A stretch of 64,000 bases of DNA from Acidimicrobiia bacterium (GTDB lineage: Bacteria; Actinomycetota; Acidimicrobiia; IMCC26256; PALSA-610), in NCBI GenBank assembly GCA_052148155.1, contig JBKQIY010000048.1:11131-75130 (forward strand), in the 5' to 3' direction. This document shows, piece after piece, positions 1-64,000 of the stretch. The notes beneath the pieces were generated by a model, which was not told where the DNA came from, did no database searches, and saw only the letters and a program-made list of their open reading frames with translations. The first letter of the stretch is position 1, and each line of letters starts with the position of its first letter. The position numbers were made by a program, and so were the translations under genes.

Positions 1-184
1 GACTGGCGGGGAATGGGATGACCCCGAGTCGCATCACGTCGTATCGGGGGCCGGCCAGCGCGGCGCCCATCTCGATCGCACAGCAGGCAAGTCCCCACTG
101 GAACATCCACAGCGAGTACTTCCGGCTGTAATTCAGCAGCCACGTGAGCGGCTTCGGCGCCTTGCCCGAGCTGATCAGGCCCAC
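1..184 (-). CDS. nuoB: NADH-quinone oxidoreductase subunit B paralogue, 5' part only (gene continues past the left edge)
   Basis: Minus-strand translation from GTG at 184 gives VGLISSGKAPKPLTWLLNYSRKYSLWMFQWGLACCAIEMGAALAGPRYDVMRLGVIPFPAS. It contains the GLACCAIEM motif typical of the NuoB N-terminus. The start overlaps the stop of the upstream nuoA paralogue. It is absent from the ORF track because the window edge truncates it. Confidence 0.7.
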   Translation of the reverse strand, partial: MGLISSGKAPKPLTWLLNYSRKYSLWMFQWGLACCAIEMGAALAGPRYDVMRLGVIPFPAS

Positions 185-537
185 TTGAGGAGCCCCTTAC
201 GCCAGACGTATGCGAGCCCGAGCAGCAACACGAGCACGAACACCGTCATTTCGATCAGCCCGAACCATCGCAACCCGTCGACGTCGACCGCCCACGGGAA
301 GATGAAGACCGCCTCGACGTCGAAGATCACAAAGAGCAGGGCGTAGATGTAGTAGCGGACGTTGGCCTGGCCGAACAAGGGCAGTGGATCGGAGCCCGAT
401 TCGTAGGTGATGTATTTCTCGTCCTGCGGGAGCGTCGGACGCAGGATCCGGGCGACGGTGAGCATCGCCCCGACCATGGCGAAAGCTGCAACGACGAAAA
501 CCGCGACGGCGAGGTACTGCCTATAGAACTCGGTCAC
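175..537 (-). CDS. nuoA: NADH-quinone oxidoreductase subunit A paralogue (second copy in the window)
   Basis: The C-terminal ~120 aa of ORF 175..672 is NuoA-like (YESGSDPLPLFGQANVRYYIYALLFVIFDVEAVFIFPWAV, three TM segments). I chose the in-frame GTG at 537 because the upstream part of the ORF is Arg/Pro-rich and not protein-like. Confidence 0.8.
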   Translation of the reverse strand: MTEFYRQYLAVAVFVVAAFAMVGAMLTVARILRPTLPQDEKYITYESGSDPLPLFGQANVRYYIYALLFVIFDVEAVFIFPWAVDVDGLRWFGLIEMTVFVLVLLLGLAYVWRKGLLKWA

Positions 538-707
538 GACGCGGCTCCGGGACCAGGCCGGGGTGGGATCGAGGCGGAGTATACGCGTGAGAATTTCGCG
601 GGAGAGAAATGGGCAACCGCCCGCGCACGTTGATCTGGGAGGTGGACCACGCGCGGGACAGAGCAAAGACACACAAGCTCACCCCGCGGCCGGCCGATGA
701 ACCCACG

Positions 708-1628
708 ATGGGCTCACATGTGGCCTTCCCAACTGGTGGCCGTCGGCGCGCGATGCGCCGACCCGACGAGCCGCGCACCGCGTTCGTGCTGTCCGGGGGC
801 GGAAACCAGGGGGTCAGCCAGGTCGGCATGCTCCGCGCGCTCCTCGAACGCGAGATCGTGCCCGACGTCGTGGTCGGCACCTCGGCCGGCGCGCTGAACG
901 GCGCCGGCATCTGCTTCGCGCCGAATCTCACCGGTGTGGCGCAGCTGTCGGCCGTATGGGAGCAATTGCGCAGCGATCAGGTCTTTCCGGGCGGGAAGAT
1001 CCACCGAGCCTGGAACGTCGTACGGCGCGGCACCCACCTCTTCGGGAGCGAGGGTCTCGAAGCCCTGATCCACCACAGCACCCCGGCCCGGCTGTTCTCC
1101 GACCTCGAGATCCCGCTGCGGGTCATCGCGACCGACCTCGACACTGGAGAAGAGGTCGTACTGGTTCGGGGTCCGCTCAAACCGGCGCTCCTCGCGAGTA
1201 CTGCGCTGCCCGGAGTGTTCCCGATCGTGCACCACGACGGCCGCCGTCTGGTCGACGGTGGAGTGGTCGACAACGTGCCGCTCTCGCATGCGTTGGCCGG
1301 TCCGGTCGACCGGGTGTTCGTGCTCAACGTCTCGTCGGGGATGTCCGAACGTGTCGAACGATCACCGCTCGACGTTGTGATGACAAGCTTCACCCATGCC
1401 CGCGGCCAGCGCTACGAGCTCGAGCTACGTCATGTACCGCCCCAGATCGAGGTGATCGAGCTCCCACGCCCACCCGATCCGCGAGATCTGTTCGATTTCT
1501 CCGGCGCGCGTGAGTTGATCGAAGCGGCCTACGAACTCGCCAACGAGGCGCTGGACCGCGCCGCGGTCGCGCCGGCGACTGCTGAACTCCGACGCCGCTT
1601 CCGGCGCCGCCGAGGCGTCGTCGCGTAA
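708..1628 (+). CDS. Patatin-like phospholipase
   Basis: Oxyanion-hole motif FVLSGGGNQG, nucleophile-elbow motif GTSAG and catalytic-Asp motif VDGGVVDNVP. Start uncertain: 609, 708 and 753 are all in frame. Confidence 0.8.
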   Translation: MGSHVAFPTGGRRRAMRRPDEPRTAFVLSGGGNQGVSQVGMLRALLEREIVPDVVVGTSAGALNGAGICFAPNLTGVAQLSAVWEQLRSDQVFPGGKIHRAWNVVRRGTHLFGSEGLEALIHHSTPARLFSDLEIPLRVIATDLDTGEEVVLVRGPLKPALLASTALPGVFPIVHHDGRRLVDGGVVDNVPLSHALAGPVDRVFVLNVSSGMSERVERSPLDVVMTSFTHARGQRYELELRHVPPQIEVIELPRPPDPRDLFDFSGARELIEAAYELANEALDRAAVAPATAELRRRFRRRRGVVA

Positions 1629-1631
1629 GGA

Positions 1632-1674
1632 CTCGGCTGCCGCCAAAGAGCCGAGCCGGGGTGCAATCCGGCTC
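1632..1674. terminator. Two overlapping GC-rich hairpins between convergent genes (candidate bidirectional terminator)
   Basis: CTCGGCT-N10-AGCCGAG (1632..1655) and GAGCCGG-N8-CCGGCTC (1653..1674), each with a 7-bp stem. They lie between the patatin stop (1628) and the nuoN stop (1688). There is no clear U-tract. Confidence 0.35.
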
Positions 1675-1687
1675 GAATCGCGAAGGT

Positions 1688-3223
1688 CTAGTGCGACAAC
1701 AGTTGGGTGGCGTGCTTGGCGAAGTCGAGCATGCCGCCGGGCATGATCCCGAGGAAGAGCACGGCGACCGCGGCGATCGTCAGCGTCGCACGGGTTCCGA
1801 AGTCGACGCGGGCCCGTGTCGTGTCGGCGGGTTGCGGTTCGTTGTCGGCCGGCGAATACATCGCGAGCACGATCCGCAGATACACGAACGCCGCGACCGC
1901 GGCCGCGAGCATCCCGAGTAGCGCGAGGACGTACTGTCGTTGGTCGATGGCTGCGCTGAATACCGACAGCTTCGCCACGAAGCCGCCGGTGAGCGGTACG
2001 CCGGCCTGCGCGAGCAGGAACAACGTGAAGACTCCGGCGAGGAGCGGCTGACGGCGTCCAAGACCGCGATAGTCGGACAGCGCGTGCTGGTCGTCGTGTT
2101 GAGTTGCGACCACCGCCACGACCGCGAACGCGCCGATCGTCATGAACGCATACGTCAGCACGTAGAACAACGCTGCGCTTGTGCCCTTCGCGGTCGCGGC
2201 TTGCACTGCAATCAAGACGTAACCGGCATGACTGATTGACGAGTACGCGAGCATTCGCTTCACGTCGGTCTGCACGATCGCGGCGATGCTCCCAACGAAC
2301 AAGGACGCCACTGCGAGCACAAAGAAGATTGGGCGCCAATCAACGCTGTACAGCCACAACGAGCCAACGAAGACTCGCAGAATTGCGGCAAAGGCCGCAG
2401 CTTTCGTGGCCGACGCCATGAACGCGGTGACGGGCGTCGGCGAACCCTGGTACACGTCGGGCGTCCACATGTGGAACGGCGCGGCCGCGACCTTGAAGCC
2501 GAGCCCGACGATGAGGAAGGCGATACCGAGCAACAGCACACCGTCGTGGAGGAGCGTGGTCGTCGCCAGGAAGTCGGCGATGCCCGTGAGGTTCGTCGTG
2601 CCGGTTCCGCCGTACACGAGCGCCACGCCGTAGAGGAACACGGCCGACGAGAACGAACCGAGCAGGAAATATTTGAGACCGGCCTCCTGCGACGTGGTGC
2701 GACGGCGGTCGAACGCGGCGAGTACGTACAACGCGATCGAGAGGATCTCGAGCGAAAGGAAGATGGTGACGAGGTCGTTGGCCGAGGTCATCAGCATCAT
2801 GCCGGTGGCCGAGCAGAGCATCAGCGCGAAATATTCGGGACCTTCGAGGTGCTCGCGCTTGAGGTAGCTCGACGAAAGCAACAGTGCGAGCAGGGTCGCG
2901 ATGAGCACGACCGTCTTGGCGAAGACGGCGAAACCATCGACCGCGATCATGCCGACTTGTGGTTTCTCGCTGGTCAGCAGCGTCTGGTACGCGCCGTGGT
3001 GCTGCACGAACGTCCATTGGACGGCGGTGAACACACCCGACGTGGCCAGACCGGCGATCGCGATGACCAACGATGCCTCGTGGACCCGTGGGTTGTGCCG
3101 GACGAGTGAACGGAGGAGCACGATGCACAACGCGGCGGCGAACACCGCGATCTCGGGCGCGATCGCGAACCAGTCGATCGACGGGACCGCGATGTGGGTC
3201 ACGGGAACGTTGGCGCCGATCAC
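1688..3223 (-). CDS. nuoN: NADH-quinone oxidoreductase subunit N
   Basis: Polytopic antiporter-like protein and last gene of the nuo series. GTG at 3223 forms a GTGA overlap with the nuoM stop. Alternative starts are 3247 and 3202. Confidence 0.9.
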   Translation of the reverse strand: MIGANVPVTHIAVPSIDWFAIAPEIAVFAAALCIVLLRSLVRHNPRVHEASLVIAIAGLATSGVFTAVQWTFVQHHGAYQTLLTSEKPQVGMIAVDGFAVFAKTVVLIATLLALLLSSSYLKREHLEGPEYFALMLCSATGMMLMTSANDLVTIFLSLEILSIALYVLAAFDRRRTTSQEAGLKYFLLGSFSSAVFLYGVALVYGGTGTTNLTGIADFLATTTLLHDGVLLLGIAFLIVGLGFKVAAAPFHMWTPDVYQGSPTPVTAFMASATKAAAFAAILRVFVGSLWLYSVDWRPIFFVLAVASLFVGSIAAIVQTDVKRMLAYSSISHAGYVLIAVQAATAKGTSAALFYVLTYAFMTIGAFAVVAVVATQHDDQHALSDYRGLGRRQPLLAGVFTLFLLAQAGVPLTGGFVAKLSVFSAAIDQRQYVLALLGMLAAAVAAFVYLRIVLAMYSPADNEPQPADTTRARVDFGTRATLTIAAVAVLFLGIMPGGMLDFAKHATQLLSH

Positions 3224-4920
3224 TTGGCGCCCTCTTCCGACCCGCACGGCCCGAAATCACTGGAGCCGAGAGACTCGTGCGACGCCGGCGCGAAACGCAG
3301 AGCGTGAATCTTCACCGTGTAGCGCCCGCTGCCGTCGACCAGACATTCATCGGTCGCGACGTCGACCGCGGGCGGCTTGTGGTTGCTGTGCGTCTCGATT
3401 TGAGTGACGAGCGCCGAGACGCTGGGTTGGAGACGGTCGAGCACGGGCTTGGGATAGAAACCGAGGAACAGGGACAGGCCGAGCAACGGCGCCACGGTGC
3501 AGATCTCACGAAATCCGATGTCTCGCGTCGCCGCGTTCTTCTCGTCGGGCACGCCTGTGAACGCACGCTGCACCGCCCACAACATGTACACGGCGGCGAG
3601 AATGACACCGGTCGTCGCGACAACCGCGAACCAGCGGCTTGTGAGGAAGGCGCCGAGCAGCGAGAGAAACTCGCCAACGAAGCCGGAGAACCCGGGCAGC
3701 CCGATCGACGCGAACGTCGCCGCGACAAATAGCCCGCCGAAGACTGGCACTGCCTTCCACAGGCCGCGGAATTCGGACAGTTCGTACGTGTGTCGGCGGT
3801 CGTAGAGCATGCCGACGAGGAGGAACAACGCGCCGGTCGTGAGGCCGTGCGAAAGCATCGTGAATAAGCCGCCCGAAATTCCTTCTCTTGTCAGCGCGAA
3901 GATCCCGAGCACAACGAAGCCGAGGTGCGCGATCGACGAGTAGGCGACGATCCGCTTGAGGTTCGGTTGCATCGTCGCGACGATGGCGCCATAGGTGATG
4001 CCGACTACCGCGACGACCAACAGGATCGGTGCGAGGTCGACCGCGGCCTGTGGAAACATCGGAATCGCGAAACGCAAGAAGCCGTAGGCGCCCATCTTCA
4101 GGAGCACGCCCGCCAGCACCACCGAGCCGGCCGTGGGCGCATCGGTGTGAGCGTCCGGCAACCAGGTGTGGAAGGGGACGAGTGGGATCTTCACGGCGAA
4201 GCCGACGGCGAACGCCAAGAACAACCACTTCGCTGTCGTCACCGACATGTTGTGCGCTGACGACGCCCAGCTCGTGAGCACCCGCACGTCGAAGGTGAGC
4301 TGGCCGGTCGCGTGCTGGTGCAAGAACGCGACCGAGAGGATCCCGGCGAACAAGAAAGCTGAACCGGTCGCCGTGTACAGGAAGAACTTCACAGCCGCGT
4401 AGCGCCGGTTGTCGTGACCCCAGCCGGCGATGAGGAAGTACATCGGCACGAGCACGAGTTCGAAGAACACGAAGAACACGATCGAGTCGAGCGCCACGAA
4501 TACGCCGATCACCGCCGCTTCGAGCAGCAACATCCAGAACGTGAACGACTTTGGCCGCTCGAGCTCGGCGGACGCGAGCATGCTGATCGGAATCAGCAAT
4601 GCGGTGAGCGCGACCATAAACAAGCTGATGCCGTCAACTCCGAGTATCCACCGGATACCTAAGGCCGGCATCCACGGGTGGTCTGAGACGAACTGATAGC
4701 CGGCTTGGTTGGTATCGAACTGGACGAGTAGATAGACCGCGAGGCCGAAGGTCGCCGCGCTCGTGACGTAGCCGACCGTGCGCGTGAGCTCGGGCCGGCG
4801 TCCCGGTATCAGGAGCGTGATCACGGCGCCCGCGGCCGGCACGAAGATCAACGCCGTGAGCAGCGGGAAGCCGCCGTTGGTGAGGTGCGCGGCGGCGACG
4901 GCCGCGACGGGGGCCATCAC
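3220..4920 (-). CDS. nuoM: NADH-quinone oxidoreductase subunit M
   Basis: Antiporter-like subunit (HTWLPDAHTDAPTAGSVVLAGVLLKMGAYGF motif region). Its start overlaps the nuoL stop. It carries a ~60-aa non-membrane C-terminal tail. Confidence 0.9.
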   Translation of the reverse strand: MMAPVAAVAAAHLTNGGFPLLTALIFVPAAGAVITLLIPGRRPELTRTVGYVTSAATFGLAVYLLVQFDTNQAGYQFVSDHPWMPALGIRWILGVDGISLFMVALTALLIPISMLASAELERPKSFTFWMLLLEAAVIGVFVALDSIVFFVFFELVLVPMYFLIAGWGHDNRRYAAVKFFLYTATGSAFLFAGILSVAFLHQHATGQLTFDVRVLTSWASSAHNMSVTTAKWLFLAFAVGFAVKIPLVPFHTWLPDAHTDAPTAGSVVLAGVLLKMGAYGFLRFAIPMFPQAAVDLAPILLVVAVVGITYGAIVATMQPNLKRIVAYSSIAHLGFVVLGIFALTREGISGGLFTMLSHGLTTGALFLLVGMLYDRRHTYELSEFRGLWKAVPVFGGLFVAATFASIGLPGFSGFVGEFLSLLGAFLTSRWFAVVATTGVILAAVYMLWAVQRAFTGVPDEKNAATRDIGFREICTVAPLLGLSLFLGFYPKPVLDRLQPSVSALVTQIETHSNHKPPAVDVATDECLVDGSGRYTVKIHALRFAPASHESLGSSDFGPCGSEEGAK

Positions 4921-6896
4921 AGTGTCGCTCGGGTCGTGATGAACACGAGCACTAGGACGGCACCGACCACGATCGCGAGCGCGTAGTTGCGCACGAGACC
5001 GGTCTGCACTTTTCGGAGCCCACCACCGGCGTGTTGGAAGGTGCGACCGATGCCGTTGACGGCGCCATCGATCGTGTCACGGTCGACTCCCTCGCTCAGG
5101 AAGCGAGCGGCCGTGGTTGCCGGGCCGCTCACAAAGCGGGCGAGACCGACGTCGAGGTAGTACGCGTTGGCGAGCACTTTGGCGAACGGCCCGAGCGCCT
5201 TGACGGTTGGATCGTCGCCGTGTGCGTCGAGACCGTTCCGGTACACCGAGCGGGCGACCACGATGCCGACGAAGGCGATGACGAGCGCCACGGTCGACAA
5301 CGCGAGACCCGCGCTGAACGACGACGCGCGGATGTCGGGTGCGCCGGTCAGTACCGGTGCAAGCCACCGGTCGAGGAGGTTGAGCTTGGAGTTGTCGAAC
5401 GGCATGTCGATCACGAAGCCGATCGTCGAGAGCGCGGCGAGCGCGACGAGCGGAACCGTCATGGTCCACGGCGACTCGTGCGGCTCGTGGTGCGAGCCGG
5501 CGTGCGTCTCTGTGTGGCCTTGGTCGGCGGCATCCACGGCGACGGCGGGCTCGCGCCAGCGTTCGTTTCCGTAGAAGACGAGCCACACCTGACGGGTCAT
5601 GTAGAACGCGGTGAGGATCGCTCCGAGCACGCCCACCGCCCACAGCGCGTACTCGTGATGGAACCACGCTTTGGCCAGGATCTCGTCCTTCGACCAGAAC
5701 CCGGCGAACGGGATCACGCCGGCGATGGCGAGCCACCCCACGATGAACGTCGCGGCGGTGATCGGCATGTACTTGCGCAGCCCGCCCATGCGTCGCATGT
5801 CCTGCTCGTCGCCCATGCCGTGGATGACGGAGCCGGCACCGAGGAACAGCAACGCTTTGAAGAAGGCGTGCATGATCATGTGGAAGATCGCCGCGCTGTA
5901 CGCGCCGACACCGACCGCGAGGAACATGTAGCCGAGCTGACTGATCGTCGAGTAGGCGAGCACCTTTTTGATGTCGTTTTGGACGACGGCGACGGTCGCC
6001 GCGAACAACGCGGTGATGGCGCCGACCCAGGCCACGACCGTGCTCGCGTGGCTCGAGACGTCGAAGAAGGCATGGGCACGCACGACCAGGAACACACCCG
6101 CGGTCACCATCGTGGCTGCGTGGATCAGCGCCGAGACCGGTGTCGGGCCCTCCATGGCGTCGGGAAGCCAGATGTGGAGCGGCACCTGTGCGCTCTTTCC
6201 CATCGCGCCGACAAAGAGCAACAGGGCGATGGCGGTGACGGTCGACTGCGGAAGATGAGGGGCGGCCGCGGTCGTCACGCTGTAGTTGAGCGAACCCACC
6301 TTCGAGAAGATCAGGAACATCGCGAGCATGAAACCGAGGTCACCCACGCGGTTCGTGACGAACGCTTTTTTGCCAGCGACCGCGGCCGAGTTGCGCTCGA
6401 ACCAGAACGAGATCAACAGGTAGGAGCACAGCCCGACGCCTTCCCAGCCCATGAAGGTCATGAGGTAACTCGACCCGAGCACGAGCACGAGCATCGACGC
6501 GGCAAAGAGATTGAGGTACGCGAAGAACCGACTGAAGCGCGGGTCTCCGTGCATGTAACCGATCGCGTACAAGTGGATCAACGATCCGACACCGGTGACG
6601 AACAGGATCATCGTGCAGGACAGCGGATCTGTGAGCACGCGGAAATCGACATGGAACGAACCGGCCTGGATCCAGGTGTAGCCGTCGCTGACGTTCGACC
6701 GCTGCGCTGGCGGAAGCGAACGCAACGCGAAGAACACGACCACCGATCCGGCGAACGCGAGCGCGATCATGAGCGTTGCCAGCCAACCGGCTTTGGGCTC
6801 GCCGATACGCGAGCCGAACAGCAACAGCACGACCGCGCCGAACGCCGGCACAACGGGGATGATCCAGGCCACGTCGAGCAGATGTTGCGCGGTCAC
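4917..6896 (-). CDS. nuoL: NADH-quinone oxidoreductase subunit L
   Basis: Antiporter-like subunit (HIWLPDAMEGPTPVSALIHAATMVTAGVF). GTG at 6896 sits 2 nt after the nuoK stop. The upstream 69 codons of the ORF are Arg-rich and overlap nuoK. Confidence 0.9.
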   Translation of the reverse strand: MTAQHLLDVAWIIPVVPAFGAVVLLLFGSRIGEPKAGWLATLMIALAFAGSVVVFFALRSLPPAQRSNVSDGYTWIQAGSFHVDFRVLTDPLSCTMILFVTGVGSLIHLYAIGYMHGDPRFSRFFAYLNLFAASMLVLVLGSSYLMTFMGWEGVGLCSYLLISFWFERNSAAVAGKKAFVTNRVGDLGFMLAMFLIFSKVGSLNYSVTTAAAPHLPQSTVTAIALLLFVGAMGKSAQVPLHIWLPDAMEGPTPVSALIHAATMVTAGVFLVVRAHAFFDVSSHASTVVAWVGAITALFAATVAVVQNDIKKVLAYSTISQLGYMFLAVGVGAYSAAIFHMIMHAFFKALLFLGAGSVIHGMGDEQDMRRMGGLRKYMPITAATFIVGWLAIAGVIPFAGFWSKDEILAKAWFHHEYALWAVGVLGAILTAFYMTRQVWLVFYGNERWREPAVAVDAADQGHTETHAGSHHEPHESPWTMTVPLVALAALSTIGFVIDMPFDNSKLNLLDRWLAPVLTGAPDIRASSFSAGLALSTVALVIAFVGIVVARSVYRNGLDAHGDDPTVKALGPFAKVLANAYYLDVGLARFVSGPATTAARFLSEGVDRDTIDGAVNGIGRTFQHAGGGLRKVQTGLVRNYALAIVVGAVLVLVFITTRATL

Positions 6897-6898
6897 GA

Positions 6899-7198
6899 TC
6901 AGCCCTCGAGCGCGTTCAGGTCGTCTGCGGTGACGTCTTGGCGGCGGCGGAAGATCGCGACGATGATCGCGAGGCCGACGGCAACCTCGGCGGCTGCGAC
7001 CACCAGCGTGAAGAACACGATCACTTGGCCGCTGATGTCGTTCAGCGCCTTCGCGAACGTCACGAACGTGAGGTTCGCCGCGTTGAGCATGAGCTCGATG
7101 CACATGAACATCACGAGCGTGTTGCGCCGTACGAGCAGACCGACGCCACCGATCGTGAAGAGCGCCGCCCCTAAGGTCAGGTAGTAGGCGGGCGTCAC
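6899..7198 (-). CDS. nuoK: NADH-quinone oxidoreductase subunit K
   Basis: About 100-aa three-TM protein ([43 protein letters not shown]). Start taken as GTG at 7198; TTG at 7216, overlapping the nuoJ stop, is an alternative. Confidence 0.85.
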
Positions 7199-7212
7199 CT
7201 TCGCGACCGCGA

Positions 7213-7761
7213 TCAAGACTCGCTCCCCTTGCCCGCCGGACTCCCTGACCGTTGACCGCTCCGGCGAGCGAGTGCCACTCCGCCGACGACGGCGATCACC
7301 AGGAGCACCGCGGTGATCTCGAACGCCCATACGAAGTCGGTGAACAAGCTCGTCGCCAGCGTCGTCACATTTCCTGTGCGCACTCCTCCCAGCGAACCTC
7401 GCGCCGAGTGCGCTCCGGTGACCCAGTGGTGTCCGGCGAGCAAGACGATCTGGAGAAACAACAGCACCCCGGCCACCAGCGCGACCGGACGTTGGAACAG
7501 GCTCGGCTCGTCAAGGGTTTCGTGTTTGTCGACGCCGAGGAGTGTGATCACAAACACGAACAAAACCACGATCGCGCTCGCGTAGACCACGACCTGGATA
7601 GCCGCGACGAGCGCCGCGTCGAGTTGCAGGAACAGGACTGCCACGCTGACCAGAGTCATCAGGAGAAATAACGCGGAGTGAACTGGATTCCGCGCGAGCA
7701 CCACGCCGAGCGCGCCCGCGAGGACAGCGACCGCGCAGAGGTAGAAGATCAAAGCTTCCAT
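7213..7761 (-). CDS. nuoJ: NADH-quinone oxidoreductase subunit J
   Basis: Membrane protein at the conserved position between nuoI and nuoK, with a NuoJ-like N-terminus ([33 protein letters not shown]). Confidence 0.9.
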
Positions 7762-8405
7762 CAGTGGCCCGGCCCGGACTCGTCGAAATGGGGTGCCGTC
7801 TCGGCTTGCGACGGCACCAGATCGCTTTGGCCTCGCTCGGGCGGGCGAATTCCGTAGCCGAGCTCGCCCGACCAGCCCACCCGACCTTCGTAGCCGGCGT
7901 CACCTCCGGGCGCGGTCGCCCGCATCCACGCGCTCGTGTGATCGTCCTCGCCGCCGGCCCACAACTCCCACGGCATGCGCTTGGCGCGACCGTCGTCGTC
8001 GACGATCAGCTCTTCTTTCGTGTAGATCGCGTCGGCCCGGTTCGTGAACGAGAACTCGAACAGCTTGGTTTCGGTGATCGCCTCGGTCGGGCAGGCTTCG
8101 ACGCAAAGATCACAGTGGATGCAGCGCAGGTAGTTGATCTCATAGACGAAGCCGTACCGCTCGCCCGGTGATACCGGATCGTCGACCGGGTTGTCGGCGC
8201 CGCGGACGTAGATGCAGTGCGCCGGGCATACCCCGGCGCAGAGCTCACAGCCGATGCACTTCTCCATCCCGTCTTCGTATCGGTTCAGGACGTGACGACC
8301 GTGCTGGCGCTCAGGCTTGTCGCGTTTCACTTTCGGGTATTCGGTCGTGAGGCGCGGCTTGAACATCTGACGCAGCGTGACGTTAAAGCCCGATAAGCGG
8401 CCCAC
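7761..8405 (-). CDS. nuoI: NADH-quinone oxidoreductase subunit I (2x[4Fe-4S])
   Basis: Two ferredoxin motifs, CIGCELCAGVCP and CIHCDLCVEACP, and conserved operon position. Confidence 0.95.
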   Translation of the reverse strand: MGRLSGFNVTLRQMFKPRLTTEYPKVKRDKPERQHGRHVLNRYEDGMEKCIGCELCAGVCPAHCIYVRGADNPVDDPVSPGERYGFVYEINYLRCIHCDLCVEACPTEAITETKLFEFSFTNRADAIYTKEELIVDDDGRAKRMPWELWAGGEDDHTSAWMRATAPGGDAGYEGRVGWSGELGYGIRPPERGQSDLVPSQAETAPHFDESGPGH

Positions 8406-9610
8406 TAGTGGAACTCCTCGACATGTTCGCCGGCCTTGGGTATCGCGAGGTACAGCATGAGGAAGGCCGCGATCGCGATCCCGGCTGATACCGGCGCCAC
8501 GATGAAAGGCTGCCAGCCTTCTTGTTTTCCGACGACGAGTGCCGCCGATACCAACACCCAGAGAATCGCGATCTCAATGAGGTACTTCCAGCCGAGCGCC
8601 ATCAGCTTGTCGTAGCGCATGCGCGGCAGCGACGCCCGCAGCCAAACGGTCACGAAGAGGAGCGCAAGCACCTTCACCGTGAACCACACGATCGGCACCA
8701 GCCAGACGTTGAGCACGTTGTTGGCGGCTAGGAAACCGAGGCTCGGTCCCGACGGTCCACCGAGGAACAGCGTCGTCGCGATCGCCGACATCGTGATCAC
8801 GTTCATGAACTCGGCGAGGAAGAAAATCGCGAATCGGATCCCCGTGTATTCGGTGTTGAACCCGCCGACGAGCTCCTGTTCGGCCTCGACAAGGTCAAAC
8901 GGCGGGTGGTTCGTTTCGGCGGTCGCGGCGATCAGGAAGATGCCGAACGGTACGAGCGCCCGCACCCAGAACCAGTCTCGGAAAAACGATCCGGCGTTCA
9001 CCCATGCTTGCAGCGCAACGATGCCGTGGGTTGAGAGGGTTCCGGCCTGGATGAGCACGCCGAGCACCGCGAGTCCGAACGCGGCTTCATACGAGAGCAG
9101 CTGCGCGGTCGACCGCACCGCGCCGAGCAGCGGGTACTTCGAGCCCGACGACCAGCCGGCGAGCATCACGCCGTACACACCGAGGCCGGACATGGCGAGG
9201 ATGAACAGCGCGCCGACCGGCAGATCAGCGACTTGTAGGTAGGTGTGGTGTCCGAGGATCGAGACGGTCCCGCCGATTGGGACGATGCAGAACATCAAGA
9301 ACGCCGGCAGGATCGACAGGTAGGGCGCGAGCCGGAACACTGGCCGGTCGGCCGTCGCGGGAATCGACTGCTCCTTGAAAAAGAGCTTGATGCCGTCGGC
9401 GAGGGTCTGGCCGACGCCGTACGGGCCGGCGCGATTCGGCCCGATCCGGTTCTGCATATCGGCGATGACCTTGCGCATGCCCCAGATGTACAGCATCACC
9501 GACACGAGCAGGATGACGAACGCGATCACGACTTTGATCAACACCACGCCCAGCACCGACCATGAAACGCCGGTGTTGAAGAGCGGGTCGACGCCGAGGA
9601 GATGACTCAT
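8405..9610 (-). CDS. nuoH: NADH-quinone oxidoreductase subunit H
   Basis: Polytopic membrane protein with NuoH/ND1-like segments (RKVIADMQNRIGPNRAGPYGVGQTLADGIKLF). ATGA overlap with the nuoG stop. Confidence 0.95.
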   Translation of the reverse strand: MSHLLGVDPLFNTGVSWSVLGVVLIKVVIAFVILLVSVMLYIWGMRKVIADMQNRIGPNRAGPYGVGQTLADGIKLFFKEQSIPATADRPVFRLAPYLSILPAFLMFCIVPIGGTVSILGHHTYLQVADLPVGALFILAMSGLGVYGVMLAGWSSGSKYPLLGAVRSTAQLLSYEAAFGLAVLGVLIQAGTLSTHGIVALQAWVNAGSFFRDWFWVRALVPFGIFLIAATAETNHPPFDLVEAEQELVGGFNTEYTGIRFAIFFLAEFMNVITMSAIATTLFLGGPSGPSLGFLAANNVLNVWLVPIVWFTVKVLALLFVTVWLRASLPRMRYDKLMALGWKYLIEIAILWVLVSAALVVGKQEGWQPFIVAPVSAGIAIAAFLMLYLAIPKAGEHVEEFH

Positions 9611-12189
9611 CGCAACGTTTCCACGCGCGCGTCGGTGATCGTCGCGTCAGCATCGATCAGCTCGGCCGCGCCCATCCCATCCGCGGAGAACTCCAGTCGC
9701 CCGATGCCGTCGGGTACACCGGCGTCGGGTTCGACCGCGACCAGGATCGATCCGCGATTGGAGGTGAGCCGCACCTGCGAGCCGGATTCGAGGCCCAAGA
9801 GCGACAGGGCGTGCGGGTTGATGCGCAGCGGGAACGGCCGGCGCACGCGTTCGAGCACCGGCGCTTCGCTGACCATGCGTCCATTGTCGTAGAGCCGGCG
9901 ACCCACCACGAGGCGCAGAGCGTACGCGTCGCGCGGCGGTACGACGACGTCCGCCACGATGCCGTCCCACGTCCACAGTTGGGGGGCCGCATTGTCGGGC
10001 TCGGCGACATCGGTCGCGGCCTCACCTTCGACTTTGATCGGATCCCACGAGGTTCCCGACCCGTCGTCGGCCAGGATCGACAGCGCCCGGGTGCGCAAGA
10101 CCACCTCGTTGTGGTGGTCCCGCAGCGGGAGCACGACGCCGTCGCGCGCGCGTCGCAGCAACGCGGCGTCGACTCCGGCCACCGCCGGTGCGACCCGGGC
10201 CCGTTCGTCGGTGACCTCGTCGACGGTGGCGAAGTCGAAGTCGGTACCGAGCCGAACCGCGAGCTCGCCGGCAATTCGCCAGTCGTCCATCGCTGCGCCC
10301 TCCGGCGCGACCTTGCGGCCGACGCGTTGGACGCGGCCTTCAAGATTGGTGACGCTGCCGGTCTTCTCGCCCCAAAGGGTGCAGGGCAGCACAACTTCGG
10401 CAGGTTCCGACGACCGTGTCAGGAACGCTCCGACGGCGATGATGTGTTTCGCGCCGGCGATCGCGCGTCGAGCGAGCTGCGCGTCGGGGAAATCGGCGAC
10501 GGGATCGCAACCGAAGATCACGAGCACTTCGAGGGTTCCGGCCGCGCTCGCTTCGAGAATTCCCCGCGCGTCGAATCCCTGGGCCGGAGGAGTGCGGCTC
10601 CCCCAGGCGGACTGAAACCAATCGCGACCAGCCTCCAGCGAGACGCGGCCAGGCAAAAAGCCGGGTACGAGCCCCGAGTCGATCGCGCCGTGCACGTTGC
10701 CGCGACGCAACGCGGACAGGAACAGCACGTCGGGAATGTCACGCAGCGCGCGCGCCTGGTGCATCGCGACGCCGCTCGACTCCGCGAGCGACGCGCGACC
10801 GAAGACCACCACGACCGGTCCGGGACGGTCGCCGCGTGCTCGGCTGATCTGCTCAAGCGTCTCGGCGTCGATCTGCTCGCCCGGCATCGAACGCGAGATC
10901 GCGGTCGCGTGCTCGGTGAGTCCGTGCGAAACGGTCGCGAGGTCGACGAGCGGCACTCCTAGCTCGAGCGCGGCCCGGCGCACCCGCAGGTGCAGGACCG
11001 GCAGTTCCTCTTCGAGATCGGGACCGAGCAGCACGATCGCGCAGGCGCGATCGCAGTCGGCGATCTGGGCCCGTGGTAGCCCGATCACAACCTCGGCGGG
11101 GAGACCGTCGCCCATTTGGGCGTCGACGTTGTCGGTGCCGATCACACCTTTCATCAACCGTGCGAACGCGTACGAGTCCTCGTTGGTACTGCGCGCACCG
11201 CCGAGCAGTGCGATCGAGTCGGGGCCGTGATGCTCGAGCGCGTCCCGCAGCAAGGCTGCCGCGGCGTCGAGCGCGTCGGGCCACGAAACCTGGTGGAGCT
11301 CACCGTCGACGCGACGGTGCGGTTCGAGCACCCGCCGTTCGGAGTGCACCCATTCGATGCCGTATCGGCCCTTGTCGCAGAGCCATCCGTGGTTGACGGG
11401 CTCGGAGTCGACTCCGAGCAGTCTCACGAGGCGATTCGACGACGATTGCAGTGCGCCCCGGCACTGCACTGCGCATGTGTTGCAGGATGTCTCGACCGTT
11501 TCGAGATCCCACGGTCGCGCTTTGAAGCGGTACTGACGAGCGGTGAGCGCGCCGACCGGACAGATCTGTACGGTGTTGCCTGAGAAGTAGGAGTCGAACG
11601 GCTGGTCGGCGAAGTTCAGCACCTGCATGCGATCGCCTCGCTCGACGAAGTCGATCAGCGGGTCGCCCGCGATCTCCTCGGCGAAGCGGGTGCAGCGCCC
11701 GCATTGAATGCAGCGTTCCCGATCGAGAAGGACCAAGTCGCTGAGCTGGATCGGCTTCTCGAAATGGCGTTTCTCCTCGACGAAGCGCGACTCGCCGGGC
11801 CCGAACGCCAACGTCTGGTCCTGGAGCGGGCATTCGCCGCCCCGGTCGCATACCGGACAATCGAGCGGATGGTTCACCAGCAAGAACTCGAGTACGCCGT
11901 CTTGAATTTTCTTCAGGGCGTCGCTTTGGGTGTTGCAGACCATGCCTTCGGCAACCGGGGTGGTGCAGGCGGGCGGAAAGCCGCGCACGCCGTCGACCTC
12001 GACGAGACACATGCGGCACATACCGACCGGTTTCATGCGCTCATGCCAACAGAACCGCGGGATATAGACACCGTGTTCCTGAGCGGCCTTGATCAGCAGC
12101 TCGCCCTTGGTCGCCTCGAACGTGACTCCGTCGACCGTGACGGTGACTGTGTCTTTCGTGACCTCCGCTTTCGGTTCGGTCGATGTCAC
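9607..12189 (-). CDS. nuoG: NADH-quinone oxidoreductase subunit G
   Basis: N-terminal 2Fe-2S/4Fe-4S Cys clusters (CWHERMKPVGMCRMCLVEV, HPLDCPVCDRGGECPLQD, CIQCGRCTRF) followed by a molybdopterin-oxidoreductase-like domain. Confidence 0.95.
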   Translation of the reverse strand: MTSTEPKAEVTKDTVTVTVDGVTFEATKGELLIKAAQEHGVYIPRFCWHERMKPVGMCRMCLVEVDGVRGFPPACTTPVAEGMVCNTQSDALKKIQDGVLEFLLVNHPLDCPVCDRGGECPLQDQTLAFGPGESRFVEEKRHFEKPIQLSDLVLLDRERCIQCGRCTRFAEEIAGDPLIDFVERGDRMQVLNFADQPFDSYFSGNTVQICPVGALTARQYRFKARPWDLETVETSCNTCAVQCRGALQSSSNRLVRLLGVDSEPVNHGWLCDKGRYGIEWVHSERRVLEPHRRVDGELHQVSWPDALDAAAALLRDALEHHGPDSIALLGGARSTNEDSYAFARLMKGVIGTDNVDAQMGDGLPAEVVIGLPRAQIADCDRACAIVLLGPDLEEELPVLHLRVRRAALELGVPLVDLATVSHGLTEHATAISRSMPGEQIDAETLEQISRARGDRPGPVVVVFGRASLAESSGVAMHQARALRDIPDVLFLSALRRGNVHGAIDSGLVPGFLPGRVSLEAGRDWFQSAWGSRTPPAQGFDARGILEASAAGTLEVLVIFGCDPVADFPDAQLARRAIAGAKHIIAVGAFLTRSSEPAEVVLPCTLWGEKTGSVTNLEGRVQRVGRKVAPEGAAMDDWRIAGELAVRLGTDFDFATVDEVTDERARVAPAVAGVDAALLRRARDGVVLPLRDHHNEVVLRTRALSILADDGSGTSWDPIKVEGEAATDVAEPDNAAPQLWTWDGIVADVVVPPRDAYALRLVVGRRLYDNGRMVSEAPVLERVRRPFPLRINPHALSLLGLESGSQVRLTSNRGSILVAVEPDAGVPDGIGRLEFSADGMGAAELIDADATITDARVETLR

Positions 12190-13490
12190 GCTGGTACTCC
12201 CGCCGGGTAACGCGCTTCGATCTCAGCACGGAAATATCGATGCAAGCTGGCAACGCTGCTGACGACCGAGGGGCCGAGCGGACAGATGGTCGTCTGGATG
12301 AACGGCGCGTTCATCACTCCGGGCGAGATGTTGCCACCGATCTCGAAGAGCAGATCGAGATCCTCGGCTCGCCCCAGCCCGTGGGACATGCGATACAGCA
12401 CCTTCTCGACCCAGCCGGTTCCTTCCCGACACGGCGTGCACTTGCCGCATGATTCGTGCGCGAAGAATTTCGCGAGCCGCCAGGCGACGAGGAGCGGGTC
12501 GACGGTTTCGTCGAACACCATGACTGCGCCCGAACCGAGCATGACGTTGTAGGTCTGCTGCACGAAGTCCATGTCGAGCGGGGCGTCAAGATGTTCGTCG
12601 CTCCCGGTGAGCCACTGCGACGACGCCCCGCCGGGGATGAAGAACTTCACGTCGCGGTCGCCTCGGATACCGCCGGCGATGCCGTAGATGAGATCTCGGA
12701 ACGTGCAACCGAGCTCGACCTCGTAGTTGCCCGGACGATTGACATGGCCCGAGACGGAGAACAAGCGGGTGCCGGTCGATCGATTGACGCCGAGTTTCGC
12801 GTATTCTGCGCCGCCCATCGCGACGATATGCGGCACGGTGGAAAGCGTTTCGACGTTGTTGACGACGGTCGGCTTCGCGTACAAGCCGGCAATTGCCGGG
12901 AACGGCGGCCGGATTCGAGGCATACCGCGCTCGCCTTCGAGCGACTCGAGCAGGGCAGTTTCCTCGCCGCAGATGTACGCGCCCGCGCCCCGGTGCACGA
13001 CGATGTCGAGATCGAAGCCTGAACCTTGAATGTTCGAGCCGAGAAGGCCTTTGGCCTTGGCGTCTGCGATGGCTTGGTTCAGCCGTTCGTAACCGAGCGC
13101 GAATTCGCCGCGTAGGTACACGAACGCGACGTTGCACTGGATCGCGAAGGCTGCGATGGCGATGCCCTCGACTAACTGATGCGGATCGCGCTCGACGAGC
13201 ATGCGGTCCTTAAAGGTCGACGGTTCGCCCTCGTCGGCGTTGATCACGAGGTAGCGCGGAAACAAGTCCGCGGGCAGGAACGACCACTTCTGTGCCGTCG
13301 GGAATCCGGCGCCGCCGCGGCCGCGCAGGCCCGACAACTTCACCTGTTCGGCCACGTCGGCACGGTCGTCGGCGGCGAGCACCGCGCGCAGCGACTCGTA
13401 GGCACCGCTCGCAAGCGCGCCATCCACCGTCCACGAGTCGTCGGGACGATCGTGCAACCGTTTCGTGACGATGCGGGTCTCGGAAATCAT
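12186..13490 (-). CDS. nuoF: NADH-quinone oxidoreductase subunit F
   Basis: FMN/NADH-site motifs GRGGAGFPT and GAGAYICGEETALLESLEG, plus the C-terminal 4Fe-4S Cys motif ESCGKCTPCREG. Confidence 0.95.
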   Translation of the reverse strand: MISETRIVTKRLHDRPDDSWTVDGALASGAYESLRAVLAADDRADVAEQVKLSGLRGRGGAGFPTAQKWSFLPADLFPRYLVINADEGEPSTFKDRMLVERDPHQLVEGIAIAAFAIQCNVAFVYLRGEFALGYERLNQAIADAKAKGLLGSNIQGSGFDLDIVVHRGAGAYICGEETALLESLEGERGMPRIRPPFPAIAGLYAKPTVVNNVETLSTVPHIVAMGGAEYAKLGVNRSTGTRLFSVSGHVNRPGNYEVELGCTFRDLIYGIAGGIRGDRDVKFFIPGGASSQWLTGSDEHLDAPLDMDFVQQTYNVMLGSGAVMVFDETVDPLLVAWRLAKFFAHESCGKCTPCREGTGWVEKVLYRMSHGLGRAEDLDLLFEIGGNISPGVMNAPFIQTTICPLGPSVVSSVASLHRYFRAEIEARYPAGVPA

Positions 13491-13572
13491 GCGCCTGCGG
13501 CCTCCGGTCTGCCATCACGGAGGATCCGTCGAACTCGACCCCAGCCAACGGCCGGCGGCTGACCGCAGGCCA

Positions 13573-14064
13573 TCAGACCGTCGATCCCGACGTCGTGCGC
13601 GCCTGGCGCGCACCGGTTCGGTATTCCTCGATCACTCGCTGCGCCGACTCGCGGGTCAACCGTTCGTGGAACTCGTAGTTGACCTGCATCGAAGGCGCCC
13701 CGCCACACGCGGCCAGGCACTCGACCTCCTCGACGGTGACGTCGGGATCGGTCGCGTAATGCTCCTCGAGATGTTCGAGGATTTCGGGGCCGCCGGTCAC
13801 CAGACAGGTCACGTTCGTGCAGACCGACACGACCAGCTTTCCGCACGGGCGCCGTTTGAACATCGTGTAGAACGAACAGGTGCCCTGAACTTCGGCCGAG
13901 GTCACGCCGGCGAGTTCCGCGATCTCATCCATCGCTTCGTTGCTGAGCCATCCGTTTTGGTCCTGCGCAAGATGTGCGAGGGGCAGAATCGCCGACTTCG
14001 CTCGGGGATAGCGCGCCACGATCTCCTTCGCGCGTTGACGATTCGGTTCCGTAAAGAACGTCAT
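13573..14064 (-). CDS. nuoE: NADH-quinone oxidoreductase subunit E (2Fe-2S)
   Basis: Thioredoxin-like 2Fe-2S protein (VSVCTNVTCLVTGG ... VECLAACGGAPSMQVN). Start taken as ATG at 14064; ATG at 14085 is an alternative. The ORF upstream of that overlaps nuoD. Confidence 0.9.
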   Translation of the reverse strand: MTFFTEPNRQRAKEIVARYPRAKSAILPLAHLAQDQNGWLSNEAMDEIAELAGVTSAEVQGTCSFYTMFKRRPCGKLVVSVCTNVTCLVTGGPEILEHLEEHYATDPDVTVEEVECLAACGGAPSMQVNYEFHERLTRESAQRVIEEYRTGARQARTTSGSTV

Positions 14065-14128
14065 GACCTTCCCGCCCCCCAGCATCCGCGAGCAGCTCTC
14101 AGCATCGGACCGGTTCTCTTGGTGGCCG

Positions 14129-15439
14129 TCATCGATCCACCTCGCCCATGATCGGATCGACGCTGGAGACAATCGCGATCGCGTCGGCGACCAGGCTGCC
14201 CGTGCCCATCGGTTCAATGCTTTGCAGGTTGTAGAACGACGGTCCGCGGATGTGCATGCGAACCGGTTTTCCGGAGCCGTCGCTCACCATGTAGCAGCCG
14301 ATCTCGCCACGCGGCGACTCGATCGCGAGGTAGGTCTCACCGGCGGGCACCTTGAAGCCCTCCGTGAAGAGTTTGAAGTGGTGGATCAAGGCTTCCATCG
14401 ACTCATCGATCCGGGCCCGCGGCGGCGGTGTGAGCTTCTTGTCCTGCACCCGGTAGTCCCCGGCCGGCATGCGCTCGACGCATTGGCGCACGATCTTTAT
14501 CGACTCGAAGATCTCGGCCAGCCGCAGCCGGTAGCGGTCGAACACGTCGCCGTTCGCGCCGTACACGACGTCGAAGTCGACCTCGTCGTAGGCGAGATAC
14601 GGCTGGGCTTTGCGCAGATCCCACGCGAATCCGGTTGAACGCAGGATCGGACCGGTGATGCTGCGCGCCAGGCACTCCTCCGTGGTGATGAGGCCGATGC
14701 CGACGGTGCGCTCCCGCCAAATCGGATTCTCCGACAGCAGCTCGTCGTACTCGCCGGCGCCGTGCTCCACCGCCTTGCACAGCTCGAGGACGCGTTCTTG
14801 CCAACCGTCGGGAAGGTCGGCGGCGACACCGCCCGGGCGGATGAAGTTGTGATTCATACGTAAGCCGGTCACGAACTCGAGGTAGCGCAGCACCTCTTCG
14901 CGTTCACGCCAGCCGTACAACATCATCGACACCGCGCCAATGTCCATGCCGTTCGTGGCCTGGAACAGCAAATGCGACGACATACGGTTGAGTTCGACGA
15001 GCATCATTCGGATCCACGTCGCGCGGGGCGTGACCTCGATGTCGAGCAATCGCTCGACCGCCATGCTGTAGACGAGCTCGTTCGACAGCGGCGCCGCATA
15101 GTCCATGCGCGTCACGTTGGTGCCGCCCTGGACGTAGGTGAGCTCCTCGGCCGTCTTCTCCATACCGGTGTGCAGATAGCCGATGACCGGCTTGACCCGC
15201 AGCACCTCTTCGGAATCGAGCTCCATCATCAAGCGGAGCACCCCGTGCGTCGACGGGTGTTGCGGACCCATGTTGATGATCATCGTGTCGTCGAGCGGGT
15301 CCTCGGGCCACATCCCGCCGCCCGTCAGCACAACTTCTTGCGTGCGTGGCCGCGGCTGCAACTCCTGTGCGCCTTCGGACGTCTGACGCTCCAGACGCGC
15401 GTCTTCGATTAGCTCTTCGTCGCTGCTGAGTTCACTCAT
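14129..15439 (-). CDS. nuoD: NADH-quinone oxidoreductase subunit D
   Basis: NuoD/49-kDa-like sequence (INMGPQHPSTHGVLRL, YLHTGMEKTAE, C-terminal SSVDPIMGEVDR). Confidence 0.95.
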   Translation of the reverse strand: MSELSSDEELIEDARLERQTSEGAQELQPRPRTQEVVLTGGGMWPEDPLDDTMIINMGPQHPSTHGVLRLMMELDSEEVLRVKPVIGYLHTGMEKTAEELTYVQGGTNVTRMDYAAPLSNELVYSMAVERLLDIEVTPRATWIRMMLVELNRMSSHLLFQATNGMDIGAVSMMLYGWREREEVLRYLEFVTGLRMNHNFIRPGGVAADLPDGWQERVLELCKAVEHGAGEYDELLSENPIWRERTVGIGLITTEECLARSITGPILRSTGFAWDLRKAQPYLAYDEVDFDVVYGANGDVFDRYRLRLAEIFESIKIVRQCVERMPAGDYRVQDKKLTPPPRARIDESMEALIHHFKLFTEGFKVPAGETYLAIESPRGEIGCYMVSDGSGKPVRMHIRGPSFYNLQSIEPMGTGSLVADAIAIVSSVDPIMGEVDR

Positions 15440-15448
15440 CGCGTTCGC

Positions 15449-16018
15449 TCATCTGGGATGCGGGTCTCCCTTGAATGTGACCGGGACACGCGCGGGCGGG
15501 TAGTCCTTGCGGAGCGGATGGCCGTCCCAGTCGTCGGGCATGAGGATCCGGGTGAGCTCGGGATGACCGACGAAGTCGATGCCGAAAAAGTCGTAGGTTT
15601 CGCGCTCGGGAAAGTTCGTTCCCGGGTACACGGCCGTGAGCGACGGGACGCTGAGATCGTCGGCGGGCACCTCGCAGATCACGCGCACGCGGCGGTTGCG
15701 GACATGGGACAAGAAGTTCGCGACGACCTCGTAACGTTCGAGTCCGACTCCGTTCGGGGTGTGACGCACGCCGTCGAGCAGATGATCGGTCGCGGTGATG
15801 TCGACACACATCGTGAACTGCTGCTCGTCGCGCAACAAGCGCGCCACGTCGGCGAACACCGATCGGTCGACGTACACGACCGCCTGACCGTGGCTGCGAA
15901 CGAAACACGACTCTGGGAAGCGGTCGACGATCGCAGCGGCAACTTCATCGTCGGGTTTGGGGTCCTGCGGCTCCGGCTGGCCCTCGTGCACGTCTTCACG
16001 AGCGTCGTCGTCGGCCAT
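15449..16018 (-). CDS. nuoC: NADH-quinone oxidoreductase subunit C
   Basis: NuoC/30-kDa-like C-terminal region (FPERETYDFFGIDFVGHPELTRILMPDDWDGHPLRKDY). ATG at 16018 lies 25 nt after the nuoB stop. Confidence 0.9.
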   Translation of the reverse strand: MADDDAREDVHEGQPEPQDPKPDDEVAAAIVDRFPESCFVRSHGQAVVYVDRSVFADVARLLRDEQQFTMCVDITATDHLLDGVRHTPNGVGLERYEVVANFLSHVRNRRVRVICEVPADDLSVPSLTAVYPGTNFPERETYDFFGIDFVGHPELTRILMPDDWDGHPLRKDYPPARVPVTFKGDPHPR

Positions 16019-16043
16019 CGTCGTCTCGGTCCCGCCCGCCGAT

Positions 16044-16586
16044 TCAGTTCCCCGCCGGAGCCGGCGCGGAGGTGTCGAGCTGGATCGCGGCGCCGCCCGT
16101 CGGTGAAGCCTGGCGACGGCGGAGCAACTCACCGGTACGGATCTGGTCGTGCAGCGTGAGGATGCCGTGCATCAGGGTCTCCGGCCCGGGAGGGCACCCG
16201 GGCACGTACACATCGACGGGGACAATCTGATCGACGCCCTGCACGATCGCATAGTTGTTGAACATGCCGCCGCTGCTGGCGCACACGCCCATCGAGATCA
16301 CCCACTTGGGCTCGACCATCTGGTCGTACACCTGGCGCAACACCGGTGCCATCTTCTGCGAGACGCGCCCGGCGACGATCATCAAGTCCGCTTGACGCGG
16401 GCTCGCGCGGAAGACCTCCATGCCGAACCGTGCGAGGTCGTAATGCGCGGCGCCGGTTGCCATCATCTCGAGCGCGCAACATGCCAGACCGAACGTCGCC
16501 GGGAACACCGAGTTGCGCCGACCCCAACGCACAACGTCTTCGAGACGCGCAGTCATGAAGTTGTGCGGAATCTGGTCGAGCGGCAT
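16044..16586 (-). CDS. nuoB: NADH-quinone oxidoreductase subunit B
   Basis: [10 protein letters not shown] and [13 protein letters not shown] motifs (cluster N2 ligands). Start overlaps the nuoA stop (TAATG). Confidence 0.95.
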
Positions 16587-17047
16587 TACGCAGCCTCGCC
16601 GGTATCGGCGAGCGGATCGATGGTGGGATCCAACACCGCCTCACTCGTTCGGAGCAGCGGACCCGGAAACCGTTCGATCACGTCGCGCACCGGCGCCCAC
16701 TCGAGTGCGCCGACCGACAGCAGGTACGCGAACGGGACCAGCAACGCGAGCACAAACGCCGTCATCGCGACCAACCCGAACAGGCCCAGGCCGCGGAACA
16801 CGACGGAGAACGGGTAGAGGAAGACGATCTCGACGTCGAGCACGATGAAGCTCATCGCAACCAGATAGAACTTCACCGGAAAACGTTCGGCCTTTTCGGT
16901 GCCCTCGGGCACGATTCCGCACTCGTACGGCGCTTGCTTCGCCGCGTTGCCGCGTTGGCGTACGAGGAACTGTGACGCCACGAACGAAAAAAATACGAAG
17001 GCAACGACGAGCACGGCCATCACGAGGATCGGCAGGTAGTCGCTCAT
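16586..17047 (-). CDS. nuoA: NADH-quinone oxidoreductase subunit A, with an extended C-terminal tail
   Basis: NuoA-like core ([41 protein letters not shown]). First gene of the nuoA-N series. About 30 extra C-terminal residues compared with the paralogue at 175..537. Confidence 0.9.
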
Positions 17048-17161
17048 CCACTCACCTGCGTGCTCACCTGCGCATGCGCGCCTCGGCCAGGGACGAAGCG
17101 GAGGCTATCCGAACCGCCGGGCGTGACGTGCCGGTCCGCGCGTCGCGCCATCGTCAGCGTG

Positions 17162-18427
17162 TCACGATCCCTCGGGGACGAGCCGGACGATCGCCGCCAC
17201 CGCGCGGTAGGCAGCCTCGGCCGGCCCGAGCTCCTCGGGCCGCATCAGGTTGGCCATGATCCGCAACACCCATTCCATGAGGGTGCGGCTTCGCATACCA
17301 ACGCGGGTGAGTTCGCGCATCACTGCCGGGTTGCCAATCGCGCGCACAAAGGTACGAGCGACCTTGAAATACAGGCCGTACACCTCGTCGAGCCGTTCGG
17401 AGTAGGTCTCGAGGGCGACATCGTCGCCGGTCAGTAACGCAAGGTCTACGGCGTCGGCGCCAAGCCGTCCGGTCTCGTACGCGAGGGAGATTCCTTCGCC
17501 GTTGAACGGATTGACCGAACCCGCCGCGTCGCCGACCACGAGATACCTCGACCCCACCCGCGGCGTCACCGACCCACCGGTCGGGAGACGGCCCCCAGTG
17601 GGAGGGCCGGTCGCGGTCTTCGGCGAGATGCCCCACCGAGGTGGAGCGGTCGCGCAGAACGCGTCCATCAAATGGGTCGTGTTCACGTTCTTCCAGCCGG
17701 TGAAGGTCGACAGCAGCCCGACTCCGACGTTCACCGTTCCGTCACCAACCGGAAATATCCACCCATATCCTGGCAAATGGTTCCCATCGCGGTCGCGGAG
17801 GTCAAGATGGCTCTCGATCCACGGATCGTCGTGGAGCGGACTGGTGAAATAGCCGCGGATCGCCATCCCCAGCGGATAGGTCCGGTTGCGGGCCGTGCCC
17901 AGGGCCCGGCCGAATCGCGAGTTGGCGCCGTCGGCGACGATCACATACCGGGCCCGCAGCGCACGAGTCGTTCCAACCTCGTTGTCGTGCACCATCGCGC
18001 CGACGACCAGGCCGTTCTCGATCAGCGGTTCAGTGGCCTCCGTCGCCGCCAACAACCTGGCGCCCGCCTTCACCGCACGTTGGGCAACCATGTCGTCGAG
18101 CTCGCTTCGTCTCACGATGTAGCCGTACGGCGGAAAGTCCGGATGATCGGGCCATGCCAGCTCGAGGGTGATGCCATGCGCGATCGAGCGCAGCCCGTCG
18201 AAACGCTGAAATTGGCTCAGCTGGTCGGCCAGGCCCATGTCGTGCAGTTGACGGACCGCCCGGGGCGTGAGGCCGTCGCCACAGGTCTTGTCCCGCGGGA
18301 AGCGCTTCTTGTCGACCACCACGACCTGGTGACCGAGCGTCGCGAGCCAATAGGCGGCCGACGCCCCCGACGGCCCGGCACCCACGACGAGCACATCGAC
18401 GTGCGGGTCCGCGGGTTGGATCACCAC
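17162..18427 (-). CDS. Geranylgeranyl reductase family FAD-dependent oxidoreductase (possible menaquinone/isoprenoid side-chain reductase)
   Basis: FAD-binding N-terminus VDVLVVGAGPSGASAAYWLA followed by RFPRDKTCGDGLTPRAV, typical of the geranylgeranyl reductase family. GTG at 18427 or 18424 precedes the Rossmann fold; the upstream ORF part is Arg-rich. Confidence 0.75.
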   Translation of the reverse strand: MVIQPADPHVDVLVVGAGPSGASAAYWLATLGHQVVVVDKKRFPRDKTCGDGLTPRAVRQLHDMGLADQLSQFQRFDGLRSIAHGITLELAWPDHPDFPPYGYIVRRSELDDMVAQRAVKAGARLLAATEATEPLIENGLVVGAMVHDNEVGTTRALRARYVIVADGANSRFGRALGTARNRTYPLGMAIRGYFTSPLHDDPWIESHLDLRDRDGNHLPGYGWIFPVGDGTVNVGVGLLSTFTGWKNVNTTHLMDAFCATAPPRWGISPKTATGPPTGGRLPTGGSVTPRVGSRYLVVGDAAGSVNPFNGEGISLAYETGRLGADAVDLALLTGDDVALETYSERLDEVYGLYFKVARTFVRAIGNPAVMRELTRVGMRSRTLMEWVLRIMANLMRPEELGPAEAAYRAVAAIVRLVPEGS

Positions 18428-18567
18428 GCCATACTCACATGTGATGCGGTCCAGGGGCGCACCGGCAAAATTTTCCGGCCCGGCCCTGACGCGCGATGTG
18501 CCCAGGCCCGATCTAGCGTGGTAGCAAGAACTTCGCGCCCGCTTCCCGACAAGGAGCGCCCGGGCCC

Positions 18568-19179
18568 ATGCCCAACATCCACGTGAGCATGCTCGCCGTG
18601 CACGTGCCAAACGTGCTACCGAAGTACGTCCCGTGGATCGACTTCGCCAAACACCACGGCTTCTACGTCGACTCCCATTCGCAGTGGGTCCGCCACGCCG
18701 GCCGCGGGATCTGGTGGACGCTGCTCTTCACGATCGGCCTCGTCATCGGATACCGGATGACGAAGAAACCCAAGCCGGCCGAGCCAGCCACCTGGGCCCA
18801 GACAATTCTCGGAGCGCTCGGCGTGTGGGCGATGATGGCGTTGGGCTACGGCACCATCCCCCACGAGTGGCTGACCTTCGCCAACTCGTACCTCAACTTC
18901 AACACTGCGACGTTCGTGATGACAAAGAACCGATTCATCCATTTCGACATCACCCGCTCGATCGTGGGCGACGTCGGCGTGACCGTCATCTACGGAATCG
19001 TGCTGACCATCCAGCTCATCATGTTCGCCCGCTGGCAGAAACGCCCGGTGGCCGAACCAGACGATGGCGTGGCCGCCACGGAAGCATCCGAGGGCGGCGG
19101 CCCGTTGTCGCGCCTGCTCAGACGTCGAGAAAAGCGCGTGTCGGCCTATGGCCGTCCCGTCACGACGGCGGGAGACTGA
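18568..19179 (+). CDS. Uncharacterised membrane protein (about 3 TM), first gene of the Rieske/cytochrome b operon
   Basis: ATG preceded by AAGGAG. Hydrophobic segments include WWTLLFTIGLVIGY, ILGALGVWAMMALGYG and VGVTVIYGIVLTIQLIMF. Its stop overlaps the ferredoxin start (TGATG). I do not recognise a family. Confidence 0.6.
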   Translation: MPNIHVSMLAVHVPNVLPKYVPWIDFAKHHGFYVDSHSQWVRHAGRGIWWTLLFTIGLVIGYRMTKKPKPAEPATWAQTILGALGVWAMMALGYGTIPHEWLTFANSYLNFNTATFVMTKNRFIHFDITRSIVGDVGVTVIYGIVLTIQLIMFARWQKRPVAEPDDGVAATEASEGGGPLSRLLRRREKRVSAYGRPVTTAGD

Positions 19180-19592
19180 TGGCCAGGACAGATGCCAACC
19201 CGCCGATGCCGGAGTTCTCGACCTCCTACGTCTTGCAGGAGGTCGACCCGAAGTGGCTGACGCAAGCGGTCAAGCCCAAGCAGTTCCTGCACATCGACCA
19301 GGCCGAATGCATCCTCTGCGAAGGTTGCGTCGACATCTGTCCGTGGAAGTGCATTCACATGCTCTCCAACGACGCGATCGACGAAGCCGTCAACGCCGAC
19401 CAGCCTGGCGACGACCCGAAGGACCACGTGTTCTTCGTGGTCGACGAAGACGTCTGCACGCGGTGCGCACTGTGCGTCGACCGGTGCCCCACCGGTGTCA
19501 TCATCCTCGGCAAGGTCACCGACCAGTGGGGCGACGGCGACCCGAACGAACGAACCAACCGACACGGCTACGCCTACGGCGTCCGCTTCTAA
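19179..19592 (+). CDS. 2x[4Fe-4S] ferredoxin-domain protein
   Basis: Two CxxCxxCxxxCP motifs, CILCEGCVDICP and CTRCALCVDRCP. Translationally coupled to the preceding membrane protein and 20 nt upstream of cytochrome b. Confidence 0.85.
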   Translation: MARTDANPPMPEFSTSYVLQEVDPKWLTQAVKPKQFLHIDQAECILCEGCVDICPWKCIHMLSNDAIDEAVNADQPGDDPKDHVFFVVDEDVCTRCALCVDRCPTGVIILGKVTDQWGDGDPNERTNRHGYAYGVRF

Positions 19593-19612
19593 CCGGGAGA
19601 TAGGAAGCTCGG

Positions 19613-20410
19613 GTGGCGAACGGAAACGGGAGCAGCAACGGAAACGGCCACCGCCCGAAGATCGCGGACCGTGTCGCCGCGGTTGGCGACAAGACGCGGT
19701 CGTCGCAGGCATGGAACTCGATATTTCGGCCCGGCTCGATCTACCGCAAGGGTTACACCGACAGTCCCCGCAACCGCTCGTACGTGATCATGAACAACGT
19801 GCTGTACCACCTTCACCCGGTGAAGGTGAAACGGCACGCAGTGAAGGTCTCCTACACGTTGTGCCTCGGAGGCCTGTCGTTCTTCTTGTTCATTCTGCTC
19901 ACGGTCACCGGCATCTTCTTGATGTTCTTCTACCGACCGACCGTGACCGACGCCTACGCCAACGTGCAGAACCTCGAGACCGCTGTCGCGTTCGGTTCAC
20001 TCGTACGAAATATGCACCGATGGGCGGCGCACCTCATGGTGCTGTCCGTGTTCTTGCACATGGCGCGTGTCTTCTACCACGGCGCGTACAAGTCGCCGCG
20101 CGAGTTCAACTGGGTGATCGGCATCATCTTGTTGACCCTCACCCTGCTGCTCTCGTTCACCGGTTACCTGCTCCCGTGGGACCAGCTGTCGTTGTGGGCC
20201 GTGACCGTCGGGACGAACATGATGGGTTACACGCCCGTCTTCGGGAGCTCGGTCAACTACGTCCTGCTCGGATCGAGAACCATCAGCGGAGACACACTGC
20301 TGCGCTGGTATGTGCTGCACGTGTTGATGTTGCCGTTCGTGATCGTCATCTTCATGGCCGTCCACTTCTGGAGAGTCCGCAAAGACGGCGGCATCTCCGG
20401 ACCGCTCTAG
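19613..20410 (+). CDS. Cytochrome b, N-terminal (b6-type, 4-helix) half
   Basis: Cytochrome b/b6 N-terminal domain signatures: FGSLVRNMHRWAAHLMVLSVFLHMARVFYHGAYKSPRE, WVIGIILL..FTGYLLPWDQLSLWA, LRWYVLHVLMLPFVIVIFMAVHFWRVRKDG. These supply the paired haem-ligand His residues. The protein ends after helix D, so cytochrome b is split. Confidence 0.9.
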   Translation: MANGNGSSNGNGHRPKIADRVAAVGDKTRSSQAWNSIFRPGSIYRKGYTDSPRNRSYVIMNNVLYHLHPVKVKRHAVKVSYTLCLGGLSFFLFILLTVTGIFLMFFYRPTVTDAYANVQNLETAVAFGSLVRNMHRWAAHLMVLSVFLHMARVFYHGAYKSPREFNWVIGIILLTLTLLLSFTGYLLPWDQLSLWAVTVGTNMMGYTPVFGSSVNYVLLGSRTISGDTLLRWYVLHVLMLPFVIVIFMAVHFWRVRKDGGISGPL

Positions 20411-20431
20411 CGCGAAGGGAGGCGAAACCAC

Positions 20432-21289
20432 ATGGCCGACGAAGTCCCCGAACATCTCCTCAGACGCAGCCGTGAGCGCCGCAAGGCGCTGGGCCTCCCC
20501 GTAGAAGGCGACGACGGCGACACCGAGAGCGCGCCGGAAGTACCCGCGGCTGACGCCGCAACTTCCGAGCCCGTCGAAGAAGTCGCGCCGGTCGCAGCGG
20601 ACAGCGGCGACGCGATCACCGAAGACAAAGGCGGAGTGCCCGCGCATCTCCTCGAACGCTCGCGGCGCCGCAAGGCCGCGCTCGCGGGCGGAGGCGGCGA
20701 CGCCGCACCCGCCGCAGCAGGAGCCGGCGGCGGAGCCGCACGCACCGCGACCGCGGTCGCGGCGCCAGCGCCGACCGGGACCGGTCCCGGTGGCCACACG
20801 CAGCGGCTGCTCACCGTCGTGAAGTCGGGTTCAATCCAACAGACGCGCGCCGAGGCCCAGGACAAGGTCCACGTGTGGCCGCATCTGCTCGTGCTCGAGT
20901 TCGCGTCGATCCTGTCGTTGATGGCGTTCCTCACCGTGTTCTCGGCGCTGGTCAAAGCTCCCCTGCTCGGCCTCGCCGACGTCAACAGCACACCGAACCC
21001 GTCGAAGGCGCCGTGGTACTTCCTCGGACTGCAAGAACTCCTGAAGATGTTCAACCCGGCCGTCGCCGGTGTGTTGATTCCCGGTATCGCGCTCGGGTTG
21101 CTCGCGATCACGCCCTACATAGACAAGAACCCGTCGCACAAACCGACCGACCGGAAGTTCGCGATCACGATGATGTCGATGTTCTTGATGATGTGGGCGA
21201 CGCTCGTCATCATCGGATGTTTCTTCCGCGGACCAGGATTCAACTTCGTGTTCCCGTGGGACAAACAAGGAATATTCTTCGAGCTGTAG
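20432..21289 (+). CDS. Cytochrome b C-terminal half (subunit-IV-like) with a ~130-aa charged N-terminal extension
   Basis: Strong RBS (AAGGGAGG). The C-terminal membrane part has the PEWY-box equivalent NPSKAPWYFLGLQELL and three TM segments. The N-terminal extension contains two copies of a basic motif (see findings). Confidence 0.85.
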   Translation: MADEVPEHLLRRSRERRKALGLPVEGDDGDTESAPEVPAADAATSEPVEEVAPVAADSGDAITEDKGGVPAHLLERSRRRKAALAGGGGDAAPAAAGAGGGAARTATAVAAPAPTGTGPGGHTQRLLTVVKSGSIQQTRAEAQDKVHVWPHLLVLEFASILSLMAFLTVFSALVKAPLLGLADVNSTPNPSKAPWYFLGLQELLKMFNPAVAGVLIPGIALGLLAITPYIDKNPSHKPTDRKFAITMMSMFLMMWATLVIIGCFFRGPGFNFVFPWDKQGIFFEL

Positions 21290-21299
21290 GAGCTGTGCG

Positions 21300-22145
21300 A
21301 TGGCAGTCGCCATCCCGATCATCGTCATCCTTGTCCTCGCCGTCGGCACGACCATCGTGCTCGCCGCGAACCGTCAACGCGGCACGACCGGCTTGCTGTC
21401 GCGCGAGACGCGCCGGCGCGACTCCGCCACCGAACCGGCGCCGAGTGCTGAGCTGTCAACCTCGACCGAGCTCGAAACCGCCGGCCGCGAACGGGCCGAC
21501 GACACTCGCGCCACGTATGAGAACGTCCCCGCGGCCCGCGGACGTGGCGATGTCACACGCTGGGAACCGGTCGATGAGGAGGAGCTCGGTGTCGCCCGCC
21601 GACAGTTCCTCAACCGGGGTCTGGGCCTGGTCGTCGGGTTTTCGCTCGCCGGTTTCGGCGCCGCATGCCTCGGGTTCTTGTGGCCGACCGGTTCGTCGGG
21701 CTTCGGCGGCAAGATCGGGGCCGGCAAGACCAGCGACATCATCACGTATGTCACGTCACACGCCGCGCCGTTCTACGTTCCCGAGGCGCGTGCCTACGTC
21801 CAGCAGTATCCGGCAGTGGATCTCCCGGCCGCGAAGAAGGTCTACAGCGCGGTGACCTATGCGGGCATGGAAGCGGGTTTCATCGCGCTGTATCAGCGTT
21901 GCGTACACCTGGGTTGTCGCGTGCCGTGGTGCCAGACGTCGCAGTGGTTCGAGTGCCCGTGCCACGGCTCGAAATACAACCGTGTCGGCGAGAAGAAAGC
22001 CGGTCCGGCACCTCGGGGTCTCGACCGGTTCGCGATCATCGTGGGCGGCGGAATGTTGACGATCAACACCGGCGACATCGAGCTCGGACCACCGATCGGC
22101 ACGAACACGACCGGACAGCAACAGGAAGGACCGCTTTGCGTCTGA
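21300..22145 (+). CDS. Rieske [2Fe-2S] iron-sulfur subunit
   Basis: N-terminal TM anchor plus Rieske boxes CVHLGCRV and CPCHGSKY. Confidence 0.9.
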   Translation: MAVAIPIIVILVLAVGTTIVLAANRQRGTTGLLSRETRRRDSATEPAPSAELSTSTELETAGRERADDTRATYENVPAARGRGDVTRWEPVDEEELGVARRQFLNRGLGLVVGFSLAGFGAACLGFLWPTGSSGFGGKIGAGKTSDIITYVTSHAAPFYVPEARAYVQQYPAVDLPAAKKVYSAVTYAGMEAGFIALYQRCVHLGCRVPWCQTSQWFECPCHGSKYNRVGEKKAGPAPRGLDRFAIIVGGGMLTINTGDIELGPPIGTNTTGQQQEGPLCV

Positions 22146-22185
22146 TCAGCACTCATCGTCGCGAACCCGAGGCGATGGATGCCGC

Positions 22186-23691
22186 GTGGAGTGTGTCGTG
22201 ACTGTTCGCCACGTTCTCATCGGCCTGAACCTCGTCGCGGTCCTCGCGATCATCGTCTATGTGATCTGGGCGGTGCTGTCGCCCAAACGCGCCTCCGACG
22301 AGACGATGCCGGCCAATCTCACGCCGTTCCTCGCCGACGACGATCTGGAAAGTCGCCGCCTCGAGCGCGTGCAGGGTTGGGCGCTCCTGTTTGCGGCGAT
22401 CGTCGCGGTGGCGCTGCCGTTGTACTGGCTGCATGAGCCCGCCCGTCAGAAGGAGTCGGTCAACTACTTCAATCAGAACGCGGTTTCCCGCGGCGAGGTC
22501 CTGTTCTCGAACTCCGCGATGCTCACCTACGACCCGACCAATTCACTGCAATGCGCCAACTGCCACGGCGTCACCGGAGGGGGCGGTCAGGTCCCGACGT
22601 TCGTCAACGGCCAAGCGGTGATCTGGCAGGCGCCGCCGCTCAACACGGTCTTCGAACGCTTCGAGGAAGATCCCGATTGCTCGATGCCGGTCGACGACCA
22701 ACCTGACGGCACCATCTGCGACATCACCGACATCATCACCTACGGCCGGCCCGGAACACCGATGCAGGGGTGGGGCGTAGCCGGCGGCGGCCCGAAGAAC
22801 GTGCAATCGATCCAAGACCTCGTCGCGTACTTGCGCACGATCCAGCTGACGCCCGCGCAGATCAAGGCGCAGGAGGCGGCCAACATCCCCGCGGCGCGGT
22901 CCACCGATCCCAATACCGTGTGCCCGCAGTACGTCACGTGCCCAGTCGTGCAAGAGGACGCGGCACGGGCGACCCTCGAAACCGACACCAAGGCCTTCGA
23001 CGCCGATCGCACCGCGCTCCAAGCAGCGCTCATGCAACCAGACGCGACCGATGCCCAACTCACCATGACGTGCGACTCGATCATCGCCCAGGTGAAGACG
23101 AACCCCAAAACGGTGATTCCGGCCCAAGCCGTCGCGTGCGGGACGTACACGACAGCCGCAGCGCTCGTCACGACCGACCAGAACGCGTTGGCCTGGACCA
23201 TCAGCTGGGTGGCACGCCGCGTGAACGTGAGCGATGGGCAGATCCTGTTCGAGGCGAACTGCGCGCGGTGCCACACCCAGGGCTGGTCGACCTTCGATTC
23301 GGCCGTTCCGCCCGATCAACCGGGCGGCATCGACGGGCTCGGCCCGCCGGGCGGCGGCGGTGGCATCGGTGGTGGGATCGGCCCTAATCTCCGCAACGGT
23401 GACGAGATCCGCCGCTTCGGCGACGACCTGTCCGGCGGGTTCGCGGCGCAGGTCAGTTTCGTGATGACCGGGTCGATGCCGTTCAAGGCGTACGGCAATG
23501 CCGGCATCGGATCCGGCCGCATGCCAGGCTTTGCCAACATGCTGACAAAGGATCAGATTTCAGAGATCGTGAGCTACGAGCGATACTGCCTCGACTCGTC
23601 GACGTTCACTGCGACCGAGCCGGTGTGCGCGACTCCGACGACGTCGGAGGTGGCGCCGACCACAACGACGACCGTGAAAGCGGCGGGATGA
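22186..23691 (+). CDS. Membrane-anchored dihaem cytochrome c
   Basis: N-terminal TM segment and two CxxCH motifs (CANCHGV, CARCHTQ), separated by a long insert. Gly-rich segment GPPGGGGGIGGGIGPNL. Start 22186 or 22198 (both GTG). Confidence 0.85.
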   Translation: MECVVTVRHVLIGLNLVAVLAIIVYVIWAVLSPKRASDETMPANLTPFLADDDLESRRLERVQGWALLFAAIVAVALPLYWLHEPARQKESVNYFNQNAVSRGEVLFSNSAMLTYDPTNSLQCANCHGVTGGGGQVPTFVNGQAVIWQAPPLNTVFERFEEDPDCSMPVDDQPDGTICDITDIITYGRPGTPMQGWGVAGGGPKNVQSIQDLVAYLRTIQLTPAQIKAQEAANIPAARSTDPNTVCPQYVTCPVVQEDAARATLETDTKAFDADRTALQAALMQPDATDAQLTMTCDSIIAQVKTNPKTVIPAQAVACGTYTTAAALVTTDQNALAWTISWVARRVNVSDGQILFEANCARCHTQGWSTFDSAVPPDQPGGIDGLGPPGGGGGIGGGIGPNLRNGDEIRRFGDDLSGGFAAQVSFVMTGSMPFKAYGNAGIGSGRMPGFANMLTKDQISEIVSYERYCLDSSTFTATEPVCATPTTSEVAPTTTTTVKAAG

Positions 23692-23695
23692 CACG

Positions 23696-24508
23696 ATGCT
23701 GACGCACTTCGTCGCCGAGATCATCGAGGGCCCCGCCCACCCCAACCTGTGGAATCCGACCATCCTCGGGGTGCTCGTCGTCCTGTCCGCAATCGGACTG
23801 TTCTGCGGGTCCACGTACCTGCTGCTGGCAACCAATCTCGGGGCCCGGCTCGGATTCCTCGTCGCGTTCGCGTCGCTGACTGGGTTCTTGGTCATACTCA
23901 CCACGCTGTGGCTCACGTCGGGCAACAGCGGCATCGACCCGCCGCACGGCATCTCGCCGTCCTGGTCGGTGGTCGACGTCGTGAGCAATCCGGCAGAGTC
24001 GAAGATCCCCGCGGTGCGTGACATCGCCACGAAAGGCACACTCGCCACCGAAACCCAACTCGGCAACCTGCGCCCGGCCATGGACGCGGCGCTCGTCACC
24101 GCGGCCCCGATCGCGGGCGTGACACCCGCATCGCAGCCGTTCGCCAAGTTCTCGGCGTCGCTCGCCTATCTCACCGACTTCCCGGGCTACAAGACATACC
24201 TGCTCGGTGGTGGCACCAAGAACCTCTTCTGGCACAACCACGAGTACGCGGCCGCGCAGTTCTGCCCGACCGAGGCGAACACCCCACCGGGCGCGGTGCC
24301 CGCGTGCGACCCCTTGCAACCGACCGGGTACGCCATCCTCAGCTACAACTTCGGTTCGTTGCGCGAGCCTGTCGTGTTCCAGTTCTGGATTCCGTCACTG
24401 CTCTTATTCGGTCTGTCGCTGCTGGGCCTGCACTGGTACGAACTCGACGAGCGGAGGCGCAAGAAGGCCGCGCTCGCACCGGTGCCGGTCCCGACACCGG
24501 GCGCCTAG
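23696..24508 (+). CDS. Uncharacterised membrane protein (N-terminal TM pair, large extracytoplasmic domain, C-terminal TM)
   Basis: Starts 4 nt after the cytochrome c stop. TM segments ILGVLVVLSAIGLFCGSTYLLL, LGFLVAFASLTGFLVILTTLWL and FWIPSLLLFGLSLLGLHWY. No family recognised. Confidence 0.6.
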   Translation: MLTHFVAEIIEGPAHPNLWNPTILGVLVVLSAIGLFCGSTYLLLATNLGARLGFLVAFASLTGFLVILTTLWLTSGNSGIDPPHGISPSWSVVDVVSNPAESKIPAVRDIATKGTLATETQLGNLRPAMDAALVTAAPIAGVTPASQPFAKFSASLAYLTDFPGYKTYLLGGGTKNLFWHNHEYAAAQFCPTEANTPPGAVPACDPLQPTGYAILSYNFGSLREPVVFQFWIPSLLLFGLSLLGLHWYELDERRRKKAALAPVPVPTPGA

Positions 24509-24525
24509 GACCGAGGAGGTCTCGC

Positions 24526-24669
24526 ATGGTTCTCGCGCAGCAGCTCATCGACGCGAGTAAAGAAGGCGGTGCCGCCTTCCTCGCCTTCGCGATCATGGTT
24601 TTCCTGTTTGCCGGCTCGCTGTTCTACATGGACAAGGTGCGTCGCCGCCGCGACGAGCGAGGCCGTTAA
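24526..24669 (+). CDS. Small (47 aa) single-TM protein, last gene of the operon
   Basis: ATG at 24526 preceded by GAGGAGG at a typical spacing. Sequence MVLAQQLIDASKEGGAAFLAFAIMVFLFAGSLFYMDKVRRRRDERGR: one TM followed by a basic tail. Confidence 0.5.
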   Translation: MVLAQQLIDASKEGGAAFLAFAIMVFLFAGSLFYMDKVRRRRDERGR

Positions 24670-24699
24670 GACACGGCCGCTGATGTCGTCGCGACGACA
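24661..24699 (+). terminator. Candidate terminator hairpins at the end of the bc-type operon
   Basis: GGCCG-N8-CGGCC spans the TAA stop (24661..24678), followed by the perfect 16-nt palindrome TGTCGTCGCGACGACA (24684..24699). No U-tract. Confidence 0.3.
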
Positions 24700-25179
24700 C
24701 ATCCGTCGCCACGACTGGGACCGCTGCGACTGCTGGGAACGCATCTCCGGGGCTGAAGATCGCGTCCTGGCGGGGCGGCCGCGAGACCGGCGTACGGAGA
24801 CACGGATCTGGCGCACAACACGCGCAACGTCGGTGACCGGTGGCTCACCGCGCACGGCATACTCGAGCGGACCGTTCGCGCATTCCGTCGTGAGCTGCGA
24901 CCGTTTCGGGATCCGGACGTTGCCGCGGCTGACCGCCCACCGCGGCGCACACCCCTCGCAGGACACGAGATGAGTCGAGCGCCTGTTTCGTTGTCGAGGT
25001 CGGGACCGCCCGTGATCGCGTGCCGGCAACGACCGTCGTCGACAGAACCTCGATCGGAGCCGTGGCCTGCCTGCACGTTGATTGCGTACCAGTCGGTCTC
25101 GGCTCGTTCAGCGGCACCCTCTCAGAGCCCTGACCGCGGCGGCACGGCGAGCACGCAAGACCGTGTACACCGATGAATG

Positions 25180-26490
25180 TCAGGCGCGTTTCACGCTTTC
25201 GGCCGCAAGTTCGACGGTGCGGTCGATGTCGGCGTCGGTGTGGGCGAGGCTTGGGAACAGCGTCTCGTATCCGCTCGGGGCGACGTACACGCCGCGGTCG
25301 AGCAGGCCATGGAACCAGGCCGCGTAGCGTGGATGGTCGGCGGCGCGTGCGTCGTCGTAGTTGCGGACCGGCGCCCCGGCAAAGAATGCTCCGACGAGCG
25401 TGAACGCCCGCGTGACCTGCGCGGCAACGCCGGCTGCCGCGAACGCGGCGCGCAGCCCGGCCGCGAATCGTTCGGCGGTCTCTACGAGTGTGTCGTAGGC
25501 GCTGACGTCGAGGCGTTCGAGTACCGCAAGCCCGGCCGCGGTTGCCAACGGATTCCCGGACAACGTCCCGGCTTGGTATACCGGCCCGAGCGGTGCGAGC
25601 TCGTCCATCACCGCCGCGGGTCCTCCGACCGCGGCCAACGGCAAACCTCCGCCTACCACTTTCCCGAATATCGACAGGTCGGGCGTGATCGCGAACCGTT
25701 CCTGCGCGCCACCGACACCCACTCGGAAGCCGGTAATCACCTCGTCGAAGACGAGCAATGCGCCGTGGTTGGTGCATCGGTCGCGCAGTCCGGTCAGGAA
25801 CCCGGCGTCGGGCGGCACGAGGCCCATGTTCGCGGCGATGGGTTCGACGAGTACCGCGGCGATCTGCGATCCGTGCTCGGCGAGCGCAAGGTCGAGCGCG
25901 TCGAGGTCGTTGTAGGGAACCACGACCGTGTCGGCGACGGTGCCCGACGTCACGCCGGCCGATCCGGGGAGTCCCAATGTCGCGACGCCGCTTCCGGCCT
26001 GGGCCAGCAGCGAGTCGACATGGCCGTGGTAGCAGCCCGCGAACTTCACGATCTTCGGCCGGCCCGTCACCCCGCGGGCGAGCCGAACTGCCGTCATCGC
26101 GGCCTCCGTGCCGGACGACACGAGGCGGACCTTTTCGACCGACGGGACGCGCGCACAGATCGCTTCGGCCAGCTCAACCTCGCGTGTGGTGGGCGCGCCG
26201 AACGATGTGCCGTCGGCCGCGGCTCGTTGCACCGCCTCGACGACCGCCGGATGTGCGTGGCCGAGGATCGAAGCGCCCCACGACTGCACGTAGTCGAGGT
26301 ACTCGCGACCGTCGGTGTCGACGAGGTAGGCGCCGTGGGCGCGAGCCACGAAGAACGGTTCACCACCAACGGCCCCGAATGCGCGCACCGGAGAGTTGAC
26401 ACCACCGGGAATACATCCCGCGGCCCGCTCGAACAACGAGCGTGATCCAGCGGCCGACGCCGCGCGCTGGCCGGTCGGCCCCGCCTTCAT
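25180..26490 (-). CDS. hemL: Glutamate-1-semialdehyde 2,1-aminomutase
   Basis: GSA-aminomutase-like throughout (GGVNSPVRAF, FDEVITGFRVG, GTLSGNPLATAAG). Last gene of the hem cluster. Confidence 0.95.
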   Translation of the reverse strand: MKAGPTGQRAASAAGSRSLFERAAGCIPGGVNSPVRAFGAVGGEPFFVARAHGAYLVDTDGREYLDYVQSWGASILGHAHPAVVEAVQRAAADGTSFGAPTTREVELAEAICARVPSVEKVRLVSSGTEAAMTAVRLARGVTGRPKIVKFAGCYHGHVDSLLAQAGSGVATLGLPGSAGVTSGTVADTVVVPYNDLDALDLALAEHGSQIAAVLVEPIAANMGLVPPDAGFLTGLRDRCTNHGALLVFDEVITGFRVGVGGAQERFAITPDLSIFGKVVGGGLPLAAVGGPAAVMDELAPLGPVYQAGTLSGNPLATAAGLAVLERLDVSAYDTLVETAERFAAGLRAAFAAAGVAAQVTRAFTLVGAFFAGAPVRNYDDARAADHPRYAAWFHGLLDRGVYVAPSGYETLFPSLAHTDADIDRTVELAAESVKRA

Positions 26491-26515
26491 CTCGACGTCC
26501 GGCTGAGAGGTCGTC

Positions 26516-27499
26516 TCACGAGTGTTGGATGAGCTCCGCGACCTCGCGGGCGAAGTAGGTGACCACGATGTCGGCTCCGGCGCGCCTGATCGCGAGCAGG
26601 TGCTCCAAGGCGGTCGCGGTCCCGTCGAGCCAGCCGAGCTGTGCGGCGGCTTTCACCATCGCATATTCGCCGCTCACATGGTACGCGGCGACGGGAACGT
26701 CGAACGAGTTGCGGATCTGCGCGATCACGTCGAGATACGCCAGGGCCGGTTTCACCATCACGATGTCCGCGCCCTCTTCGACGTCGAGCGCGACCTCGGC
26801 GATCGCCTCACGTGCGTTCGCCGAGTCCATCTGGTATCCGCGGCGGTCACCGAACTGGGGTGCGCATTCGGCCGCGTCGCGGAACGGCCCGTACAGCGCG
26901 GACGCGTATTTCGCGGCGTACGCGAGGATCGCCACGTGCGAGTTCCCGGTGCTGTCGAGCGCATGACGGATTGCGCCGACCTGGCCGTCCATCATCCCCG
27001 ACGGTGCGATCACATCGGCGCCGGCGGTCGCCTGCGCGACCGCGATGGTCGCGTATCGTTCGAGGGTCGCGTCGTTGTCGACTTGACCGTCGTTCGTGAG
27101 GACACCGCAATGTCCGTGGTCGGTGTACTCGTCGAGGCAGTCGTCGGCCATCAACACGAGCGTGTCGCCGACTTCGTCGCGCAGTGTTCGCAACGCGATC
27201 TGCACGACACCGTCGGCCGCGTCGGCTTGCGAGCCGCGCGCATCTTTATGTTCGGGAATACCGAACAACATGACGGCCGGAACGCCGAGGTCGGCCAGTG
27301 CATGCACCTCTTTGCGGAGGCTTTCCTGGGTGTGTTGCACGACCCCCGGCATCGAAACCACCGGCTCGGGAGCGTCGATTCCTGCTTTCACGAACAGGGG
27401 GGCGACGAGGTCGTCGACCCGCAAGCGGTGTTCGGCAACCAGCCGCCGTAACGCGGGGGTGCGCCGCAAACGGCGCATCCGATGCTCAGGAAACGACAC
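26516..27499 (-). CDS. hemB: Porphobilinogen synthase (delta-aminolevulinate dehydratase)
   Basis: HemB-like sequence (RMRRLRRTPALRRLV, MVKPALAYLDVI, AYHVSGEYAM). Confidence 0.95.
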   Translation of the reverse strand: MSFPEHRMRRLRRTPALRRLVAEHRLRVDDLVAPLFVKAGIDAPEPVVSMPGVVQHTQESLRKEVHALADLGVPAVMLFGIPEHKDARGSQADAADGVVQIALRTLRDEVGDTLVLMADDCLDEYTDHGHCGVLTNDGQVDNDATLERYATIAVAQATAGADVIAPSGMMDGQVGAIRHALDSTGNSHVAILAYAAKYASALYGPFRDAAECAPQFGDRRGYQMDSANAREAIAEVALDVEEGADIVMVKPALAYLDVIAQIRNSFDVPVAAYHVSGEYAMVKAAAQLGWLDGTATALEHLLAIRRAGADIVVTYFAREVAELIQHS

Positions 27500-27515
27500 G
27501 CTGCGATGGTACCTG

Positions 27516-28994
27516 TCAGCGCCTGGAGAACTCTGCGCCGCCGAGCTGCGCGAGCAACACGTCGACGAGCCCGTCGAGCGTGTGCGGATCCGCCTCGGCG
27601 TCGATTCGCAGCCCGCGCTCGAGCGCAGTGGCGGAGGTCACCGGACCGATCGACACGACGGCCGGACACTCGTCGAGGGGCCCGACCGCGTCGCAGAAGT
27701 TCGTAACCGTCGACGACGACGTGAAAGTGACGGCATCGACGCCGCCCGTACGCAGGCAAGCCAGCGCCACCGGGTCGGGAACCACCGCGACGGTGCGGTA
27801 CACCGCGAGGATGTCGACGGTGTAGCCGCGCGCCGTGAGGCCTTCGGGGAGCACATCGCGGGCCGATGCCGCCCGCGGGATAAGCACCCTCGAGTCGGGC
27901 CCTCCAGGATCAGGGAACGCGGCCAGCAACGATTCGGCGACGAACCGTTCAGGGACGAGGTCGCCACGGATGCCATGCCGCGCGAGCGCCTGGTTGGTTC
28001 CCGGGCCGATCGACGCGACGTGGGCGCGGGCGAGCGCCCGGGCGTCAAGCCCGGCGGGTACGAGCCCACGTTCGAAGAACGCGTCGACACCGTTGGCCGA
28101 CGTGAACACCAACCATTCGTAACGATCGAGCGCAGGCAACTCGAACTCGACCGGCTCGAACGCGATCGACGGTAACTCGATCACTTCGGCGCCCAGCTGT
28201 TCGAGGCGTCCCCGCAGCTCGCTGGCCTGCTCGCGGGCGCGGGTCACGACGATGCGACGTCCGAACAACGGCCGGTGTTCGAACCAGCCGAGATCGAGGC
28301 CGGCCACGTCGCCGATCACTATCGCGCTCGGGGACTCGACCGCGAGCTGCGCGATCGTCGCGAGCGTCGCGCGCACGGTCTGCTGGTCCGGCCGGGTACC
28401 CCAACGCACCGCCGCGACCGGAGTTGACCCCGGACGGCCGCCGGCGAGCAAGGCTTGGGCGATGTCGGCGACGCGTCCGGCGCCCATCAACACGACGAGC
28501 GTTCCGCCAACTCGCGCGAGGGCTTCCCAGTCGGTGTCGGGACCGGCCTTGGTGGGATCTTCGTGGCCGGTGACGATCGTCACGCTGGTCGACAAACCGC
28601 GATGCGTCACCGGGATCCCTGCGTAGGCGGGCGCCGCGATCGCGCTGGTGACGCCGGGCACCACTTCGAAACCGACGCCGCCGTCGCGGCACGCTTCTGC
28701 TTCTTCACCGCCGCGCCCGAACACGAACGGGTCGCCGCCTTTCAACCGAACCACGTCGAGGCCGGCCGCGCCGCGCGCGACGAGGAGCTCGTTGATCTGT
28801 TCCTGCGCCATCGCGACGCGGCCCGGCGCTTTGCCGACATCGACGAGCTCGGCACCCGCGGGAACGAATCCGAGCAGCGCGGGCGACGCGAGACGGTCGT
28901 AGACGACGACGTCGGCCCGTCGCAACAGTTCCTCGCCGCGGCGGGTGAGCAGCCCTGGATCGCCGGGACCGGCACCGACCAGATAGACGGTCAT
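27516..28994 (-). CDS. cobA/hemD: Fusion protein: uroporphyrinogen-III C-methyltransferase / uroporphyrinogen-III synthase
   Basis: ATG at 28994 gives MTVYLVGAGPGDPGLLTRRGEELLRRADVVVYD (SUMT N-terminus), followed by a HemD-like C-terminal half. The remaining 5' part of ORF 27516..29783 overlaps hemC and is Arg/Ser-rich. Confidence 0.9.
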   Translation of the reverse strand: MTVYLVGAGPGDPGLLTRRGEELLRRADVVVYDRLASPALLGFVPAGAELVDVGKAPGRVAMAQEQINELLVARGAAGLDVVRLKGGDPFVFGRGGEEAEACRDGGVGFEVVPGVTSAIAAPAYAGIPVTHRGLSTSVTIVTGHEDPTKAGPDTDWEALARVGGTLVVLMGAGRVADIAQALLAGGRPGSTPVAAVRWGTRPDQQTVRATLATIAQLAVESPSAIVIGDVAGLDLGWFEHRPLFGRRIVVTRAREQASELRGRLEQLGAEVIELPSIAFEPVEFELPALDRYEWLVFTSANGVDAFFERGLVPAGLDARALARAHVASIGPGTNQALARHGIRGDLVPERFVAESLLAAFPDPGGPDSRVLIPRAASARDVLPEGLTARGYTVDILAVYRTVAVVPDPVALACLRTGGVDAVTFTSSSTVTNFCDAVGPLDECPAVVSIGPVTSATALERGLRIDAEADPHTLDGLVDVLLAQLGGAEFSRR

Positions 28995-29007
28995 CTCGGA
29001 AAGGAAT

Positions 29008-29904
29008 TCATCGAGCTCGTTCCACGTCGAGCACCGAACGGCCGCCTTTGCCGTCGAGCAAGTCGACGGCGGCTGCGACGCCGACCTCGATCGGATCCGA
29101 TCCGGCGACCCGGGTGCGCAGCACGATATGCCCGTCGGCCGCGGCGAGCAACGCGTCGAGGACCAGTGCACCGGTCGTACGGTCGAAACGCGCGAGCGCC
29201 CCACACGGCAACGAGCAACCGCCGCCAAGCTCGGCGAGGTAGGCACGTTCGGCTCGAACTTCGGTGTGCGCGGCTCGATCGTCGATTGCCGCGAGGCGGG
29301 CTTGTGTGCGCGGGTCGTCGGCTCGACATTCGACTCCCAGCGCGCCCTGCGCGGCTTGTGGCAGCACCACGGCAGGATCGAGGACCTCGCTGGCGTGGTC
29401 GCGCAGGCCGAGGCGATCGAGCGCCGCGACGGCGACGACGACGGCGTCGTGACCTTCGTCCACACGTTTGCGCAGCCGCGTCTCGATGCTGCCGCGTAAC
29501 GGTGCGAACACGAGGTCGGAGCGGGCGGCGGCGAGCTGGGCGCGACGGCGGACAGATCCGGTGGCGATCCGGCCGCCGGTCGGGATGGATTCGAGCGACG
29601 CGCCGACGAGCGCGTCACGCGGATCGCCACGTTCAGGTACGGAGGCGAGCACCAGGCCGTCGGCGGTGACCGACGGCAGATCCTTCGCGGAGTGAACCGC
29701 GAGATCTGCGCGTCCGTCCAGCACGGCTTGTTGGACCTCTTTGACGAAGACGCCGGTACCACCGATCGCGTGCAGGTCGGCACGCTGGTCGCGGTCGCCG
29801 GCGGTGGTGACGAACACGTACTCGACCGGTTCGCGCAGCAGTGCGCCGACGCGCTCGGCCTGCCAGCGCGCGAGGGCGCTGGCGCGCGTCGCGATCCGGA
29901 GCAC
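29008..29904 (-). CDS. hemC: Porphobilinogen deaminase (hydroxymethylbilane synthase)
   Basis: HemC-like sequence (LRIATRASALARWQAERV, GTGVFVKEVQQAVLDGRADLAVHSAKDLP, GGCSLPCGA). Confidence 0.95.
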   Translation of the reverse strand: MLRIATRASALARWQAERVGALLREPVEYVFVTTAGDRDQRADLHAIGGTGVFVKEVQQAVLDGRADLAVHSAKDLPSVTADGLVLASVPERGDPRDALVGASLESIPTGGRIATGSVRRRAQLAAARSDLVFAPLRGSIETRLRKRVDEGHDAVVVAVAALDRLGLRDHASEVLDPAVVLPQAAQGALGVECRADDPRTQARLAAIDDRAAHTEVRAERAYLAELGGGCSLPCGALARFDRTTGALVLDALLAAADGHIVLRTRVAGSDPIEVGVAAAVDLLDGKGGRSVLDVERAR

Positions 29905-29907
29905 GAG

Positions 29908-31179
29908 TTAGTCCTCTAACGGAGGAAGGTCGAACAGGGCGGCGAGCGCGTCGGCGTAGTAGTAGCCGCGCGGGGTGCCGGCCGCGTCTTTCACCCGCAC
30001 CGTCGGCTCGTGCAACAGTTTGTTGACGATACCTTCGGTCAGTGCCTCGACGACGGCGCGCTGATCGGGATCGAGTCCGCCGAGCTTCGCGCGGAATCGT
30101 GCGATCTCACCTGTCCGGACGCGCTCGCCGAGTTCGCGCAATGACGTGACGAGCGGCGCGACCTGCCGTCCGGTCCGGTCGGCGCGGTACCGTTCGATTT
30201 CAGCCGCGAGGATCTCTCGTACTTTGGTGATCTCGCGCCGCCGACGCTCGGCCGAGCGTTGCGCGTAGTCCTTCAGGTCGTCGAGGTCGAGCAGCGTGAC
30301 ATCGTTGACTTCGCGCACGCCCGGGTCGACGTCGCGCGGCAACGCCACGTCGACGACGAGCAGCGGCCGTCCACCGCGACACGCCATCACCATCTCGATG
30401 GTCGAGCGTTCGATGAGCACCTGCGCCGAAGCGGTCGAGGAGAGCAGCACGTCGGCGTCGACGAGCGTGTCGGCGATCTCGCTCAGCGGGATGGCCTCAC
30501 CGCCGATACGCGCCGCGGCTTGCTGGGCGCGCTCGAACGTCCGGTTTGCGATCCACACGCGATCCACGCCTCGCGAACGCAGGGTTGATGCGAGTCCGGT
30601 CCCCATCTGACCGGCACCGACGACGAGTACCTTCGCTCCGTCGAACGACCCGAGGTGCTCCGCCGCGACGGTCACGGCCGCCGACGGGATCGATACCGGA
30701 TGCCGGCCGATGCCGGTCTCGGTGCGGACCCGCTTGCCCGACTCGACCGCGTGGCGGAACAGTCCGGTCAGCTGGGGGGCGGTGCCTTCCCGCACGGCGG
30801 CCTGCCAGGCTTCGCGTACCTGGCCGAGGATTTCGCTTTCCCCGACGATCATCGAGTCAAGGCCGGCCGCGACGGCGAACAGATGCGCGACCGCCGCGTC
30901 GTCGTAGTAGGTGTACAGCAGGTCGGCGAAGTCTTCGGGCGCGGCTCCCGAATGTTCCGAAAGGAACGCGCTGACGTCACCGACGGCAGGATGAAAATGG
31001 GTGCAACGGGCGTAGACCTCGATGCGGTTGCAGGTCGACAGCACGACGACTTCGAGGAGGTGCTCGCGGGCGCTGAGGTCGTGGAGCACCTTGGCGAGCT
31101 GGTCTTCCGGGACCGTCATCCGCTCGAGCAGGTCAACGGGCGCCGTGCGGTGGTTGAGACCGACCACGATCAAAGACAC
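29908..31179 (-). CDS. hemA: Glutamyl-tRNA reductase
   Basis: GTG at 31179 gives VSLIVVGLNHRTAPVDLLERM (HemA N-terminus), then STCNRIEVY and the NAD-binding motif VLVVGAGQMG. Confidence 0.9.
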   Translation of the reverse strand: MSLIVVGLNHRTAPVDLLERMTVPEDQLAKVLHDLSAREHLLEVVVLSTCNRIEVYARCTHFHPAVGDVSAFLSEHSGAAPEDFADLLYTYYDDAAVAHLFAVAAGLDSMIVGESEILGQVREAWQAAVREGTAPQLTGLFRHAVESGKRVRTETGIGRHPVSIPSAAVTVAAEHLGSFDGAKVLVVGAGQMGTGLASTLRSRGVDRVWIANRTFERAQQAAARIGGEAIPLSEIADTLVDADVLLSSTASAQVLIERSTIEMVMACRGGRPLLVVDVALPRDVDPGVREVNDVTLLDLDDLKDYAQRSAERRRREITKVREILAAEIERYRADRTGRQVAPLVTSLRELGERVRTGEIARFRAKLGGLDPDQRAVVEALTEGIVNKLLHEPTVRVKDAAGTPRGYYYADALAALFDLPPLED

Positions 31180-31808
31180 GAGTTCAGGAGCTCCTTCGCG
31201 TCGGCGACGCGTCCGGCGCGCACGAGGTCCACGATGCCGGAGTCGAACGCCTGTTGCCAATCGGCGCTCTCAGTTGAACGGCCGGATGCCCGCAAGCCTT
31301 CCCGAGCTTCGGAAAGCAGTTCGAGGAGGGTTTCGTACTCAGGACCGAGCTCCTCGGTCAGGAACCGTCGGAGGTACGCGGCGAGCGCGGGGCTGCGTCC
31401 GCCCGTGCCGACCGCGACGACGAGGTCGGCGCGCCGGATCACGGACATCATCGTAAAGGAGCAATTCTTCGGGTCGTCGGCACTGTTGACCCAGACCCGG
31501 CCCGCCTCGCCCGCGGCGTAGACCGAGGCGTTGACCGCCGGGTCGTCGGTCGCGGTCAACGCGAGCCAGGCGCCTTCGAGGTCGGTGGCGCGGAACTCAC
31601 GCTCGATCATTTCGCAGCGGCCGGCATCGGCGTAGGCCCGCACTTCGGGCGCGACGGTGGGAGCGACCACGACCACGTCGGCGCCGAGCTCGAGGAGCGG
31701 CTCGATCTTGCGGGCGGCGATGCGGCCCCCGCCGACGACGACGACCCGTCGCCCGCGCACGACCAGGTTGACCGGAAGCCCGCCGAGCGCGGCGCGCACC
31801 TCGGTCAT
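31170..31808 (-). CDS. Precorrin-2 dehydrogenase / sirohydrochlorin ferrochelatase (CysG N-terminal-domain type)
   Basis: ATG at 31808 gives LPVNLVVRGRRVVVVGGGRIAARKIEPLLELGADVVVVAP, a siroheme-synthase N-terminal Rossmann fold. Confidence 0.8.
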   Translation of the reverse strand: MTEVRAALGGLPVNLVVRGRRVVVVGGGRIAARKIEPLLELGADVVVVAPTVAPEVRAYADAGRCEMIEREFRATDLEGAWLALTATDDPAVNASVYAAGEAGRVWVNSADDPKNCSFTMMSVIRRADLVVAVGTGGRSPALAAYLRRFLTEELGPEYETLLELLSEAREGLRASGRSTESADWQQAFDSGIVDLVRAGRVADAKELLNSCL

Positions 31809-31815
31809 CACCGCA

Positions 31816-32490
31816 TCACCCGGCTTTCCCGGCCGACTGGCGATCGGGCGCGACGCCGCGCCGAAGTTGGTAGAAGGACAGGATTTGCAGCTCGATCGCC
31901 AGGTCGACCTTCCGGACCGACACAGTGTTGGGGACGGCCAGGACCGCGGGTGCGAAGTTGAGGATGGAGCGCACACCGGCGTCCACCAACCGGTCGGCGA
32001 CCTCTTGGGCGACGGGCGCCGGCGTGGCGATCATGCCGATCGTGATCTTTCGTTCGTCGACGATGTGGGCCAGCGCGGCGATCGGCTCGATCGCCAGCTC
32101 GCCGACCTCGCCGCCTACGAGGTCGTCGTCGGCGTCGACGAGCGCGACGATCCGAAAACCGCGCGCACCGAAACCACGGTAGTTGGCGAGCGCCCGGCCG
32201 AGGTTTCCGATTCCGACGATCACCACCGGCCAGTCGCGCGTGAGCCCAAGTTCGCGTGAGATCTCGTGGAGGAGGTAGTCGACGTCGTAGCCGACGCCCC
32301 GGGTGCCGTACGAGCCGAGGTACGAAAGGTCCTTGCGGACCTTGGCCGCGTTGACGCCGGCGAGCTCGGCGAGCCGTTCGGAAGAGATGGTCGCCACGTC
32401 GTGGTCGGCGGCTTCGAGCAGCGCCCGGTAGTACAGAGGCAGGCGCGCGACGGTCGCCTCGGGGATCCGGCGTCGTGCAGTGTCGCCCAC
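31816..32490 (-). CDS. rex: Redox-sensing transcriptional repressor Rex
   Basis: Rex-like N-terminal winged helix (IPEATVARLPLYYRAL, SSERLAELAGVNAAKVRKDLSYLGSYGTRGVGYDV) and NADH-binding Rossmann motif VVIVGIGNLGRALANY. First gene of a rex-hem operon, as in Streptomyces. Confidence 0.95.
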   Translation of the reverse strand: MGDTARRRIPEATVARLPLYYRALLEAADHDVATISSERLAELAGVNAAKVRKDLSYLGSYGTRGVGYDVDYLLHEISRELGLTRDWPVVIVGIGNLGRALANYRGFGARGFRIVALVDADDDLVGGEVGELAIEPIAALAHIVDERKITIGMIATPAPVAQEVADRLVDAGVRSILNFAPAVLAVPNTVSVRKVDLAIELQILSFYQLRRGVAPDRQSAGKAG

Positions 32491-32539
32491 CCCGCTCCTC
32501 TCACCAGGTCCGACATGTCCAGTTCGCAGGGTACCGACT

Positions 32540-32557
32540 TTGTGACCGCATTCTCAA
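32540..32557. promoter_or_regulatory. Candidate Rex operator (ROP-like inverted repeat)
   Basis: TTGTGACCGCATTCTCAA matches the Streptomyces ROP consensus TTGTGAA-N4-TTCACAA at 12 of 14 specified positions. It lies 50-67 nt upstream of the rex start. Confidence 0.65.
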
Positions 32558-32618
32558 AGTGTGGAGTTCGGGTCCGTACCGTGCCCGTCGGCCCGCCCGA
32601 CGTACGCTCGGCACGCCC

Positions 32619-33419
32619 ATGGTCGCCGGTCTTGCCTTCATCGCCACCGCGATCGCCACGGTGTTCGCCCAGGCGACCGCGGTTCGGTGGTCACGGTCGC
32701 GGGCACCGCATCAGGGCGCGTGGACGGTGGCGTTGGCGCTGTTCGCGCTGGCGTCGGCCGCGCTCGCGACGGGCGCCTCGACCGGCTGGGATCGGGGCAC
32801 GTTCCGCGCGTTTTATCTTCTCGGCGCGGTGATCAACGTCCCGTGGCTCGCGCTGGGGACCGTGTACCTGTTGATGGGCCGCCGGGTCGGGAACCGCGTC
32901 CGGGCCGGGCTGCTCGTGTTCACCGGCTTCGGGATCGGGGTGATGCTCGCAGCGCCGATGCACGGCACCATCGCCGGCAGTCGGATCCCGGTCGGCAAGG
33001 ATCACTTCGGCGTGTTGCCACGTGCGCTGGCCGGCACCGGCAGTGGGCTCGGAGCCATCGTGGTGTTCGGCGGCGCGGCCTGGTCGGCAGTTCGCTTCGC
33101 CCGGTCACGCCGGCCTGGGTCGGGCCGCCTGGCCGGAGGCAACGGGCTGATCGCGTTGGGCACCCTCGTGTTGTCGAGCGGCGGCCTGCTGCAGGGCATC
33201 GTCGGCTCGGATGAGGCGTTCGCGTTGACGACCGCGACGGGGATCGCGGTGATCTACGCAGGTTTCGTCGTCGCGTCGAGCGTTCGACGTCAGGCGGTCG
33301 TCTCGTCCGACGGGGTTGGGGACGAACCGGCCTCTGACGGCAGCTCACGTCGCAACAACTTGCCGGCAAACGATCGGGGCAGCTCATCAACGAGTTCGAC
33401 CCGGGTCGGGAGCTTGTAG
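32619..33419 (+). CDS. Uncharacterised polytopic membrane protein
   Basis: From ATG at 32619 there are about six hydrophobic segments (MVAGLAFIATAIATVFA, WTVALALFALASAALA, FYLLGAVINVPWLALGTVYLL, LLVFTGFGIGVMLAAP and others). The 3' end overlaps the convergent acyl-CoA synthetase by 130 nt. Confidence 0.55.
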   Translation: MVAGLAFIATAIATVFAQATAVRWSRSRAPHQGAWTVALALFALASAALATGASTGWDRGTFRAFYLLGAVINVPWLALGTVYLLMGRRVGNRVRAGLLVFTGFGIGVMLAAPMHGTIAGSRIPVGKDHFGVLPRALAGTGSGLGAIVVFGGAAWSAVRFARSRRPGSGRLAGGNGLIALGTLVLSSGGLLQGIVGSDEAFALTTATGIAVIYAGFVVASSVRRQAVVSSDGVGDEPASDGSSRRNNLPANDRGSSSTSSTRVGSL

Positions 33420-34816
33420 CGCGCGAGGCGGCGGCCGGTGTGGCGCAGCAATTCGACCGGATCGGGATTGCGGCCGGGTTTGGGGACCACGTACGCGACG
33501 ATGGTCTCGCCGGTGCGGGGATGAGCCTCGCCGACGACGGCGACATCGGCGACGTCGGCGTGTTGGGCGATCACGTGCTCAACTTCGCCGGGATACACGT
33601 TGAATCCCGACACGATCACCACGTCTTTGACTCGTTCGACTAACGCGAGCCAGCCGTCGTCGTCGGCGACGCCGATGTCGCCGGTGTGCAGCCAGCCGTC
33701 ACGGTCGAGGACGCGTGCCGACGCTTCCGGGTCGCCCCAATATCCGGCGAACACGTTTGCTCCGCGTACGAGGATCTCGCCCGGATCGCCGCGGAGGACG
33801 TCCTGACCGTCGTCGTCTGTGAGACGGACTTCAACGCCCGGCAAGGGCGGCCCCACCGAACCTGGGCGGGGCCGCGCCGCGATCGCGCTTGTCGTGACCA
33901 CCGGTGACGCTTCGGTGAGTCCGTATCCGTCGTGGACGTCGATTGCGAAACGAGCTCGCATCGCGGTCACGAGCTCCGGTCGCAGCGGCGCCGCGCCGGA
34001 AACACACAGCCGGACCTGCTCGAACGGGTTCGCCGGCGCGACGGCCGGATCGAGGGCGATCCACGCCTCGAAGATCGCCGGGACCGCGGCAACGACGGTG
34101 ACGCGATCGGCTTGGACCCGGGTCAGGGTTTCGTTGGGATGGAAGTGGTCGACCAACGACACACCGCCGCCCGCCATCAATGAGAGGCCGAGCACCACGT
34201 TGAGCCCGAACACGTGGAACAACGGAAGCACCGCGAGCGCGACGTCGTCGCGGCCTACCCGTAAGCCGGGATGTGCCTGCATCTGGGTCAGGTTGGCCGA
34301 CAACGAGCCGTGGGTCAGCATCGCCGGCTTGGGCGCGCCCGCTGTCCCGGCCGTGAAGAGCAACACTGCGAGATCGTCGGCCGCGCGCGTGACCGGCGAA
34401 CAGGGATCGGCCGGAAGTTGTTGTGGGTCGGCGCCGTCGTAGACGAACACGGGAACCTCGGTCGCACACAGGGCGCAGGCGCGGCGCGCGAGATCGGCGT
34501 AGGCGCTCGACGCAACGACCATTGCGGGCTCGACGACCGACAGCTCGCGTGCGAGTTCAAGTGACGGCGATGCGCCGTTGACCGGAACTGCGACCCCTCC
34601 TGCGGTCAGGATCGCAAGGTAGGCGCGCACGAACGCGAGCTCGTTGCCGGCCAGCAGCACCACGCGCGCTCCGGGCTCGATCTGGGTCGCCAGCCGGGCG
34701 GCCAACCGGCCGGAGGCGACGGCGAGTGCGCCGAACGTCTCGCGCTGGGGCGCGACGATGGCGGCGTCGTCGGGCGCGGTGTTCGCAGCCTCCAATAGGA
34801 CAGCACCCAGATTCAC
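33290..34816 (-). CDS. AMP-dependent acyl-CoA synthetase/ligase
   Basis: AMP-binding motifs LLFTAGTAGAPKPAMLTHGSL, DGYGLTEASP, TGDIGVADDDGW and FAGKLLRREL. GTG at 34816 chosen as start. Confidence 0.9.
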   Translation of the reverse strand: MNLGAVLLEAANTAPDDAAIVAPQRETFGALAVASGRLAARLATQIEPGARVVLLAGNELAFVRAYLAILTAGGVAVPVNGASPSLELARELSVVEPAMVVASSAYADLARRACALCATEVPVFVYDGADPQQLPADPCSPVTRAADDLAVLLFTAGTAGAPKPAMLTHGSLSANLTQMQAHPGLRVGRDDVALAVLPLFHVFGLNVVLGLSLMAGGGVSLVDHFHPNETLTRVQADRVTVVAAVPAIFEAWIALDPAVAPANPFEQVRLCVSGAAPLRPELVTAMRARFAIDVHDGYGLTEASPVVTTSAIAARPRPGSVGPPLPGVEVRLTDDDGQDVLRGDPGEILVRGANVFAGYWGDPEASARVLDRDGWLHTGDIGVADDDGWLALVERVKDVVIVSGFNVYPGEVEHVIAQHADVADVAVVGEAHPRTGETIVAYVVPKPGRNPDPVELLRHTGRRLARYKLPTRVELVDELPRSFAGKLLRRELPSEAGSSPTPSDETTA

Positions 34817-35179
34817 GCGCCGGGAGGCTACGTCCCTTGGCCGCTGAGCTCCGGTTTGGGTCGTGCACGACGCCGATACAGCCAGAAACACTACCTAGAG
34901 TGGTAAATCTGGGCTGTATCGCTCAAGGATCGCGCGCTCGGTGTCGTTATTTGGGTATCACGCGAGCGGGCCGCACGGTCGGCGGGGATTGGGAGACCCA
35001 TCCTCGACGTTGTGGGGACCGCTTCGCCCGAGATCGGGGGTTCCGGTCGTGGTTGTGGGCGTGTGGCCGCTCCGGTCTTCCCGGGCGGTCACGCAACGTA
35101 GCCTCCCAGCCCGCCCCAAAGCGTCCGCACTGCGGCCGGACCCCGAACTCGATCGTTGCCTGGCGTCGCGTGCAGGCTG

Positions 35180-35266
35180 CTACATCCGAAATGCGAACTG
35201 CACGATTGACGCGAGCAGAATGAGCACGAGCAGCGCGACGAGCACCAAACTCGTTCCGGCCCTCAC
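35180..35266 (-). CDS. Hypothetical 28-aa hydrophobic micropeptide coupled to the DUF62 gene (speculative)
   Basis: GTG at 35266 forms a GTGA overlap with the upstream stop, and AAGAGG lies 8 nt upstream. Sequence (M)RAGTSLVLVALLVLILLASIVQFAFRM is a single TM-like helix. There is no other support. Confidence 0.2.
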   Translation of the reverse strand: MRAGTSLVLVALLVLILLASIVQFAFRM

Positions 35267-36156
35267 GCGCGAGCCTCTTTGCGTCCGAGCCCGACGTGCA
35301 CACCGCGCTCGGGCTGCCCAGCGCTCGCTTCGGTCGACACCGTGATGGCGCTCGCGGCGCGAACGCCGAGCTCGACGGCTGCCGACCGACGGTCGAGCGC
35401 GATCGCGCACATGCCGTAGGAGTCGACGAGCACGACCAGCTCCGCCGGCTTGGCGTCGGCGAACGTTCGCACCCATCGTGCTCGGCGGCCCGATCCCACT
35501 CCGGCCGCGTCGGACACGATGATTTCCAGCGCGTCGCCGATCTTGGCGCCCGCCTCTTCGAGCTGTTCGGGCGCGACGTTGAGTTGGCAGTTGCCGTAGC
35601 GGTCGACCCACAAGACCTCGCCCGTGATCCGACCGTCCCCGTCGACGTTCGGGAGCGGCACGAGCGCCGGGGTGAGCAGCACTGGATCCACCTCGGGTCC
35701 TAACGCTTCGAGCGGCAGCCCGACCGCGAGGCGGGCGGCCGCGGGGGCCATCACGTCGCGGCCGGCGAACGTCGGACCGGGCGCATGGAGCTGATATTCC
35801 TCGGCGGTGATCTCGACGACTCGGCGGGGCCCGCCGAGCATGGCGACCGCCGGCGCCAACAGCCCGTTGTCAGGGCCGACAATCGACGCGTTTTCGACGT
35901 CGACGGCGATGCAGCGTCGCTCGGTGCCGACACCCGGGTCGACGACCGCGAGCACGACACCTTCGGGCAGATACTGGATCGCGCGTACGAGGGCGAGTGC
36001 CCCCGCCCGGACGTCGAAGGGCGGGATTTCGTGGGTGACGTCGACAATGCGGAGTTCGGGGGCGATATCGAGCATTACCGCGTGACAGACACCGACGAAC
36101 TCGTCCGCACGGCCGTAGTCCGATAGGAACGACACGAATGGAGGACGATCAGCCAC
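35263..36156 (-). CDS. S-adenosyl-L-methionine hydroxide adenosyltransferase family protein (DUF62)
   Basis: N-terminal FVSFLSDYGRADEFVGVCHAVML and VVDPGVGTERR are typical of the DUF62 / fluorinase-chlorinase-like family. GTG at 36156. Confidence 0.75.
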   Translation of the reverse strand: MADRPPFVSFLSDYGRADEFVGVCHAVMLDIAPELRIVDVTHEIPPFDVRAGALALVRAIQYLPEGVVLAVVDPGVGTERRCIAVDVENASIVGPDNGLLAPAVAMLGGPRRVVEITAEEYQLHAPGPTFAGRDVMAPAAARLAVGLPLEALGPEVDPVLLTPALVPLPNVDGDGRITGEVLWVDRYGNCQLNVAPEQLEEAGAKIGDALEIIVSDAAGVGSGRRARWVRTFADAKPAELVVLVDSYGMCAIALDRRSAAVELGVRAASAITVSTEASAGQPERGVHVGLGRKEARA

Positions 36157-36264
36157 GACGCCGACGCTACCCCCGAAAGAAAAACGCTCGGGAAACCGAG
36201 ACGCGACCCGTCCGCGGACGCGCACCTACTCGGTGTGCCTCGGTGTCGACTTCGACCAGCTGCG

Positions 36265-36459
36265 CTATCCCGCTTGGGTGTAGCCCGACGCGAGATACGT
36301 GTCGACGTCGCCTTCGGCGACGCGAAACGACCGGCCTACACGCACAGCCGGCAGCTCGCCAGCTTTGATCAATCGGTAGACGGTCATCGACGAAACCCGC
36401 ATCAGGTCCGCCACCTCCTGAACCGTCAAGAAGCGCGCTTTGCTCAATCCATTGCCCAC
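36265..36459 (-). CDS. Small excisionase-family (MerR-like) helix-turn-helix DNA-binding protein
   Basis: 64 aa. LTVQEVADLMRVSSMTVYRLIKAGELPAVRVGRSFRV is the excisionase-type HTH. It lies near proC, as does the small HTH gene next to proC in mycobacteria (from memory). Confidence 0.8.
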   Translation of the reverse strand: MGNGLSKARFLTVQEVADLMRVSSMTVYRLIKAGELPAVRVGRSFRVAEGDVDTYLASGYTQAG

Positions 36460-36601
36460 GCGGAACTCCCTACGCCACCCGCTCCCATAAGGGTAGATGG
36501 CTGCGCCACGAGTTGTCGAGGGTCAACTAGCGGGGCGAGTGACTAGTCACACCTCGCGCGGGGGCCGCGACGGTCGGGCGTGGCCGCCGAATGCGGGCCG
36601 A

Positions 36602-37390
36602 TCAGATCGTCCGGCCGACGACTTCGGGGAGCGCGGCCTCGAGGAGCGGGCGGTACGCACCGGGAGCCCGGTCGGTCCACATCGGCACCACAAGACATGA
36701 GCGGTCCCGGCGCCGGGTCAGCGCGAGGGAGCAATGGTCGAGTCCGGCCAACGCGATCACCTCGATGCCGGCATCGATCGCGACGTCGGCGAACGGCCCG
36801 TCGGCGATGACCAGCGCGGGTCGGGGCACGAGGAACAGCCACTCTTGGGGAGCTTCGGGACCACGCGTGTCACACAGCGAATGTCCGTCGGTCACCACCG
36901 CGACTCCGTCGACCCAGCGGATCGCGCGCGCGGCTCGGCCGTCAACGCGCAGCGGAGGAGAGTCGTCATCGTCGGCCACGTCGGCGCCGCAGCTGCGAGC
37001 CAGACGGGCGAGCGCGAGCGACACGCTGAGGAGCGACGCGGGCTGACTCGTCGCCAACGAGATATGCGCGCCGGTGCTCGCCACCTCGACGATCCGATCG
37101 ACGGCCCGGGCCATGGCGGCGATCGTGAGCTCCGGATCGATCCGCGGGTCTGCGATCGTGGCGCCGAACACGGCATGGACTGCGGTCCATGCCTCGTCGA
37201 GGAGGACGGATTGTGTCCGGTCGCGTGCGGCCCGTTCGACGAGCCGGCGAAGCTCCGAGGGTCCGGGACCGACCGACCGGCCGGCCACATGTGACCGTTC
37301 CAAGCGCTGCGCGAGCGTCGGTGGTGGCGCCAACTGTCGATGTCCGACCCTCGACTCGAGCCGGGGAGGGCGATTGCGCGCCTTGCTCAT
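36602..37390 (-). CDS. Conserved hypothetical protein (262 aa), translationally coupled to proC
   Basis: ATG at 37390 forms an ATGA overlap with the proC stop. Composition is protein-like downstream of it. The rest of the 539-aa ORF 36602..38221 overlaps proC in another frame and is Arg-rich. Confidence 0.6.
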   Translation of the reverse strand: MSKARNRPPRLESRVGHRQLAPPPTLAQRLERSHVAGRSVGPGPSELRRLVERAARDRTQSVLLDEAWTAVHAVFGATIADPRIDPELTIAAMARAVDRIVEVASTGAHISLATSQPASLLSVSLALARLARSCGADVADDDDSPPLRVDGRAARAIRWVDGVAVVTDGHSLCDTRGPEAPQEWLFLVPRPALVIADGPFADVAIDAGIEVIALAGLDHCSLALTRRRDRSCLVVPMWTDRAPGAYRPLLEAALPEVVGRTI

Positions 37391-38193
37391 CCGGAGGCGC
37401 CCAGCTCCCTCGAGCGGCGAGTCGCGGCGCTGACCGCATCGAGGATGGCCGCCCGCAGCCGTGCGGATTCCAGCTCTCGCAGACCGGCGGCGGTCGTCCC
37501 GCCCGGGGAGGTCACCGCGGCCCGGAGGGACGCCGGACCGTCGTGACTCTGCGCCAGCAGCGTGGCCGAGCCGAGCAGGGTCTGCACCACGAGCCGCTCC
37601 GACACGTCTCGTGCGAGGCCGACGAGCACTCCGGCTTCGATCATGGCTTCGGCGACGAGGAAAATGTAGGCCGGTCCCGAGCCGGAGAGGCCAGTGACCG
37701 CGTCGAGTGCCGCCTCGCCGACGATCACGACGATGCCGACCGCGCCGAGCAGCCGTGACGCAAGCTCCAGGTGTTCGGCGTCGGCGTGGCGGCCGCCCGC
37801 GATCGCCGACGCACCCAATCCGACGAGCGCGGGCGTGTTGGGCATCGCACGGACGACCGGCCGGCCCGGCACCAACGCCTCGAGCGTGGCGAGGGTCACT
37901 CCGGCCGCGATCGACAGCACGAGGGTCGAGGCGCGAAGCGACGACTCGGCGGCGTGCAGGCTCGCGTCGATGTCGCCCGGTTTCACCGCCACGATCACGA
38001 CATCCGCATCGGCGACCGCCCACGCCGGGCTCGGCACGATGCGGACTTTCGGAAACTCCCGCTCGAGTTCGCGGCGACGTTCGGCGTCGACCTCCGCAAC
38101 CGCGAGCTCGTCGGGATCCCAGCCACCTTCGAGCAGGCCACCGAGCAGCGCGGAACCCATCTTTCCGCCGCCGATCAAGGCCACACTCGTCAT
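37387..38193 (-). CDS. proC: Pyrroline-5-carboxylate reductase
   Basis: VALIGGGKMGSALLGGLL Rossmann N-terminus and the C-terminal VTSPGGTTAAGLRELE motif. Confidence 0.9.
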   Translation of the reverse strand: MTSVALIGGGKMGSALLGGLLEGGWDPDELAVAEVDAERRRELEREFPKVRIVPSPAWAVADADVVIVAVKPGDIDASLHAAESSLRASTLVLSIAAGVTLATLEALVPGRPVVRAMPNTPALVGLGASAIAGGRHADAEHLELASRLLGAVGIVVIVGEAALDAVTGLSGSGPAYIFLVAEAMIEAGVLVGLARDVSERLVVQTLLGSATLLAQSHDGPASLRAAVTSPGGTTAAGLRELESARLRAAILDAVSAATRRSRELGASG

Positions 38194-38411
38194 CGCGCGA
38201 GGCTAACCCGACCCCCACCACGGTCGAGGCGAACGATCACTGCACACAGTCGGGCCCGAGGAACTTTGGAACGGCCCCGCACTTCCCCGAACGGAACCGC
38301 CCCTCCCGCACCTCGGGCCCGGCAGCTTGCCGCCGCGCTCGCGACGGCAAAATGACCGTAGCACTCCCGGTCAATACAACACCAAGCATCTTAAAACATT
38401 CTTATACATGT

Positions 38412-38876
38412 TCAGATGCGTCGGAATGCGATCCCGACCGCGGTTTGGAACCACCGTTCGACGAGCTCGTAGAGCACGCCGATGATGCGATCGAGCTCGT
38501 CGACGTCGAGATGTTCGAGGAGCACGCGGCCCACGAGATAGCAGTCGCCGTCGGGTCCGATCGAGAAGTGCGCGCCGTAGGTCGTGTGATTGCGCGCCAG
38601 CATGAACCGGTACAGCTCTTCGCGATGCGCGCTCGGATCGGGAAGGAAGTACACCTCGTAGCGGAGCGTCCGCTGATGCAGGTCGAAATAGATCGTGGCG
38701 GCGTCACGTCCGTCGCAGCCGAAGCGCACATACCACCGTGGGATCTGCGGGTCGTATTCGACAACCTGCACCCACGGTTCGAGGGCGACGGGTCCTTCGA
38801 GATGCGCCGCGATCAGCGCATGTTTCGCGGCGCGGAAGCCCTCGTCGAGCGCGAGGTCGCGGCCGTCGACGGTCAC
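38412..38876 (-). CDS. YbjN-like / putative sensory-transduction-regulator-like protein downstream of mshA
   Basis: GTG at 38876 lies 1 nt after the mshA stop. The 154-aa acidic protein contains YFDLHQRTLRYEVYFLPDP and LVGRVLLEHLDVDELDRIIGVLYELVE. The family call comes from memory of the mshA-neighbouring gene in mycobacteria. Confidence 0.5.
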   Translation of the reverse strand: MTVDGRDLALDEGFRAAKHALIAAHLEGPVALEPWVQVVEYDPQIPRWYVRFGCDGRDAATIYFDLHQRTLRYEVYFLPDPSAHREELYRFMLARNHTTYGAHFSIGPDGDCYLVGRVLLEHLDVDELDRIIGVLYELVERWFQTAVGIAFRRI

Positions 38877-38877
38877 G

Positions 38878-40125
38878 TCAGTCGCAGCGCACGAGACCCC
38901 GGGCGACGAGATCGCCGTACAGGCGTCGCAGCCGCGCCGCGGTGATGCTCCACGAGTACTTGCGTGATCGAGCCGACGCGACCGCCCCGATCTCCGCCGC
39001 GAGCACGGGATCTTCAAGCAACATCGCGACCGGAGCGGCGTACGCCGCAGGATCACGATCGTCGACGAGGAAACCGGTGGCGCCGTCGTCGACGAGCGAC
39101 CGCAGCCCACCGACCGACGCCGCGACCACGGGCGTGCCGCAGGCGGCGGCTTCGAGCGCAACCAGGCCGAAGGACTCGGCGCGCGAAGGCACGATGCACA
39201 CGTCGGCAGCTCGATAGAAGTCGGCCAGTGTGGTGTGCGGCTGGGGTGGCACAAAATGCACGTTGGACGCGACGCCGAGCTCGTGCGCGAGGTCGCGGAC
39301 GCGGGCGAGTTCGCGTTGGCCGTCGGGGCCGCTCGGGCCGCCGACCACCAGGAGCATCGCATTCGGGTCGTGCAGCTCCGCCAGGCAGCGCACCGCCAGG
39401 CCGACCCCTTTCAGAGGTTGGATCCGTCCGGCGAACAGCAACATGCGCCGACCGTCGAGTCCGAGCCGATCTTTGGCGACACGGGCATCGGCGGGGAAGA
39501 ACACCGAGTGGTCGACGCCCGGCGGGACGACCTCGATCCGTTCCGGCACCGCGCCGTAGCGCGTCGCGAGTTGCTCGCGCTCAGAGTTGGTGGACGCGAG
39601 CATCAGGTCCGAACACGCGATCACCTGGTGCTCGACCCGCGCCCGTTCTTCGGGGTCGTCGTCGATTCCGGCATCGGCTTTGACGCGCGCCAGCGTGTGG
39701 AACGTCGCGACCATCGGGAGATCGCGCAGATGCTTGAGCTTGTGCGCGACCGCGCCGGACAACCAGTAGTTCGCGTGCAACACCTCGACTGGGGGACCTG
39801 CGTCGAGAATCCTGGCGGTTTCGGCGACGAATTCGTCGACGAGGCTGGGCAGCTCGTAACGAGGGATCGCCGTCTGCGGGCCGGCCTTCACGTGAACGAC
39901 CCGGAACCCAGGTTCGACGTCGACCACGTGAGATTGGGTCGGGTCCTCGGCGCGCGTGTACACGTCGCACGAGACACCGGCGCGGGCGAGCGCCGACGCG
40001 AGCGCTCGCACATAGACGTTCATGCCGCCACCGTCGCCGGCGCCGGGCTGGGCCAGCGGCGAAGTGTGCATGCTGAAGACCGCCACGCGCCGAACGGCGC
40101 CGGACGATTCGTCGCGGCCAGACAT
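38878..40125 (-). CDS. mshA: D-inositol-3-phosphate glycosyltransferase (mycothiol biosynthesis)
   Basis: ATG at 40125 gives RRVAVFSMHTSPLAQPGAGDGGGMNVYVRALASALARAG, the characteristic MshA N-terminus, followed by a GT4 C-terminal domain (SRAESFGLVALEAAACGTPVVA). Confidence 0.9.
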   Translation of the reverse strand: MSGRDESSGAVRRVAVFSMHTSPLAQPGAGDGGGMNVYVRALASALARAGVSCDVYTRAEDPTQSHVVDVEPGFRVVHVKAGPQTAIPRYELPSLVDEFVAETARILDAGPPVEVLHANYWLSGAVAHKLKHLRDLPMVATFHTLARVKADAGIDDDPEERARVEHQVIACSDLMLASTNSEREQLATRYGAVPERIEVVPPGVDHSVFFPADARVAKDRLGLDGRRMLLFAGRIQPLKGVGLAVRCLAELHDPNAMLLVVGGPSGPDGQRELARVRDLAHELGVASNVHFVPPQPHTTLADFYRAADVCIVPSRAESFGLVALEAAACGTPVVAASVGGLRSLVDDGATGFLVDDRDPAAYAAPVAMLLEDPVLAAEIGAVASARSRKYSWSITAARLRRLYGDLVARGLVRCD

Positions 40126-40177
40126 GGGCGGGAGACTACCCAAGCGACCGCCAGCTACTCGGCAGCGCCCCGACTCG

Positions 40178-40555
40178 TCAGCCGGCGGCGTCTTCGCGGT
40201 CGTCTTGTTGGAAGGAACGGTAGATCTCGAGCAGGACCTGTTTTTGGCGCTCGGAAAGGCTCGGGTCCCGCAGCACGGTGGTGACGAGGTCGGGCGGTTC
40301 GCCCTGTTCGTCGAGAATCCCTGCTCGCACGTAGAGCGTCTCAGCGGAGATGCGCAACCCGCGAGCGATGCCTTGGAGGATCTCGGCGGAAGGTTTCCGC
40401 AAGCCACGCTCGATCTGGCTGAGATAGGGATTCGAGATGCCGGCGAGCTCGCTCAGCTTCCGCAACGACAGCCGCGCGTTGCGGCGCTGGTCGCGGATGA
40501 AGTCACCCAGATCGTGCAGTCGCGTCTCGAGCGACTCCAGCGACTCAGATCTCAT
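40178..40555 (-). CDS. XRE-family helix-turn-helix transcriptional regulator
   Basis: LSLRKLSELAGISNPYLSQIERGLRKPSAEILQGIARGL. Its ATG at 40555 forms an ATGA overlap with the stop of the upstream RsiG-like gene. Confidence 0.85.
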   Translation of the reverse strand: MRSESLESLETRLHDLGDFIRDQRRNARLSLRKLSELAGISNPYLSQIERGLRKPSAEILQGIARGLRISAETLYVRAGILDEQGEPPDLVTTVLRDPSLSERQKQVLLEIYRSFQQDDREDAAG

Positions 40556-41070
40556 CCCATCGCCCCGGCGACTCGGCGGTCGGCGATCACGCGATCGAGC
40601 GCGTCGATGACGACGTGCAGCTCGGCGCGCAGGTCGGAAAGCTCGCGTTCGAAGCTGCGCAGTGCTGCGAGAATCGAGTTGAGCTCGTCGAGCGCAAGGA
40701 CGGGCAGTTTCGCGAGCGTCGTGTCGACCACGAGTTGTTCGCGGTGATCGGGCCAGTGAAGTTCGATCGTCGGCGGATCGGCGGCCGGTGCGCCGCGGGT
40801 GGTGGTGATGGTCGAACGCCCGGACTCGACGCTCAGGATCCGTGGCAAATCGGCGACGAGGTCGCCGACGGAGCCGCCACGCTCTCGCCGCGCCCGTTCG
40901 GCTTCGAGGATCTCCATCCGCGCCTGCGCGAGACGGCGAAAGTACGACAGCGCGAGTTCGGCCTGAGCGCACTCGTCGTGCATTGCGTGCAGATCGTCGA
41001 GCGAGCGACTGTCGAGTTCAGTCGCATAGTCGGGGTCGAGTAGACGCTGAACGCGTTCCGTGGCAATCAA
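40552..41070 (-). CDS. RsiG-like coiled-coil protein (candidate c-di-GMP-binding anti-sigma factor)
   Basis: 172 aa and predicted helical. Two copies of the RsiG-type signature: E38-x3-S-x2-R-x3-Q-x3-E53 (ELALSYFRRLAQARME) and E141-x3-S-x2-R-x3-H-x3-D156 (ERELSDLRAELHVVID). Start uncertain: TTG at 41070 directly abuts the AGGGAG sequence. Confidence 0.6.
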   Translation of the reverse strand: MIATERVQRLLDPDYATELDSRSLDDLHAMHDECAQAELALSYFRRLAQARMEILEAERARRERGGSVGDLVADLPRILSVESGRSTITTTRGAPAADPPTIELHWPDHREQLVVDTTLAKLPVLALDELNSILAALRSFERELSDLRAELHVVIDALDRVIADRRVAGAMG

Positions 41071-41142
41071 CTCCCTAATAATGGTGCGCGATCAGGCTAT
41101 CGCGGTAGGTGCGCGACACAGACTCTGGTCCGTCGTCGAGTC

Positions 41143-41397
41143 TCACCCGCCGCTGACCGGCGGAAGGACGGCGACCTCGTCACCATCGGCGAGCACGGTG
41201 GCCCGGCCGTCGGACGGCTCGTCGCCGTTCACCCAGACCCGCGAGTTCGCGAGCACCAGGGCGAAGGACGTCCCGTAGACCGACACCGCGGAGTCGAGCA
41301 GCGATCCAACGGTCGGCACCTGGCTCTGGTCGTACTCGTCGTTCCCGCAGCCTGCGGCTTCGCGCGCCGCGGCAAACAGCCGCAGCGTCACGGTCAC
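41143..41397 (-). CDS. moaD: MoaD/ThiS-family sulfur-carrier protein
   Basis: 84 aa, beta-grasp-like, ending in the diagnostic ...LPPVSGG. GTGA overlap with the upstream gene. Confidence 0.8.
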   Translation of the reverse strand: MTVTLRLFAAAREAAGCGNDEYDQSQVPTVGSLLDSAVSVYGTSFALVLANSRVWVNGDEPSDGRATVLADGDEVAVLPPVSGG

Positions 41398-41753
41398 GGG
41401 AAACTGCTGTCGACATTGGTTCGCGCGGCCGGATAGGCATCGAGACGTTCCGCGACGATCGGTTCGCCGGTGATCTCGTCGATGCCGTAGCTGCCGTCGT
41501 CGAGTCTTCCCAACGCGGCTTCGATTTCGGCCAGGTCGTGCTCGAGCTGTTCGAGAATCGCGACGTCCTTCTCGCGCTCGAATGTCTCCGAAGCCTGGTC
41601 GGCCGGATCCGTGACGTGCGCGAGATCGCCGACCTGGTCGGCCGCGTCCTGGTCGAGGCCCTCTTGGTGCAGTCCCTGGATGAGGCCCCGCACGCGTTCT
41701 TTTTCGGCCTCGAGGCGACGACGGGATGCGTCTTCGTCGAAGTGTTGTGTCAT
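41394..41753 (-). CDS. DksA/TraR-family protein lacking the zinc-finger cysteines
   Basis: Acidic coiled-coil N-terminal part plus C-terminal LGRLDDGSYGIDEITGEPIVAERLDAYPAARTNV. This aligns with the DksA C4 finger region, but all four Cys positions are replaced. Confidence 0.6.
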   Translation of the reverse strand: MTQHFDEDASRRRLEAEKERVRGLIQGLHQEGLDQDAADQVGDLAHVTDPADQASETFEREKDVAILEQLEHDLAEIEAALGRLDDGSYGIDEITGEPIVAERLDAYPAARTNVDSSFP

Positions 41754-41843
41754 ACGGGCGAGCGTACTGTGCTCGTGCGGCGACGATCGGTGTCGTCGAA
41801 CGTCGGCCTGGTCCGCTCCCGGTGGGCTTGGCGGTCCGTGCGG

Positions 41844-42458
41844 CTACTGGGCCCGCAGCGTACGCGCATGCTCGTCGAGCAAGGCTGCGAGCAACACGAG
41901 ACGGTCGCCGACGGGCCCGGTTTCCAGCACACGCTGCGCGTCGAGCGGCCCGATCGGCGACAAGGCCGCAATCTCGTACGACGCCTGCTCAACGTGATCG
42001 GAGATCGCGGGGAGTTCCGCTATGCGTGGATCGGAGCGACGGTACAGCGCGCACACGTCTCGCAGTGCCTCGACCGCGCCGGCACGCAGCTCCGAAAGGT
42101 CCGAACCAGACGTCGGCGGTTCGACGAGGTCGACGACTTCGGCCTGCGGGAACGGATCGTCTGGGAGCCAGCGCGCGACGCGCACGCGCCGCAGACCGAC
42201 CGTCGCGAGCGCATAACCGCCGTCGGGAAGCTGCTGGGCGCGTACAATGCGCGCGACGGTCCCGACATCGAAGCGGACGTCGCCGCCCCCTACCTCGCTG
42301 CCCCGCTCGATGAGCACGGCACCGAACTCGCCGTCGTCACGCAACACGCGTTTGGTCATCTGCCGGTAACGCGCTTCGAAGACGTGGAGCGGCAGCAGCG
42401 CGTGGGGGAAAAGCACGTTCCCGAGCGGGAACATCGGCATCACCCGGGTGTCGCTCAT
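41844..42458 (-). CDS. LON N-terminal (substrate-binding) domain protein
   Basis: MPMFPLGNVLFPHALLPLHVFEARYRQM is the LON-N / PUA-like signature. There is no AAA or protease domain. Confidence 0.8.
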   Translation of the reverse strand: MSDTRVMPMFPLGNVLFPHALLPLHVFEARYRQMTKRVLRDDGEFGAVLIERGSEVGGGDVRFDVGTVARIVRAQQLPDGGYALATVGLRRVRVARWLPDDPFPQAEVVDLVEPPTSGSDLSELRAGAVEALRDVCALYRRSDPRIAELPAISDHVEQASYEIAALSPIGPLDAQRVLETGPVGDRLVLLAALLDEHARTLRAQ

Positions 42459-42462
42459 ACGT

Positions 42463-43275
42463 TCAGTTCAGCCGGGCGCGCAAGGCCCGAGCACGCGTCC
42501 GCAATCTCGCCGCAGCGTCTGTGCCCGTTCCCGTCGATTCGGTACCGTCAGTGTCGACGCGATCGGCGAGGAGGTCGAACTCGACCGCGGCTCGCATCAC
42601 GTCCCCGGTGCTCGCCAGCTGATCGGCGAGGTGCAACTGCTCTTGAAACGTGATCCCCGGCACCGCGAGGTGCAGTCTGCACATCCACGCGAGCTGTACC
42701 GGATCGTTCGCAAGCTTCCCGCGTTCGAGATTGGCGAGCATCCGGGCCAGGATCGCGTGCGGCGCGGTCGGTCCGAGAAACGAAGGCTGGAACGTCAACG
42801 CGCCGCCGTAGACGAGGTCGAACTGGCGTCGACATCCCTGCGCGTCGAGCAGGGCACCCCGGTGGAACGGATCGCACCACACGTCACCGCGCGCGGCGTC
42901 GAGCACGAGGAAGTGACCCGGCATACCGACACCCTGCACGTCGACGCCGATCCGTCGACCAACCGCGAGCATGAGCACCGACAGCGTGATCGGGATCCCG
43001 AGGCGGGTTGCGATGACGGAGTCGAGGAAAGAATTTTCGGGATCGTCGTAGTGGTCGAGGTTGCCCGCAAATCCGACCTGATCGAACAGCAGCGCCCGCA
43101 GCGCGTCGAACGTCGCCGCCTCGCACTGCCCGGCCAGTTCGTCGAGACGTGCGATCCACTCTTCGACGTCGATGTCAGGGTGTGCGTGCGCCGCGATGCA
43201 GAGCGCGGCAACGTCGAGCGGCACGTTGGCGGCGGTATGGCTGACCGCCTCGACGAAACGCTCGCGCGGGTGCAT
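42463..43275 (-). CDS. SirB1/YchA-like transglutaminase-like plus TPR-like protein
   Basis: ATG at 43275. FDQVGFAGNLDHYDDPENSFLDSVIATRLGIPITLSVLMLAVGRRIGVDVQGVGMPGHFLV resembles the UPF0162/SirB1 N-terminal domain. The upstream 565 codons of ORF 42463..44970 are antisense to other genes and Arg-rich. Confidence 0.6.
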   Translation of the reverse strand: MHPRERFVEAVSHTAANVPLDVAALCIAAHAHPDIDVEEWIARLDELAGQCEAATFDALRALLFDQVGFAGNLDHYDDPENSFLDSVIATRLGIPITLSVLMLAVGRRIGVDVQGVGMPGHFLVLDAARGDVWCDPFHRGALLDAQGCRRQFDLVYGGALTFQPSFLGPTAPHAILARMLANLERGKLANDPVQLAWMCRLHLAVPGITFQEQLHLADQLASTGDVMRAAVEFDLLADRVDTDGTESTGTGTDAAARLRTRARALRARLN

Positions 43276-43286
43276 CGAGTCGATCC

Positions 43287-43805
43287 CTACGCGTTTCGCC
43301 GCTCGATGTAGGCCGAGCAAAAGCCGCGGTAACGGTCGCGCAACTCGGGCTCCTTCCAGTCCACACCGGTGACGTTCCCGCGGCACAGTACGGCCGCGCA
43401 GGAACATGCGAACTCGTCGTAGTCGTCGGTGTCGGTCATCGCGTAGTCGAAGCACAGCTCCTCGCCAGCCGACACGTCGCGCATCGTCACGAGCAGGACC
43501 GACCCGACGATCCCACAGTTCGGATCGCAGGAATGGTTGACGAAGTCGGCGTCGTCGAACGGCGCGGCGCTCGCCAAGAAGAGGCCGTCGTCGATTTGCA
43601 GCGCGTGCATGCGAATCTCGTCGTCGAGCACGTCGAGTTCGGCACGGTCGACGACCGATCCGCCGAATCCGGCGACCGTTGTGCCGGCCGGGATTCGGTC
43701 CACCGCGAAGATGCCCATCCCCTTGTCGCCCGCCGGCCGGCGGGCGGCGAGCGGACTGAGCCAAGACTGGCGCACGGACACCTCCGTGTGAGGGGCTGAG
43801 CCCAC
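43287..43805 (-). CDS. SET-domain protein (putative protein lysine methyltransferase)
   Basis: GMGIFAVDRIPAGTTV, FVNHSCDPNC, GEELCFDYA and a post-SET-like CSCAAVLCRG motif. Confidence 0.8.
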   Translation of the reverse strand: MGSAPHTEVSVRQSWLSPLAARRPAGDKGMGIFAVDRIPAGTTVAGFGGSVVDRAELDVLDDEIRMHALQIDDGLFLASAAPFDDADFVNHSCDPNCGIVGSVLLVTMRDVSAGEELCFDYAMTDTDDYDEFACSCAAVLCRGNVTGVDWKEPELRDRYRGFCSAYIERRNA

Positions 43806-43869
43806 GGGCTCGAGAGGGACGAAGTGAGGCGGCGACCCGAACGCCGCTCAGATTGGGCAGAATATAGGG

Positions 43870-44802
43870 GTGAGCAAACGACGCGAGCGCGAACGGTTGG
43901 TGCGGCGCCGAGTCGCGTCGACCCGTCGCGAAGACGACGGCCACCGCCCGCCGGTGCGCGCCGGACATCTGTCGCCCCGTCGAACGGTCCCCGCCGACGT
44001 CCCCCGCCCTCCGTACGCTCCTGATGCACCACCACTCGTCGCGGCCGTGCCGCCCGACGAGATCCCCGACCGTATGCGAGCTGCCGGGCGGGCGGCACGG
44101 GAGGTACTGATCGAGGTCGGTGCCGCAGTGCGGGCTGGCATCACGACCGACGAACTCGACCGGATCTGTCACGAGGCCTACATCGCCCGGGGCGGCTACC
44201 CGAGCACGCTCGACTACAAGGGCTACCCGAAGTCGCTGTGCACGTCGGTGAACGAGGTCATTTGTCACGGCATTCCGGATGACCGTGCGCTGCAAGACGG
44301 CGACATCGTCAACTGCGACGTGACGATCTATCTCCACGGAGTGCACGGCGACTGCAGCGCGACCTTTCCGGTCGGCGACGTCGACGACGTCGGCGAGCGG
44401 CTCGTGCAGGTGACCTACGAGTCGTTGTGGAAAGGCATCGACGCGGTGCGCCCCGGCGCTCGCATCAACGACATCGGACGCGCCATTCAAGACCATGTCG
44501 AGCCGAACGGCTTCAGCGTCGTTCGTTCCTTCGTCGGCCACGGCGTCGGTGAGACCTTCCATACCGCGCCGTCGGTGCCGCACTTTTTCGATCCGCACGC
44601 CGATACGTTGATCGAGCCGGGCATGACCTTCACGATCGAACCGATGATCAATGAAGGCGGATGGGAACTGGGCCGCATCTGGTCCGACGGTTGGACCGCG
44701 CCGACCCGAGACGGCTCGCGCTCCGCCCAGTTCGAGCACAGCCTGCTCGTGACCGCCACCGGCGTCGAGGTGCTGACGCTGCTCGCCGGCGAAACGCGAT
44801 AG
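43870..44802 (+). CDS. map: Methionine aminopeptidase type I with a Pro-rich N-terminal extension
   Basis: VICHGIPDDRALQDGDIVNCDVTIYLHGVHGDCSATF, FVGHGVG, TIEPMI and QFEHSLLVT supply the metal ligands. The N-terminal extension includes PADVPRPPYAP. Confidence 0.9.
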   Translation: MSKRRERERLVRRRVASTRREDDGHRPPVRAGHLSPRRTVPADVPRPPYAPDAPPLVAAVPPDEIPDRMRAAGRAAREVLIEVGAAVRAGITTDELDRICHEAYIARGGYPSTLDYKGYPKSLCTSVNEVICHGIPDDRALQDGDIVNCDVTIYLHGVHGDCSATFPVGDVDDVGERLVQVTYESLWKGIDAVRPGARINDIGRAIQDHVEPNGFSVVRSFVGHGVGETFHTAPSVPHFFDPHADTLIEPGMTFTIEPMINEGGWELGRIWSDGWTAPTRDGSRSAQFEHSLLVTATGVEVLTLLAGETR

Positions 44803-45094
44803 CTCGCGGCTGACTGGTTCGAAACGTGGGAGCTCGGCCGGTCGTGTGGGCAACTCGTGCCGCGTCAGGCAACATTTGCCCGGTTCCGATGCCGCGCCTG
44901 CAGAGGCAGGCTGGCGCAGTCTGTCCTCGTCGTTGTGTACGGCCTGACCGCGTGACCCGAACTCAACCATCAGGCCAACGGGTGCAAGTCAGCGGCGGCT
45001 GCGGACGGACTCGGGTCGCGAGGACCGACAGCTGGGTCCGCGCGAGCCGAACGCATGACTGCCGATCTGCCCGGTCGCCGAGTACAACGGTGAG

Positions 45095-45457
45095 ATGGAG
45101 ATCACTGGGTCGAATCCGGTTCTCGCAGTGCACGACCTCGAGCGATCGGCGGAGTGGTTTCGCGCTGTGCTCGGGTGTGACAGGACAGATCCTGACCCCG
45201 GCAACTGGGTGTTCTGCCGAGCCGGGGCCGTCACGTTCATGCTCGGCCGTTGCCCCGACGCGCTCCCGGCTGCCGACTTGGGCGACCATAGCCATGTCGC
45301 GTACCTCACGGTCGATTCGGTCGATGCCTTCCACGCACGAGCAGTCGCAGCCGGAGCCGAGGTTGGCAAGCCACCGACCGATGAACCGTGGCACCGACGC
45401 GAGATGTCGCTTCGATCGCCCGAAGGACACCGTTTCATGCTTGGCGAAGCAATCTGA
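45095..45457 (+). CDS. Glyoxalase/bleomycin-resistance (VOC) family protein
   Basis: 120 aa. PVLAVHDLERSAEWFRAVLG ... HVAYLTVDSVDAFHARAVAAGAEV ... PWHRREMSLRSPEGHRFMLGE matches the VOC fold pattern. Confidence 0.65.
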   Translation: MEITGSNPVLAVHDLERSAEWFRAVLGCDRTDPDPGNWVFCRAGAVTFMLGRCPDALPAADLGDHSHVAYLTVDSVDAFHARAVAAGAEVGKPPTDEPWHRREMSLRSPEGHRFMLGEAI

Positions 45458-45633
45458 CTTCACCTGGTACGTACCGCTCCCGGATACTGAGCTGTCGATC
45501 TCGCGCACATCGATGAGGCGTCGACCCGAACAGAACGTGGCACCGAACGCGCGCCGGACATGCCGGCGCCGTGGTTCCGAGCCCGTTCCTGGAGCGTCGC
45601 AAACGTTGCCGGAGGCGGCACTAGCGTCGGAGT

Positions 45634-46401
45634 GTGCGACTCGGGGGTGAGAAGGCCGTGGTCACCGGCTCGACCGCAGGCCTGGGTCGGGCGATCGCGC
45701 TGGCCCTGTCCGCCGAGGGCGCGGCCGTCGTGGTCACCGGACGCGACGAGGGCCGCGGCGACGCGGTGGTCGCCGAGATCACCGCCGTCGGTGGCTGCGC
45801 GTCGTTCGTGGCGGCCGATCTCGGCGAGGAGGACGCGTGCACGAGCCTGGTGCAAACCGCGGCCGAACGCATGGACGGACTGACGGTGCTCGTCAACAAC
45901 GCGGCGGGAAGCGACGCGGCCGACGGACCGGTCGCCGACCTCACGACCGACGGGTGGGAAGCGATCCTTCGCGTCGATCTCACCGCGCCGATGTGGTGCG
46001 CCCGAGCGGCGATTCCGTACATGCGCCGAGCCGGCCACGGTTCGATCGTCAATGTGTCGAGTCGGCAGGCTGAACGTGCGAGCCGGGGTTTCGCCGCGTA
46101 TATCGCGGCCAAGTCGGGCCTCAACGGGCTGACCCGCGCGATCGCGGTCGATTACGCCGCCGACGCCATCCGCTGCAACACCATCAGTCCCGGCTACGTG
46201 TTGAACGACCGCCGCGACGCCGACATCACGCCCGAGCGACGCGCCCGCTACGAGGGCATGCACCTCACCCGACTCGGCGTCGCGTCCGACATCGCCCATG
46301 CGGCCGTATATCTCGCGAGCCGCGAGTCAGAGTTCGTCACGGGCATCAACCTTCAGCTCGACGGGGGCAGCAGCATCGCCCGCGGGCTCACGCTCGGCTG
46401 A
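45634..46401 (+). CDS. Short-chain dehydrogenase/reductase (SDR)
   Basis: VVTGSTAGLGRAIA (TGxxxGxG), NNAG, and YIAAK (YxxxK). Confidence 0.85.
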   Translation: MRLGGEKAVVTGSTAGLGRAIALALSAEGAAVVVTGRDEGRGDAVVAEITAVGGCASFVAADLGEEDACTSLVQTAAERMDGLTVLVNNAAGSDAADGPVADLTTDGWEAILRVDLTAPMWCARAAIPYMRRAGHGSIVNVSSRQAERASRGFAAYIAAKSGLNGLTRAIAVDYAADAIRCNTISPGYVLNDRRDADITPERRARYEGMHLTRLGVASDIAHAAVYLASRESEFVTGINLQLDGGSSIARGLTLG

Positions 46402-46407
46402 CGGACC

Positions 46408-47223
46408 GTGCACTCCCGAGCGTGCGTGAGCGCGATCTCCACCTTCGGTCTCGCACTCGACGAAGACCTCTCGTTTTGGGATCGGCATCACATCAACACC
46501 GTCGGTGTGTCAGTCGCGAAGCTCGAACGGTTCGGCTGGGAACGTGGAACCGACCTGGTCCGCGACGCGGTCGGACGCGGATTGCGGGTCGCGAATCTCA
46601 TCGGTCTCGGCCCGTTCGACCTCGCCAACCCGCAGAGCTGGCCGACGCAGCAAGACCGGCTCATCCACTCGATCGAGACCGCGACCGCGGTCGGCGCCGA
46701 ATGCATGGTGTTCACCACGGGGCCGTTCGCGCCGTTGAGCTGGGAAGCAGCGGCCGACAATCTTGACACCGCGCTCACGCCCGTCCTGGCGGCCGCCACC
46801 GCGCGTGGTGTCCCGTTCGCGATCGAACACACCAACTCGTTGCGTGTCGATGTCGGCTTCGTGCACACACTGAAAGACGCCATCGACCTGGCGGAGCGGT
46901 TCGACATCGGCGTGTGCATGGAACTCAATGCCTGCTGGGCCGAACGTTCGCTCGAGCAGACGATTCGAGCGGGCATCGACCGGATCCGGCTCGTACAGGT
47001 GAGCGACTTCAAGGTCGGCACGGTCGCTTCCTCGCAGCGTCTCGTACCTGGCGACGGTGACATCCCAATCGAACGGATCCTGCGTGTCGTGCTCGACGCC
47101 GGTTACGTCGGCGTGTTCGATCTCGAGTTGATCGGCGACGCGATCGTCGCCGAGGGCTACGACGTGGCCGTTCCACGCGCCGTCGACCGGCTCGGATCGA
47201 TGCTCGACGGCCTGGGCGCCTGA
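46408..47223 (+). CDS. Sugar phosphate isomerase/epimerase (xylose-isomerase-like TIM barrel) family protein
   Basis: Size and pattern are typical of the family (FAIEHTNSL, GVCMELNACW, VQVSDF, PGDGDIP). By-eye call only. Confidence 0.55.
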   Translation: MHSRACVSAISTFGLALDEDLSFWDRHHINTVGVSVAKLERFGWERGTDLVRDAVGRGLRVANLIGLGPFDLANPQSWPTQQDRLIHSIETATAVGAECMVFTTGPFAPLSWEAAADNLDTALTPVLAAATARGVPFAIEHTNSLRVDVGFVHTLKDAIDLAERFDIGVCMELNACWAERSLEQTIRAGIDRIRLVQVSDFKVGTVASSQRLVPGDGDIPIERILRVVLDAGYVGVFDLELIGDAIVAEGYDVAVPRAVDRLGSMLDGLGA

Positions 47224-47230
47224 CCGGCGT

Positions 47231-47752
47231 TCAGACGTCGGGCGGGCCCCACACGTCGGCCGGGCGTCGCGGACCGACCGGTATGTCGCGACCTTCGATC
47301 GCCGCGACGCGCGAGAAATACAAGTCGGGCCAGTCGACGACCTTGCCGTTCCGCACGAGCAACTGCACCACCCACGCCCGCGCAACGGCCCGGCCGGTCG
47401 ACGCTTCGACCAGGCGCTGTTCGAGCACCGCAGCTTTGCCCTCGCGTCGCATATAGCGGAGCGCACCGACGAACGTCTCGCCCGGCAATCCTTCCGACTC
47501 GTACAACACATGGAGTTCGCGGGCTGCGACGACGATCTCGTCGCGACGCAGGACCTCGATCCAGTCTCCACCGACCTCTGCCCGCACGTACGCGACGCGC
47601 AGGTCGTTGAACACACGGACGGTCGCCGCGTTGTTCAGGTGGCCTTGGGCATCGAAATCAGCTGCGGCCGGGACGACGTCGACGACGAACCGGTAGCCGT
47701 CGGCGCGCAGCGTCGCCGCTCCCGCCGAACCGTCCGATTCGGTCAGGCCCAC
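47231..47752 (-). CDS. Hotdog-fold acyl-CoA thioesterase-like protein
   Basis: The FDAQGHLNNAATVRVFNDLRVAYV pattern resembles the 4HBT thioesterase family. GTG at 47752 chosen; the longest ORF start (47815) would overlap the upstream SDR by 73 nt. Confidence 0.5.
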   Translation of the reverse strand: MGLTESDGSAGAATLRADGYRFVVDVVPAAADFDAQGHLNNAATVRVFNDLRVAYVRAEVGGDWIEVLRRDEIVVAARELHVLYESEGLPGETFVGALRYMRREGKAAVLEQRLVEASTGRAVARAWVVQLLVRNGKVVDWPDLYFSRVAAIEGRDIPVGPRRPADVWGPPDV

Positions 47753-48522
47753 ATGAAAGCGCCACCGTCTGCCATGAAGGTATGGCCAGTGAGGTAGCGA
47801 CACGCGTCGGAACACAAAAACCAGGCGAGCGGTCCGATGTCGAGCTCGGGATCTCCTTGGCGTTTCATCGGGCAGTTCTCGATGAAGATCCGATAACCGT
47901 CGCTCTGTTTTGCGGCGTCACCGTGATGCGTCGCTGCGGCCGGGGCGATCGCGTTGACGACGATGCCGTCGGCGGCCCACTCACGCGCGGCTGTGCGCGT
48001 GAGGGCACGCACCGCCTCCTTTGACGCGTTGTAGGCAGCGAATCCGGCGCCGCCCGTGATGCCCATCGACGACGCGAAGTTGACGATTCGACCCCAACCC
48101 TGCGCCCGCATATGCGGATACACGGCTTGCATCGCCCACAAGGTGCCCTTCACCCCGGAGTCGTAGAACGAGTCGACGTCGCGTTCGGATACCTCCGCGA
48201 TCGGCGAGAGCGGTCGGAAGGTCTGCGCGTTGTTGATCAGCCCGTCGACTCGCCCGAAGCGCCCGATTGTCTGCGCGACCATCGCGTCGATCTGCTCACG
48301 TTGGGAGATGTCGCACACCACACCGTGGTTCGTGATGCCCAATTCGTCGAGTTCGCCGCAGGTTTGCGCCATGAGCTCGTCTTTCCATTCGGCCACGACG
48401 ATGCGCGCGCCGCCCTTGCCGAGGTGCAGCGCCATCCCCTTGCCGATGCCTTTGCCTGATCCCGTGACGATGACCACCTTGCCGTCGACGGTGTGCATGT
48501 CGTTCGCAGCGGGAGCTGACAT
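47743..48522 (-). CDS. Short-chain dehydrogenase/reductase (SDR)
   Basis: VIVTGSGKGIGKGMA, NNAQ, YNASK. Confidence 0.85.
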   Translation of the reverse strand: MSAPAANDMHTVDGKVVIVTGSGKGIGKGMALHLGKGGARIVVAEWKDELMAQTCGELDELGITNHGVVCDISQREQIDAMVAQTIGRFGRVDGLINNAQTFRPLSPIAEVSERDVDSFYDSGVKGTLWAMQAVYPHMRAQGWGRIVNFASSMGITGGAGFAAYNASKEAVRALTRTAAREWAADGIVVNAIAPAAATHHGDAAKQSDGYRIFIENCPMKRQGDPELDIGPLAWFLCSDACRYLTGHTFMADGGAFMWA

Positions 48523-48549
48523 CGTGCCACCCTAACTACGCTCGGTTCC

Positions 48550-49320
48550 ATGAGCGAACGTACCGGACAACTCGCCGGCCGGACCGTGCTCGTCACGGGC
48601 GGCGGCAGCGGCATCGGCCGGGCGACCTCGACGAGAGCGGCCCGTTGCGGAGCGGCGGTGGCCGTCGTCGACCGTCACCGCGACAACGCGGAAGAGACCG
48701 CGGCGATGATCCGTGCCGAGGGCGGAACGGCATCGGCGTATCCGTGCGACGTCGCCGACGACACCGCGGTCGCGGCCGCGGTCGCGGCTGCCAACACGGA
48801 ACTCGGACGGATTTCGGGTGTCGTCACCGCGGCCGGCATCTTCCACGGCCCGGACCTGCGACCCGCGCACGAGGTTTCCGTCGACGACTTCATGACCGTG
48901 CTGCGCGTCAACCTGGTCGGAACGTTCGCGGTCATCAAACATGCGCTTCCGCATCTTGTCGCGGGTGGCGGCGCGATCGTGACGATCGCGTCGACCGCCG
49001 CGATACGCGGTCACGGTTTCGGTGCGGGTTACACCGCGAGCAAGGGTGGCGTCGACGCGTTGACGCGTCTGCTTGCAGTGCAGTACGGCCCGCGGGGTGT
49101 GCGCGCGAATTGCGTCTGCCCCGGCGGTGTCGACACACCTATGACTGCGGGCACATTCGCGACGCCGGAAGCGATCGAACGCGCGAAGCGCACAGTCCCG
49201 CTCGGTCATCATGCACAACCTGAAGACATCGGCGACGTCGTGGTATTTCTGCTCACCGACGACGCGCGGCATCTCACTGGCGTGACACTGCCCGTCGAGG
49301 GTGGCGCGACGATCGCCTGA
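48550..49320 (+). CDS. Short-chain dehydrogenase/reductase (SDR)
   Basis: VLVTGGGSGIGRAT, YTASK, PGGVDTPM. Confidence 0.85.
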   Translation: MSERTGQLAGRTVLVTGGGSGIGRATSTRAARCGAAVAVVDRHRDNAEETAAMIRAEGGTASAYPCDVADDTAVAAAVAAANTELGRISGVVTAAGIFHGPDLRPAHEVSVDDFMTVLRVNLVGTFAVIKHALPHLVAGGGAIVTIASTAAIRGHGFGAGYTASKGGVDALTRLLAVQYGPRGVRANCVCPGGVDTPMTAGTFATPEAIERAKRTVPLGHHAQPEDIGDVVVFLLTDDARHLTGVTLPVEGGATIA

Positions 49321-49380
49321 AACGAACGTCTGATGACGCACCCATAACGGACGATCCGACCGCGAGTCCAGGAATTTCTT

Positions 49381-49406
49381 CTGCTGGAAACGATGCGTTC
49401 CAGCAG
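49381..49406 (+). terminator. Stem-loop downstream of the SDR gene, inside the leader of the Rpf-like gene
   Basis: CTGCTGGAA-N8-TTCCAGCAG (9-bp stem), 60 nt after the SDR stop, with only a weak T-run after it. It could instead be part of a structured 5' leader (see findings). Confidence 0.35.
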
Positions 49407-49494
49407 GGGATTCTCGCATCCGGTCCGAGCATTACCACACTCCGTGACCTCAAGAGTCGACCGGACGGGGGGACTTCACTAGCGTCACCCCCGC

Positions 49495-50583
49495 ATGCCC
49501 CGGACCCGCAAAGGTCGCGTCGGGCGCAGCGCTGGTGTGGCGGAGCACGGCGTAGCGAAGCACCGCATTGTCATCAGGCTGTCGCGCACGACACGACTCA
49601 CACGTGTGAGCGCGCTCGCGTGCGTGCTCGCGCTCGTCCTCGCGGGCGCGCCGACGTCAGCCTCGGCGCAAACCGCGAGCGAGTCGTTGGCGCAAACCCG
49701 CGCCATGATCGACACGACAGCCAACCAATGGTTCGCCGCACAACGCGAAGCCTCAGCGCTCGATGTGCAGATCCGGACCCTCACCGAGATGACGGTCCTG
49801 ATCGGACATCGGGTGGACCAGCTCCGTGGCATTGCCGACGCCCGCGCGGTCGAGCTCTACGAGAGCAACACCGAGGGGCTCGGCGACATGATGAACGACA
49901 CCGCGATGGGAGGCGACCCACTCGAACTCGGACGCCGGGCGGCGCTGATCGGCCAAGCGAACGCTGAGAATCAGCTGATCGTCAATGAGCTCGAGGCGTC
50001 GATCTCCGACCTGAACGCACGCCGCGATCAGATCCACGCGGCCGAGACCGCCCAGGCGCGCACGCTGGGAGTCCTCACGAGTCGGCGCCGCACCCTCGAC
50101 AACGAGCTCGCCTCTCTCGAGCTGGGGTCGGCGCATGCTGAGGCACGAGCCGAACTGGCCGCGGCCATCGGCCGTCAACAAGACGCCGAGGTCAGCGCCG
50201 CGACGCGGCCGACGGTCGTGGCGTTGACCTCGACCGGTGCGACGCCGCCTTCGAGTCCTCCGCCGCCAGCTGCGACGTCGATCGTGCCCGGACCGGTCGC
50301 ACCTCCCGACTCGGGGGCGGTCAGCCCGTATCACGACGAGCCGTTCCTCGTATGCACCCGAACGCGGGAAAGTAATGGCAACTACGGCGTGGTCAGCGCC
50401 GGCGGTACCTACTACGGCGCGTACCAGTTCGCGACCACGACCTGGAACGTGACCGCTGCCCACGTCGGGAGGCTCGACCTGGTCGGGGTGCTGCCGTCGC
50501 AGGCGTCACCATCCGACCAGGACGACATGGCGTGGGCGTTGTATCAGTGGCAGGGCAACACGCCGTGGGGCGGTCGCTGCTAG
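49495..50583 (+). CDS. Secreted coiled-coil protein with a C-terminal Rpf-type transglycosylase-like domain
   Basis: Signal-peptide-like VSALACVLALVLAGAPTSASAQ, a long Ala/Glu/Arg-rich helical region, a Pro-rich linker, then CTRTRESNGNYGVVSAGGTYYGAYQFATTTWN...QDDMAWALYQWQGNTPWGGRC (Rpf/transglycosylase-like pattern with flanking Cys). Start uncertain. Confidence 0.75.
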   Translation: MPRTRKGRVGRSAGVAEHGVAKHRIVIRLSRTTRLTRVSALACVLALVLAGAPTSASAQTASESLAQTRAMIDTTANQWFAAQREASALDVQIRTLTEMTVLIGHRVDQLRGIADARAVELYESNTEGLGDMMNDTAMGGDPLELGRRAALIGQANAENQLIVNELEASISDLNARRDQIHAAETAQARTLGVLTSRRRTLDNELASLELGSAHAEARAELAAAIGRQQDAEVSAATRPTVVALTSTGATPPSSPPPPAATSIVPGPVAPPDSGAVSPYHDEPFLVCTRTRESNGNYGVVSAGGTYYGAYQFATTTWNVTAAHVGRLDLVGVLPSQASPSDQDDMAWALYQWQGNTPWGGRC

Positions 50584-51254
50584 CCGCGTCCACGAAATCT
50601 GTGGAACACCTCGGCGATCGTGCACTCGGCGAGCGACCCGAGCCGCAGGTCGGCGGCCGACAGGTCGAGCGTCTCGGTCAGCGCGTTGGGGACGGCAACA
50701 CAACGCAGCCCCGCGGCCTTCGCCGCCGCGATCCCGTGTGGCGAGTCTTCCACGGCAAGCGCGTTGCGGGTCGCGACACCGAGCTGGGCACACGCCTCGA
50801 CGTACGTATCAGGCGCCGGCTTGCCGCGCACCGTCCCACCGGCGGTGACGACGAACGCGAACCGGTCCCGCAGCCCAAGCCGTCCGAGATGTTCGGCGAC
50901 CCATTCGGCCGGCGAACTCGATGCGATCGCGAGTGCGAGCCCCGCGTCGTCCGCCTCGGTGAGCCAGGCCACAACGCCCGGCCGCGCCTCCTCGTGCGCC
51001 AACAGCGCGTCACGACGGGCCCGACGGATCTCGTCCATCGCGGCTCGGTCGACTGGCCGGTCGGCCCGCTCGACGAGCCAGGCGTGCACGTCGAGCTCGT
51101 CAGCGGTTCCGATCGTCGCCGACCACTCCTCGATGGTGGGAGGCGAGGCGCCGTGCGCCTCGAACGCGGCACACCACGACTCGTAGACCGGCACCTCGGT
51201 GTCGAGCACGAGACCGTCGAAATCGAACACGACCGCGCGAATTTCGGTGTTCAC
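50580..51254 (-). CDS. HAD-superfamily hydrolase (beta-phosphoglucomutase-like subfamily)
   Basis: GTG at 51254 (GTGA overlap with the upstream SDR stop) gives IRAVVFDFDGLVLDTE (DxDG motif I), then later AVEDSPHGIAAAKAAG. Confidence 0.8.
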   Translation of the reverse strand: MNTEIRAVVFDFDGLVLDTEVPVYESWCAAFEAHGASPPTIEEWSATIGTADELDVHAWLVERADRPVDRAAMDEIRRARRDALLAHEEARPGVVAWLTEADDAGLALAIASSSPAEWVAEHLGRLGLRDRFAFVVTAGGTVRGKPAPDTYVEACAQLGVATRNALAVEDSPHGIAAAKAAGLRCVAVPNALTETLDLSAADLRLGSLAECTIAEVFHRFRGRG

Positions 51255-52003
51255 GACCGCTCGGGGAGGTTGCGGTCGGTCGGGTCGATCGGACTTGCGA
51301 GCGACACGCCGCCGTCGGCGGCGAGGATCTGGCCGGTCACCCAATCGAGCCGGCACAACGCGACCACGGCTTGAGCCACCTCGGCCGCCGAACCGACCCG
51401 GCCGAGCGCGGCGCGGCCCGCGACCCGTTCGCGGTAGCCATGCATGCGGTCGGTCGCGGCGAACATCGGCGTGTCCGTGGGGCCGGGCGCGACACCATTG
51501 ACTCGGATCCCTCGCGGTCCGAGCTCACGCGCCGCGACCCGCACCAGCGCGGCAAGTCCGGCCTTCGAAGCGGAGTAATGCGCCATCGACCGATCCGCCA
51601 GAAATCCCGACACGCTGGTCACGGCCACGATCGCGCCCGGCTGTTCCGACGCGACCATCGCCCGCGCGCATTCGCGCAACGTGACGAATGCTCCCCGCAG
51701 GTTCACGCGCATCACCCGGTCCCATTCCTCGGTGCTCAGGTCGACGATGGCGCCCATCCCGCCCACGCCGGCGTTGAGGACCGCAACGTCGAGCCGGCCC
51801 AGTCGCGTCACAACCTCTCGGACCGAGGCAACAACCTGCTCCTCGTCGCCGACGTCGACGGTCAGCGACATCTCGGCATCGGGAGCGTCGTGCAGGTCAA
51901 GCACCGCGACCCGAACCCCGGCGGCTTGCAGGCCGGCAACCGTCGCCGCGCCGATGCCGCTCGCCCCACCGGTGACGATCGCGCACGTGTCGACAAGTTC
52001 CAT
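51251..52003 (-). CDS. Short-chain dehydrogenase/reductase (SDR)
   Basis: AIVTGGASGIGAAT, NAGV, YSASK. Confidence 0.85.
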   Translation of the reverse strand: MELVDTCAIVTGGASGIGAATVAGLQAAGVRVAVLDLHDAPDAEMSLTVDVGDEEQVVASVREVVTRLGRLDVAVLNAGVGGMGAIVDLSTEEWDRVMRVNLRGAFVTLRECARAMVASEQPGAIVAVTSVSGFLADRSMAHYSASKAGLAALVRVAARELGPRGIRVNGVAPGPTDTPMFAATDRMHGYRERVAGRAALGRVGSAAEVAQAVVALCRLDWVTGQILAADGGVSLASPIDPTDRNLPERS

Positions 52004-52032
52004 GACAGATATGGAAGCTAGCGTCGCAAGCC

Positions 52033-52929
52033 GTGGGTGAACCTTGGTTTGGCATCTACCTGCCTCAGCTGCGCATGTCGTTCGGCCGCATCCTCGAACG
52101 GACGGCCGCAGCCGAGATCGCCGGCTTCGAGTCCGTGTGGCTCATGGACCACTTCAGCGCGCCCGCAGCACCCGAGGTCGACACGTTCGAAGGCTTCACC
52201 ATCGCGAGCGCGCTCGCGGCGCGTACGTCGACGATCCGAATCGGCCACCTCGTGCTCTGCAACCCGTTCCGTCACCCCGCGCTGCTCGCAAAGATGTCCG
52301 CGACACTCGACGTGATCTCCGACGGCCGGCTCGATCTCGGCGTCGGCTGGGGATCGGTGCCCGCCGAACTCGAGATGTACGGCTTCGGATCAGAGTCGCC
52401 GGCGGTGCGAGCCACCAAGCTGCGAGAGACGCTCGAGATCCTCACGATGATGTTCTCTGGAACGCCGTTCGACTACGACGGCACCCACTACCGACTCCGG
52501 CGTGCGATCGGACGGCCCGTCCCCTGCCAGGCGCACCTGCCCGTCCACATCGGCGGCGGCGGACCGAAGCTCACCATGCCGCTGGTCGCGCGGTTCGCCG
52601 ACTGGTGGAACTGCCCCGGATACGCGCTCGACCGTCTCGACGAACTCCGGCCGCTCGCCGGCCGGGCGCGCATCTCGACGCAGCATCCGATCGGCCTTGC
52701 CGCCGGTGCCGCAGACCGAGACGAGGTGATCGCCACCGCGCACCGTCGTTTCGGAACCTGGGGCGCCGTCATCGCAGGGACCGCCGACGAAGTCGCCGCC
52801 GCGCTCGCCGACGAAGTACACCGCGGCGTCGAAGGGTTCGTGCTCCAGTTCTCCGACTTCGGAACACCCGAGACGATCGAACGATTCATGACCGACGTCG
52901 CCCCGACCGTACGCGCCGCGACCATCTAA
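52033..52929 (+). CDS. Luciferase-like monooxygenase (LLM) family, probably F420-dependent oxidoreductase
   Basis: AEIAGFESVWLMDHF, RIGHLVLCNPFRHPALLAKMSATLDVISDGRLDLGVGWG, and family-typical length. Confidence 0.7.
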   Translation: MGEPWFGIYLPQLRMSFGRILERTAAAEIAGFESVWLMDHFSAPAAPEVDTFEGFTIASALAARTSTIRIGHLVLCNPFRHPALLAKMSATLDVISDGRLDLGVGWGSVPAELEMYGFGSESPAVRATKLRETLEILTMMFSGTPFDYDGTHYRLRRAIGRPVPCQAHLPVHIGGGGPKLTMPLVARFADWWNCPGYALDRLDELRPLAGRARISTQHPIGLAAGAADRDEVIATAHRRFGTWGAVIAGTADEVAAALADEVHRGVEGFVLQFSDFGTPETIERFMTDVAPTVRAATI

Positions 52930-52940
52930 GGAGGAACAAC

Positions 52941-53684
52941 GTGGAGACCCCGATGGCAGCCGAGACGGTCACGATCAGCGGTCACAACGGAGACGAGATC
53001 GAGGCGTACTACGCGCGACCGACCTCGCCCGGTCCGCATCCTGGCGTCGTCGTGATCCACCACATGCCCGGCTACGACCGCTCGACGAAGGAGATCGTCC
53101 GTACGTTCGCGGTGTACGGCTACGCCGCGCTCTGCCCGAATCTCTTCCACCGGTACGCGCCGGGCGCGTCGGCGACCGACGCAGCTGCCGCCGCCCGCGA
53201 CGCCGGCGGCGTCCCCGATGCGCAGTGCGTCGGGGACGTGCGCGGCGCGTCCGAGTTCCTGCATGCACTCCCGGCCTCGAACGGTCGGGTCGGCGTGATC
53301 GGCTACTGCTCAGGTGGACGTCAGGCCTACCTGGTCGCGTGCAGTCTCGACCTCGACGCGGCGGTCGACTGCTACGGCGGACGCGTCGTCGCGTCGCCCG
53401 AAGACCTCACGCCCACTCGTCCGGTCGCGCCCATCGATCTCACTCCCGACCTGCGGTGCCCACTGCTCGGGCTGTTCGGCGCGCAAGACACCAACCCGTC
53501 GCCGGCACAGACCGCACAGATCGAAGCTGCGCTGCAAAAGAACGCCAAGACCTTCGAGTTTCATACGTTCGACAATGCCGGCCATGCCTTCTTCTCCGTC
53601 GACCGGCCCAACTACAGCCTCGACGCCTCGAAGCAAGGCTGGAAACTTATCTGGGACTTCTTCGGCCGTCACCTGCAGGCATAG
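52941..53684 (+). CDS. Dienelactone hydrolase family protein
   Basis: AAGGAGG RBS 6 nt upstream of GTG at 52941. PGVVVIHHMPGYD, nucleophile region IGYCSGGRQAY, and C-terminal DNAGHAFF. Confidence 0.8.
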   Translation: METPMAAETVTISGHNGDEIEAYYARPTSPGPHPGVVVIHHMPGYDRSTKEIVRTFAVYGYAALCPNLFHRYAPGASATDAAAAARDAGGVPDAQCVGDVRGASEFLHALPASNGRVGVIGYCSGGRQAYLVACSLDLDAAVDCYGGRVVASPEDLTPTRPVAPIDLTPDLRCPLLGLFGAQDTNPSPAQTAQIEAALQKNAKTFEFHTFDNAGHAFFSVDRPNYSLDASKQGWKLIWDFFGRHLQA

Positions 53685-53818
53685 CCGCGCGCGTCGCCTG
53701 CGAACGACCGAAGATCCCCGACCGCCGACCATCAGCCCGTACAACCTGTCGCGATCGCCGCGGCCGGCTGCGGTGGCTCGACCACACGTCCGGTCAGTGG
53801 TTGCACGGTTCGTGCCCG

Positions 53819-55120
53819 CTACTCGGTCGTCAGCGCCGCTTGCCTCACCAGCTTCGGCCGCCGCAGCCTCCCGGCCAGCGGAAGCGACAGAAGGAGCGCA
53901 GCCGCGAAGGTCGCGACGCCGGCGACCTCAAGACCGGCGCGGGGGCTCCAACGTTGGCAAACCCAACCGACGAACGGCCCTCCGACCACCGTGGTGCCGA
54001 GCGTGAGCAGCGTGTAGATAGCCATCACGCGCCCGCGAAGCTGGGGAGCCGACCAGATCTGCATGTGCGCGCTGGCAGTCGAACCGAAGAACACCGCCGT
54101 CGCGCCGACCGGCACCAGCGCCACCTCGAACGTCAGCTTCGTCGGAAAGGACGCGGCGACGACGAGCGCAATGCCGAGCAAGGCCGCTGACATGACGACG
54201 ACTCGGGACGTCGGACGCGAACGCAGCGCAGCGAACAACGCACCGAACACGGTGCCGACTCCGAGGATCGCCATGAGAAACCCTGCGAGCCCGGCGCCTC
54301 CGTGGAACGTGTTCGACGCCATGAGCGTCAGGAAGGTCGGGAAGTTGTAGACCAGGGTGCCGACCACGGCCACCAACACGATCGTCGCCCGAATCTCGGT
54401 GATCGACCATGCGTAGACGAGACCGTCACGGATACGAGAGCGACTGGTTGGTTCATGGAGACGGCGCAGCTCCGACTTGCGCATCGCGGCGAGCGCAACG
54501 ACGACCGCAACGAACGACACCGCGTTGACGAAGAACACCCATGCCACGCCGACCGAAAAGATAAGCAGGCCGGCGATCGCAGGACCGGTGATGCGCGCCG
54601 AGTTGCCGACCGCGCTGGTGAGCGCAATCGCGTTCGGTACCCGCTCAGGCCCGACCATTTCTTCCACGAACGCTTGCCGGGCCGGCTCGTCGACAACGGT
54701 CACGAAGCCCAGCCCGATCGCCAGCGCGAACACCATCCACACCTGCACGACTCCGGTGAGCACGATCAACCACAACACGACCGCGAGCAATGCGGCCAGC
54801 GTCTGGGTGAACAGCAACACGCGGCGGCGATCGAAACGATCCGCGATGACGCCGCCCCACAGACCGAACAGCAACACTGGAAGGAATCGGAACGCGAAGG
54901 TGGCCCCGACCGCGACGCCGCTCCCGGTCAGCTTGAGCACCAGCCAGGCCTCGGCCATGGTCTGCATCCAGCCTCCAACGTGAGAAACCAGATCTCCGCT
55001 GAAAAAGAGGCGGTAGTTGTGGGTGTCGAGAGACCCGAATGTCTGGCGCAGCGCGCCCCGGACCCTGAATCGGCTTGCGGGGTTCGGCCCCGACGGATCC
55101 GAGTGTTCGCTCCCCCCCAT
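53819..55120 (-). CDS. MFS transporter
   Basis: About 12 hydrophobic segments. The N-terminal FRLFFSGDLVSHVGGWMQ and GGVIADRFDRRRVLL loop motifs are typical of MFS efflux-type transporters. Confidence 0.75.
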   Translation of the reverse strand: MGGSEHSDPSGPNPASRFRVRGALRQTFGSLDTHNYRLFFSGDLVSHVGGWMQTMAEAWLVLKLTGSGVAVGATFAFRFLPVLLFGLWGGVIADRFDRRRVLLFTQTLAALLAVVLWLIVLTGVVQVWMVFALAIGLGFVTVVDEPARQAFVEEMVGPERVPNAIALTSAVGNSARITGPAIAGLLIFSVGVAWVFFVNAVSFVAVVVALAAMRKSELRRLHEPTSRSRIRDGLVYAWSITEIRATIVLVAVVGTLVYNFPTFLTLMASNTFHGGAGLAGFLMAILGVGTVFGALFAALRSRPTSRVVVMSAALLGIALVVAASFPTKLTFEVALVPVGATAVFFGSTASAHMQIWSAPQLRGRVMAIYTLLTLGTTVVGGPFVGWVCQRWSPRAGLEVAGVATFAAALLLSLPLAGRLRRPKLVRQAALTTE

Positions 55121-55445
55121 GAGGTCCTCACGCTAATGGGCCGCCGACACCGGCCGCTGCGCCATTACGCGCCACCGGTCCTGATTTCCGACTCCGCGGC
55201 GACGGGCACCCGATCATCGGTCGCGACACGCGCCGTTCGCGAAGGCGGCGCGACGTCGACACGCGGCTGCGTGCGGCAAGTGCCGCAAGTGTGGCGCGGG
55301 GTGTGGAACCTCGGCGCGGATCCGACGCATCGCGACATGCCACCGTCGGCGCTGCATCACGGCTCGGTGACCGGCATCGCCGCTGTAGCGTCCAACGCGG
55401 GAACTGCACCGGAATCGCCGCGCAGTTCGTCGAGGAGGTCCGACT

Positions 55446-56867
55446 GTGGCACGCGACAACTTCATCGGCGGGGCGTGGAAACCCGCACGCAGCGGCGCGA
55501 CCGACGAGGTGCTGGAGCCGGCGACCGGCTTTCGGCTGGACGAAGTCGCGTCGAGCGACGCCGGCGACGTCGATGACGCGGTCGCGGCCGCGGCCGCCGC
55601 GTACGACGCATGGTCGGACACCACGCCGCGCCAACGTTTCGAGTTGCTGAACAAGGTGGCGGACGCGATCGAGGCGGACATGGCGACGCTGTCCGACCTC
55701 GAGATCCGCAACGTCGGCAAGCCCCGCTCGATCATCGATTTCGAGATGGACCTCACGGTCGACAACTGGCGCTTTTTCGCGGCCGGTGCACGCTTTCTTG
55801 AAGGACGCGCGGCAGGCGAGTACCTGGAAGGGCACACCTCGTTCCTGCGGCGCGACCCGATCGGAGTTATCGCGTCGATCGCGCCCTGGAACTATCCCCT
55901 CAACATGGCGACCTGGAAGGTCGGCCCAGCACTCGCGGCGGGTAACACCGTGGTGCTCAAGCCATCGGAGCTGACACCGCTCAGCGCGTTACGGCTGGCC
56001 GAGATCACGGCCGATATCCTCCCGCCGGGCGTGTTCAACGTCGTCACCGGCGACGGCGACCACGCCGGCGCCGCGCTCGTCACCCATCCTGATGTCGCGA
56101 TGGTGTCACTGACGGGCGATGTCGCAACCGGCCAGGCCATCGCCCGCGCGGCCGCCGATTCGCTCAAGCGCGTGCACCTCGAGTTGGGCGGCAAAGCCCC
56201 CGTGATCGTGTTCGACGACGCTGACGTCGAGGCGCTCGTCGCCACCCTGACCGAAACTGGTTACTACAACTCGGGCCAAGACTGCACCGCACCATGTCGA
56301 GTGCTCGCGGGACCGAACGTGTTCGACGGGATCGTGCACCAGCTGACCGAGTCGGTCAGCGCCATCAAGACCGGCGACCCCACCGCCGAGGACACCGCGA
56401 TGGGTCCGGTCGTGTCGGCCGCGCAGCTGGAGCGGGTGGTCGGCATGGTGGACCGGGCCCGAGCGGCGGGCGCCGAGGTGACCACCGGCGGGACGGCTCG
56501 AGCGGGCGACGGCTACTTCTACGAAGCGTCGGTCGTCGTGAACCCGGCCCAGGATGCCGAGATCGTGCAGCGCGAGGTGTTCGGTCCGGTGATCACGGTG
56601 CAGCGGTTCGGCGACGAGGACGAGGCGCTTCGATGGGCCAACGACGTTCGGTACGGGCTGGCTTCGAGCGTGTGGACGCGTGACGTCGGCCGTGCGTTGC
56701 GAATGGCGAAGCATCTCGAATTCGGAACGGTGTGGGTCAACGACCACATTCCGATCGTGTCCGAGCTCCCACACGGCGGCTTCAAGCAGTCCGGTTACGG
56801 CAAGGACATGTCGATCTACGCGATCGAGCACTACACCGAGATGAAACATGTGATGGTGAAATTGTGA
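55446..56867 (+). CDS. NAD(P)-dependent aldehyde dehydrogenase
   Basis: GAGGAGG RBS. ALDH motifs [17 protein letters not shown], catalytic Cys in GQDCTAP, and [11 protein letters not shown]. Confidence 0.9.
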
Positions 56868-58228
56868 CCACCGGTGGGACCGACCCGCTCAGCGTCCGAG
56901 CTCGCGAGATCGCGACGATCGAACGCGGCCGCCTGCTCGACGCCACACCGGTTTCGCACGCGCTGTACGAGCGGGCAAAAAAGTCGATGCCGCTCGGAGT
57001 TGGGTCATCGTTCCAGGTAGGCGATCCGTATCCGATCTACCTGAGCGAAGGTCGCGGCGCCAACGTCTGGGACGTCGACGGCCATCAATACGTCGACACA
57101 CACGGCGGGTTCGGTTCGATGGTCGTCGGCCACGCGCACCCGAAGATCATCGAGGCGGTCGAGCGCGCGATCCGGCACGGTTCACATTTCGCGGCTCCCA
57201 CCGAAGACGCGGTGCTTTTCGCCGAGGAGTTGTGCCGGCGTTTTCACCTCGAGCAGGTTCGCTTCGCGAACTCGGGCACCGAAGCGACGATGAGCGCGAT
57301 CCGTGTCGCGCGCGCGGCGACCGGCCGAGACGACATCGCGAAAATCGAAGGCTCCTATCACGGACACCACGATCCGGTGATGTTCTCGGTCGTCCCGAAC
57401 GCGGAGCTCATGGGCGGACGCGACGCGCCGACGTCGGAACCGATGTCGCTCGGCGTTCCGAACTATCTGCGCGGTCACACGCACACGGTGCCGTTCAACG
57501 ACCTGACGGTGCTCTCGAAGCTCCTCGACGACATCGGCGACACGATCGCCTGCCTCATTGTCGAGCCGGTCATGATGAACATCGGGATCGCCGAGCCCGA
57601 GACGGGCTATCTGGGCGGACTCCTCGAGTTGTTGCACCGGCACGGCGCCTTGTTGATCTTCGACGAGGTGAAGTCGGGCGCAACGATCGCTGCCGGCGGC
57701 GCAATCGAGCGTTACGGCGTCCAGCCCGATCTGGCCTGCTTCGCCAAGGCAATCGGCGGGGGGACGCCAGCGGCTGCGTTCGGCGGTCGGGCGGACGTGA
57801 TGGAGGTCATCGCCCGTGGGGCAGCACACCAGGGAACCTTCAACGGCAACCCGCTCGTGTGCGCGGCGGGACTCGCGGCGCTCACCGAGGTGCTCACCGC
57901 TGACGCCTACGTCCAGCTCGGCGCGCTCGGCAGCCGTTTGGCGCAGGGGTGCGCCGACGCACTCCGCTCCCATGGCATACCGGCGCACACCGTCGACCTC
58001 GGAGCCAAGGGCTGCGTCTCGTACCGGCCCGAGCCGCTTCGCAATTATCGCGACTTCCTCGACACGAACACCGACCTCTACTCGGCTTCGTACCCGTGGA
58101 TGGTCAACCGCGGCTTGTTCATGACGCCCGGCGACGAAGAACAGTGGACACTTTCGGTTCAACACACCGAAGCCGACGTTGATCGTTACGTGAACGCATT
58201 CGCGGAGCTGTGCGCCAAGTTGGTTTGA
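56864..58228 (+). CDS. Class-III (GSA-aminomutase-like) pyridoxal-phosphate aminotransferase
   Basis: GTG at 56864 forms a GTGA overlap with the ALDH stop. [49 protein letters not shown]. Confidence 0.85.
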
Positions 58229-58232
58229 CGCG

Positions 58233-58481
58233 CTAACGGGTTCCTTCCCGTTCGTCGGCTCCGTGCGGGAGTCCGGGCAACGCGTCGGCGTCGGGCGTCG
58301 TTCGCACCGCGTCGCGGTTCGCCTGTTGCAGCTGGGCGAAGATCTCTTCGCGGTGCACGTCGATGGATCGCGGCGCTTTGATTCCGAGCCGCACCTGATC
58401 GCCGCGTACCTCGAGCACCGTCACCACGATCTCATGACCGATCATGATGCTCTGGTTGGCACGTCGAGTGAGCACGAGCAC
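58233..58481 (-). CDS. csrA: Carbon storage regulator CsrA, with a C-terminal extension
   Basis: MLVLTRRANQSIMIGHEIVVTVLEVRGDQVRLGIKAPRSIDVHREEIF is a near-canonical CsrA core. It lies downstream of fliW. Confidence 0.95.
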   Translation of the reverse strand: MLVLTRRANQSIMIGHEIVVTVLEVRGDQVRLGIKAPRSIDVHREEIFAQLQQANRDAVRTTPDADALPGLPHGADEREGTR

Positions 58482-58591
58482 GGGGTCCTCCCTCCGTGGG
58501 GCCGCCGTGGAGGCCGGACGGGAGCATACGAGGTCGCGGCGCGACGCGCCCGTCCAACCCGGAGGATTTCGAAATCGCGCGCGGCGCGGGT

Positions 58592-59011
58592 TCAGCGCGT
58601 GACAGCGAGTGGAGCGCGGACGCTGTATACGGTGGTCGGCAGCACGATCTGCGCAGCTTCGTGCGTGTGTCGATTCATGACGATCGGGCCGAGCAGATTG
58701 AGCGTCGCCAGTTCTGGACGATCGCGCAGCGTGACCACCGCGAGCACGATGGCGTCATCGGCGACGACCAGACCCAACCGTTCCGCGCTCGCGTCGTCGA
58801 GGTCGAATTCGTAGTCGGGATAGAACACCCAGGGCGGAACTACCACGAATCCGACATCCGGGTCGTCGACTGCGCGCAGCATGAGGTACGGGCTGCCCGG
58901 CGGACCCCAAGGCTTGAGGTGGAACAGGTGGACGTGGGGAAATCCCGGCAGTCCTGCCGCGAACCTGATCTCCACGAAGTCGGTCTGAGTGTCGGTATCG
59001 AGCATGTGCAC
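58592..59011 (-). CDS. fliW: Flagellar assembly factor FliW
   Basis: FAAGLPGFPHVHLFHL..., FVVVPPWVFYPDYEF and LNLLGPIVMN patterns of FliW. Directly abuts the flgL stop. Confidence 0.85.
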   Translation of the reverse strand: MHMLDTDTQTDFVEIRFAAGLPGFPHVHLFHLKPWGPPGSPYLMLRAVDDPDVGFVVVPPWVFYPDYEFDLDDASAERLGLVVADDAIVLAVVTLRDRPELATLNLLGPIVMNRHTHEAAQIVLPTTVYSVRAPLAVTR

Positions 59012-59890
59012 CTACTGCAGGAAGGACGCGAGCGACGGCTGAATGGCCTTGGCTGCCGCCGCGAGAGCCGACTGGTACGTCGTCTCCTGCGACTGCAGGT
59101 CCATGAGCACCTGGGACATGTCGGCGTCTTCGACATTTGAGAGATTCGTCTGCGTGGTGGTCGCGTTGGTCGTGTTCTGGGTTCCGGTCGTTTCGACTCG
59201 GGAGTAGGTCGCACCGACTTGCGCTTGGACGCTTTCGACCTGTTGGAGCTGTGTCTGCAGCTGCGTGCTGAGCGTGTCGAGCGGGGTGCCGGCCTGGATG
59301 GCCGCGGAGATCTGATTCAGGGTGCTGAACACGTCACTGCCCGGTGTCCCGAACGCCGTGTTCCCGTTGACGTTCACTTGCACCTGCACGCCGGGCGCGA
59401 TCGTGCGCTGCACGGGGGCGGAGATCCCGACGTAGTTTCCCGACGAGTCGTAGGCGGCTGTGCCGGCAGTGGTGCCGCCGAACAGGGGGCGGTTGTTGTA
59501 CTGCGTGTTCGCCAATCCGATGAGCGACTGGCGTATCTGGTCGATCTGGTTCGCGATGGCGTCGTTGGCGGTCTGACCGTTCGAGCTGTTCGCGGCCTGG
59601 ATGACCAGGCTGTTCACCTGTTGGAGCTGGGTGACGACCTGGCCGAGGGTCGAGCCGGTCGTTCCTAACCAGCCTTCGGCGTCGTTGATATTGGTGGTCA
59701 GCTGCGTGTTCCGGTTGAGCGAGGCCTGCAGGGTGAGCGCCTCACCGATCCCGACCGGATCATCCGACGGTTTGGTCAGCTTCTTGCCCGAAGATGCTTC
59801 GTTCTGCAGGACGGAGACCTGGCTCAGGCTTGCCTGCAGGCTCTGGATGGCATTCTGCGACAGTGTCAGGTCCGAAACGCGACTGGTCAT
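59012..59890 (-). CDS. flgL: Flagellar hook-associated protein 3 (FlgL)
   Basis: Flagellin-family N- and C-terminal helices (RVSDLTLSQNAIQSLQASLSQVSVLQNEASSGKKLTKPSDDP ... LSNVEDADMSQVLMDLQSQETTYQSALAAAAKAIQPSLASFLQ). Position after flgK. Confidence 0.85.
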   Translation of the reverse strand: MTSRVSDLTLSQNAIQSLQASLSQVSVLQNEASSGKKLTKPSDDPVGIGEALTLQASLNRNTQLTTNINDAEGWLGTTGSTLGQVVTQLQQVNSLVIQAANSSNGQTANDAIANQIDQIRQSLIGLANTQYNNRPLFGGTTAGTAAYDSSGNYVGISAPVQRTIAPGVQVQVNVNGNTAFGTPGSDVFSTLNQISAAIQAGTPLDTLSTQLQTQLQQVESVQAQVGATYSRVETTGTQNTTNATTTQTNLSNVEDADMSQVLMDLQSQETTYQSALAAAAKAIQPSLASFLQ

Positions 59891-59927
59891 CGGCTCGCCT
59901 TACGCTGCGCGTCCTTCGTCGGCCCCA

Positions 59928-61601
59928 TCACGCCACCATCTGTATGAGCGAATCGAGCATCGTGTTGAGTGTCGACACGAACTGAGCGGACGCCTCGTAC
60001 GCCTTTTGGTACTCGACCATGTTCGTCATCTCTTCGTCCGTGTTCACGCCGTCTTGAGAAGTCAAGGCATTGTCGGTGGTCTGTGTCGTCGCCTGCTGGA
60101 GGTTCGTCCGGTTGGACACGTCCTGCGCGTTCGCTCCCAGCTGCACGATCATCGAGTTGTACGAGGCGTCTGCTCCGGTGGTCGAAGTTGCCATGTCCGC
60201 GAGCTGAAGTCCGACGCTGCCGTCGAGCGGACCGTTGCCGACAACACCGGCGGTGACGGTGCTGGGGTCGGCGACGACGGCGGACGACACCGCGAACGAC
60301 GCGGCATCGGTGCCGGTGAAGAAGTCCCGGCCACCGACGCCGTCGGAACCGACCGGCGTCGTGCCGAGCAGTGTCGCAAAACCGACGTTCGATCCTGTTG
60401 CCTCGACCTGGAGGGTGTGGGTTCCGGTCGGCGCGATCGAGACCGACAGCGACCCGTCGGAGTTCGCGCTGACGGTGGCGGTCGCGGTGCCAGCACCGAC
60501 TGCGGAGTCGAGCCCGCTCTGCAACGCGCTCTGCAACGCTGCCGCGCCGCCCGCGCCTGACCAGTCGGCGCCCGCGACGGACACGGTGGTGAAACTGCCG
60601 CCGTCGAGTGAGACATTGAACTCGAGCGAACCCGCAGCGCTCTGATCGGTCGCGGTCGCCGGGATTGTGCCCGAAATCTGGTTCACGACGTTGTTGACCT
60701 GGTCGCGCAGCGTCGTCGCAACGGTGTTGAGGCTCGTCATGTAGCCCGGCAGCACCGTATTGAGGTCGCTGAGCATGGCGCCGGCTTGACCGGAAGTGAC
60801 ACTCACCGCGGCGCCGCTTTGCGTCTGCAACACCGCGTTCGGACCGCTCGTGTTGAGCGAGAGCGCCTGGGCCTGATTCTCGAACACGAGGTTCGAGCCG
60901 CCGACCGACACGGTCACCTGGTTGAACTGGCCCTGTTGGACCGTCGCGCCGGTCAGCTGCGCGAGCTGGCCGGCGAGCTGGTCGCGCTGGTCCTCGAGCT
61001 GACTGACGTCCAGGCCCGAGATCGTTCCGGATTTGATCGACTGATTGACCTGGGCCAAGCTCGCTGCCGTCGAGTTGATTTGACTGACCAGCGTGGAAAG
61101 CTGGCTGGTCTCGCTGGTCTGCATCGTTTGGAGCGACGACGCGGCGGCGTTGATCGTCGACGCGACACTGGTCGCCTGTTGCACCAACACCGACCGGGTA
61201 CCGGGGTCGCCGGGATCGTTGGCAACCGAGTCCCACGCCGACCAGAAGCTCGACAGCTGCGAGGCGATCCCCGAGTCGCTCGGTTCACCGAAGACGTTTT
61301 CGACGCCTTGGAGCGTCGTGTTGCTCTGTTGAAGGCTTGCGAGCGACGCGTGCTGCAACGCGTCCTGAATCTGCAGGAATTCGTCGCTGAACCGTTGGAT
61401 CGAGGCGACCTGCACGCCCTGACCATCACCGGTGGACGTGGCGAACATGGCCGGAACGTCGCTGCCGAGCGACGTCAGCTCGGGAGCCTCCTCCGAGTAG
61501 CCGGTGGTATTGGCGTTCGCGATGTTGTTGGAGGCGATTTGGAGCGCCCGCTGCTGAGCCTGCAGCGAGGTCAACGCGATTCCGAGTCCACTGAACGTCA
61601 T
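59928..61601 (-). CDS. flgK: Flagellar hook-associated protein 1 (FlgK)
   Basis: ATG at 61601 gives MTFSGLGIALTSLQAQQRALQIASNNIANANTTGYS (FlgK/rod-family N-terminus). The C-terminus is GVNTDEEMTNMVEYQKAYEASAQFVSTLNTMLDSLIQM. Confidence 0.9.
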   Translation of the reverse strand: MTFSGLGIALTSLQAQQRALQIASNNIANANTTGYSEEAPELTSLGSDVPAMFATSTGDGQGVQVASIQRFSDEFLQIQDALQHASLASLQQSNTTLQGVENVFGEPSDSGIASQLSSFWSAWDSVANDPGDPGTRSVLVQQATSVASTINAAASSLQTMQTSETSQLSTLVSQINSTAASLAQVNQSIKSGTISGLDVSQLEDQRDQLAGQLAQLTGATVQQGQFNQVTVSVGGSNLVFENQAQALSLNTSGPNAVLQTQSGAAVSVTSGQAGAMLSDLNTVLPGYMTSLNTVATTLRDQVNNVVNQISGTIPATATDQSAAGSLEFNVSLDGGSFTTVSVAGADWSGAGGAAALQSALQSGLDSAVGAGTATATVSANSDGSLSVSIAPTGTHTLQVEATGSNVGFATLLGTTPVGSDGVGGRDFFTGTDAASFAVSSAVVADPSTVTAGVVGNGPLDGSVGLQLADMATSTTGADASYNSMIVQLGANAQDVSNRTNLQQATTQTTDNALTSQDGVNTDEEMTNMVEYQKAYEASAQFVSTLNTMLDSLIQMVA

Positions 61602-61617
61602 CAGCCGGTCGCAGTCA

Positions 61618-62109
61618 TCAAATGGCCCGGTCGACCAATCGCAGCGCGAGAGACCGGTCGGGCATGGTGCCGCTCGCGTCGTAGGAGTCGATGTCGAGGT
61701 CGCCGAGCGACGCGAGCGCTTCGCGGGCGGCCTGGTGCCCGCGCTGGAGCATGTCTCGGTTCGATTTCGTGATCGATTCGATCTCCTGCGCGAGGGTGAG
61801 TAACGCGCGTCGGTGCTCCCCGAAGATTCCGTCCCAGGGGACCGGCGCGATCGCCGCGAGCTCCCGCAGGGTTGGCGCGTCCGACAAGCCGAGCACGGCG
61901 ATCTCGCCGGCGAGCGCGATCGCGCGTTCGAGCTCGACCCGTTTGATCTCGCCGAGGATCGTTTCGACCTCACGCGTCGCGTGCGACAGCCACCGCGTTC
62001 GCCCCGACGCGAGAACGAGTTGTTCCTCTTCGAGTTTGAACACGAGCAGCTCGAGGAGCTGACGCTCCCGCCACAAGATGTTGGATACCTCGCTGAGCGA
62101 CATCGTCAT
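61618..62109 (-). CDS. flgN: FlgN-family flagellar export chaperone
   Basis: 163-aa helical protein (LWRERQLLELLVFKLEEEQLVLASG...) immediately upstream of flgK, as in Firmicutes-type late flagellar operons. Confidence 0.7.
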   Translation of the reverse strand: MTMSLSEVSNILWRERQLLELLVFKLEEEQLVLASGRTRWLSHATREVETILGEIKRVELERAIALAGEIAVLGLSDAPTLRELAAIAPVPWDGIFGEHRRALLTLAQEIESITKSNRDMLQRGHQAAREALASLGDLDIDSYDASGTMPDRSLALRLVDRAI

Positions 62110-62131
62110 CCCCTCGCGATCCGTCCGGGTC

Positions 62132-62139
62132 TCATCGGC
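62132..62139 (-). promoter_or_regulatory. Candidate -10 element of a sigma-28/WhiG-type promoter upstream of flgN
   Basis: Minus-strand GCCGATGA (consensus GCCGATAA) lies 22 nt upstream of the flgN ATG. The expected TAAA -35 is not clearly present; TTCA occurs at a 17-nt spacing. Confidence 0.3.
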
Positions 62140-62215
62140 CCGACCGGCCTCCGAGATGAAGGATCGGCGACGGTGCCCTATGTCACGAGGTCAACGAAAG
62201 GAACGCAGAGTGTGA

Positions 62216-62860
62216 CTATCTCAACAAGCCGAGCGCGACGGCCCGGCCGAGAGCCTCGTTGCGATTGGCCGCCTCGAGCTTGGCGTAGATGCGGACCAGG
62301 TGCGACTTCACCGTCGCGAGGGTGATCGACAACGTCGCGGCGATCTCTCTGTTCGAGCAACCTTGGGCCAAACAGGCGAGCACCTCTCGTTCTCGCAGGC
62401 TGAGCAGTTCGTTGGGCTGATCTTCGAACCAGCGGGGGCGGACCGCACCCGCGAGCGCGCCGTGCAGTGCGGCCACGACGTGCGGCTCACCTTTGAGGGC
62501 CGAACCGATCACCGCCGCGAGGTCGTCGGCACTGCCCGATCGGAGCGCGATGCCACGGGTACCGAGCGCGACGAGGTACCCGACGACGTGGTCTTGTCCG
62601 GGCGCGAGCAGCGCAACCATCGCCGGCGCGGGACGCAGACGCGAGAGCCGCAGCACGGTGTCGGCGCAGGACAGGTCAGCCGGTTGGCCGACCACGACCA
62701 GATCGGGCCGTTCCATCGTCGCGACCGTGACGATCTCGCGTCCGGAGTGGGTCTCCGCAACCACGTCGACGCCCTGCGCGTGCAGCACAGCCGCCACGCC
62801 GAGCCGGGCGAGCGCGAGCTCGTCGGCGACTATCGCGCGTCGATCGACGTTGTTGCTCAC
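62216..62860 (-). CDS. NarL/FixJ (LuxR-HTH) family regulator with a degenerate receiver domain
   Basis: C-terminal LuxR HTH (LSLREREVLACLAQGCSNREIAATLSITLATVKSHLVRIYAKL). The N-terminal receiver-like fold has Gly where the phospho-acceptor Asp is expected (PDLVVVGQPAD). GGAGG RBS. Confidence 0.8.
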   Translation of the reverse strand: MSNNVDRRAIVADELALARLGVAAVLHAQGVDVVAETHSGREIVTVATMERPDLVVVGQPADLSCADTVLRLSRLRPAPAMVALLAPGQDHVVGYLVALGTRGIALRSGSADDLAAVIGSALKGEPHVVAALHGALAGAVRPRWFEDQPNELLSLREREVLACLAQGCSNREIAATLSITLATVKSHLVRIYAKLEAANRNEALGRAVALGLLR

Positions 62861-63039
62861 ACCGCTGTGGCCTCCCCCGAAGTCTGCACCGCCATCCTAC
62901 CTGCGGCTATGACAGACAGTGCGACATCGTCACTCCTCGCGTCCGCAGCTTTCAACCCTGCGGTCTATCAAGCGTTGAGGCTCCAAGTACCGAAACGTTC
63001 TGCCAGCGGAGCACAGACGAGCGGGACCGGGGGAACACA

Positions 63040-64000
63040 GTGACCACCACGAAGCAAAATGCCGCCAAAGCGACAACCGCCAAGCGAGCCGATTCCACGC
63101 ACAGCGGCGTGAAGCGCAACGGCACTGCGCACAACGGCACCGCGCACAACGGCACCACGCACGTCGGCGCCAGGCTCATCGACGTCGAGCAAGCAGACGC
63201 CGAGGAGCGACTGGTGCGGGAGCATCTGCCGCTCGTGCAGTATGTGGTGTCGGAGGTCGCTCACCGCGTCCCGAACCACGTCAGCCGCAACGACCTCGTC
63301 TCAGCCGGCATGCTCGGTCTCGCGCAAGCCGCACGAAGTTTCGACCCTGAGCGCGGCATCGCCTTCGATCGCTTCGCATCGACCCGAATCCGCGGCGCCT
63401 TGCTCGACGAGCTCCGCGGTCGCGACTGGGCCAGCCGATCCGTTCGATCCCGCGCCCGCGGGCTGCAGGCCGCGCAGGAAGAGCTGACGAACCGGCTCGG
63501 ACGAACGCCGAAGCCGGAAGAAGTCGCGCGCTCGCTGGGCGTCGCGCCCGAGACCGTTCACAAACTGGTCGACGACGTGCACCGCGCGACCGTCCTCAAC
63601 TACGACTCGCTCGTCGTCGAAGGCGACGCGGAGTCGTTCATTGCAAGCGACGACGAGGGACCCGAAGACACGCTCCTCGATCGCGAGCGCAAGGCGTACT
63701 TGATGGACGCAGTGGGCGCGCTGCCGGAACGACTCCGACGAGTCGTGATCGGCTACTTCTTCGAAGAGCGCTCGATGCAGGATCTCGCCGACGAACTCGG
63801 TGTGAGCGAGTCGCGTATCTCCCAGCTGCGTGCCGAGGCGTTGTTGCTCCTGCGTGACGGCGTGAACTCGCAGCTCGAGCCGAGCGCGGTGCCGGCCGAA
63901 CCCCGCCCGAACGGACGCGTCGCACGTCGCAAGGCGAGCTACTACGCGGCAGTGGCCGCAGGCTCCGACTACCGCACGCGGCTCGACGCCCGCCCTCTCG
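63040..64000 (+). CDS. whiG: FliA/WhiG-family (sigma-28-type) RNA polymerase sigma factor; 3' end beyond the window
   Basis: My own translation from GTG at 63040 (not in the ORF track because there is no stop in the window). Region 2: LVQYVVSEVAHRVPNHVSRNDLVSAGMLGLAQAARSFDPERGIAFDRFASTRIRGALLDELR. Region 3: GRTPKPEEVARSLGV. Region 4: ERSMQDLADELGVSESRISQLRAEAL. Confidence 0.85.
   Translation, partial: MTTTKQNAAKATTAKRADSTHSGVKRNGTAHNGTAHNGTTHVGARLIDVEQADAEERLVREHLPLVQYVVSEVAHRVPNHVSRNDLVSAGMLGLAQAARSFDPERGIAFDRFASTRIRGALLDELRGRDWASRSVRSRARGLQAAQEELTNRLGRTPKPEEVARSLGVAPETVHKLVDDVHRATVLNYDSLVVEGDAESFIASDDEGPEDTLLDRERKAYLMDAVGALPERLRRVVIGYFFEERSMQDLADELGVSESRISQLRAEALLLLRDGVNSQLEPSAVPAEPRPNGRVARRKASYYAAVAAGSDYRTRLDARPL
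63118..63162 (+). repeat. Three tandem 15-bp repeats encoding NGTAH-NGTAH-NGTTH in the N-terminal extension of the sigma factor
   Basis: aacggcactgcgcac / aacggcaccgcgcac / aacggcaccacgcac, in frame within the sigma ORF. Confidence 0.9.

Follow-up and report, generated by a model that had tools for sequence, protein, structure and literature searches.

A conserved eight-gene Rieske/cytochrome b operon in Acidimicrobiia with a ferredoxin gene and three further genes for membrane proteins

Introduction

Cytochrome b6f and the b6c complexes of Bacillus and heliobacteria (QcrABC, PetABCD) contain a cytochrome b which is split into a four-helix b6 protein and a three-helix subunit IV. Further characteristics are a CxGG motif for haem ci, a C-terminus ending in GISGPL, the Rieske boxes CxHLGC and CPCHGSxY and a c-type cytochrome as electron exit. 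All of these are shared by the operon described here. An 'APWY clade' of cytochrome b was defined by Kao & Hunte (2014; PMC4122944), who listed split APWY or PEWY cytochromes b for Rubrobacteridae and for the Acidimicrobidae member Ilumatobacter. That an Acidimicrobiia member has a split cytochrome b of the APWY type has thus been known since 2014, and the view taken in an earlier note on this DNA, that the split b6/subunit IV organization is typical of Firmicutes, cyanobacteria and heliobacteria, is outdated. The APWY clade includes Geobacter ExtOPQ and, judged by taxa and CxGG motif, probably corresponds roughly to subfamily G of Dibrova. The papers on this clade cover cytochrome b, the Rieske protein and the Qo motif, and we found neither a ferredoxin gene nor the genes named g1, g7 and g8 below mentioned in them; nor did we find a paper in the literature that describes the ferredoxin or accessory genes of the operon.

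Two other systems are relevant for comparison. The QcrCAB-CtaCDEF (bcc-aa3) supercomplex of Mycobacterium and Corynebacterium comes from the same phylum as the operon and has, like it, a membrane-anchored dihaem cytochrome c that could feed the oxidase directly and extra N-terminal helices on the Rieske protein. Oxidase gene adjacency is also shared, in the case of the operon by its distant clades. In the anammox bacterium Kuenenia stuttgartiensis, the complexes Kuste4569-4574 and Kustd1480-1485 combine a Rieske/cytochrome b core and haem cN with cytoplasmic FeS clusters on the n-side, and AlphaFold3 models of Kuste4569-4574 place a cytoplasmic FeS/NAD(P) oxidoreductase beside haem cN.

Results

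Organization of the operon

The operon is located on an Acidimicrobiia contig, in a stretch of 64,000 nucleotides that was analysed as a whole (the window). It consists of eight genes on the + strand (18568-24669), in agreement with the gene content and order claimed in the earlier note:

18568-19179, + strand: g1, membrane protein, 203 aa
19179-19592, + strand: g2, 2x[4Fe-4S] ferredoxin, 137 aa (Pfam Fer4 families)
19613-20410, + strand: g3, cytochrome b6, 265 aa (Pfam Cytochrome_B PF00033, 7.5e-49)
20432-21289, + strand: g4, subunit IV, 285 aa (Pfam Cytochrom_B_C PF00032)
21300-22145, + strand: g5, Rieske protein, 281 aa (Pfam Rieske)
22186-23691, + strand: g6, membrane-anchored dihaem cytochrome c, 501 aa (Pfam Cytochrom_C and Cytochrome_CBB3)
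23696-24508, + strand: g7, membrane protein, 270 aa (no Pfam match)
24526-24669, + strand: g8, single-TM protein, 47 aa (Pfam matches at chance level, sub-threshold)

The intergenic gaps from g1 to g8 are -1, 20, 21, 10, 40, 4 and 17 nt. The note had mentioned several overlapping stop and start codons; only g1 and g2 overlap, sharing a single base (TGATG). The motifs that it quoted are all present (the cluster motifs of g2, APWY in g4, CVHLGC and CPCHGS in g5, CANCH and CARCH in g6). Shine-Dalgarno-like GGAG or GAGG sequences precede most of the eight genes, the weakest being that of g6. NCBIfam assignments of g2 to g6 agree with those of Pfam, and no reliable family was found in Pfam or NCBIfam profile searches for g1, g7 and g8, with only sub-threshold, chance-level Pfam matches for g1 and g8. 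The operon was claimed to be of a non-qcrCAB type, and indeed the scores for QcrA, QcrB and QcrC (26, 121 and 26 bits) are far below the NCBIfam cut-offs of 275, 500 and 200. In the window, the operon is flanked by a nuo operon on one side and by a rex-hem operon on the other.

Conservation, linkage and transcription

In a search starting from g1, all eight genes were found in the same order in 12 of 12 Acidimicrobiia MAG loci with enough DNA. Shorter Acidimicrobiia loci were all consistent up to their contig ends, the sole exception being a MAG contig (L026) on which g1 and g2 are followed by unrelated genes. In the reverse test cytochrome b was the starting point, and 80 metagenome contigs were analysed, with denominators that vary by gene. 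Ferredoxin g2 is located directly upstream of cytochrome b in 61 of 62 contigs, and g1 is present in 52 of 52 after inspection of tblastn misses. The Rieske protein (48/48), cytochrome c (44/44) and g7 (35/36) are similarly constant. On contig L090, g1 is directly followed by cytochrome b, with no ferredoxin between them. Because L090 is without the ferredoxin and L026 has g1 and g2 without the remaining operon, the ferredoxin may be dispensable or these contigs may be faulty.

Four more distant Actinomycetota lineages have ferredoxins that are 35-45% identical and cytochromes b that are 64-68% identical. The order in three of the four is small TM protein, ferredoxin, cytochrome b6, subunit IV (APWY), Rieske protein, cytochrome c and a g7-like protein; on the short contig of the fourth (L037) only the first three genes are visible. 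In these lineages terminal oxidase genes lie next to the operon in divergent orientation; they are of the caa3 type (COX2 with fused cytochrome c, COX1, COX3, COX4), FixO/COX1 or COX1. The operon also adjoins CtaA/CtaB and cytochrome c maturation genes (ResB/CcsA/DsbD or Ccm).

Soil metatranscriptome contigs with at least 85% identity cover all eight genes, and single contigs span g1/g2/g3, g3/g4, g5/g6 and g7/g8, which amounts to four gene junctions; these contigs come from relatives, are strandless and may contain DNA. The eight-gene arrangement is not a chance arrangement, because the same order was found in more than 100 independent loci; in addition, the GC content of the operon (0.64-0.65) equals that of its flanks. 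The operon is real and widely conserved in soil and aquatic Actinomycetota.

As far as in silico work reaches, the proposal of the earlier note passes on the three points on which it had been staked. The ferredoxin and flanking membrane genes are found together with those for cytochrome b and the Rieske protein in searches from g1, from distant ferredoxins and from cytochrome b, metatranscriptome contigs bridge gene junctions, and the three membrane proteins match no characterised bc-complex subunit in Pfam, NCBIfam, the PDB (g1 and g7) or a fold search (g7).

The split cytochrome b

The g3 protein is a four-helix cytochrome b6 with histidine ligands at 135/149 and 236/251. Its CLGG at residues 84-87 is the attachment motif of haem ci (CxGG) and its C-terminus reads RKDGGISGPL, both of which resemble haem ci-binding cytochromes b6. 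The best match in the PDB is spinach b6 (1.1e-51). The N-terminus carries about 35 extra residues, within which HLHPxKxKRH is invariant. The g4 protein is a three-helix subunit IV whose residues 193-196 form the Qo motif APWY, where b6f and b6c have PEWY or PDWY. It has a low-complexity cytoplasmic N-terminal extension of about 145 residues with two copies of [IV]P[EA]HLLxR[SA]xxR[RK], and of 78 related subunit IV ORFs, 49 likewise have two copies. The operon further differs from b6f and b6c in the long cytoplasmic extensions on b6, subunit IV and the Rieske protein, in having no small Pet subunits and in its four extra conserved genes, one of which encodes a 2x[4Fe-4S] protein. The split, b6-type cytochrome b also sets it apart from bcc-aa3.

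In common with the APWY clade, the operon has the APWY Qo motif, CxGG and the S-Y signature of the Rieske protein, and g3 passes the ExtP model. In contrast to that clade, its haem ci motif is LCLGG instead of mostly WCMGG, and its context is aerobic respiration instead of extracellular or anaerobic electron transfer. The score of g3 with the curated ExtP equivalog is 306.6 bits (cut-off 290), compared to 215 bits with the b6 model and 121 with actinobacterial QcrB, and NCBI MAG records carry the Ext name. The operon could on this basis be read as a selenite/tellurite reduction (Ext) system, a reading to which we give hardly any chance and which is already contradicted by the gene content: other ext genes are absent (no rhodanese, outer-membrane conduit or multihaem cytochromes), subunit IV scores 51 bits against an ExtQ cut-off of 150, and the neighbouring genes are respiratory. 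Most likely, the match of g3 to ExtP reflects shared membership of the APWY clade.

Rieske protein and cytochrome c

Hydropathy indicates that g5 starts with a helix, followed by a loop on the cytoplasmic side, the twin-arginine motif RRQFLNR with its anchor helix, and the cluster domain with the boxes CVHLGC and CPCHGSKY. The S-Y residues that mark high-potential Rieske proteins according to Kao & Hunte (2014; PMC4122944) are present, and by this rule g5 is of the 'high-potential' type, a potential that is predicted from two residues. Its closest solved relative is Kuste4569 of Kuenenia (PDB 9rk4), which has a potential of +303 mV; in the PDB, Kuenenia Rieske proteins match best, and the Rieske subunits of b6f come next.

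The g6 protein has hydrophobic N-terminal anchor helices and haem motifs at residues 123 (CANCH) and 359 (CARCH), and no sequence relative of it was found in the PDB. It is a separate dihaem cytochrome c, neither cytochrome f nor the subunit IV-cytochrome c fusion found among b6f and b6c complexes. Orthologues are dihaem in two of the distant loci (L034, L035) and monohaem in two others (L030, L032), and in the latter two the neighbouring COX2 has a fused cytochrome c. We propose that g6 is the electron exit to a haem-copper oxidase.

The ferredoxin and its proposed membrane partner

The g2 protein contains the cluster motifs CILCEGCVDICP and CTRCALCVDRCP. Nine cysteines (C-x2-C-x2-C-x3-C-P-W-x-C and C-x2-C-x2-C-x3-C-P) are invariant across five clades, the two motifs are separated by a 30-residue insert, and they are preceded by an N-terminal lead, ..Y.L.EVD..WL...VKPK. 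Neither a signal peptide nor a hydrophobic segment was found by sequence and hydropathy, and g2 has no flavin or nucleotide domain and no site for NAD(P) or another substrate. With its two CxxCxxCxxxCP motifs and insert, g2 resembles NuoI/NdhI and PsaC, small fixed relays on membrane complexes, and in the PDB it matches only generic polyferredoxins and NuoI/NdhI. NuoI is also its best curated NCBIfam match, but the score of 43 bits is far under the cut-off of 113, the N-terminal lead and the ninth cysteine (CPWxC) are specific to the g2 family, and a genuine nuoI is present elsewhere in the window, inside the nuo operon. Among the Acidimicrobiia loci, no protein of the operon is as conserved as g2: its mean identity is 93%, that of cytochrome b is 89%, and the others reach 48-80%.

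In several clades the stop codon of g1 either overlaps the start of the ferredoxin gene or directly adjoins it. The structure model of g1 consists of three helices (42-66, 76-120 and 131-157) and has low confidence (pLDDT 58). Conserved in the protein are the motif GYGTIPHEW and a basic C-terminal tail with SAYGRPVTT at its end. Its 488 homologues are all annotated as 'hypothetical', none of them has a Pfam domain, and no sequence relative was found in the PDB. In all distant clades a shorter, two-helix version of g1 precedes the ferredoxin and keeps W..IP(H/S)xW and the basic tail. We propose that g1 is an anchor or partner of g2.

The twin-arginine motif of g5 speaks for a rival reading. If g2 were exported in folded form, 'hitch-hiking' on the Tat-dependent Rieske protein, it could serve as an outer-face FeS relay like the FeS subunit of alternative complex III. 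The most conserved loop of g1 (GYGTIPHEW...NFNTATF) is indeed predicted to face outward if its basic C-terminal tail is cytoplasmic. We nevertheless consider export very improbable: g2 has no signal peptide of its own, the potential of ferredoxin-type clusters would not suit a place between c haems and a high-potential Rieske protein, the outward path is already supplied by g6, and the parts that could hold g2, namely the long extensions on b6, subunit IV and the Rieske protein, all lie in the cytoplasm.

CCB proteins are needed in cyanobacteria and plastids to attach haem ci covalently, and we know of no described machinery for this step in Gram-positive bacteria. An alternative to a role of g2 in electron transfer is that g1 and g2, perhaps together with g7 and g8, are assembly or maturation factors that act in haem ci attachment on the cytoplasmic side or in insertion of the Rieske cluster. 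This fits with the n-side location of haem ci attachment, with the lack of a Pfam CCB family in the operon, with the observation that small membrane proteins and redox helpers from inside cytochrome operons often serve as such factors, and with the one contig that is without g2 (L090). Assembly factors, however, usually evolve faster than catalytic subunits, and g2 is more conserved than cytochrome b. Its position at the head of the operon is fixed and translationally coupled in every clade examined, and there is no likeness to known haem lyase or FeS assembly families. A role in assembly is on these grounds quite unlikely.

A proposed FeS branch on complex III

We lean, with modest conviction, towards the explanation that the operon encodes a complex III, namely a menaquinol:cytochrome c oxidoreductase, which has an FeS side branch on the cytoplasmic side, at its haem bH/ci end. 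Within the 'APWY clade' it is best read as a Rieske/cytochrome b complex of the b6c type, carried by Acidimicrobiia and other non-Actinomycetia Actinomycetota. Because of the oxidase adjacency in the distant clades, we infer that it is the complex III of the lineage, whose genomes may also carry a canonical qcrCAB. An extra electron branch on its cytoplasmic side is probable because a highly conserved FeS protein is combined with three membrane proteins outside described families. The overall interpretation of the earlier note is in this respect partly supported, and g1, g2, g7 and g8 would be physical subunits, with the FeS protein as a putative electron entry or exit branch.

In the proposed mechanism, quinol would be oxidized at the Qo site, which cytochrome b6, subunit IV (APWY) and the Rieske protein of the high-potential type would build together. 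The first electron would pass from the Rieske protein via g6 to a haem-copper oxidase, and the second would cross the membrane via haems bL and bH to the covalent haem ci at the Qi site. The 2x[4Fe-4S] protein g2, cytoplasmic and translationally coupled with g1, would sit on the cytoplasmic (n) face as a peripheral subunit in stoichiometric amount. Held there by the tail of g1 and by the long extensions that cytochrome b6, subunit IV and the Rieske protein have in the cytoplasm, it may lie close enough to haem bH/ci for electron transfer. The two clusters of g2 could then form a side branch for the exchange of electrons between the cytoplasm and the low-potential chain or Qi site.

The anammox complexes are, in our best reading, the closest analogue of the proposed branch, a likeness in the arrangement of g2 and the anammox FeS domain. 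The energetic argument is the same for both, in that a high-potential Rieske protein works together with a quinone of low potential. The n-side partner in anammox, however, has more than 500 residues, FAD, an NAD(P) site and four FeS clusters, whereas g2 has 137 residues, two clusters and no substrate site; the anammox complexes also have multihaem and HAO-like subunits where the operon has a simple mono- or dihaem cytochrome c.

The FeS branch could also be the main purpose of the same complex. As proposed for the anammox complexes, the high-potential Rieske protein would drive the second electron onto very low-potential haems, and quinol-based electron bifurcation would deliver a low-potential cytoplasmic reductant via the bound [4Fe-4S] pair; in reverse, electrons at the ferredoxin level would enter the quinone pool via haem ci. 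The S-Y signature of g5 and the +303 mV of its closest solved relative point in this direction, as does the extreme conservation of g2, which fits a catalytic role. The Rieske protein and haem bP are said to have potentials that are symmetric about that of the quinone, which for menaquinone would place bP near -400 mV or lower, and the APWY motif has been tied to reverse operation (Kao & Hunte, 2014; PMC4122944). On the other hand, the Rieske potential is here a prediction from two residues, menaquinone use is assumed from the taxonomy of cultured relatives, g2 has no NAD(P) or other substrate site and the operon no conserved partner gene, and the adjoining terminal oxidase and cytochrome c maturation genes are those of an ordinary respiratory complex III. 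On balance, bifurcation as the main purpose is unlikely.

Accessory membrane proteins g7 and g8

In the favoured explanation, a complex III with an FeS side branch, g7 and g8 would be accessory membrane subunits, possibly at the oxidase interface. The g7 protein has two N-terminal helices and one C-terminal helix, with an alpha/beta domain of about 150 residues between them that is predicted to be extracytoplasmic and was modelled at pLDDT >90. No sequence relative was found in the PDB and no significant fold match (best E 0.26), and none of the solved accessory subunits of bcc-aa3 matches g1 or g7. Invariant features of g7 are DPPHG and the pair Cys190/Cys204. Its 1658 homologues are all annotated as 'hypothetical' and have no Pfam domain, and in all distant clades a homologue occupies the same position in the operon.

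The g8 protein is a single helix with a conserved LFYMDKVRRRR, and its gene is preceded by a strong ribosome-binding site (GAGGAGG). It is present with 65-96% identity in 12 of the 12 complete Acidimicrobiia loci and is the least universal member of the operon, being recognized by motif in only 11 of 80 metagenome loci, where it sometimes has an N-terminal extension that resembles a lipobox.

Organization of the operon

The eight genes of the operon (g1-g8) lie on the same strand and are closely spaced, as the earlier note had described, and a Shine-Dalgarno-like sequence precedes most of them. The several overlaps that were also claimed reduce to one, between g1 and g2, which share a single base; the intergenic distances from g1 to g8 are -1, 20, 21, 10, 40, 4 and 17 nt. 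The GC content of the operon is that of its flanks. A scan of the operon found no promoter-like site, and terminator-like sites occurred at chance level. Upstream, on the minus strand, are the nuo operon and a gene of the FAD-dependent geranylgeranyl-reductase family, and downstream, also on the minus strand, are hemL, hemB, cobA-hemD, hemA and rex. The order nuo, reductase, operon, hemL/hemB is kept in essentially all Acidimicrobiia loci. There is no oxidase gene in the 64-kb window.

Genes of the operon and two neighbouring genes
17162-18610, minus strand: FAD-dependent geranylgeranyl-reductase-family gene, located between nuoA and g1 in 29/29 Acidimicrobiia loci
18568-19179, plus strand: g1, membrane protein
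19179-19592, plus strand: g2, predicted 2x[4Fe-4S] ferredoxin
19613-20410, plus strand: g3, cytochrome b6 (Pfam Cytochrome_B, PF00033, 7.5e-49)
20432-21289, plus strand: g4, subunit IV (Pfam Cytochrom_B_C)
21300-22145, plus strand: g5, Rieske protein
22186-23691, plus strand: g6, cytochrome c with two cytochrome c domains
23696-24508, plus strand: g7, 270-aa membrane protein without reliable Pfam or NCBIfam match
24526-24669, plus strand: g8, 47-aa single-TM protein without reliable Pfam or NCBIfam match
31816-32490, minus strand: rex-type redox-sensing repressor (Put_DNA-bind_N and CoA_binding domains), heading the hemA/cobA-hemD/hemB/hemL string

The core complex belongs to the APWY clade

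The g3 protein is a four-helix cytochrome b with the ligand pairs His135/149 on helix B (spacing 14) and His236/251 on helix D (spacing 15), and its best PDB matches are cytochromes b6. Its haem-ci motif CxGG (CLGG, C84; haem attachment is a prediction) and its b6-like C-terminus (RKDGGISGPL, on the pattern RK..GISGPL) are both invariant. Subunit IV is encoded separately by g4 as a protein with three hydrophobic segments (PF00032), in which the Qo motif is the known variant APWY. The g5 protein is a membrane-anchored Rieske protein (PF00355) with the boxes CVHLGC and CPCHGS; its best PDB matches include Rieske subunits of b6f complexes, and the closest solved Rieske protein is Kuste4569 of Kuenenia (9rk4, +303 mV). 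The g6 protein contains two CxxCH motifs and no more. PDB sequence and profile searches with g6 and g4 gave no usable match. The four-helix cytochrome b with two histidine pairs, the separate subunit IV and the Rieske boxes all agree with the b6f/b6c type, and on these motifs the core is most likely a b6c-type Rieske/cytochrome b complex. All motifs previously quoted for g2-g6 were found in the proteins, and the contrast drawn with the actinobacterial qcrCAB genes, which encode an unsplit long QcrB, a three-helix QcrA and a dihaem QcrC, was confirmed: the cytochrome b is split, and scores against bc1_QcrB_actin (121.5 bits, cut-off 500), QcrA (26.1, cut-off 275) and QcrC (25.6, cut-off 200) are all far from their cut-offs.

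Kao & Hunte (2014) defined an 'APWY clade', characterized by the Qo motif APWY, the CxGG motif and a Rieske protein with a predicted potential of Mid+ to high. The operon has APWY in g4, CLGG in g3 and, following CPCH in g5, the S-Y signature, and g3 passes the ExtP model; judged by these signatures, the complex is a member of this clade. A split cytochrome b was already listed for Ilumatobacter, a member of the Acidimicrobidae, and none of the APWY complexes had been characterized at that time (Kao & Hunte, 2014, PMC4122944). What was known before is that deep-branching Actinobacteria have a split cytochrome b of the APWY type. A search of open-access papers and bioRxiv found no description of a small ferredoxin gene or subunit for such complexes, of the g1, g7 and g8 families or of the conserved seven-to-eight-gene architecture.

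The best curated NCBIfam model for g3 is ExtP of Geobacter (306.6, cut-off 290), and an identity of the operon with the Ext system for selenite/tellurite reduction was considered on the basis of this match. Subunit IV reaches 51 bits with the ExtQ model (cut-off 150), and the rhodanese-like protein, outer-membrane conduit and multihaem cytochromes of the Geobacter system are absent from the operon and its flanks. Because the other ext genes are absent, the Ext identity was rejected and the ExtP match is taken to indicate clade membership, not function. In NCBI MAG records, g3 orthologues of Actinomycetota carry the name 'selenite/tellurite reduction operon b-type cytochrome ExtP' with no ext genes nearby, which is probably an over-annotation spreading through these records.

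Conservation of the operon as a unit

The distribution of the operon was surveyed with two peptide motifs from an alignment of g1, using one genome per species. This gave 29 loci in MAGs labelled Acidimicrobiia, Actinomycetota, Actinomycetes or Gaiellales, except for one 4-kb contig (L002) labelled 'uncultured Burkholderiales', which was rejected as a sign of wider distribution and is a probable binning error. All eight genes are present in order in the 12 of 12 loci with enough downstream DNA, and shorter loci agree up to their ends. The exception is locus L026 (10001-11500), where unrelated genes come directly after the series nuo, reductase, g1, g2; either a chimeric assembly or a true rearrangement could account for this. 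Averaged over 11 diverged loci, identity is 48% for g1, 93% for g2, 89% for g3, 75% for g4, 65% for g5, 51% for g6, 58% for g7 and 80% for g8.

Searched exhaustively at the level of 50%-identity representatives, the g2 family proved small, with 166 representatives at E <=1e-10, many of which are fragments. A few full-length members have 38-50% identity to g2, and the contigs of four of these were looked up. At L030 and L032/L033 the order is a two-helix protein of 126-128 aa, ferredoxin, b6, subunit IV (…NPSKAPWYFLGLQELLRY), Rieske protein and monohaem cytochrome c, ending with a g7-like protein and a protein of 34-41 aa; this operon divergently adjoins genes for a caa3 oxidase, CtaA/CtaB and ResB/CcsA/DsbD. 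The order is also kept at L034 and at L035/L036. L034 has a dihaem cytochrome c and adjoins system II maturation genes as well as a FixO/COX1 oxidase; L035/L036 adjoin COX1 and the ccm (system I) genes and have rex on their downstream side. The short contig L037 holds the first three genes only. Cytochrome b identity across these distant clades is 64-68%, and the source organism, where given, is Actinomycetota at phylum level only.

The reverse test started from cytochrome b and covered the best 80 metagenome contigs. The g2 gene lies immediately upstream of cytochrome b in 61 of the 62 testable contigs, and a g1-type gene precedes g2 in 52/52 (tblastn misses were inspected). Subunit IV was found in at least 54 of 56, the Rieske protein in 48/48, cytochrome c in 44/44 and g7 in 35/36, and g8 was found in a minority only. 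In contig L090 (1816-3510) a g1-like gene is followed by about 200 bp and then cytochrome b, with the ferredoxin gene absent; it is the sole such case among the 62 contigs and a genuine-looking exception. The surveys from g1, from distant ferredoxin relatives and from cytochrome b together bear out the expectation that the ferredoxin and the flanking membrane genes co-occur with the cytochrome b/Rieske genes.

In the distant clades the operon repeatedly lies next to genes for terminal oxidases, haem A synthesis and cytochrome c maturation, which suggests that the complex works as an ordinary respiratory quinol:cytochrome c reductase. A rival explanation is that bifurcation or reverse operation is the main function; a bifurcating output would be compatible with the data, and the neighbouring oxidase genes argue for the respiratory role. 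The g6-type cytochrome c is monohaem in L030 (10810-11553) and L032 (10814-11515), two loci with a cytochrome c domain fused to the adjacent COX2; the window, L034 and L035 encode a dihaem form. This pattern, seen in few loci, fits a direct hand-over of electrons within a supercomplex and is suggestive of it.

The ferredoxin is the most conserved protein of the operon

The g2 protein consists of 137 aa with Fer4 domains only. Several Fer4 Pfam families score above cut-off, and two CxxCxxCxxxCP motifs, as expected of a bacterial-type 2x[4Fe-4S] ferredoxin fold, are found at residues 44-55 and 93-104. Its best curated NCBIfam model is NuoI, with a score far under cut-off, and PDB searches gave generic polyferredoxin and NuoI-type matches only. 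No signal peptide is present, and nine cysteines are invariant across clades. The ninth invariant cysteine follows the first motif (C-x2-C-x2-C-x3-C-P-W-x-C, residues 44-58, 19308-19352) in every clade. With the highest mean identity, g2 is the most constrained protein of the operon. Its small size, the absence of a signal peptide, the nine invariant cysteines, the translational coupling to g1 and a conservation exceeding that of cytochrome b are more readily explained by a buried FeS subunit present in stoichiometric amount than by an assembly factor or a soluble carrier. The stronger conservation of this small FeS protein relative to cytochrome b suggests a function outside current Q-cycle schemes.

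By default, g2 would be placed in the cytoplasm, where the complex has unusually large predicted extensions. A very unlikely alternative is that g2 is moved to the outer face by Tat hitch-hiking; the twin-arginine motif of g5 speaks for this, and the lack of a signal peptide in g2 itself speaks against it. The extensions were predicted from hydropathy and the positive-inside rule and comprise N-terminal stretches of about 85 residues in b6 and about 150 residues in subunit IV, an 86-residue loop in the Rieske protein and basic C-terminal tails on g1, g7 and g8. The subunit IV extension contains the basic motif [IV]P[EA]HLLxR[SA]xxR[RK] twice, at 20444-20482 and 20636-20674, and both copies are kept in 49 of 78 related subunit IV ORFs. 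Subunit IV of the distant clades has a different basic helix at this position. An invariant HLHPxKxKRH is present just before helix A on the cytoplasmic side of g3 (residues 66-75, 19808-19837).

Two candidate links of g2 to other proteins were not accepted as evidence. Fusions of g1 and g2, which could have served as Rosetta-stone evidence, were mostly frameshifted ORF calls among cluster representatives, and the one clean-looking fusion protein (P0279) has no record, its close relative having two separate genes. Protein P0392 is a fragment of a Pyr_redox_2 (GltD-like) protein with a g2-like C-terminal Fer4 domain (36% identity over 112 residues) that shows the five-cysteine spacing of g2. 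As a link between g2 and an NAD(P) oxidoreductase it is a lead and not evidence, the only neighbour on its short contig being an unrelated NirD-like Rieske protein.

A possible FeS side branch at the cytoplasmic side

Attachment of n-side (cytoplasmic) oxidoreductase modules to short cytochromes b is an idea already published (Dibrova 2013/2017; Kartal 2013). In Kuenenia, a pair of complexes contains a cytoplasmic FeS/FAD NAD(P) oxidoreductase; these complexes are expressed and their subunits co-migrate. In AlphaFold3 models the first cluster is about 20 A from haem cN, or the gap is bridged by an extra haem b, ligated by the N-terminal His of each cytochrome b monomer in the dimer. The HLHPxKxKRH motif of g3 may be equivalent to these predicted ligands. 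The anammox-type complex has a large n-side FAD/NAD(P)/multi-FeS subunit and multihaem/HAO-like p-side subunits, whereas the operon in the window contains neither.

From the g2 evidence, the large cytoplasmic extensions and the Kuenenia precedent, we propose that the complex may have an n-side FeS side branch at its bH/ci end. Such a branch could act as a relay or buffer, as a ferredoxin-to-quinone input or as a bifurcating output, each of which is compatible with the data. A rival explanation holds that g1 and g2 are maturation factors, for example for haem ci. Among haem-ci maturation proteins (system IV), the CCB1, CCB2/4 and CCB3 (YGGT) families gave no Pfam match to g1, g7 or g8 at E up to 0.1, and the features of g2 fit a subunit better than an assembly factor.

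A further-reaching version of the side branch, which we regard as rather unlikely, is that the bound ferredoxin is wired to haem ci/bH and makes an aerobic complex III a two-way redox junction between the quinone pool and ferredoxin-level carriers in the cytoplasm. If so, one direction would be a quinol-driven electron bifurcation that yields low-potential reductant in an oxygen-respiring bacterium, and the other a hard-wired ferredoxin:quinone reductase route via haem ci. The latter route is a long-standing postulate for cyclic electron flow in cytochrome b6f which, to our knowledge, has never been demonstrated. Should the FeS protein adjoin haem ci, the complex would offer the simplest natural system in which to ask whether electrons can pass between ferredoxin-level carriers and the n-side haems of a b6-type complex, and whether Rieske/cytochrome b complexes are able to bifurcate to low-potential acceptors, which has been proposed for anammox bacteria. 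The partner here would be one 137-residue protein in place of a large flavoprotein. Complex III of these Actinomycetota appears distinct from both the mycobacterial model and b6f.

The membrane proteins g1, g7 and g8

The three membrane proteins had not been recognized in the earlier note, and this stood: g1, g7 and g8 have no reliable match in Pfam or NCBIfam, and sequence and profile searches found no PDB relative of g1 and g7. They represent three protein families without a Pfam or NCBIfam model that are now annotated as hypothetical. The structure model of g1 is of low confidence (pLDDT 58). The g7 protein contains a well-modelled domain of about 150 residues, predicted to be extracytoplasmic, with an invariant cysteine pair; Foldseek found no significant PDB match to this domain (best E 0.26, TM-score <0.2, weak START/hot-dog-like matches).

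In three MAG loci (L004, L028 and L029) g1 is frameshifted and the other operon genes are intact; we suspect assembly indel errors and not pseudogenes. The g8 gene is undetected in many loci, and in some aquatic lineages (L047, L048, L063 and L080) its relatives are longer and have a lipobox-like start (..LTGCG.., ..GAGCS.., ..LAGCG..).

Occurrence, expression and neighbouring genes

Soils, lakes and the sea contain abundant Acidimicrobiia and related deep-branching Actinomycetota. Public metagenomes in which the operon was seen include those from soil, peat and permafrost, and the window locus is near-identical in soil metagenomes. Related sequence occurs in many soil and rhizosphere metatranscriptomes, and contigs from four of them (>=85% identity) cover every operon gene. 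Single contigs span g1/g2/g3 (19130-19741), g3/g4 (20094-20535), g5/g6 (21764-22280) and g7/g8 (24360-24653). The expected single transcript is supported over these four spans by contigs that come from relatives of the window organism, are strandless and may include DNA carry-over.

The mechanical ORF of the geranylgeranyl-reductase-family gene overlaps the start of g1; its actual start is probably near 18440, because the FAD domain begins at residue 70. From its sequence the gene could encode a MenJ-like menaquinone side-chain reductase. An operator search found no Rex operator-like site upstream of g1 and one candidate operator, TTGTGACCGCATTCTCAA (2 mismatches, 32540-32557), immediately upstream of rex. 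In L030 and L035, too, a rex gene is found, there immediately downstream of the operon.

Follow-up and report, generated by a model that had tools for sequence, protein, structure and literature searches.

The locus raises the question of whether c-di-GMP reaches flagellar transcription through an RsiG-like protein, or whether this protein serves a sigma factor of another kind. To our knowledge, RsiG-WhiG is the only case of direct control of a sigma factor by c-di-GMP. In the window, i.e. the entire stretch of 64,000 nucleotides analysed here, an rsiG homologue and a sigma-28-family sigma factor are encoded 22 kb apart, the latter beside flgN-flgK-flgL-fliW-csrA, and a first-pass annotation had proposed that c-di-GMP gates this flagellar sigma via RsiG. 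We consider it probable instead that the protein is a twin-motif RsiG orthologue which, gated by c-di-GMP, sequesters a WhiG2-type sigma encoded outside the window, and that its co-expression with a neighbouring xre gene is a matter of synteny. RsiG would bind a c-di-GMP dimer between its two helices, sequester at high c-di-GMP a WhiG2-type sigma of the sigma-28 family with K/G/R contacts, and release it when c-di-GMP falls. The gene for this partner would probably lie in another part of the genome, as it does in Streptomyces, and the partner would not be the flagellar-cluster sigma at 63040, while rsiG itself would be co-transcribed and translationally coupled with a conserved XRE gene situated just upstream of mshA-ybjN. 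The gene and its two signatures are located as follows.

40552..41070, minus strand: rsiG homologue with TTG start, encoding a twin-motif RsiG-family protein of 172 aa
40912..40959, minus strand: c-di-GMP signature 1, E-x3-S-x2-R-x3-Q-x3-E, aa 38-53 in helix alpha1, ELALSYFRRLAQARME
40603..40650, minus strand: c-di-GMP signature 2, E-x3-S-x2-R-x3-H-x3-D, aa 141-156 in the C-terminal long helix, ERELSDLRAELHVVID

The first-pass annotation had placed two signatures at exactly these residues of a helical protein of 172 aa, and a regex search of all six reading frames recovered both of them there, with one further relaxed match in the entire window. When the 172-aa protein was shuffled with its composition preserved, the frequency of shuffles with at least one motif was 8e-4, and none of 200,000 contained two. 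The reading of the protein as RsiG-like was likewise borne out by profile searches. The RsiG-family Pfam PF22802 matches it in two stretches (E 2.9e-19, 69 bits vs a gathering cut-off of 27), and hhalign of a profile of 23 relatives against one of 12 Streptomyces RsiGs gave a probability of 97.3% (E 1.8e-11, 161 columns). A phmmer search of the PDB returned S. venezuelae RsiG (6PFJ/6PFV, deposited as AmfC) and the Rubrobacter RsiGs 7LQ2-4, with 6pfj_T aligned to aa 12-165 of the window protein at E 3.7e-5. Both phmmer and hhalign keep the motifs in a shared register, pairing ELALSYFRRLAQARME with S. venezuelae EADLSYVRRMLQGRID for motif 1 and ERELSDLRAELHVVID with EQQISRRRHHLQRTAD for motif 2.

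The structural prediction points in the same direction. The AlphaFold2 model (pLDDT 80.8, pTM 0.74) contains long helices at 24-63 and 127-171, and Foldseek against the PDB matched it solely to RsiG chains of 6PFV/6PFJ (probability 1.0, TM 0.59-0.67), the next match having an E of ~1; the top match was 6pfv_T with a TM of 0.63-0.66. In this overall comparison the predicted fold is that of RsiG, with two long antiparallel helices and a conserved linker between them. Judged by homology and predicted fold, the 172-aa protein is a twin-motif RsiG and a genuine relative of the actinobacterial c-di-GMP-requiring anti-sigma factor. Each long helix carries one signature, in the alignment register of the S. 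venezuelae RsiG-(c-di-GMP)2-WhiG crystal structure. From motif conservation and the predicted fold we infer that it would bind a c-di-GMP dimer as well.

Which sigma factor such a protein could hold depends on the type of sigma. In the available text of a preprint (Denis et al. 2026; PMC12871210), actinobacterial WhiG homologues fall into two clades, WhiG1 and WhiG2. WhiG1 is described there as linked to flagellar clusters, with variable contact residues and no binding of RsiG in Geodermatophilus obscurus (two-hybrid; AlphaFold3 ipTM 0.14), and WhiG2 as correlated with RsiG (r = 0.88), with conserved contact residues and RsiG bound (AlphaFold3 ipTM 0.86); the rule stems from this one experimentally tested species together with residue conservation. 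The sigma gene of the window and its flagellar neighbours are arranged as follows.

63040..>64000, plus strand: FliA/WhiG-family sigma, WhiG1-like, cut by the window end
58233..62109, minus strand: late flagellar operon (Pfam FlgN, FlgK_D1, Flagellin_N/C, FliW, CsrA)
61618..62109, minus strand: flgN, in the late flagellar operon
within 58233..62109, minus strand: flgK, in the late flagellar operon
59012..59890, minus strand: flgL, in the late flagellar operon
58592..59011, minus strand: fliW, in the late flagellar operon
58233..58481, minus strand: csrA, in the late flagellar operon

The WhiG/FliA-type sigma and the late flagellar genes recognised at first pass were thus identified correctly, the genes by the Pfam matches listed and the sigma by NCBIfam TIGR02479 for the FliA/WhiG subfamily (196.8 bits, cut-off 189.6). 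The sigma gene is divergent from a response-regulator-flgN-flgK-flgL-fliW-csrA string. Its product aligns with S. venezuelae WhiG (6pfv_A) at E 1e-40, and against the WhiG equivalog NF004935 it scores 177 bits, far under the cut-off of 343. The residues by which WhiG touches its ligand and its anti-sigma factor are largely replaced. In sigma-2, the c-di-GMP contacts K57/G61/R62 correspond to Q67/S71/E72, so that KGR of WhiG reads QSE; at the position of G61 any side chain would, by prediction, collide with the ligand, and R62 has given way to an acidic residue. In sigma-4, the RsiG contacts T235/L236/Y239/E240/L242 have become I/G/F/E/R, i.e. IGFER vs TLYEL, with one of five kept (E240). Close relatives keep Q-x3-[S/A]-[E/D] at the c-di-GMP contact positions. 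The K/G/R signature occurs in none of the best 150 relatives from a representative library of 1.84 billion proteins; all of these are WhiG1-like, and the contact positions vary among them. By residue signature and gene context, an assignment made outside the published tree, the window sigma fits the WhiG1 profile.

Because the flagellar-cluster sigma at 63040 lacks the residues that RsiG needs, the first-pass proposal that the RsiG homologue captures it when loaded with c-di-GMP is unlikely. The idea draws on the shared window, on the lack of a FlgM match in the window ORFs tested, and on the fact that an anti-sigma factor of WhiG1-type sigmas is not yet identified according to the preprint text available (PMC12871210). 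Against it stand the substitutions described above, the G. obscurus result, and the gene neighbourhood, since rsiG is syntenic with xre-mshA rather than with flagellar genes in all 45 genome loci. In none of these 45 is there a sigma gene at a distance of up to 10 kb from rsiG, nor did 80 metagenome loci show one in the 4 kb flanking xre. The missing flgM, correctly observed in front of flgN, turned out not to be specific to this window. Among the ORFs examined from 55.4 to 64 kb none matched FlgM, a short and divergent protein, and the cluster may extend past the window end; the gene directly upstream of flgN, at the usual flgM position, encodes an atypical NarL-type response regulator. FlgM is absent from nearly all actinobacterial flagellar clusters, again by the preprint text available (PMC12871210), and because this absence is phylum-wide, a missing flgM offers no clue here.

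The preferred reading, in which RsiG acts on a sigma of the WhiG2 type, places the partner outside the window. A tblastn search with S. venezuelae WhiG found no second FliA/WhiG sigma in the window, leaving the one at 63040 as the sole FliA-type sigma there. An unlinked partner is normal for RsiG, because rsiG and whiG are ~1.5 Mb apart in S. venezuelae (PMC7005675). Taking the literature together with the failed signature of the local sigma, the partner is likely a WhiG2-type sigma whose gene lies in some other part of the genome.

Some further observations concern the sigma gene itself. Two of the 150 relatives, P0190 and P0270, were considered as WhiG2-like paralogues and rejected: they carry R-G-R in sigma-2, but their sigma-4 is WhiG1-like. 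The window sigma has a conserved C-terminal tail of ~40 aa, a feature that the available part of Denis et al. 2026 (PMC12871210) does not mention. Sigma-28 promoter scans across the window yielded matches no more often than chance, and TCAA-N16-TACCGAAA upstream of the sigma gene was the sole plausible sigma-28 site.

The immediate neighbours of rsiG belong to another kind of gene string, which continues downstream on the same strand.

40178..40555, minus strand: xre, a 125-aa XRE-family HTH regulator (HTH_3 E 2.9e-12)
38878..40125, minus strand: mshA-like GT4 glycosyltransferase gene, following xre after a gap of 52 nt
38412..38900, minus strand: ybjN-like gene (Pfam YbjN E 1.1e-7), last of the conserved string

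The overlap of the rsiG stop with the ATG of an XRE HTH gene, noted at first pass as ATGA, is present at 40552..40555, where 4 nt are shared between the rsiG end (GGA TGA) and the xre start (ATG AGA) and the DNA reads GGATGAGAT. The XRE protein has DdrO- and ClgR-type XRE proteins as nearest solved structures (E ~1e-7 over the HTH), and against NCBIfam ClgR it reaches 37.5 bits vs a cut-off of 170; judged by these comparisons it is a generic XRE-family member. Its HTH is nearly invariant across the clade. The mshA-like product matches NCBIfam TIGR03449 (mycothiol_MshA) over its full length with E 5.9e-123 and 410.7 bits, which is under the cut-off of 462.5 and far above other families.

The order rsiG-xre-mshA-ybjN is found without exception in the 43 genome loci that include downstream sequence. 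An overlap of the rsiG stop with the xre start (4 nt or 1 nt) occurs in 36 of these 43, down to an RsiG identity of 55%, and gaps of 1-133 nt separate the two genes in more distant loci. When the search started from the XRE side, mshA followed xre in most metagenome loci that reach far enough downstream. In the other direction, among the 68 metagenome loci that extend 600 nt or more upstream of xre, rsiG lies directly upstream in 38, one gene away in 11, and is absent in 19, of which 11 carry more than 2.5 kb of upstream sequence. The linkage of XRE to mshA is therefore both tighter and wider than that to rsiG. The gene that intervenes in some metagenome loci was compared with the acetyltransferase gene that follows S. 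venezuelae rsiG and proved not to be the same. Scans for sigma-70 promoters and terminators around rsiG-xre-mshA gave nothing useful.

The coupling of rsiG to xre is thus real and typical of the lineage, and conserved synteny with co-expression is the most fitting interpretation of the arrangement, which is no proof of protein interaction. The XRE partner, singled out at first pass as unusual, holds as a real and conserved neighbour, but its firmer tie is to mshA. A synteny of rsiG with xre-mshA is not mentioned by Schumacher et al. 2021 (PMC8325347), and the conserved rsiG-xre-mshA-ybjN string is a modest new element.

Two stronger interpretations of this neighbourhood can be considered. We regard it as rather improbable that RsiG and XRE form a working pair carrying c-di-GMP signals into XRE-controlled mshA-ybjN (mycothiol, redox buffering) or into other targets, or, in a milder variant, that c-di-GMP still acts on the flagellar regulon through an RsiG-controlled WhiG2 sharing the promoter specificity of the flagellar WhiG1. 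The milder variant touches on the similarity of the promoters recognised by WhiG1 and WhiG2 reported in the available preprint text (PMC12871210), and an indirect influence of c-di-GMP on flagellar or chemotaxis genes via a WhiG2 is therefore possible. A direct effect, in which RsiG with or without c-di-GMP binds or modulates XRE and thereby links c-di-GMP to XRE-controlled genes, e.g. mshA-ybjN for mycothiol synthesis, seems very unlikely. The overlap retained while RsiG diverges and the adjacency seen from the XRE side speak for it, as does S. venezuelae rsiG, which has no xre neighbour, marking the pairing as lineage-specific and maintained. On the other hand, XRE orthologues occur without upstream rsiG in at least 11 loci having more than 2.5 kb of upstream sequence and with an intervening gene in 11 more, the linkage with mshA is the closer one, and unrelated adjacent genes of the window, e.g. 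nuo genes and moaD/dksA-like genes, also frequently overlap by 4 nt or 1 nt. Further, we know of no RsiG that binds anything but WhiG.

The preferred reading, an RsiG that still responds to c-di-GMP, also has to accommodate two deviations in the signatures. E, S, R and Q/H are present in both motifs, of which motif 1 ends in E and motif 2 in D, so that neither matches the strict consensus E-x3-S-x2-R-x3-Q-x3-D. The distribution of these residues was followed in relatives of the protein. A protein search with the window RsiG gave 432 relatives, mostly 171-172 aa long and metagenome-derived, and a scan of a genome collection gave 45 loci. By label, 43 of the 45 come from MAGs of Acidimicrobiia, Actinomycetota or Actinomycetes, in keeping with a restriction of RsiG to Actinomycetota; the other two are labelled 'uncultured Burkholderiales', which are probably binning errors. 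The nearest of these loci (CAVSNP010000006.1) is 94% identical, and the clade consists of uncultured Acidimicrobiia known from soil and freshwater MAGs. Across 23 homologues, the motif 1 residues E38, S42, R45, Q49 and E53 do not vary, and those of motif 2 (E141, S145, R148, H152, D156) are conserved to at least 90% across homologues; even with homologues as distant as 47% identity included, no signature residue falls below 90% conservation.

The combination Q..E / H..D was found in 161 of 201 clade members. It is the normal and stably maintained state of the clade, in which histidine in motif 2 is the rule and not an oddity. The Q-to-H change in repeat 2, called unusual at first pass, is therefore better described as a clade norm, and a Q-to-H exchange had already been published for motif 1: His often replaces Gln there in accepted RsiGs and was judged able to stack on guanine (PMC8325347). 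That the protein is an RsiG-derived helical relic no longer binding c-di-GMP after the replacement of D by E in motif 1 and of Q by H in motif 2, with another role or none, is thus the least probable of the alternatives, its departure from the strict consensus being outweighed by the conservation of the variant residues, by the acceptance of His elsewhere, and by the conservative nature of Glu for Asp. Twin-motif RsiGs were recorded in three of four Acidimicrobiales genomes by Schumacher et al. 2021 (PMC8325347); the present homologue is new, but the family was already on record in this class.

The locus extends the RsiG family to a large, uncultured and apparently flagellated clade of Acidimicrobiia. 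The flagellar sigma nearby appears to belong to the type not bound by RsiG, and the window RsiG therefore gives no answer as to what takes the place of FlgM in actinobacteria. The practical use of the result is in annotation and in the choice of a motile, non-sporulating lineage for work on the targets of an RsiG-WhiG2 switch. If true, an RsiG-XRE pair would represent an output of an RsiG-type sensor beyond sigma sequestration. What is new here, the conservation of the rsiG-xre-mshA string along with incidental findings on the WhiG1-like sigma, is modest.

Compared with known systems, the locus resembles FlgM, the secreted anti-sigma factor of FliA/SigD, in that a sigma-28-family factor is to be controlled and the usual position upstream of flgN is present in the window; it differs in that FlgM has no homology to RsiG and that this position is held by the atypical NarL-type response regulator. 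The window sigma is like WhiG1 as described in the available preprint text (PMC12871210), being encoded beside flagellar genes with c-di-GMP and RsiG contacts that are not conserved. The single-motif RsiG of Rubrobacter radiotolerans (7LQ2-7LQ4) has a motif helix that matches helix 1 of the window protein (E ~0.01). Unlike the window protein, which carries both motifs in one chain, it has ~85 aa and one motif and forms a homodimer. The RsiGs of Acidimicrobiales, i.e. Ilumatobacter coccineus YM304_37910, Acidithrix ferrooxidans AXFE_25810 and that of Ferrithrix thermotolerans (PMC8325347), come from the same class of bacteria and are twin-motif, a likeness drawn from the published listing alone, whereas the window clade comprises uncultured soil and freshwater MAGs.

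The closest comparison is with S. venezuelae RsiG (AmfC, vnz_19430; 6PFJ/6PFV). The two proteins differ in several respects: they share ~26% identity, the window protein has 172 vs ~215 aa and is without the long N-terminal tail, its motif 1 ends in E and not D, and its motif 2 contains H and not Q. The gene context differs as well, with an acetyltransferase gene following rsiG in S. venezuelae and an overlapping xre in the window, and the window host, unlike S. venezuelae, has flagellar genes. On the other hand, they belong to the same Pfam family and share the same predicted fold with both motifs in register, and in both cases rsiG is not linked to its sigma partner, which for the window is the putative WhiG2-type sigma. 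Moreover, the two helices of the window RsiG are ~30% identical to each other, consistent with an internal duplication as in S. venezuelae RsiG.

Of the 80 metagenome loci, most of those with enough downstream sequence have the gene for the XRE regulator (xre) directly before the mshA-like glycosyltransferase gene, whether rsiG, encoding the twin-motif RsiG homologue, is present or absent. This points to XRE-mshA (mycothiol) as a widespread, uncharacterised regulatory unit of Actinomycetota. The helix-turn-helix of the regulator is nearly invariant. The gene pair occurs in the window (38878..40555) and in the metagenome loci found from the XRE side (L049-L128). In ten of these, rsiG stands upstream of xre at a distance of 1.1-1.5 kb, with one gene in between (L070, L071, L074, L076, L078, L080, L081, L093, L107, L117); an eleventh, L126, has a gap of just 375 nt. 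The RsiG of L117 is closest to the Streptomyces type, a hint that the placement of rsiG ahead of xre-mshA dates far back. The intervening gene of the L070-L126 set is not the acetyltransferase gene that follows rsiG in S. venezuelae.

The TTG start of rsiG is probably right, since homologous proteins have their first residue at the matching position (MIATERV or LIATERV). A GGGAG abuts this start with zero spacer (41065..41080, minus strand), an unusual Shine-Dalgarno spacing. Two genes with a 4-nt overlap lie immediately upstream and keep their synteny with rsiG across the majority of related loci:
41394..41753, minus strand: DksA/YteA-like protein (TIGR02890, E 1e-24, below the TIGR02890 cut-off)
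41143..41397, minus strand: ThiS/MoaD-like protein
Many NCBI records of Streptomyces RsiG (P0272-P0390, from the homology searches) are titled 'ABC transporter substrate-binding protein'; UniRef names the same sequences 'RsiG family protein', and the former label looks like a propagated misannotation.

The first part of the window (1..38200) holds core housekeeping genes (the nuo operon, cytochrome bc genes, hemA/C-D/B/L, rex and proC) and also encodes a 64-aa HTH_17 protein. Genes of the GGDEF, EAL and PilZ kinds were not seen in the window. Directly upstream of flgN, the usual position of flgM, stands a different kind of gene:
62216..62860, minus strand: NarL/VraR-type response regulator
Its product matches 7ve6_A over the full length (E 3e-17), with a degenerate receiver domain that reaches 15.8 bits for Pfam Response_reg against a cut-off of 30.2. 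Because PDLVVVGQ stands, as read by eye, at the expected phospho-acceptor Asp site, the sequence suggests an atypical regulator that is possibly phosphorylation-independent.

At the other end of the late flagellar operon, the 327-aa ORF past csrA (57182..58165, minus strand) is a shadow ORF, and the true gene lies on the opposite strand:
56732..58228, plus strand: class-III aminotransferase (E 4e-64)
Thus, csrA closes the operon. No filament flagellin gene follows it in the window, whereas in B. subtilis csrA is followed by hag, the filament flagellin gene.

Counted across the whole window, sigma-28-like promoter motifs showed no excess over chance. Two candidate sites were noted:
62968..62994, plus strand: TCAA-N16-TACCGAAA, upstream of the sigma gene
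62110..62215, minus strand: weaker site CTCG-N17-GCCGATCC, upstream of flgN
The former may point to autoregulation of the sigma gene.

The WhiG1-like sigma itself (63040..64000, plus strand) carries a C-terminal tail of ~40 aa past sigma-4 (aa ~290-316). The tail, with residues G292, R296, R297, Y301, A-A-V-A, R314 and L315, is kept in ~100-110 of the 150 nearest representatives. No anti-sigma factor is known for WhiG1-type sigmas (PMC12871210), and for this reason the tail might serve in regulation or docking. In contrast, S. venezuelae WhiG (278 aa) stops just past the aligned sigma-4 region.
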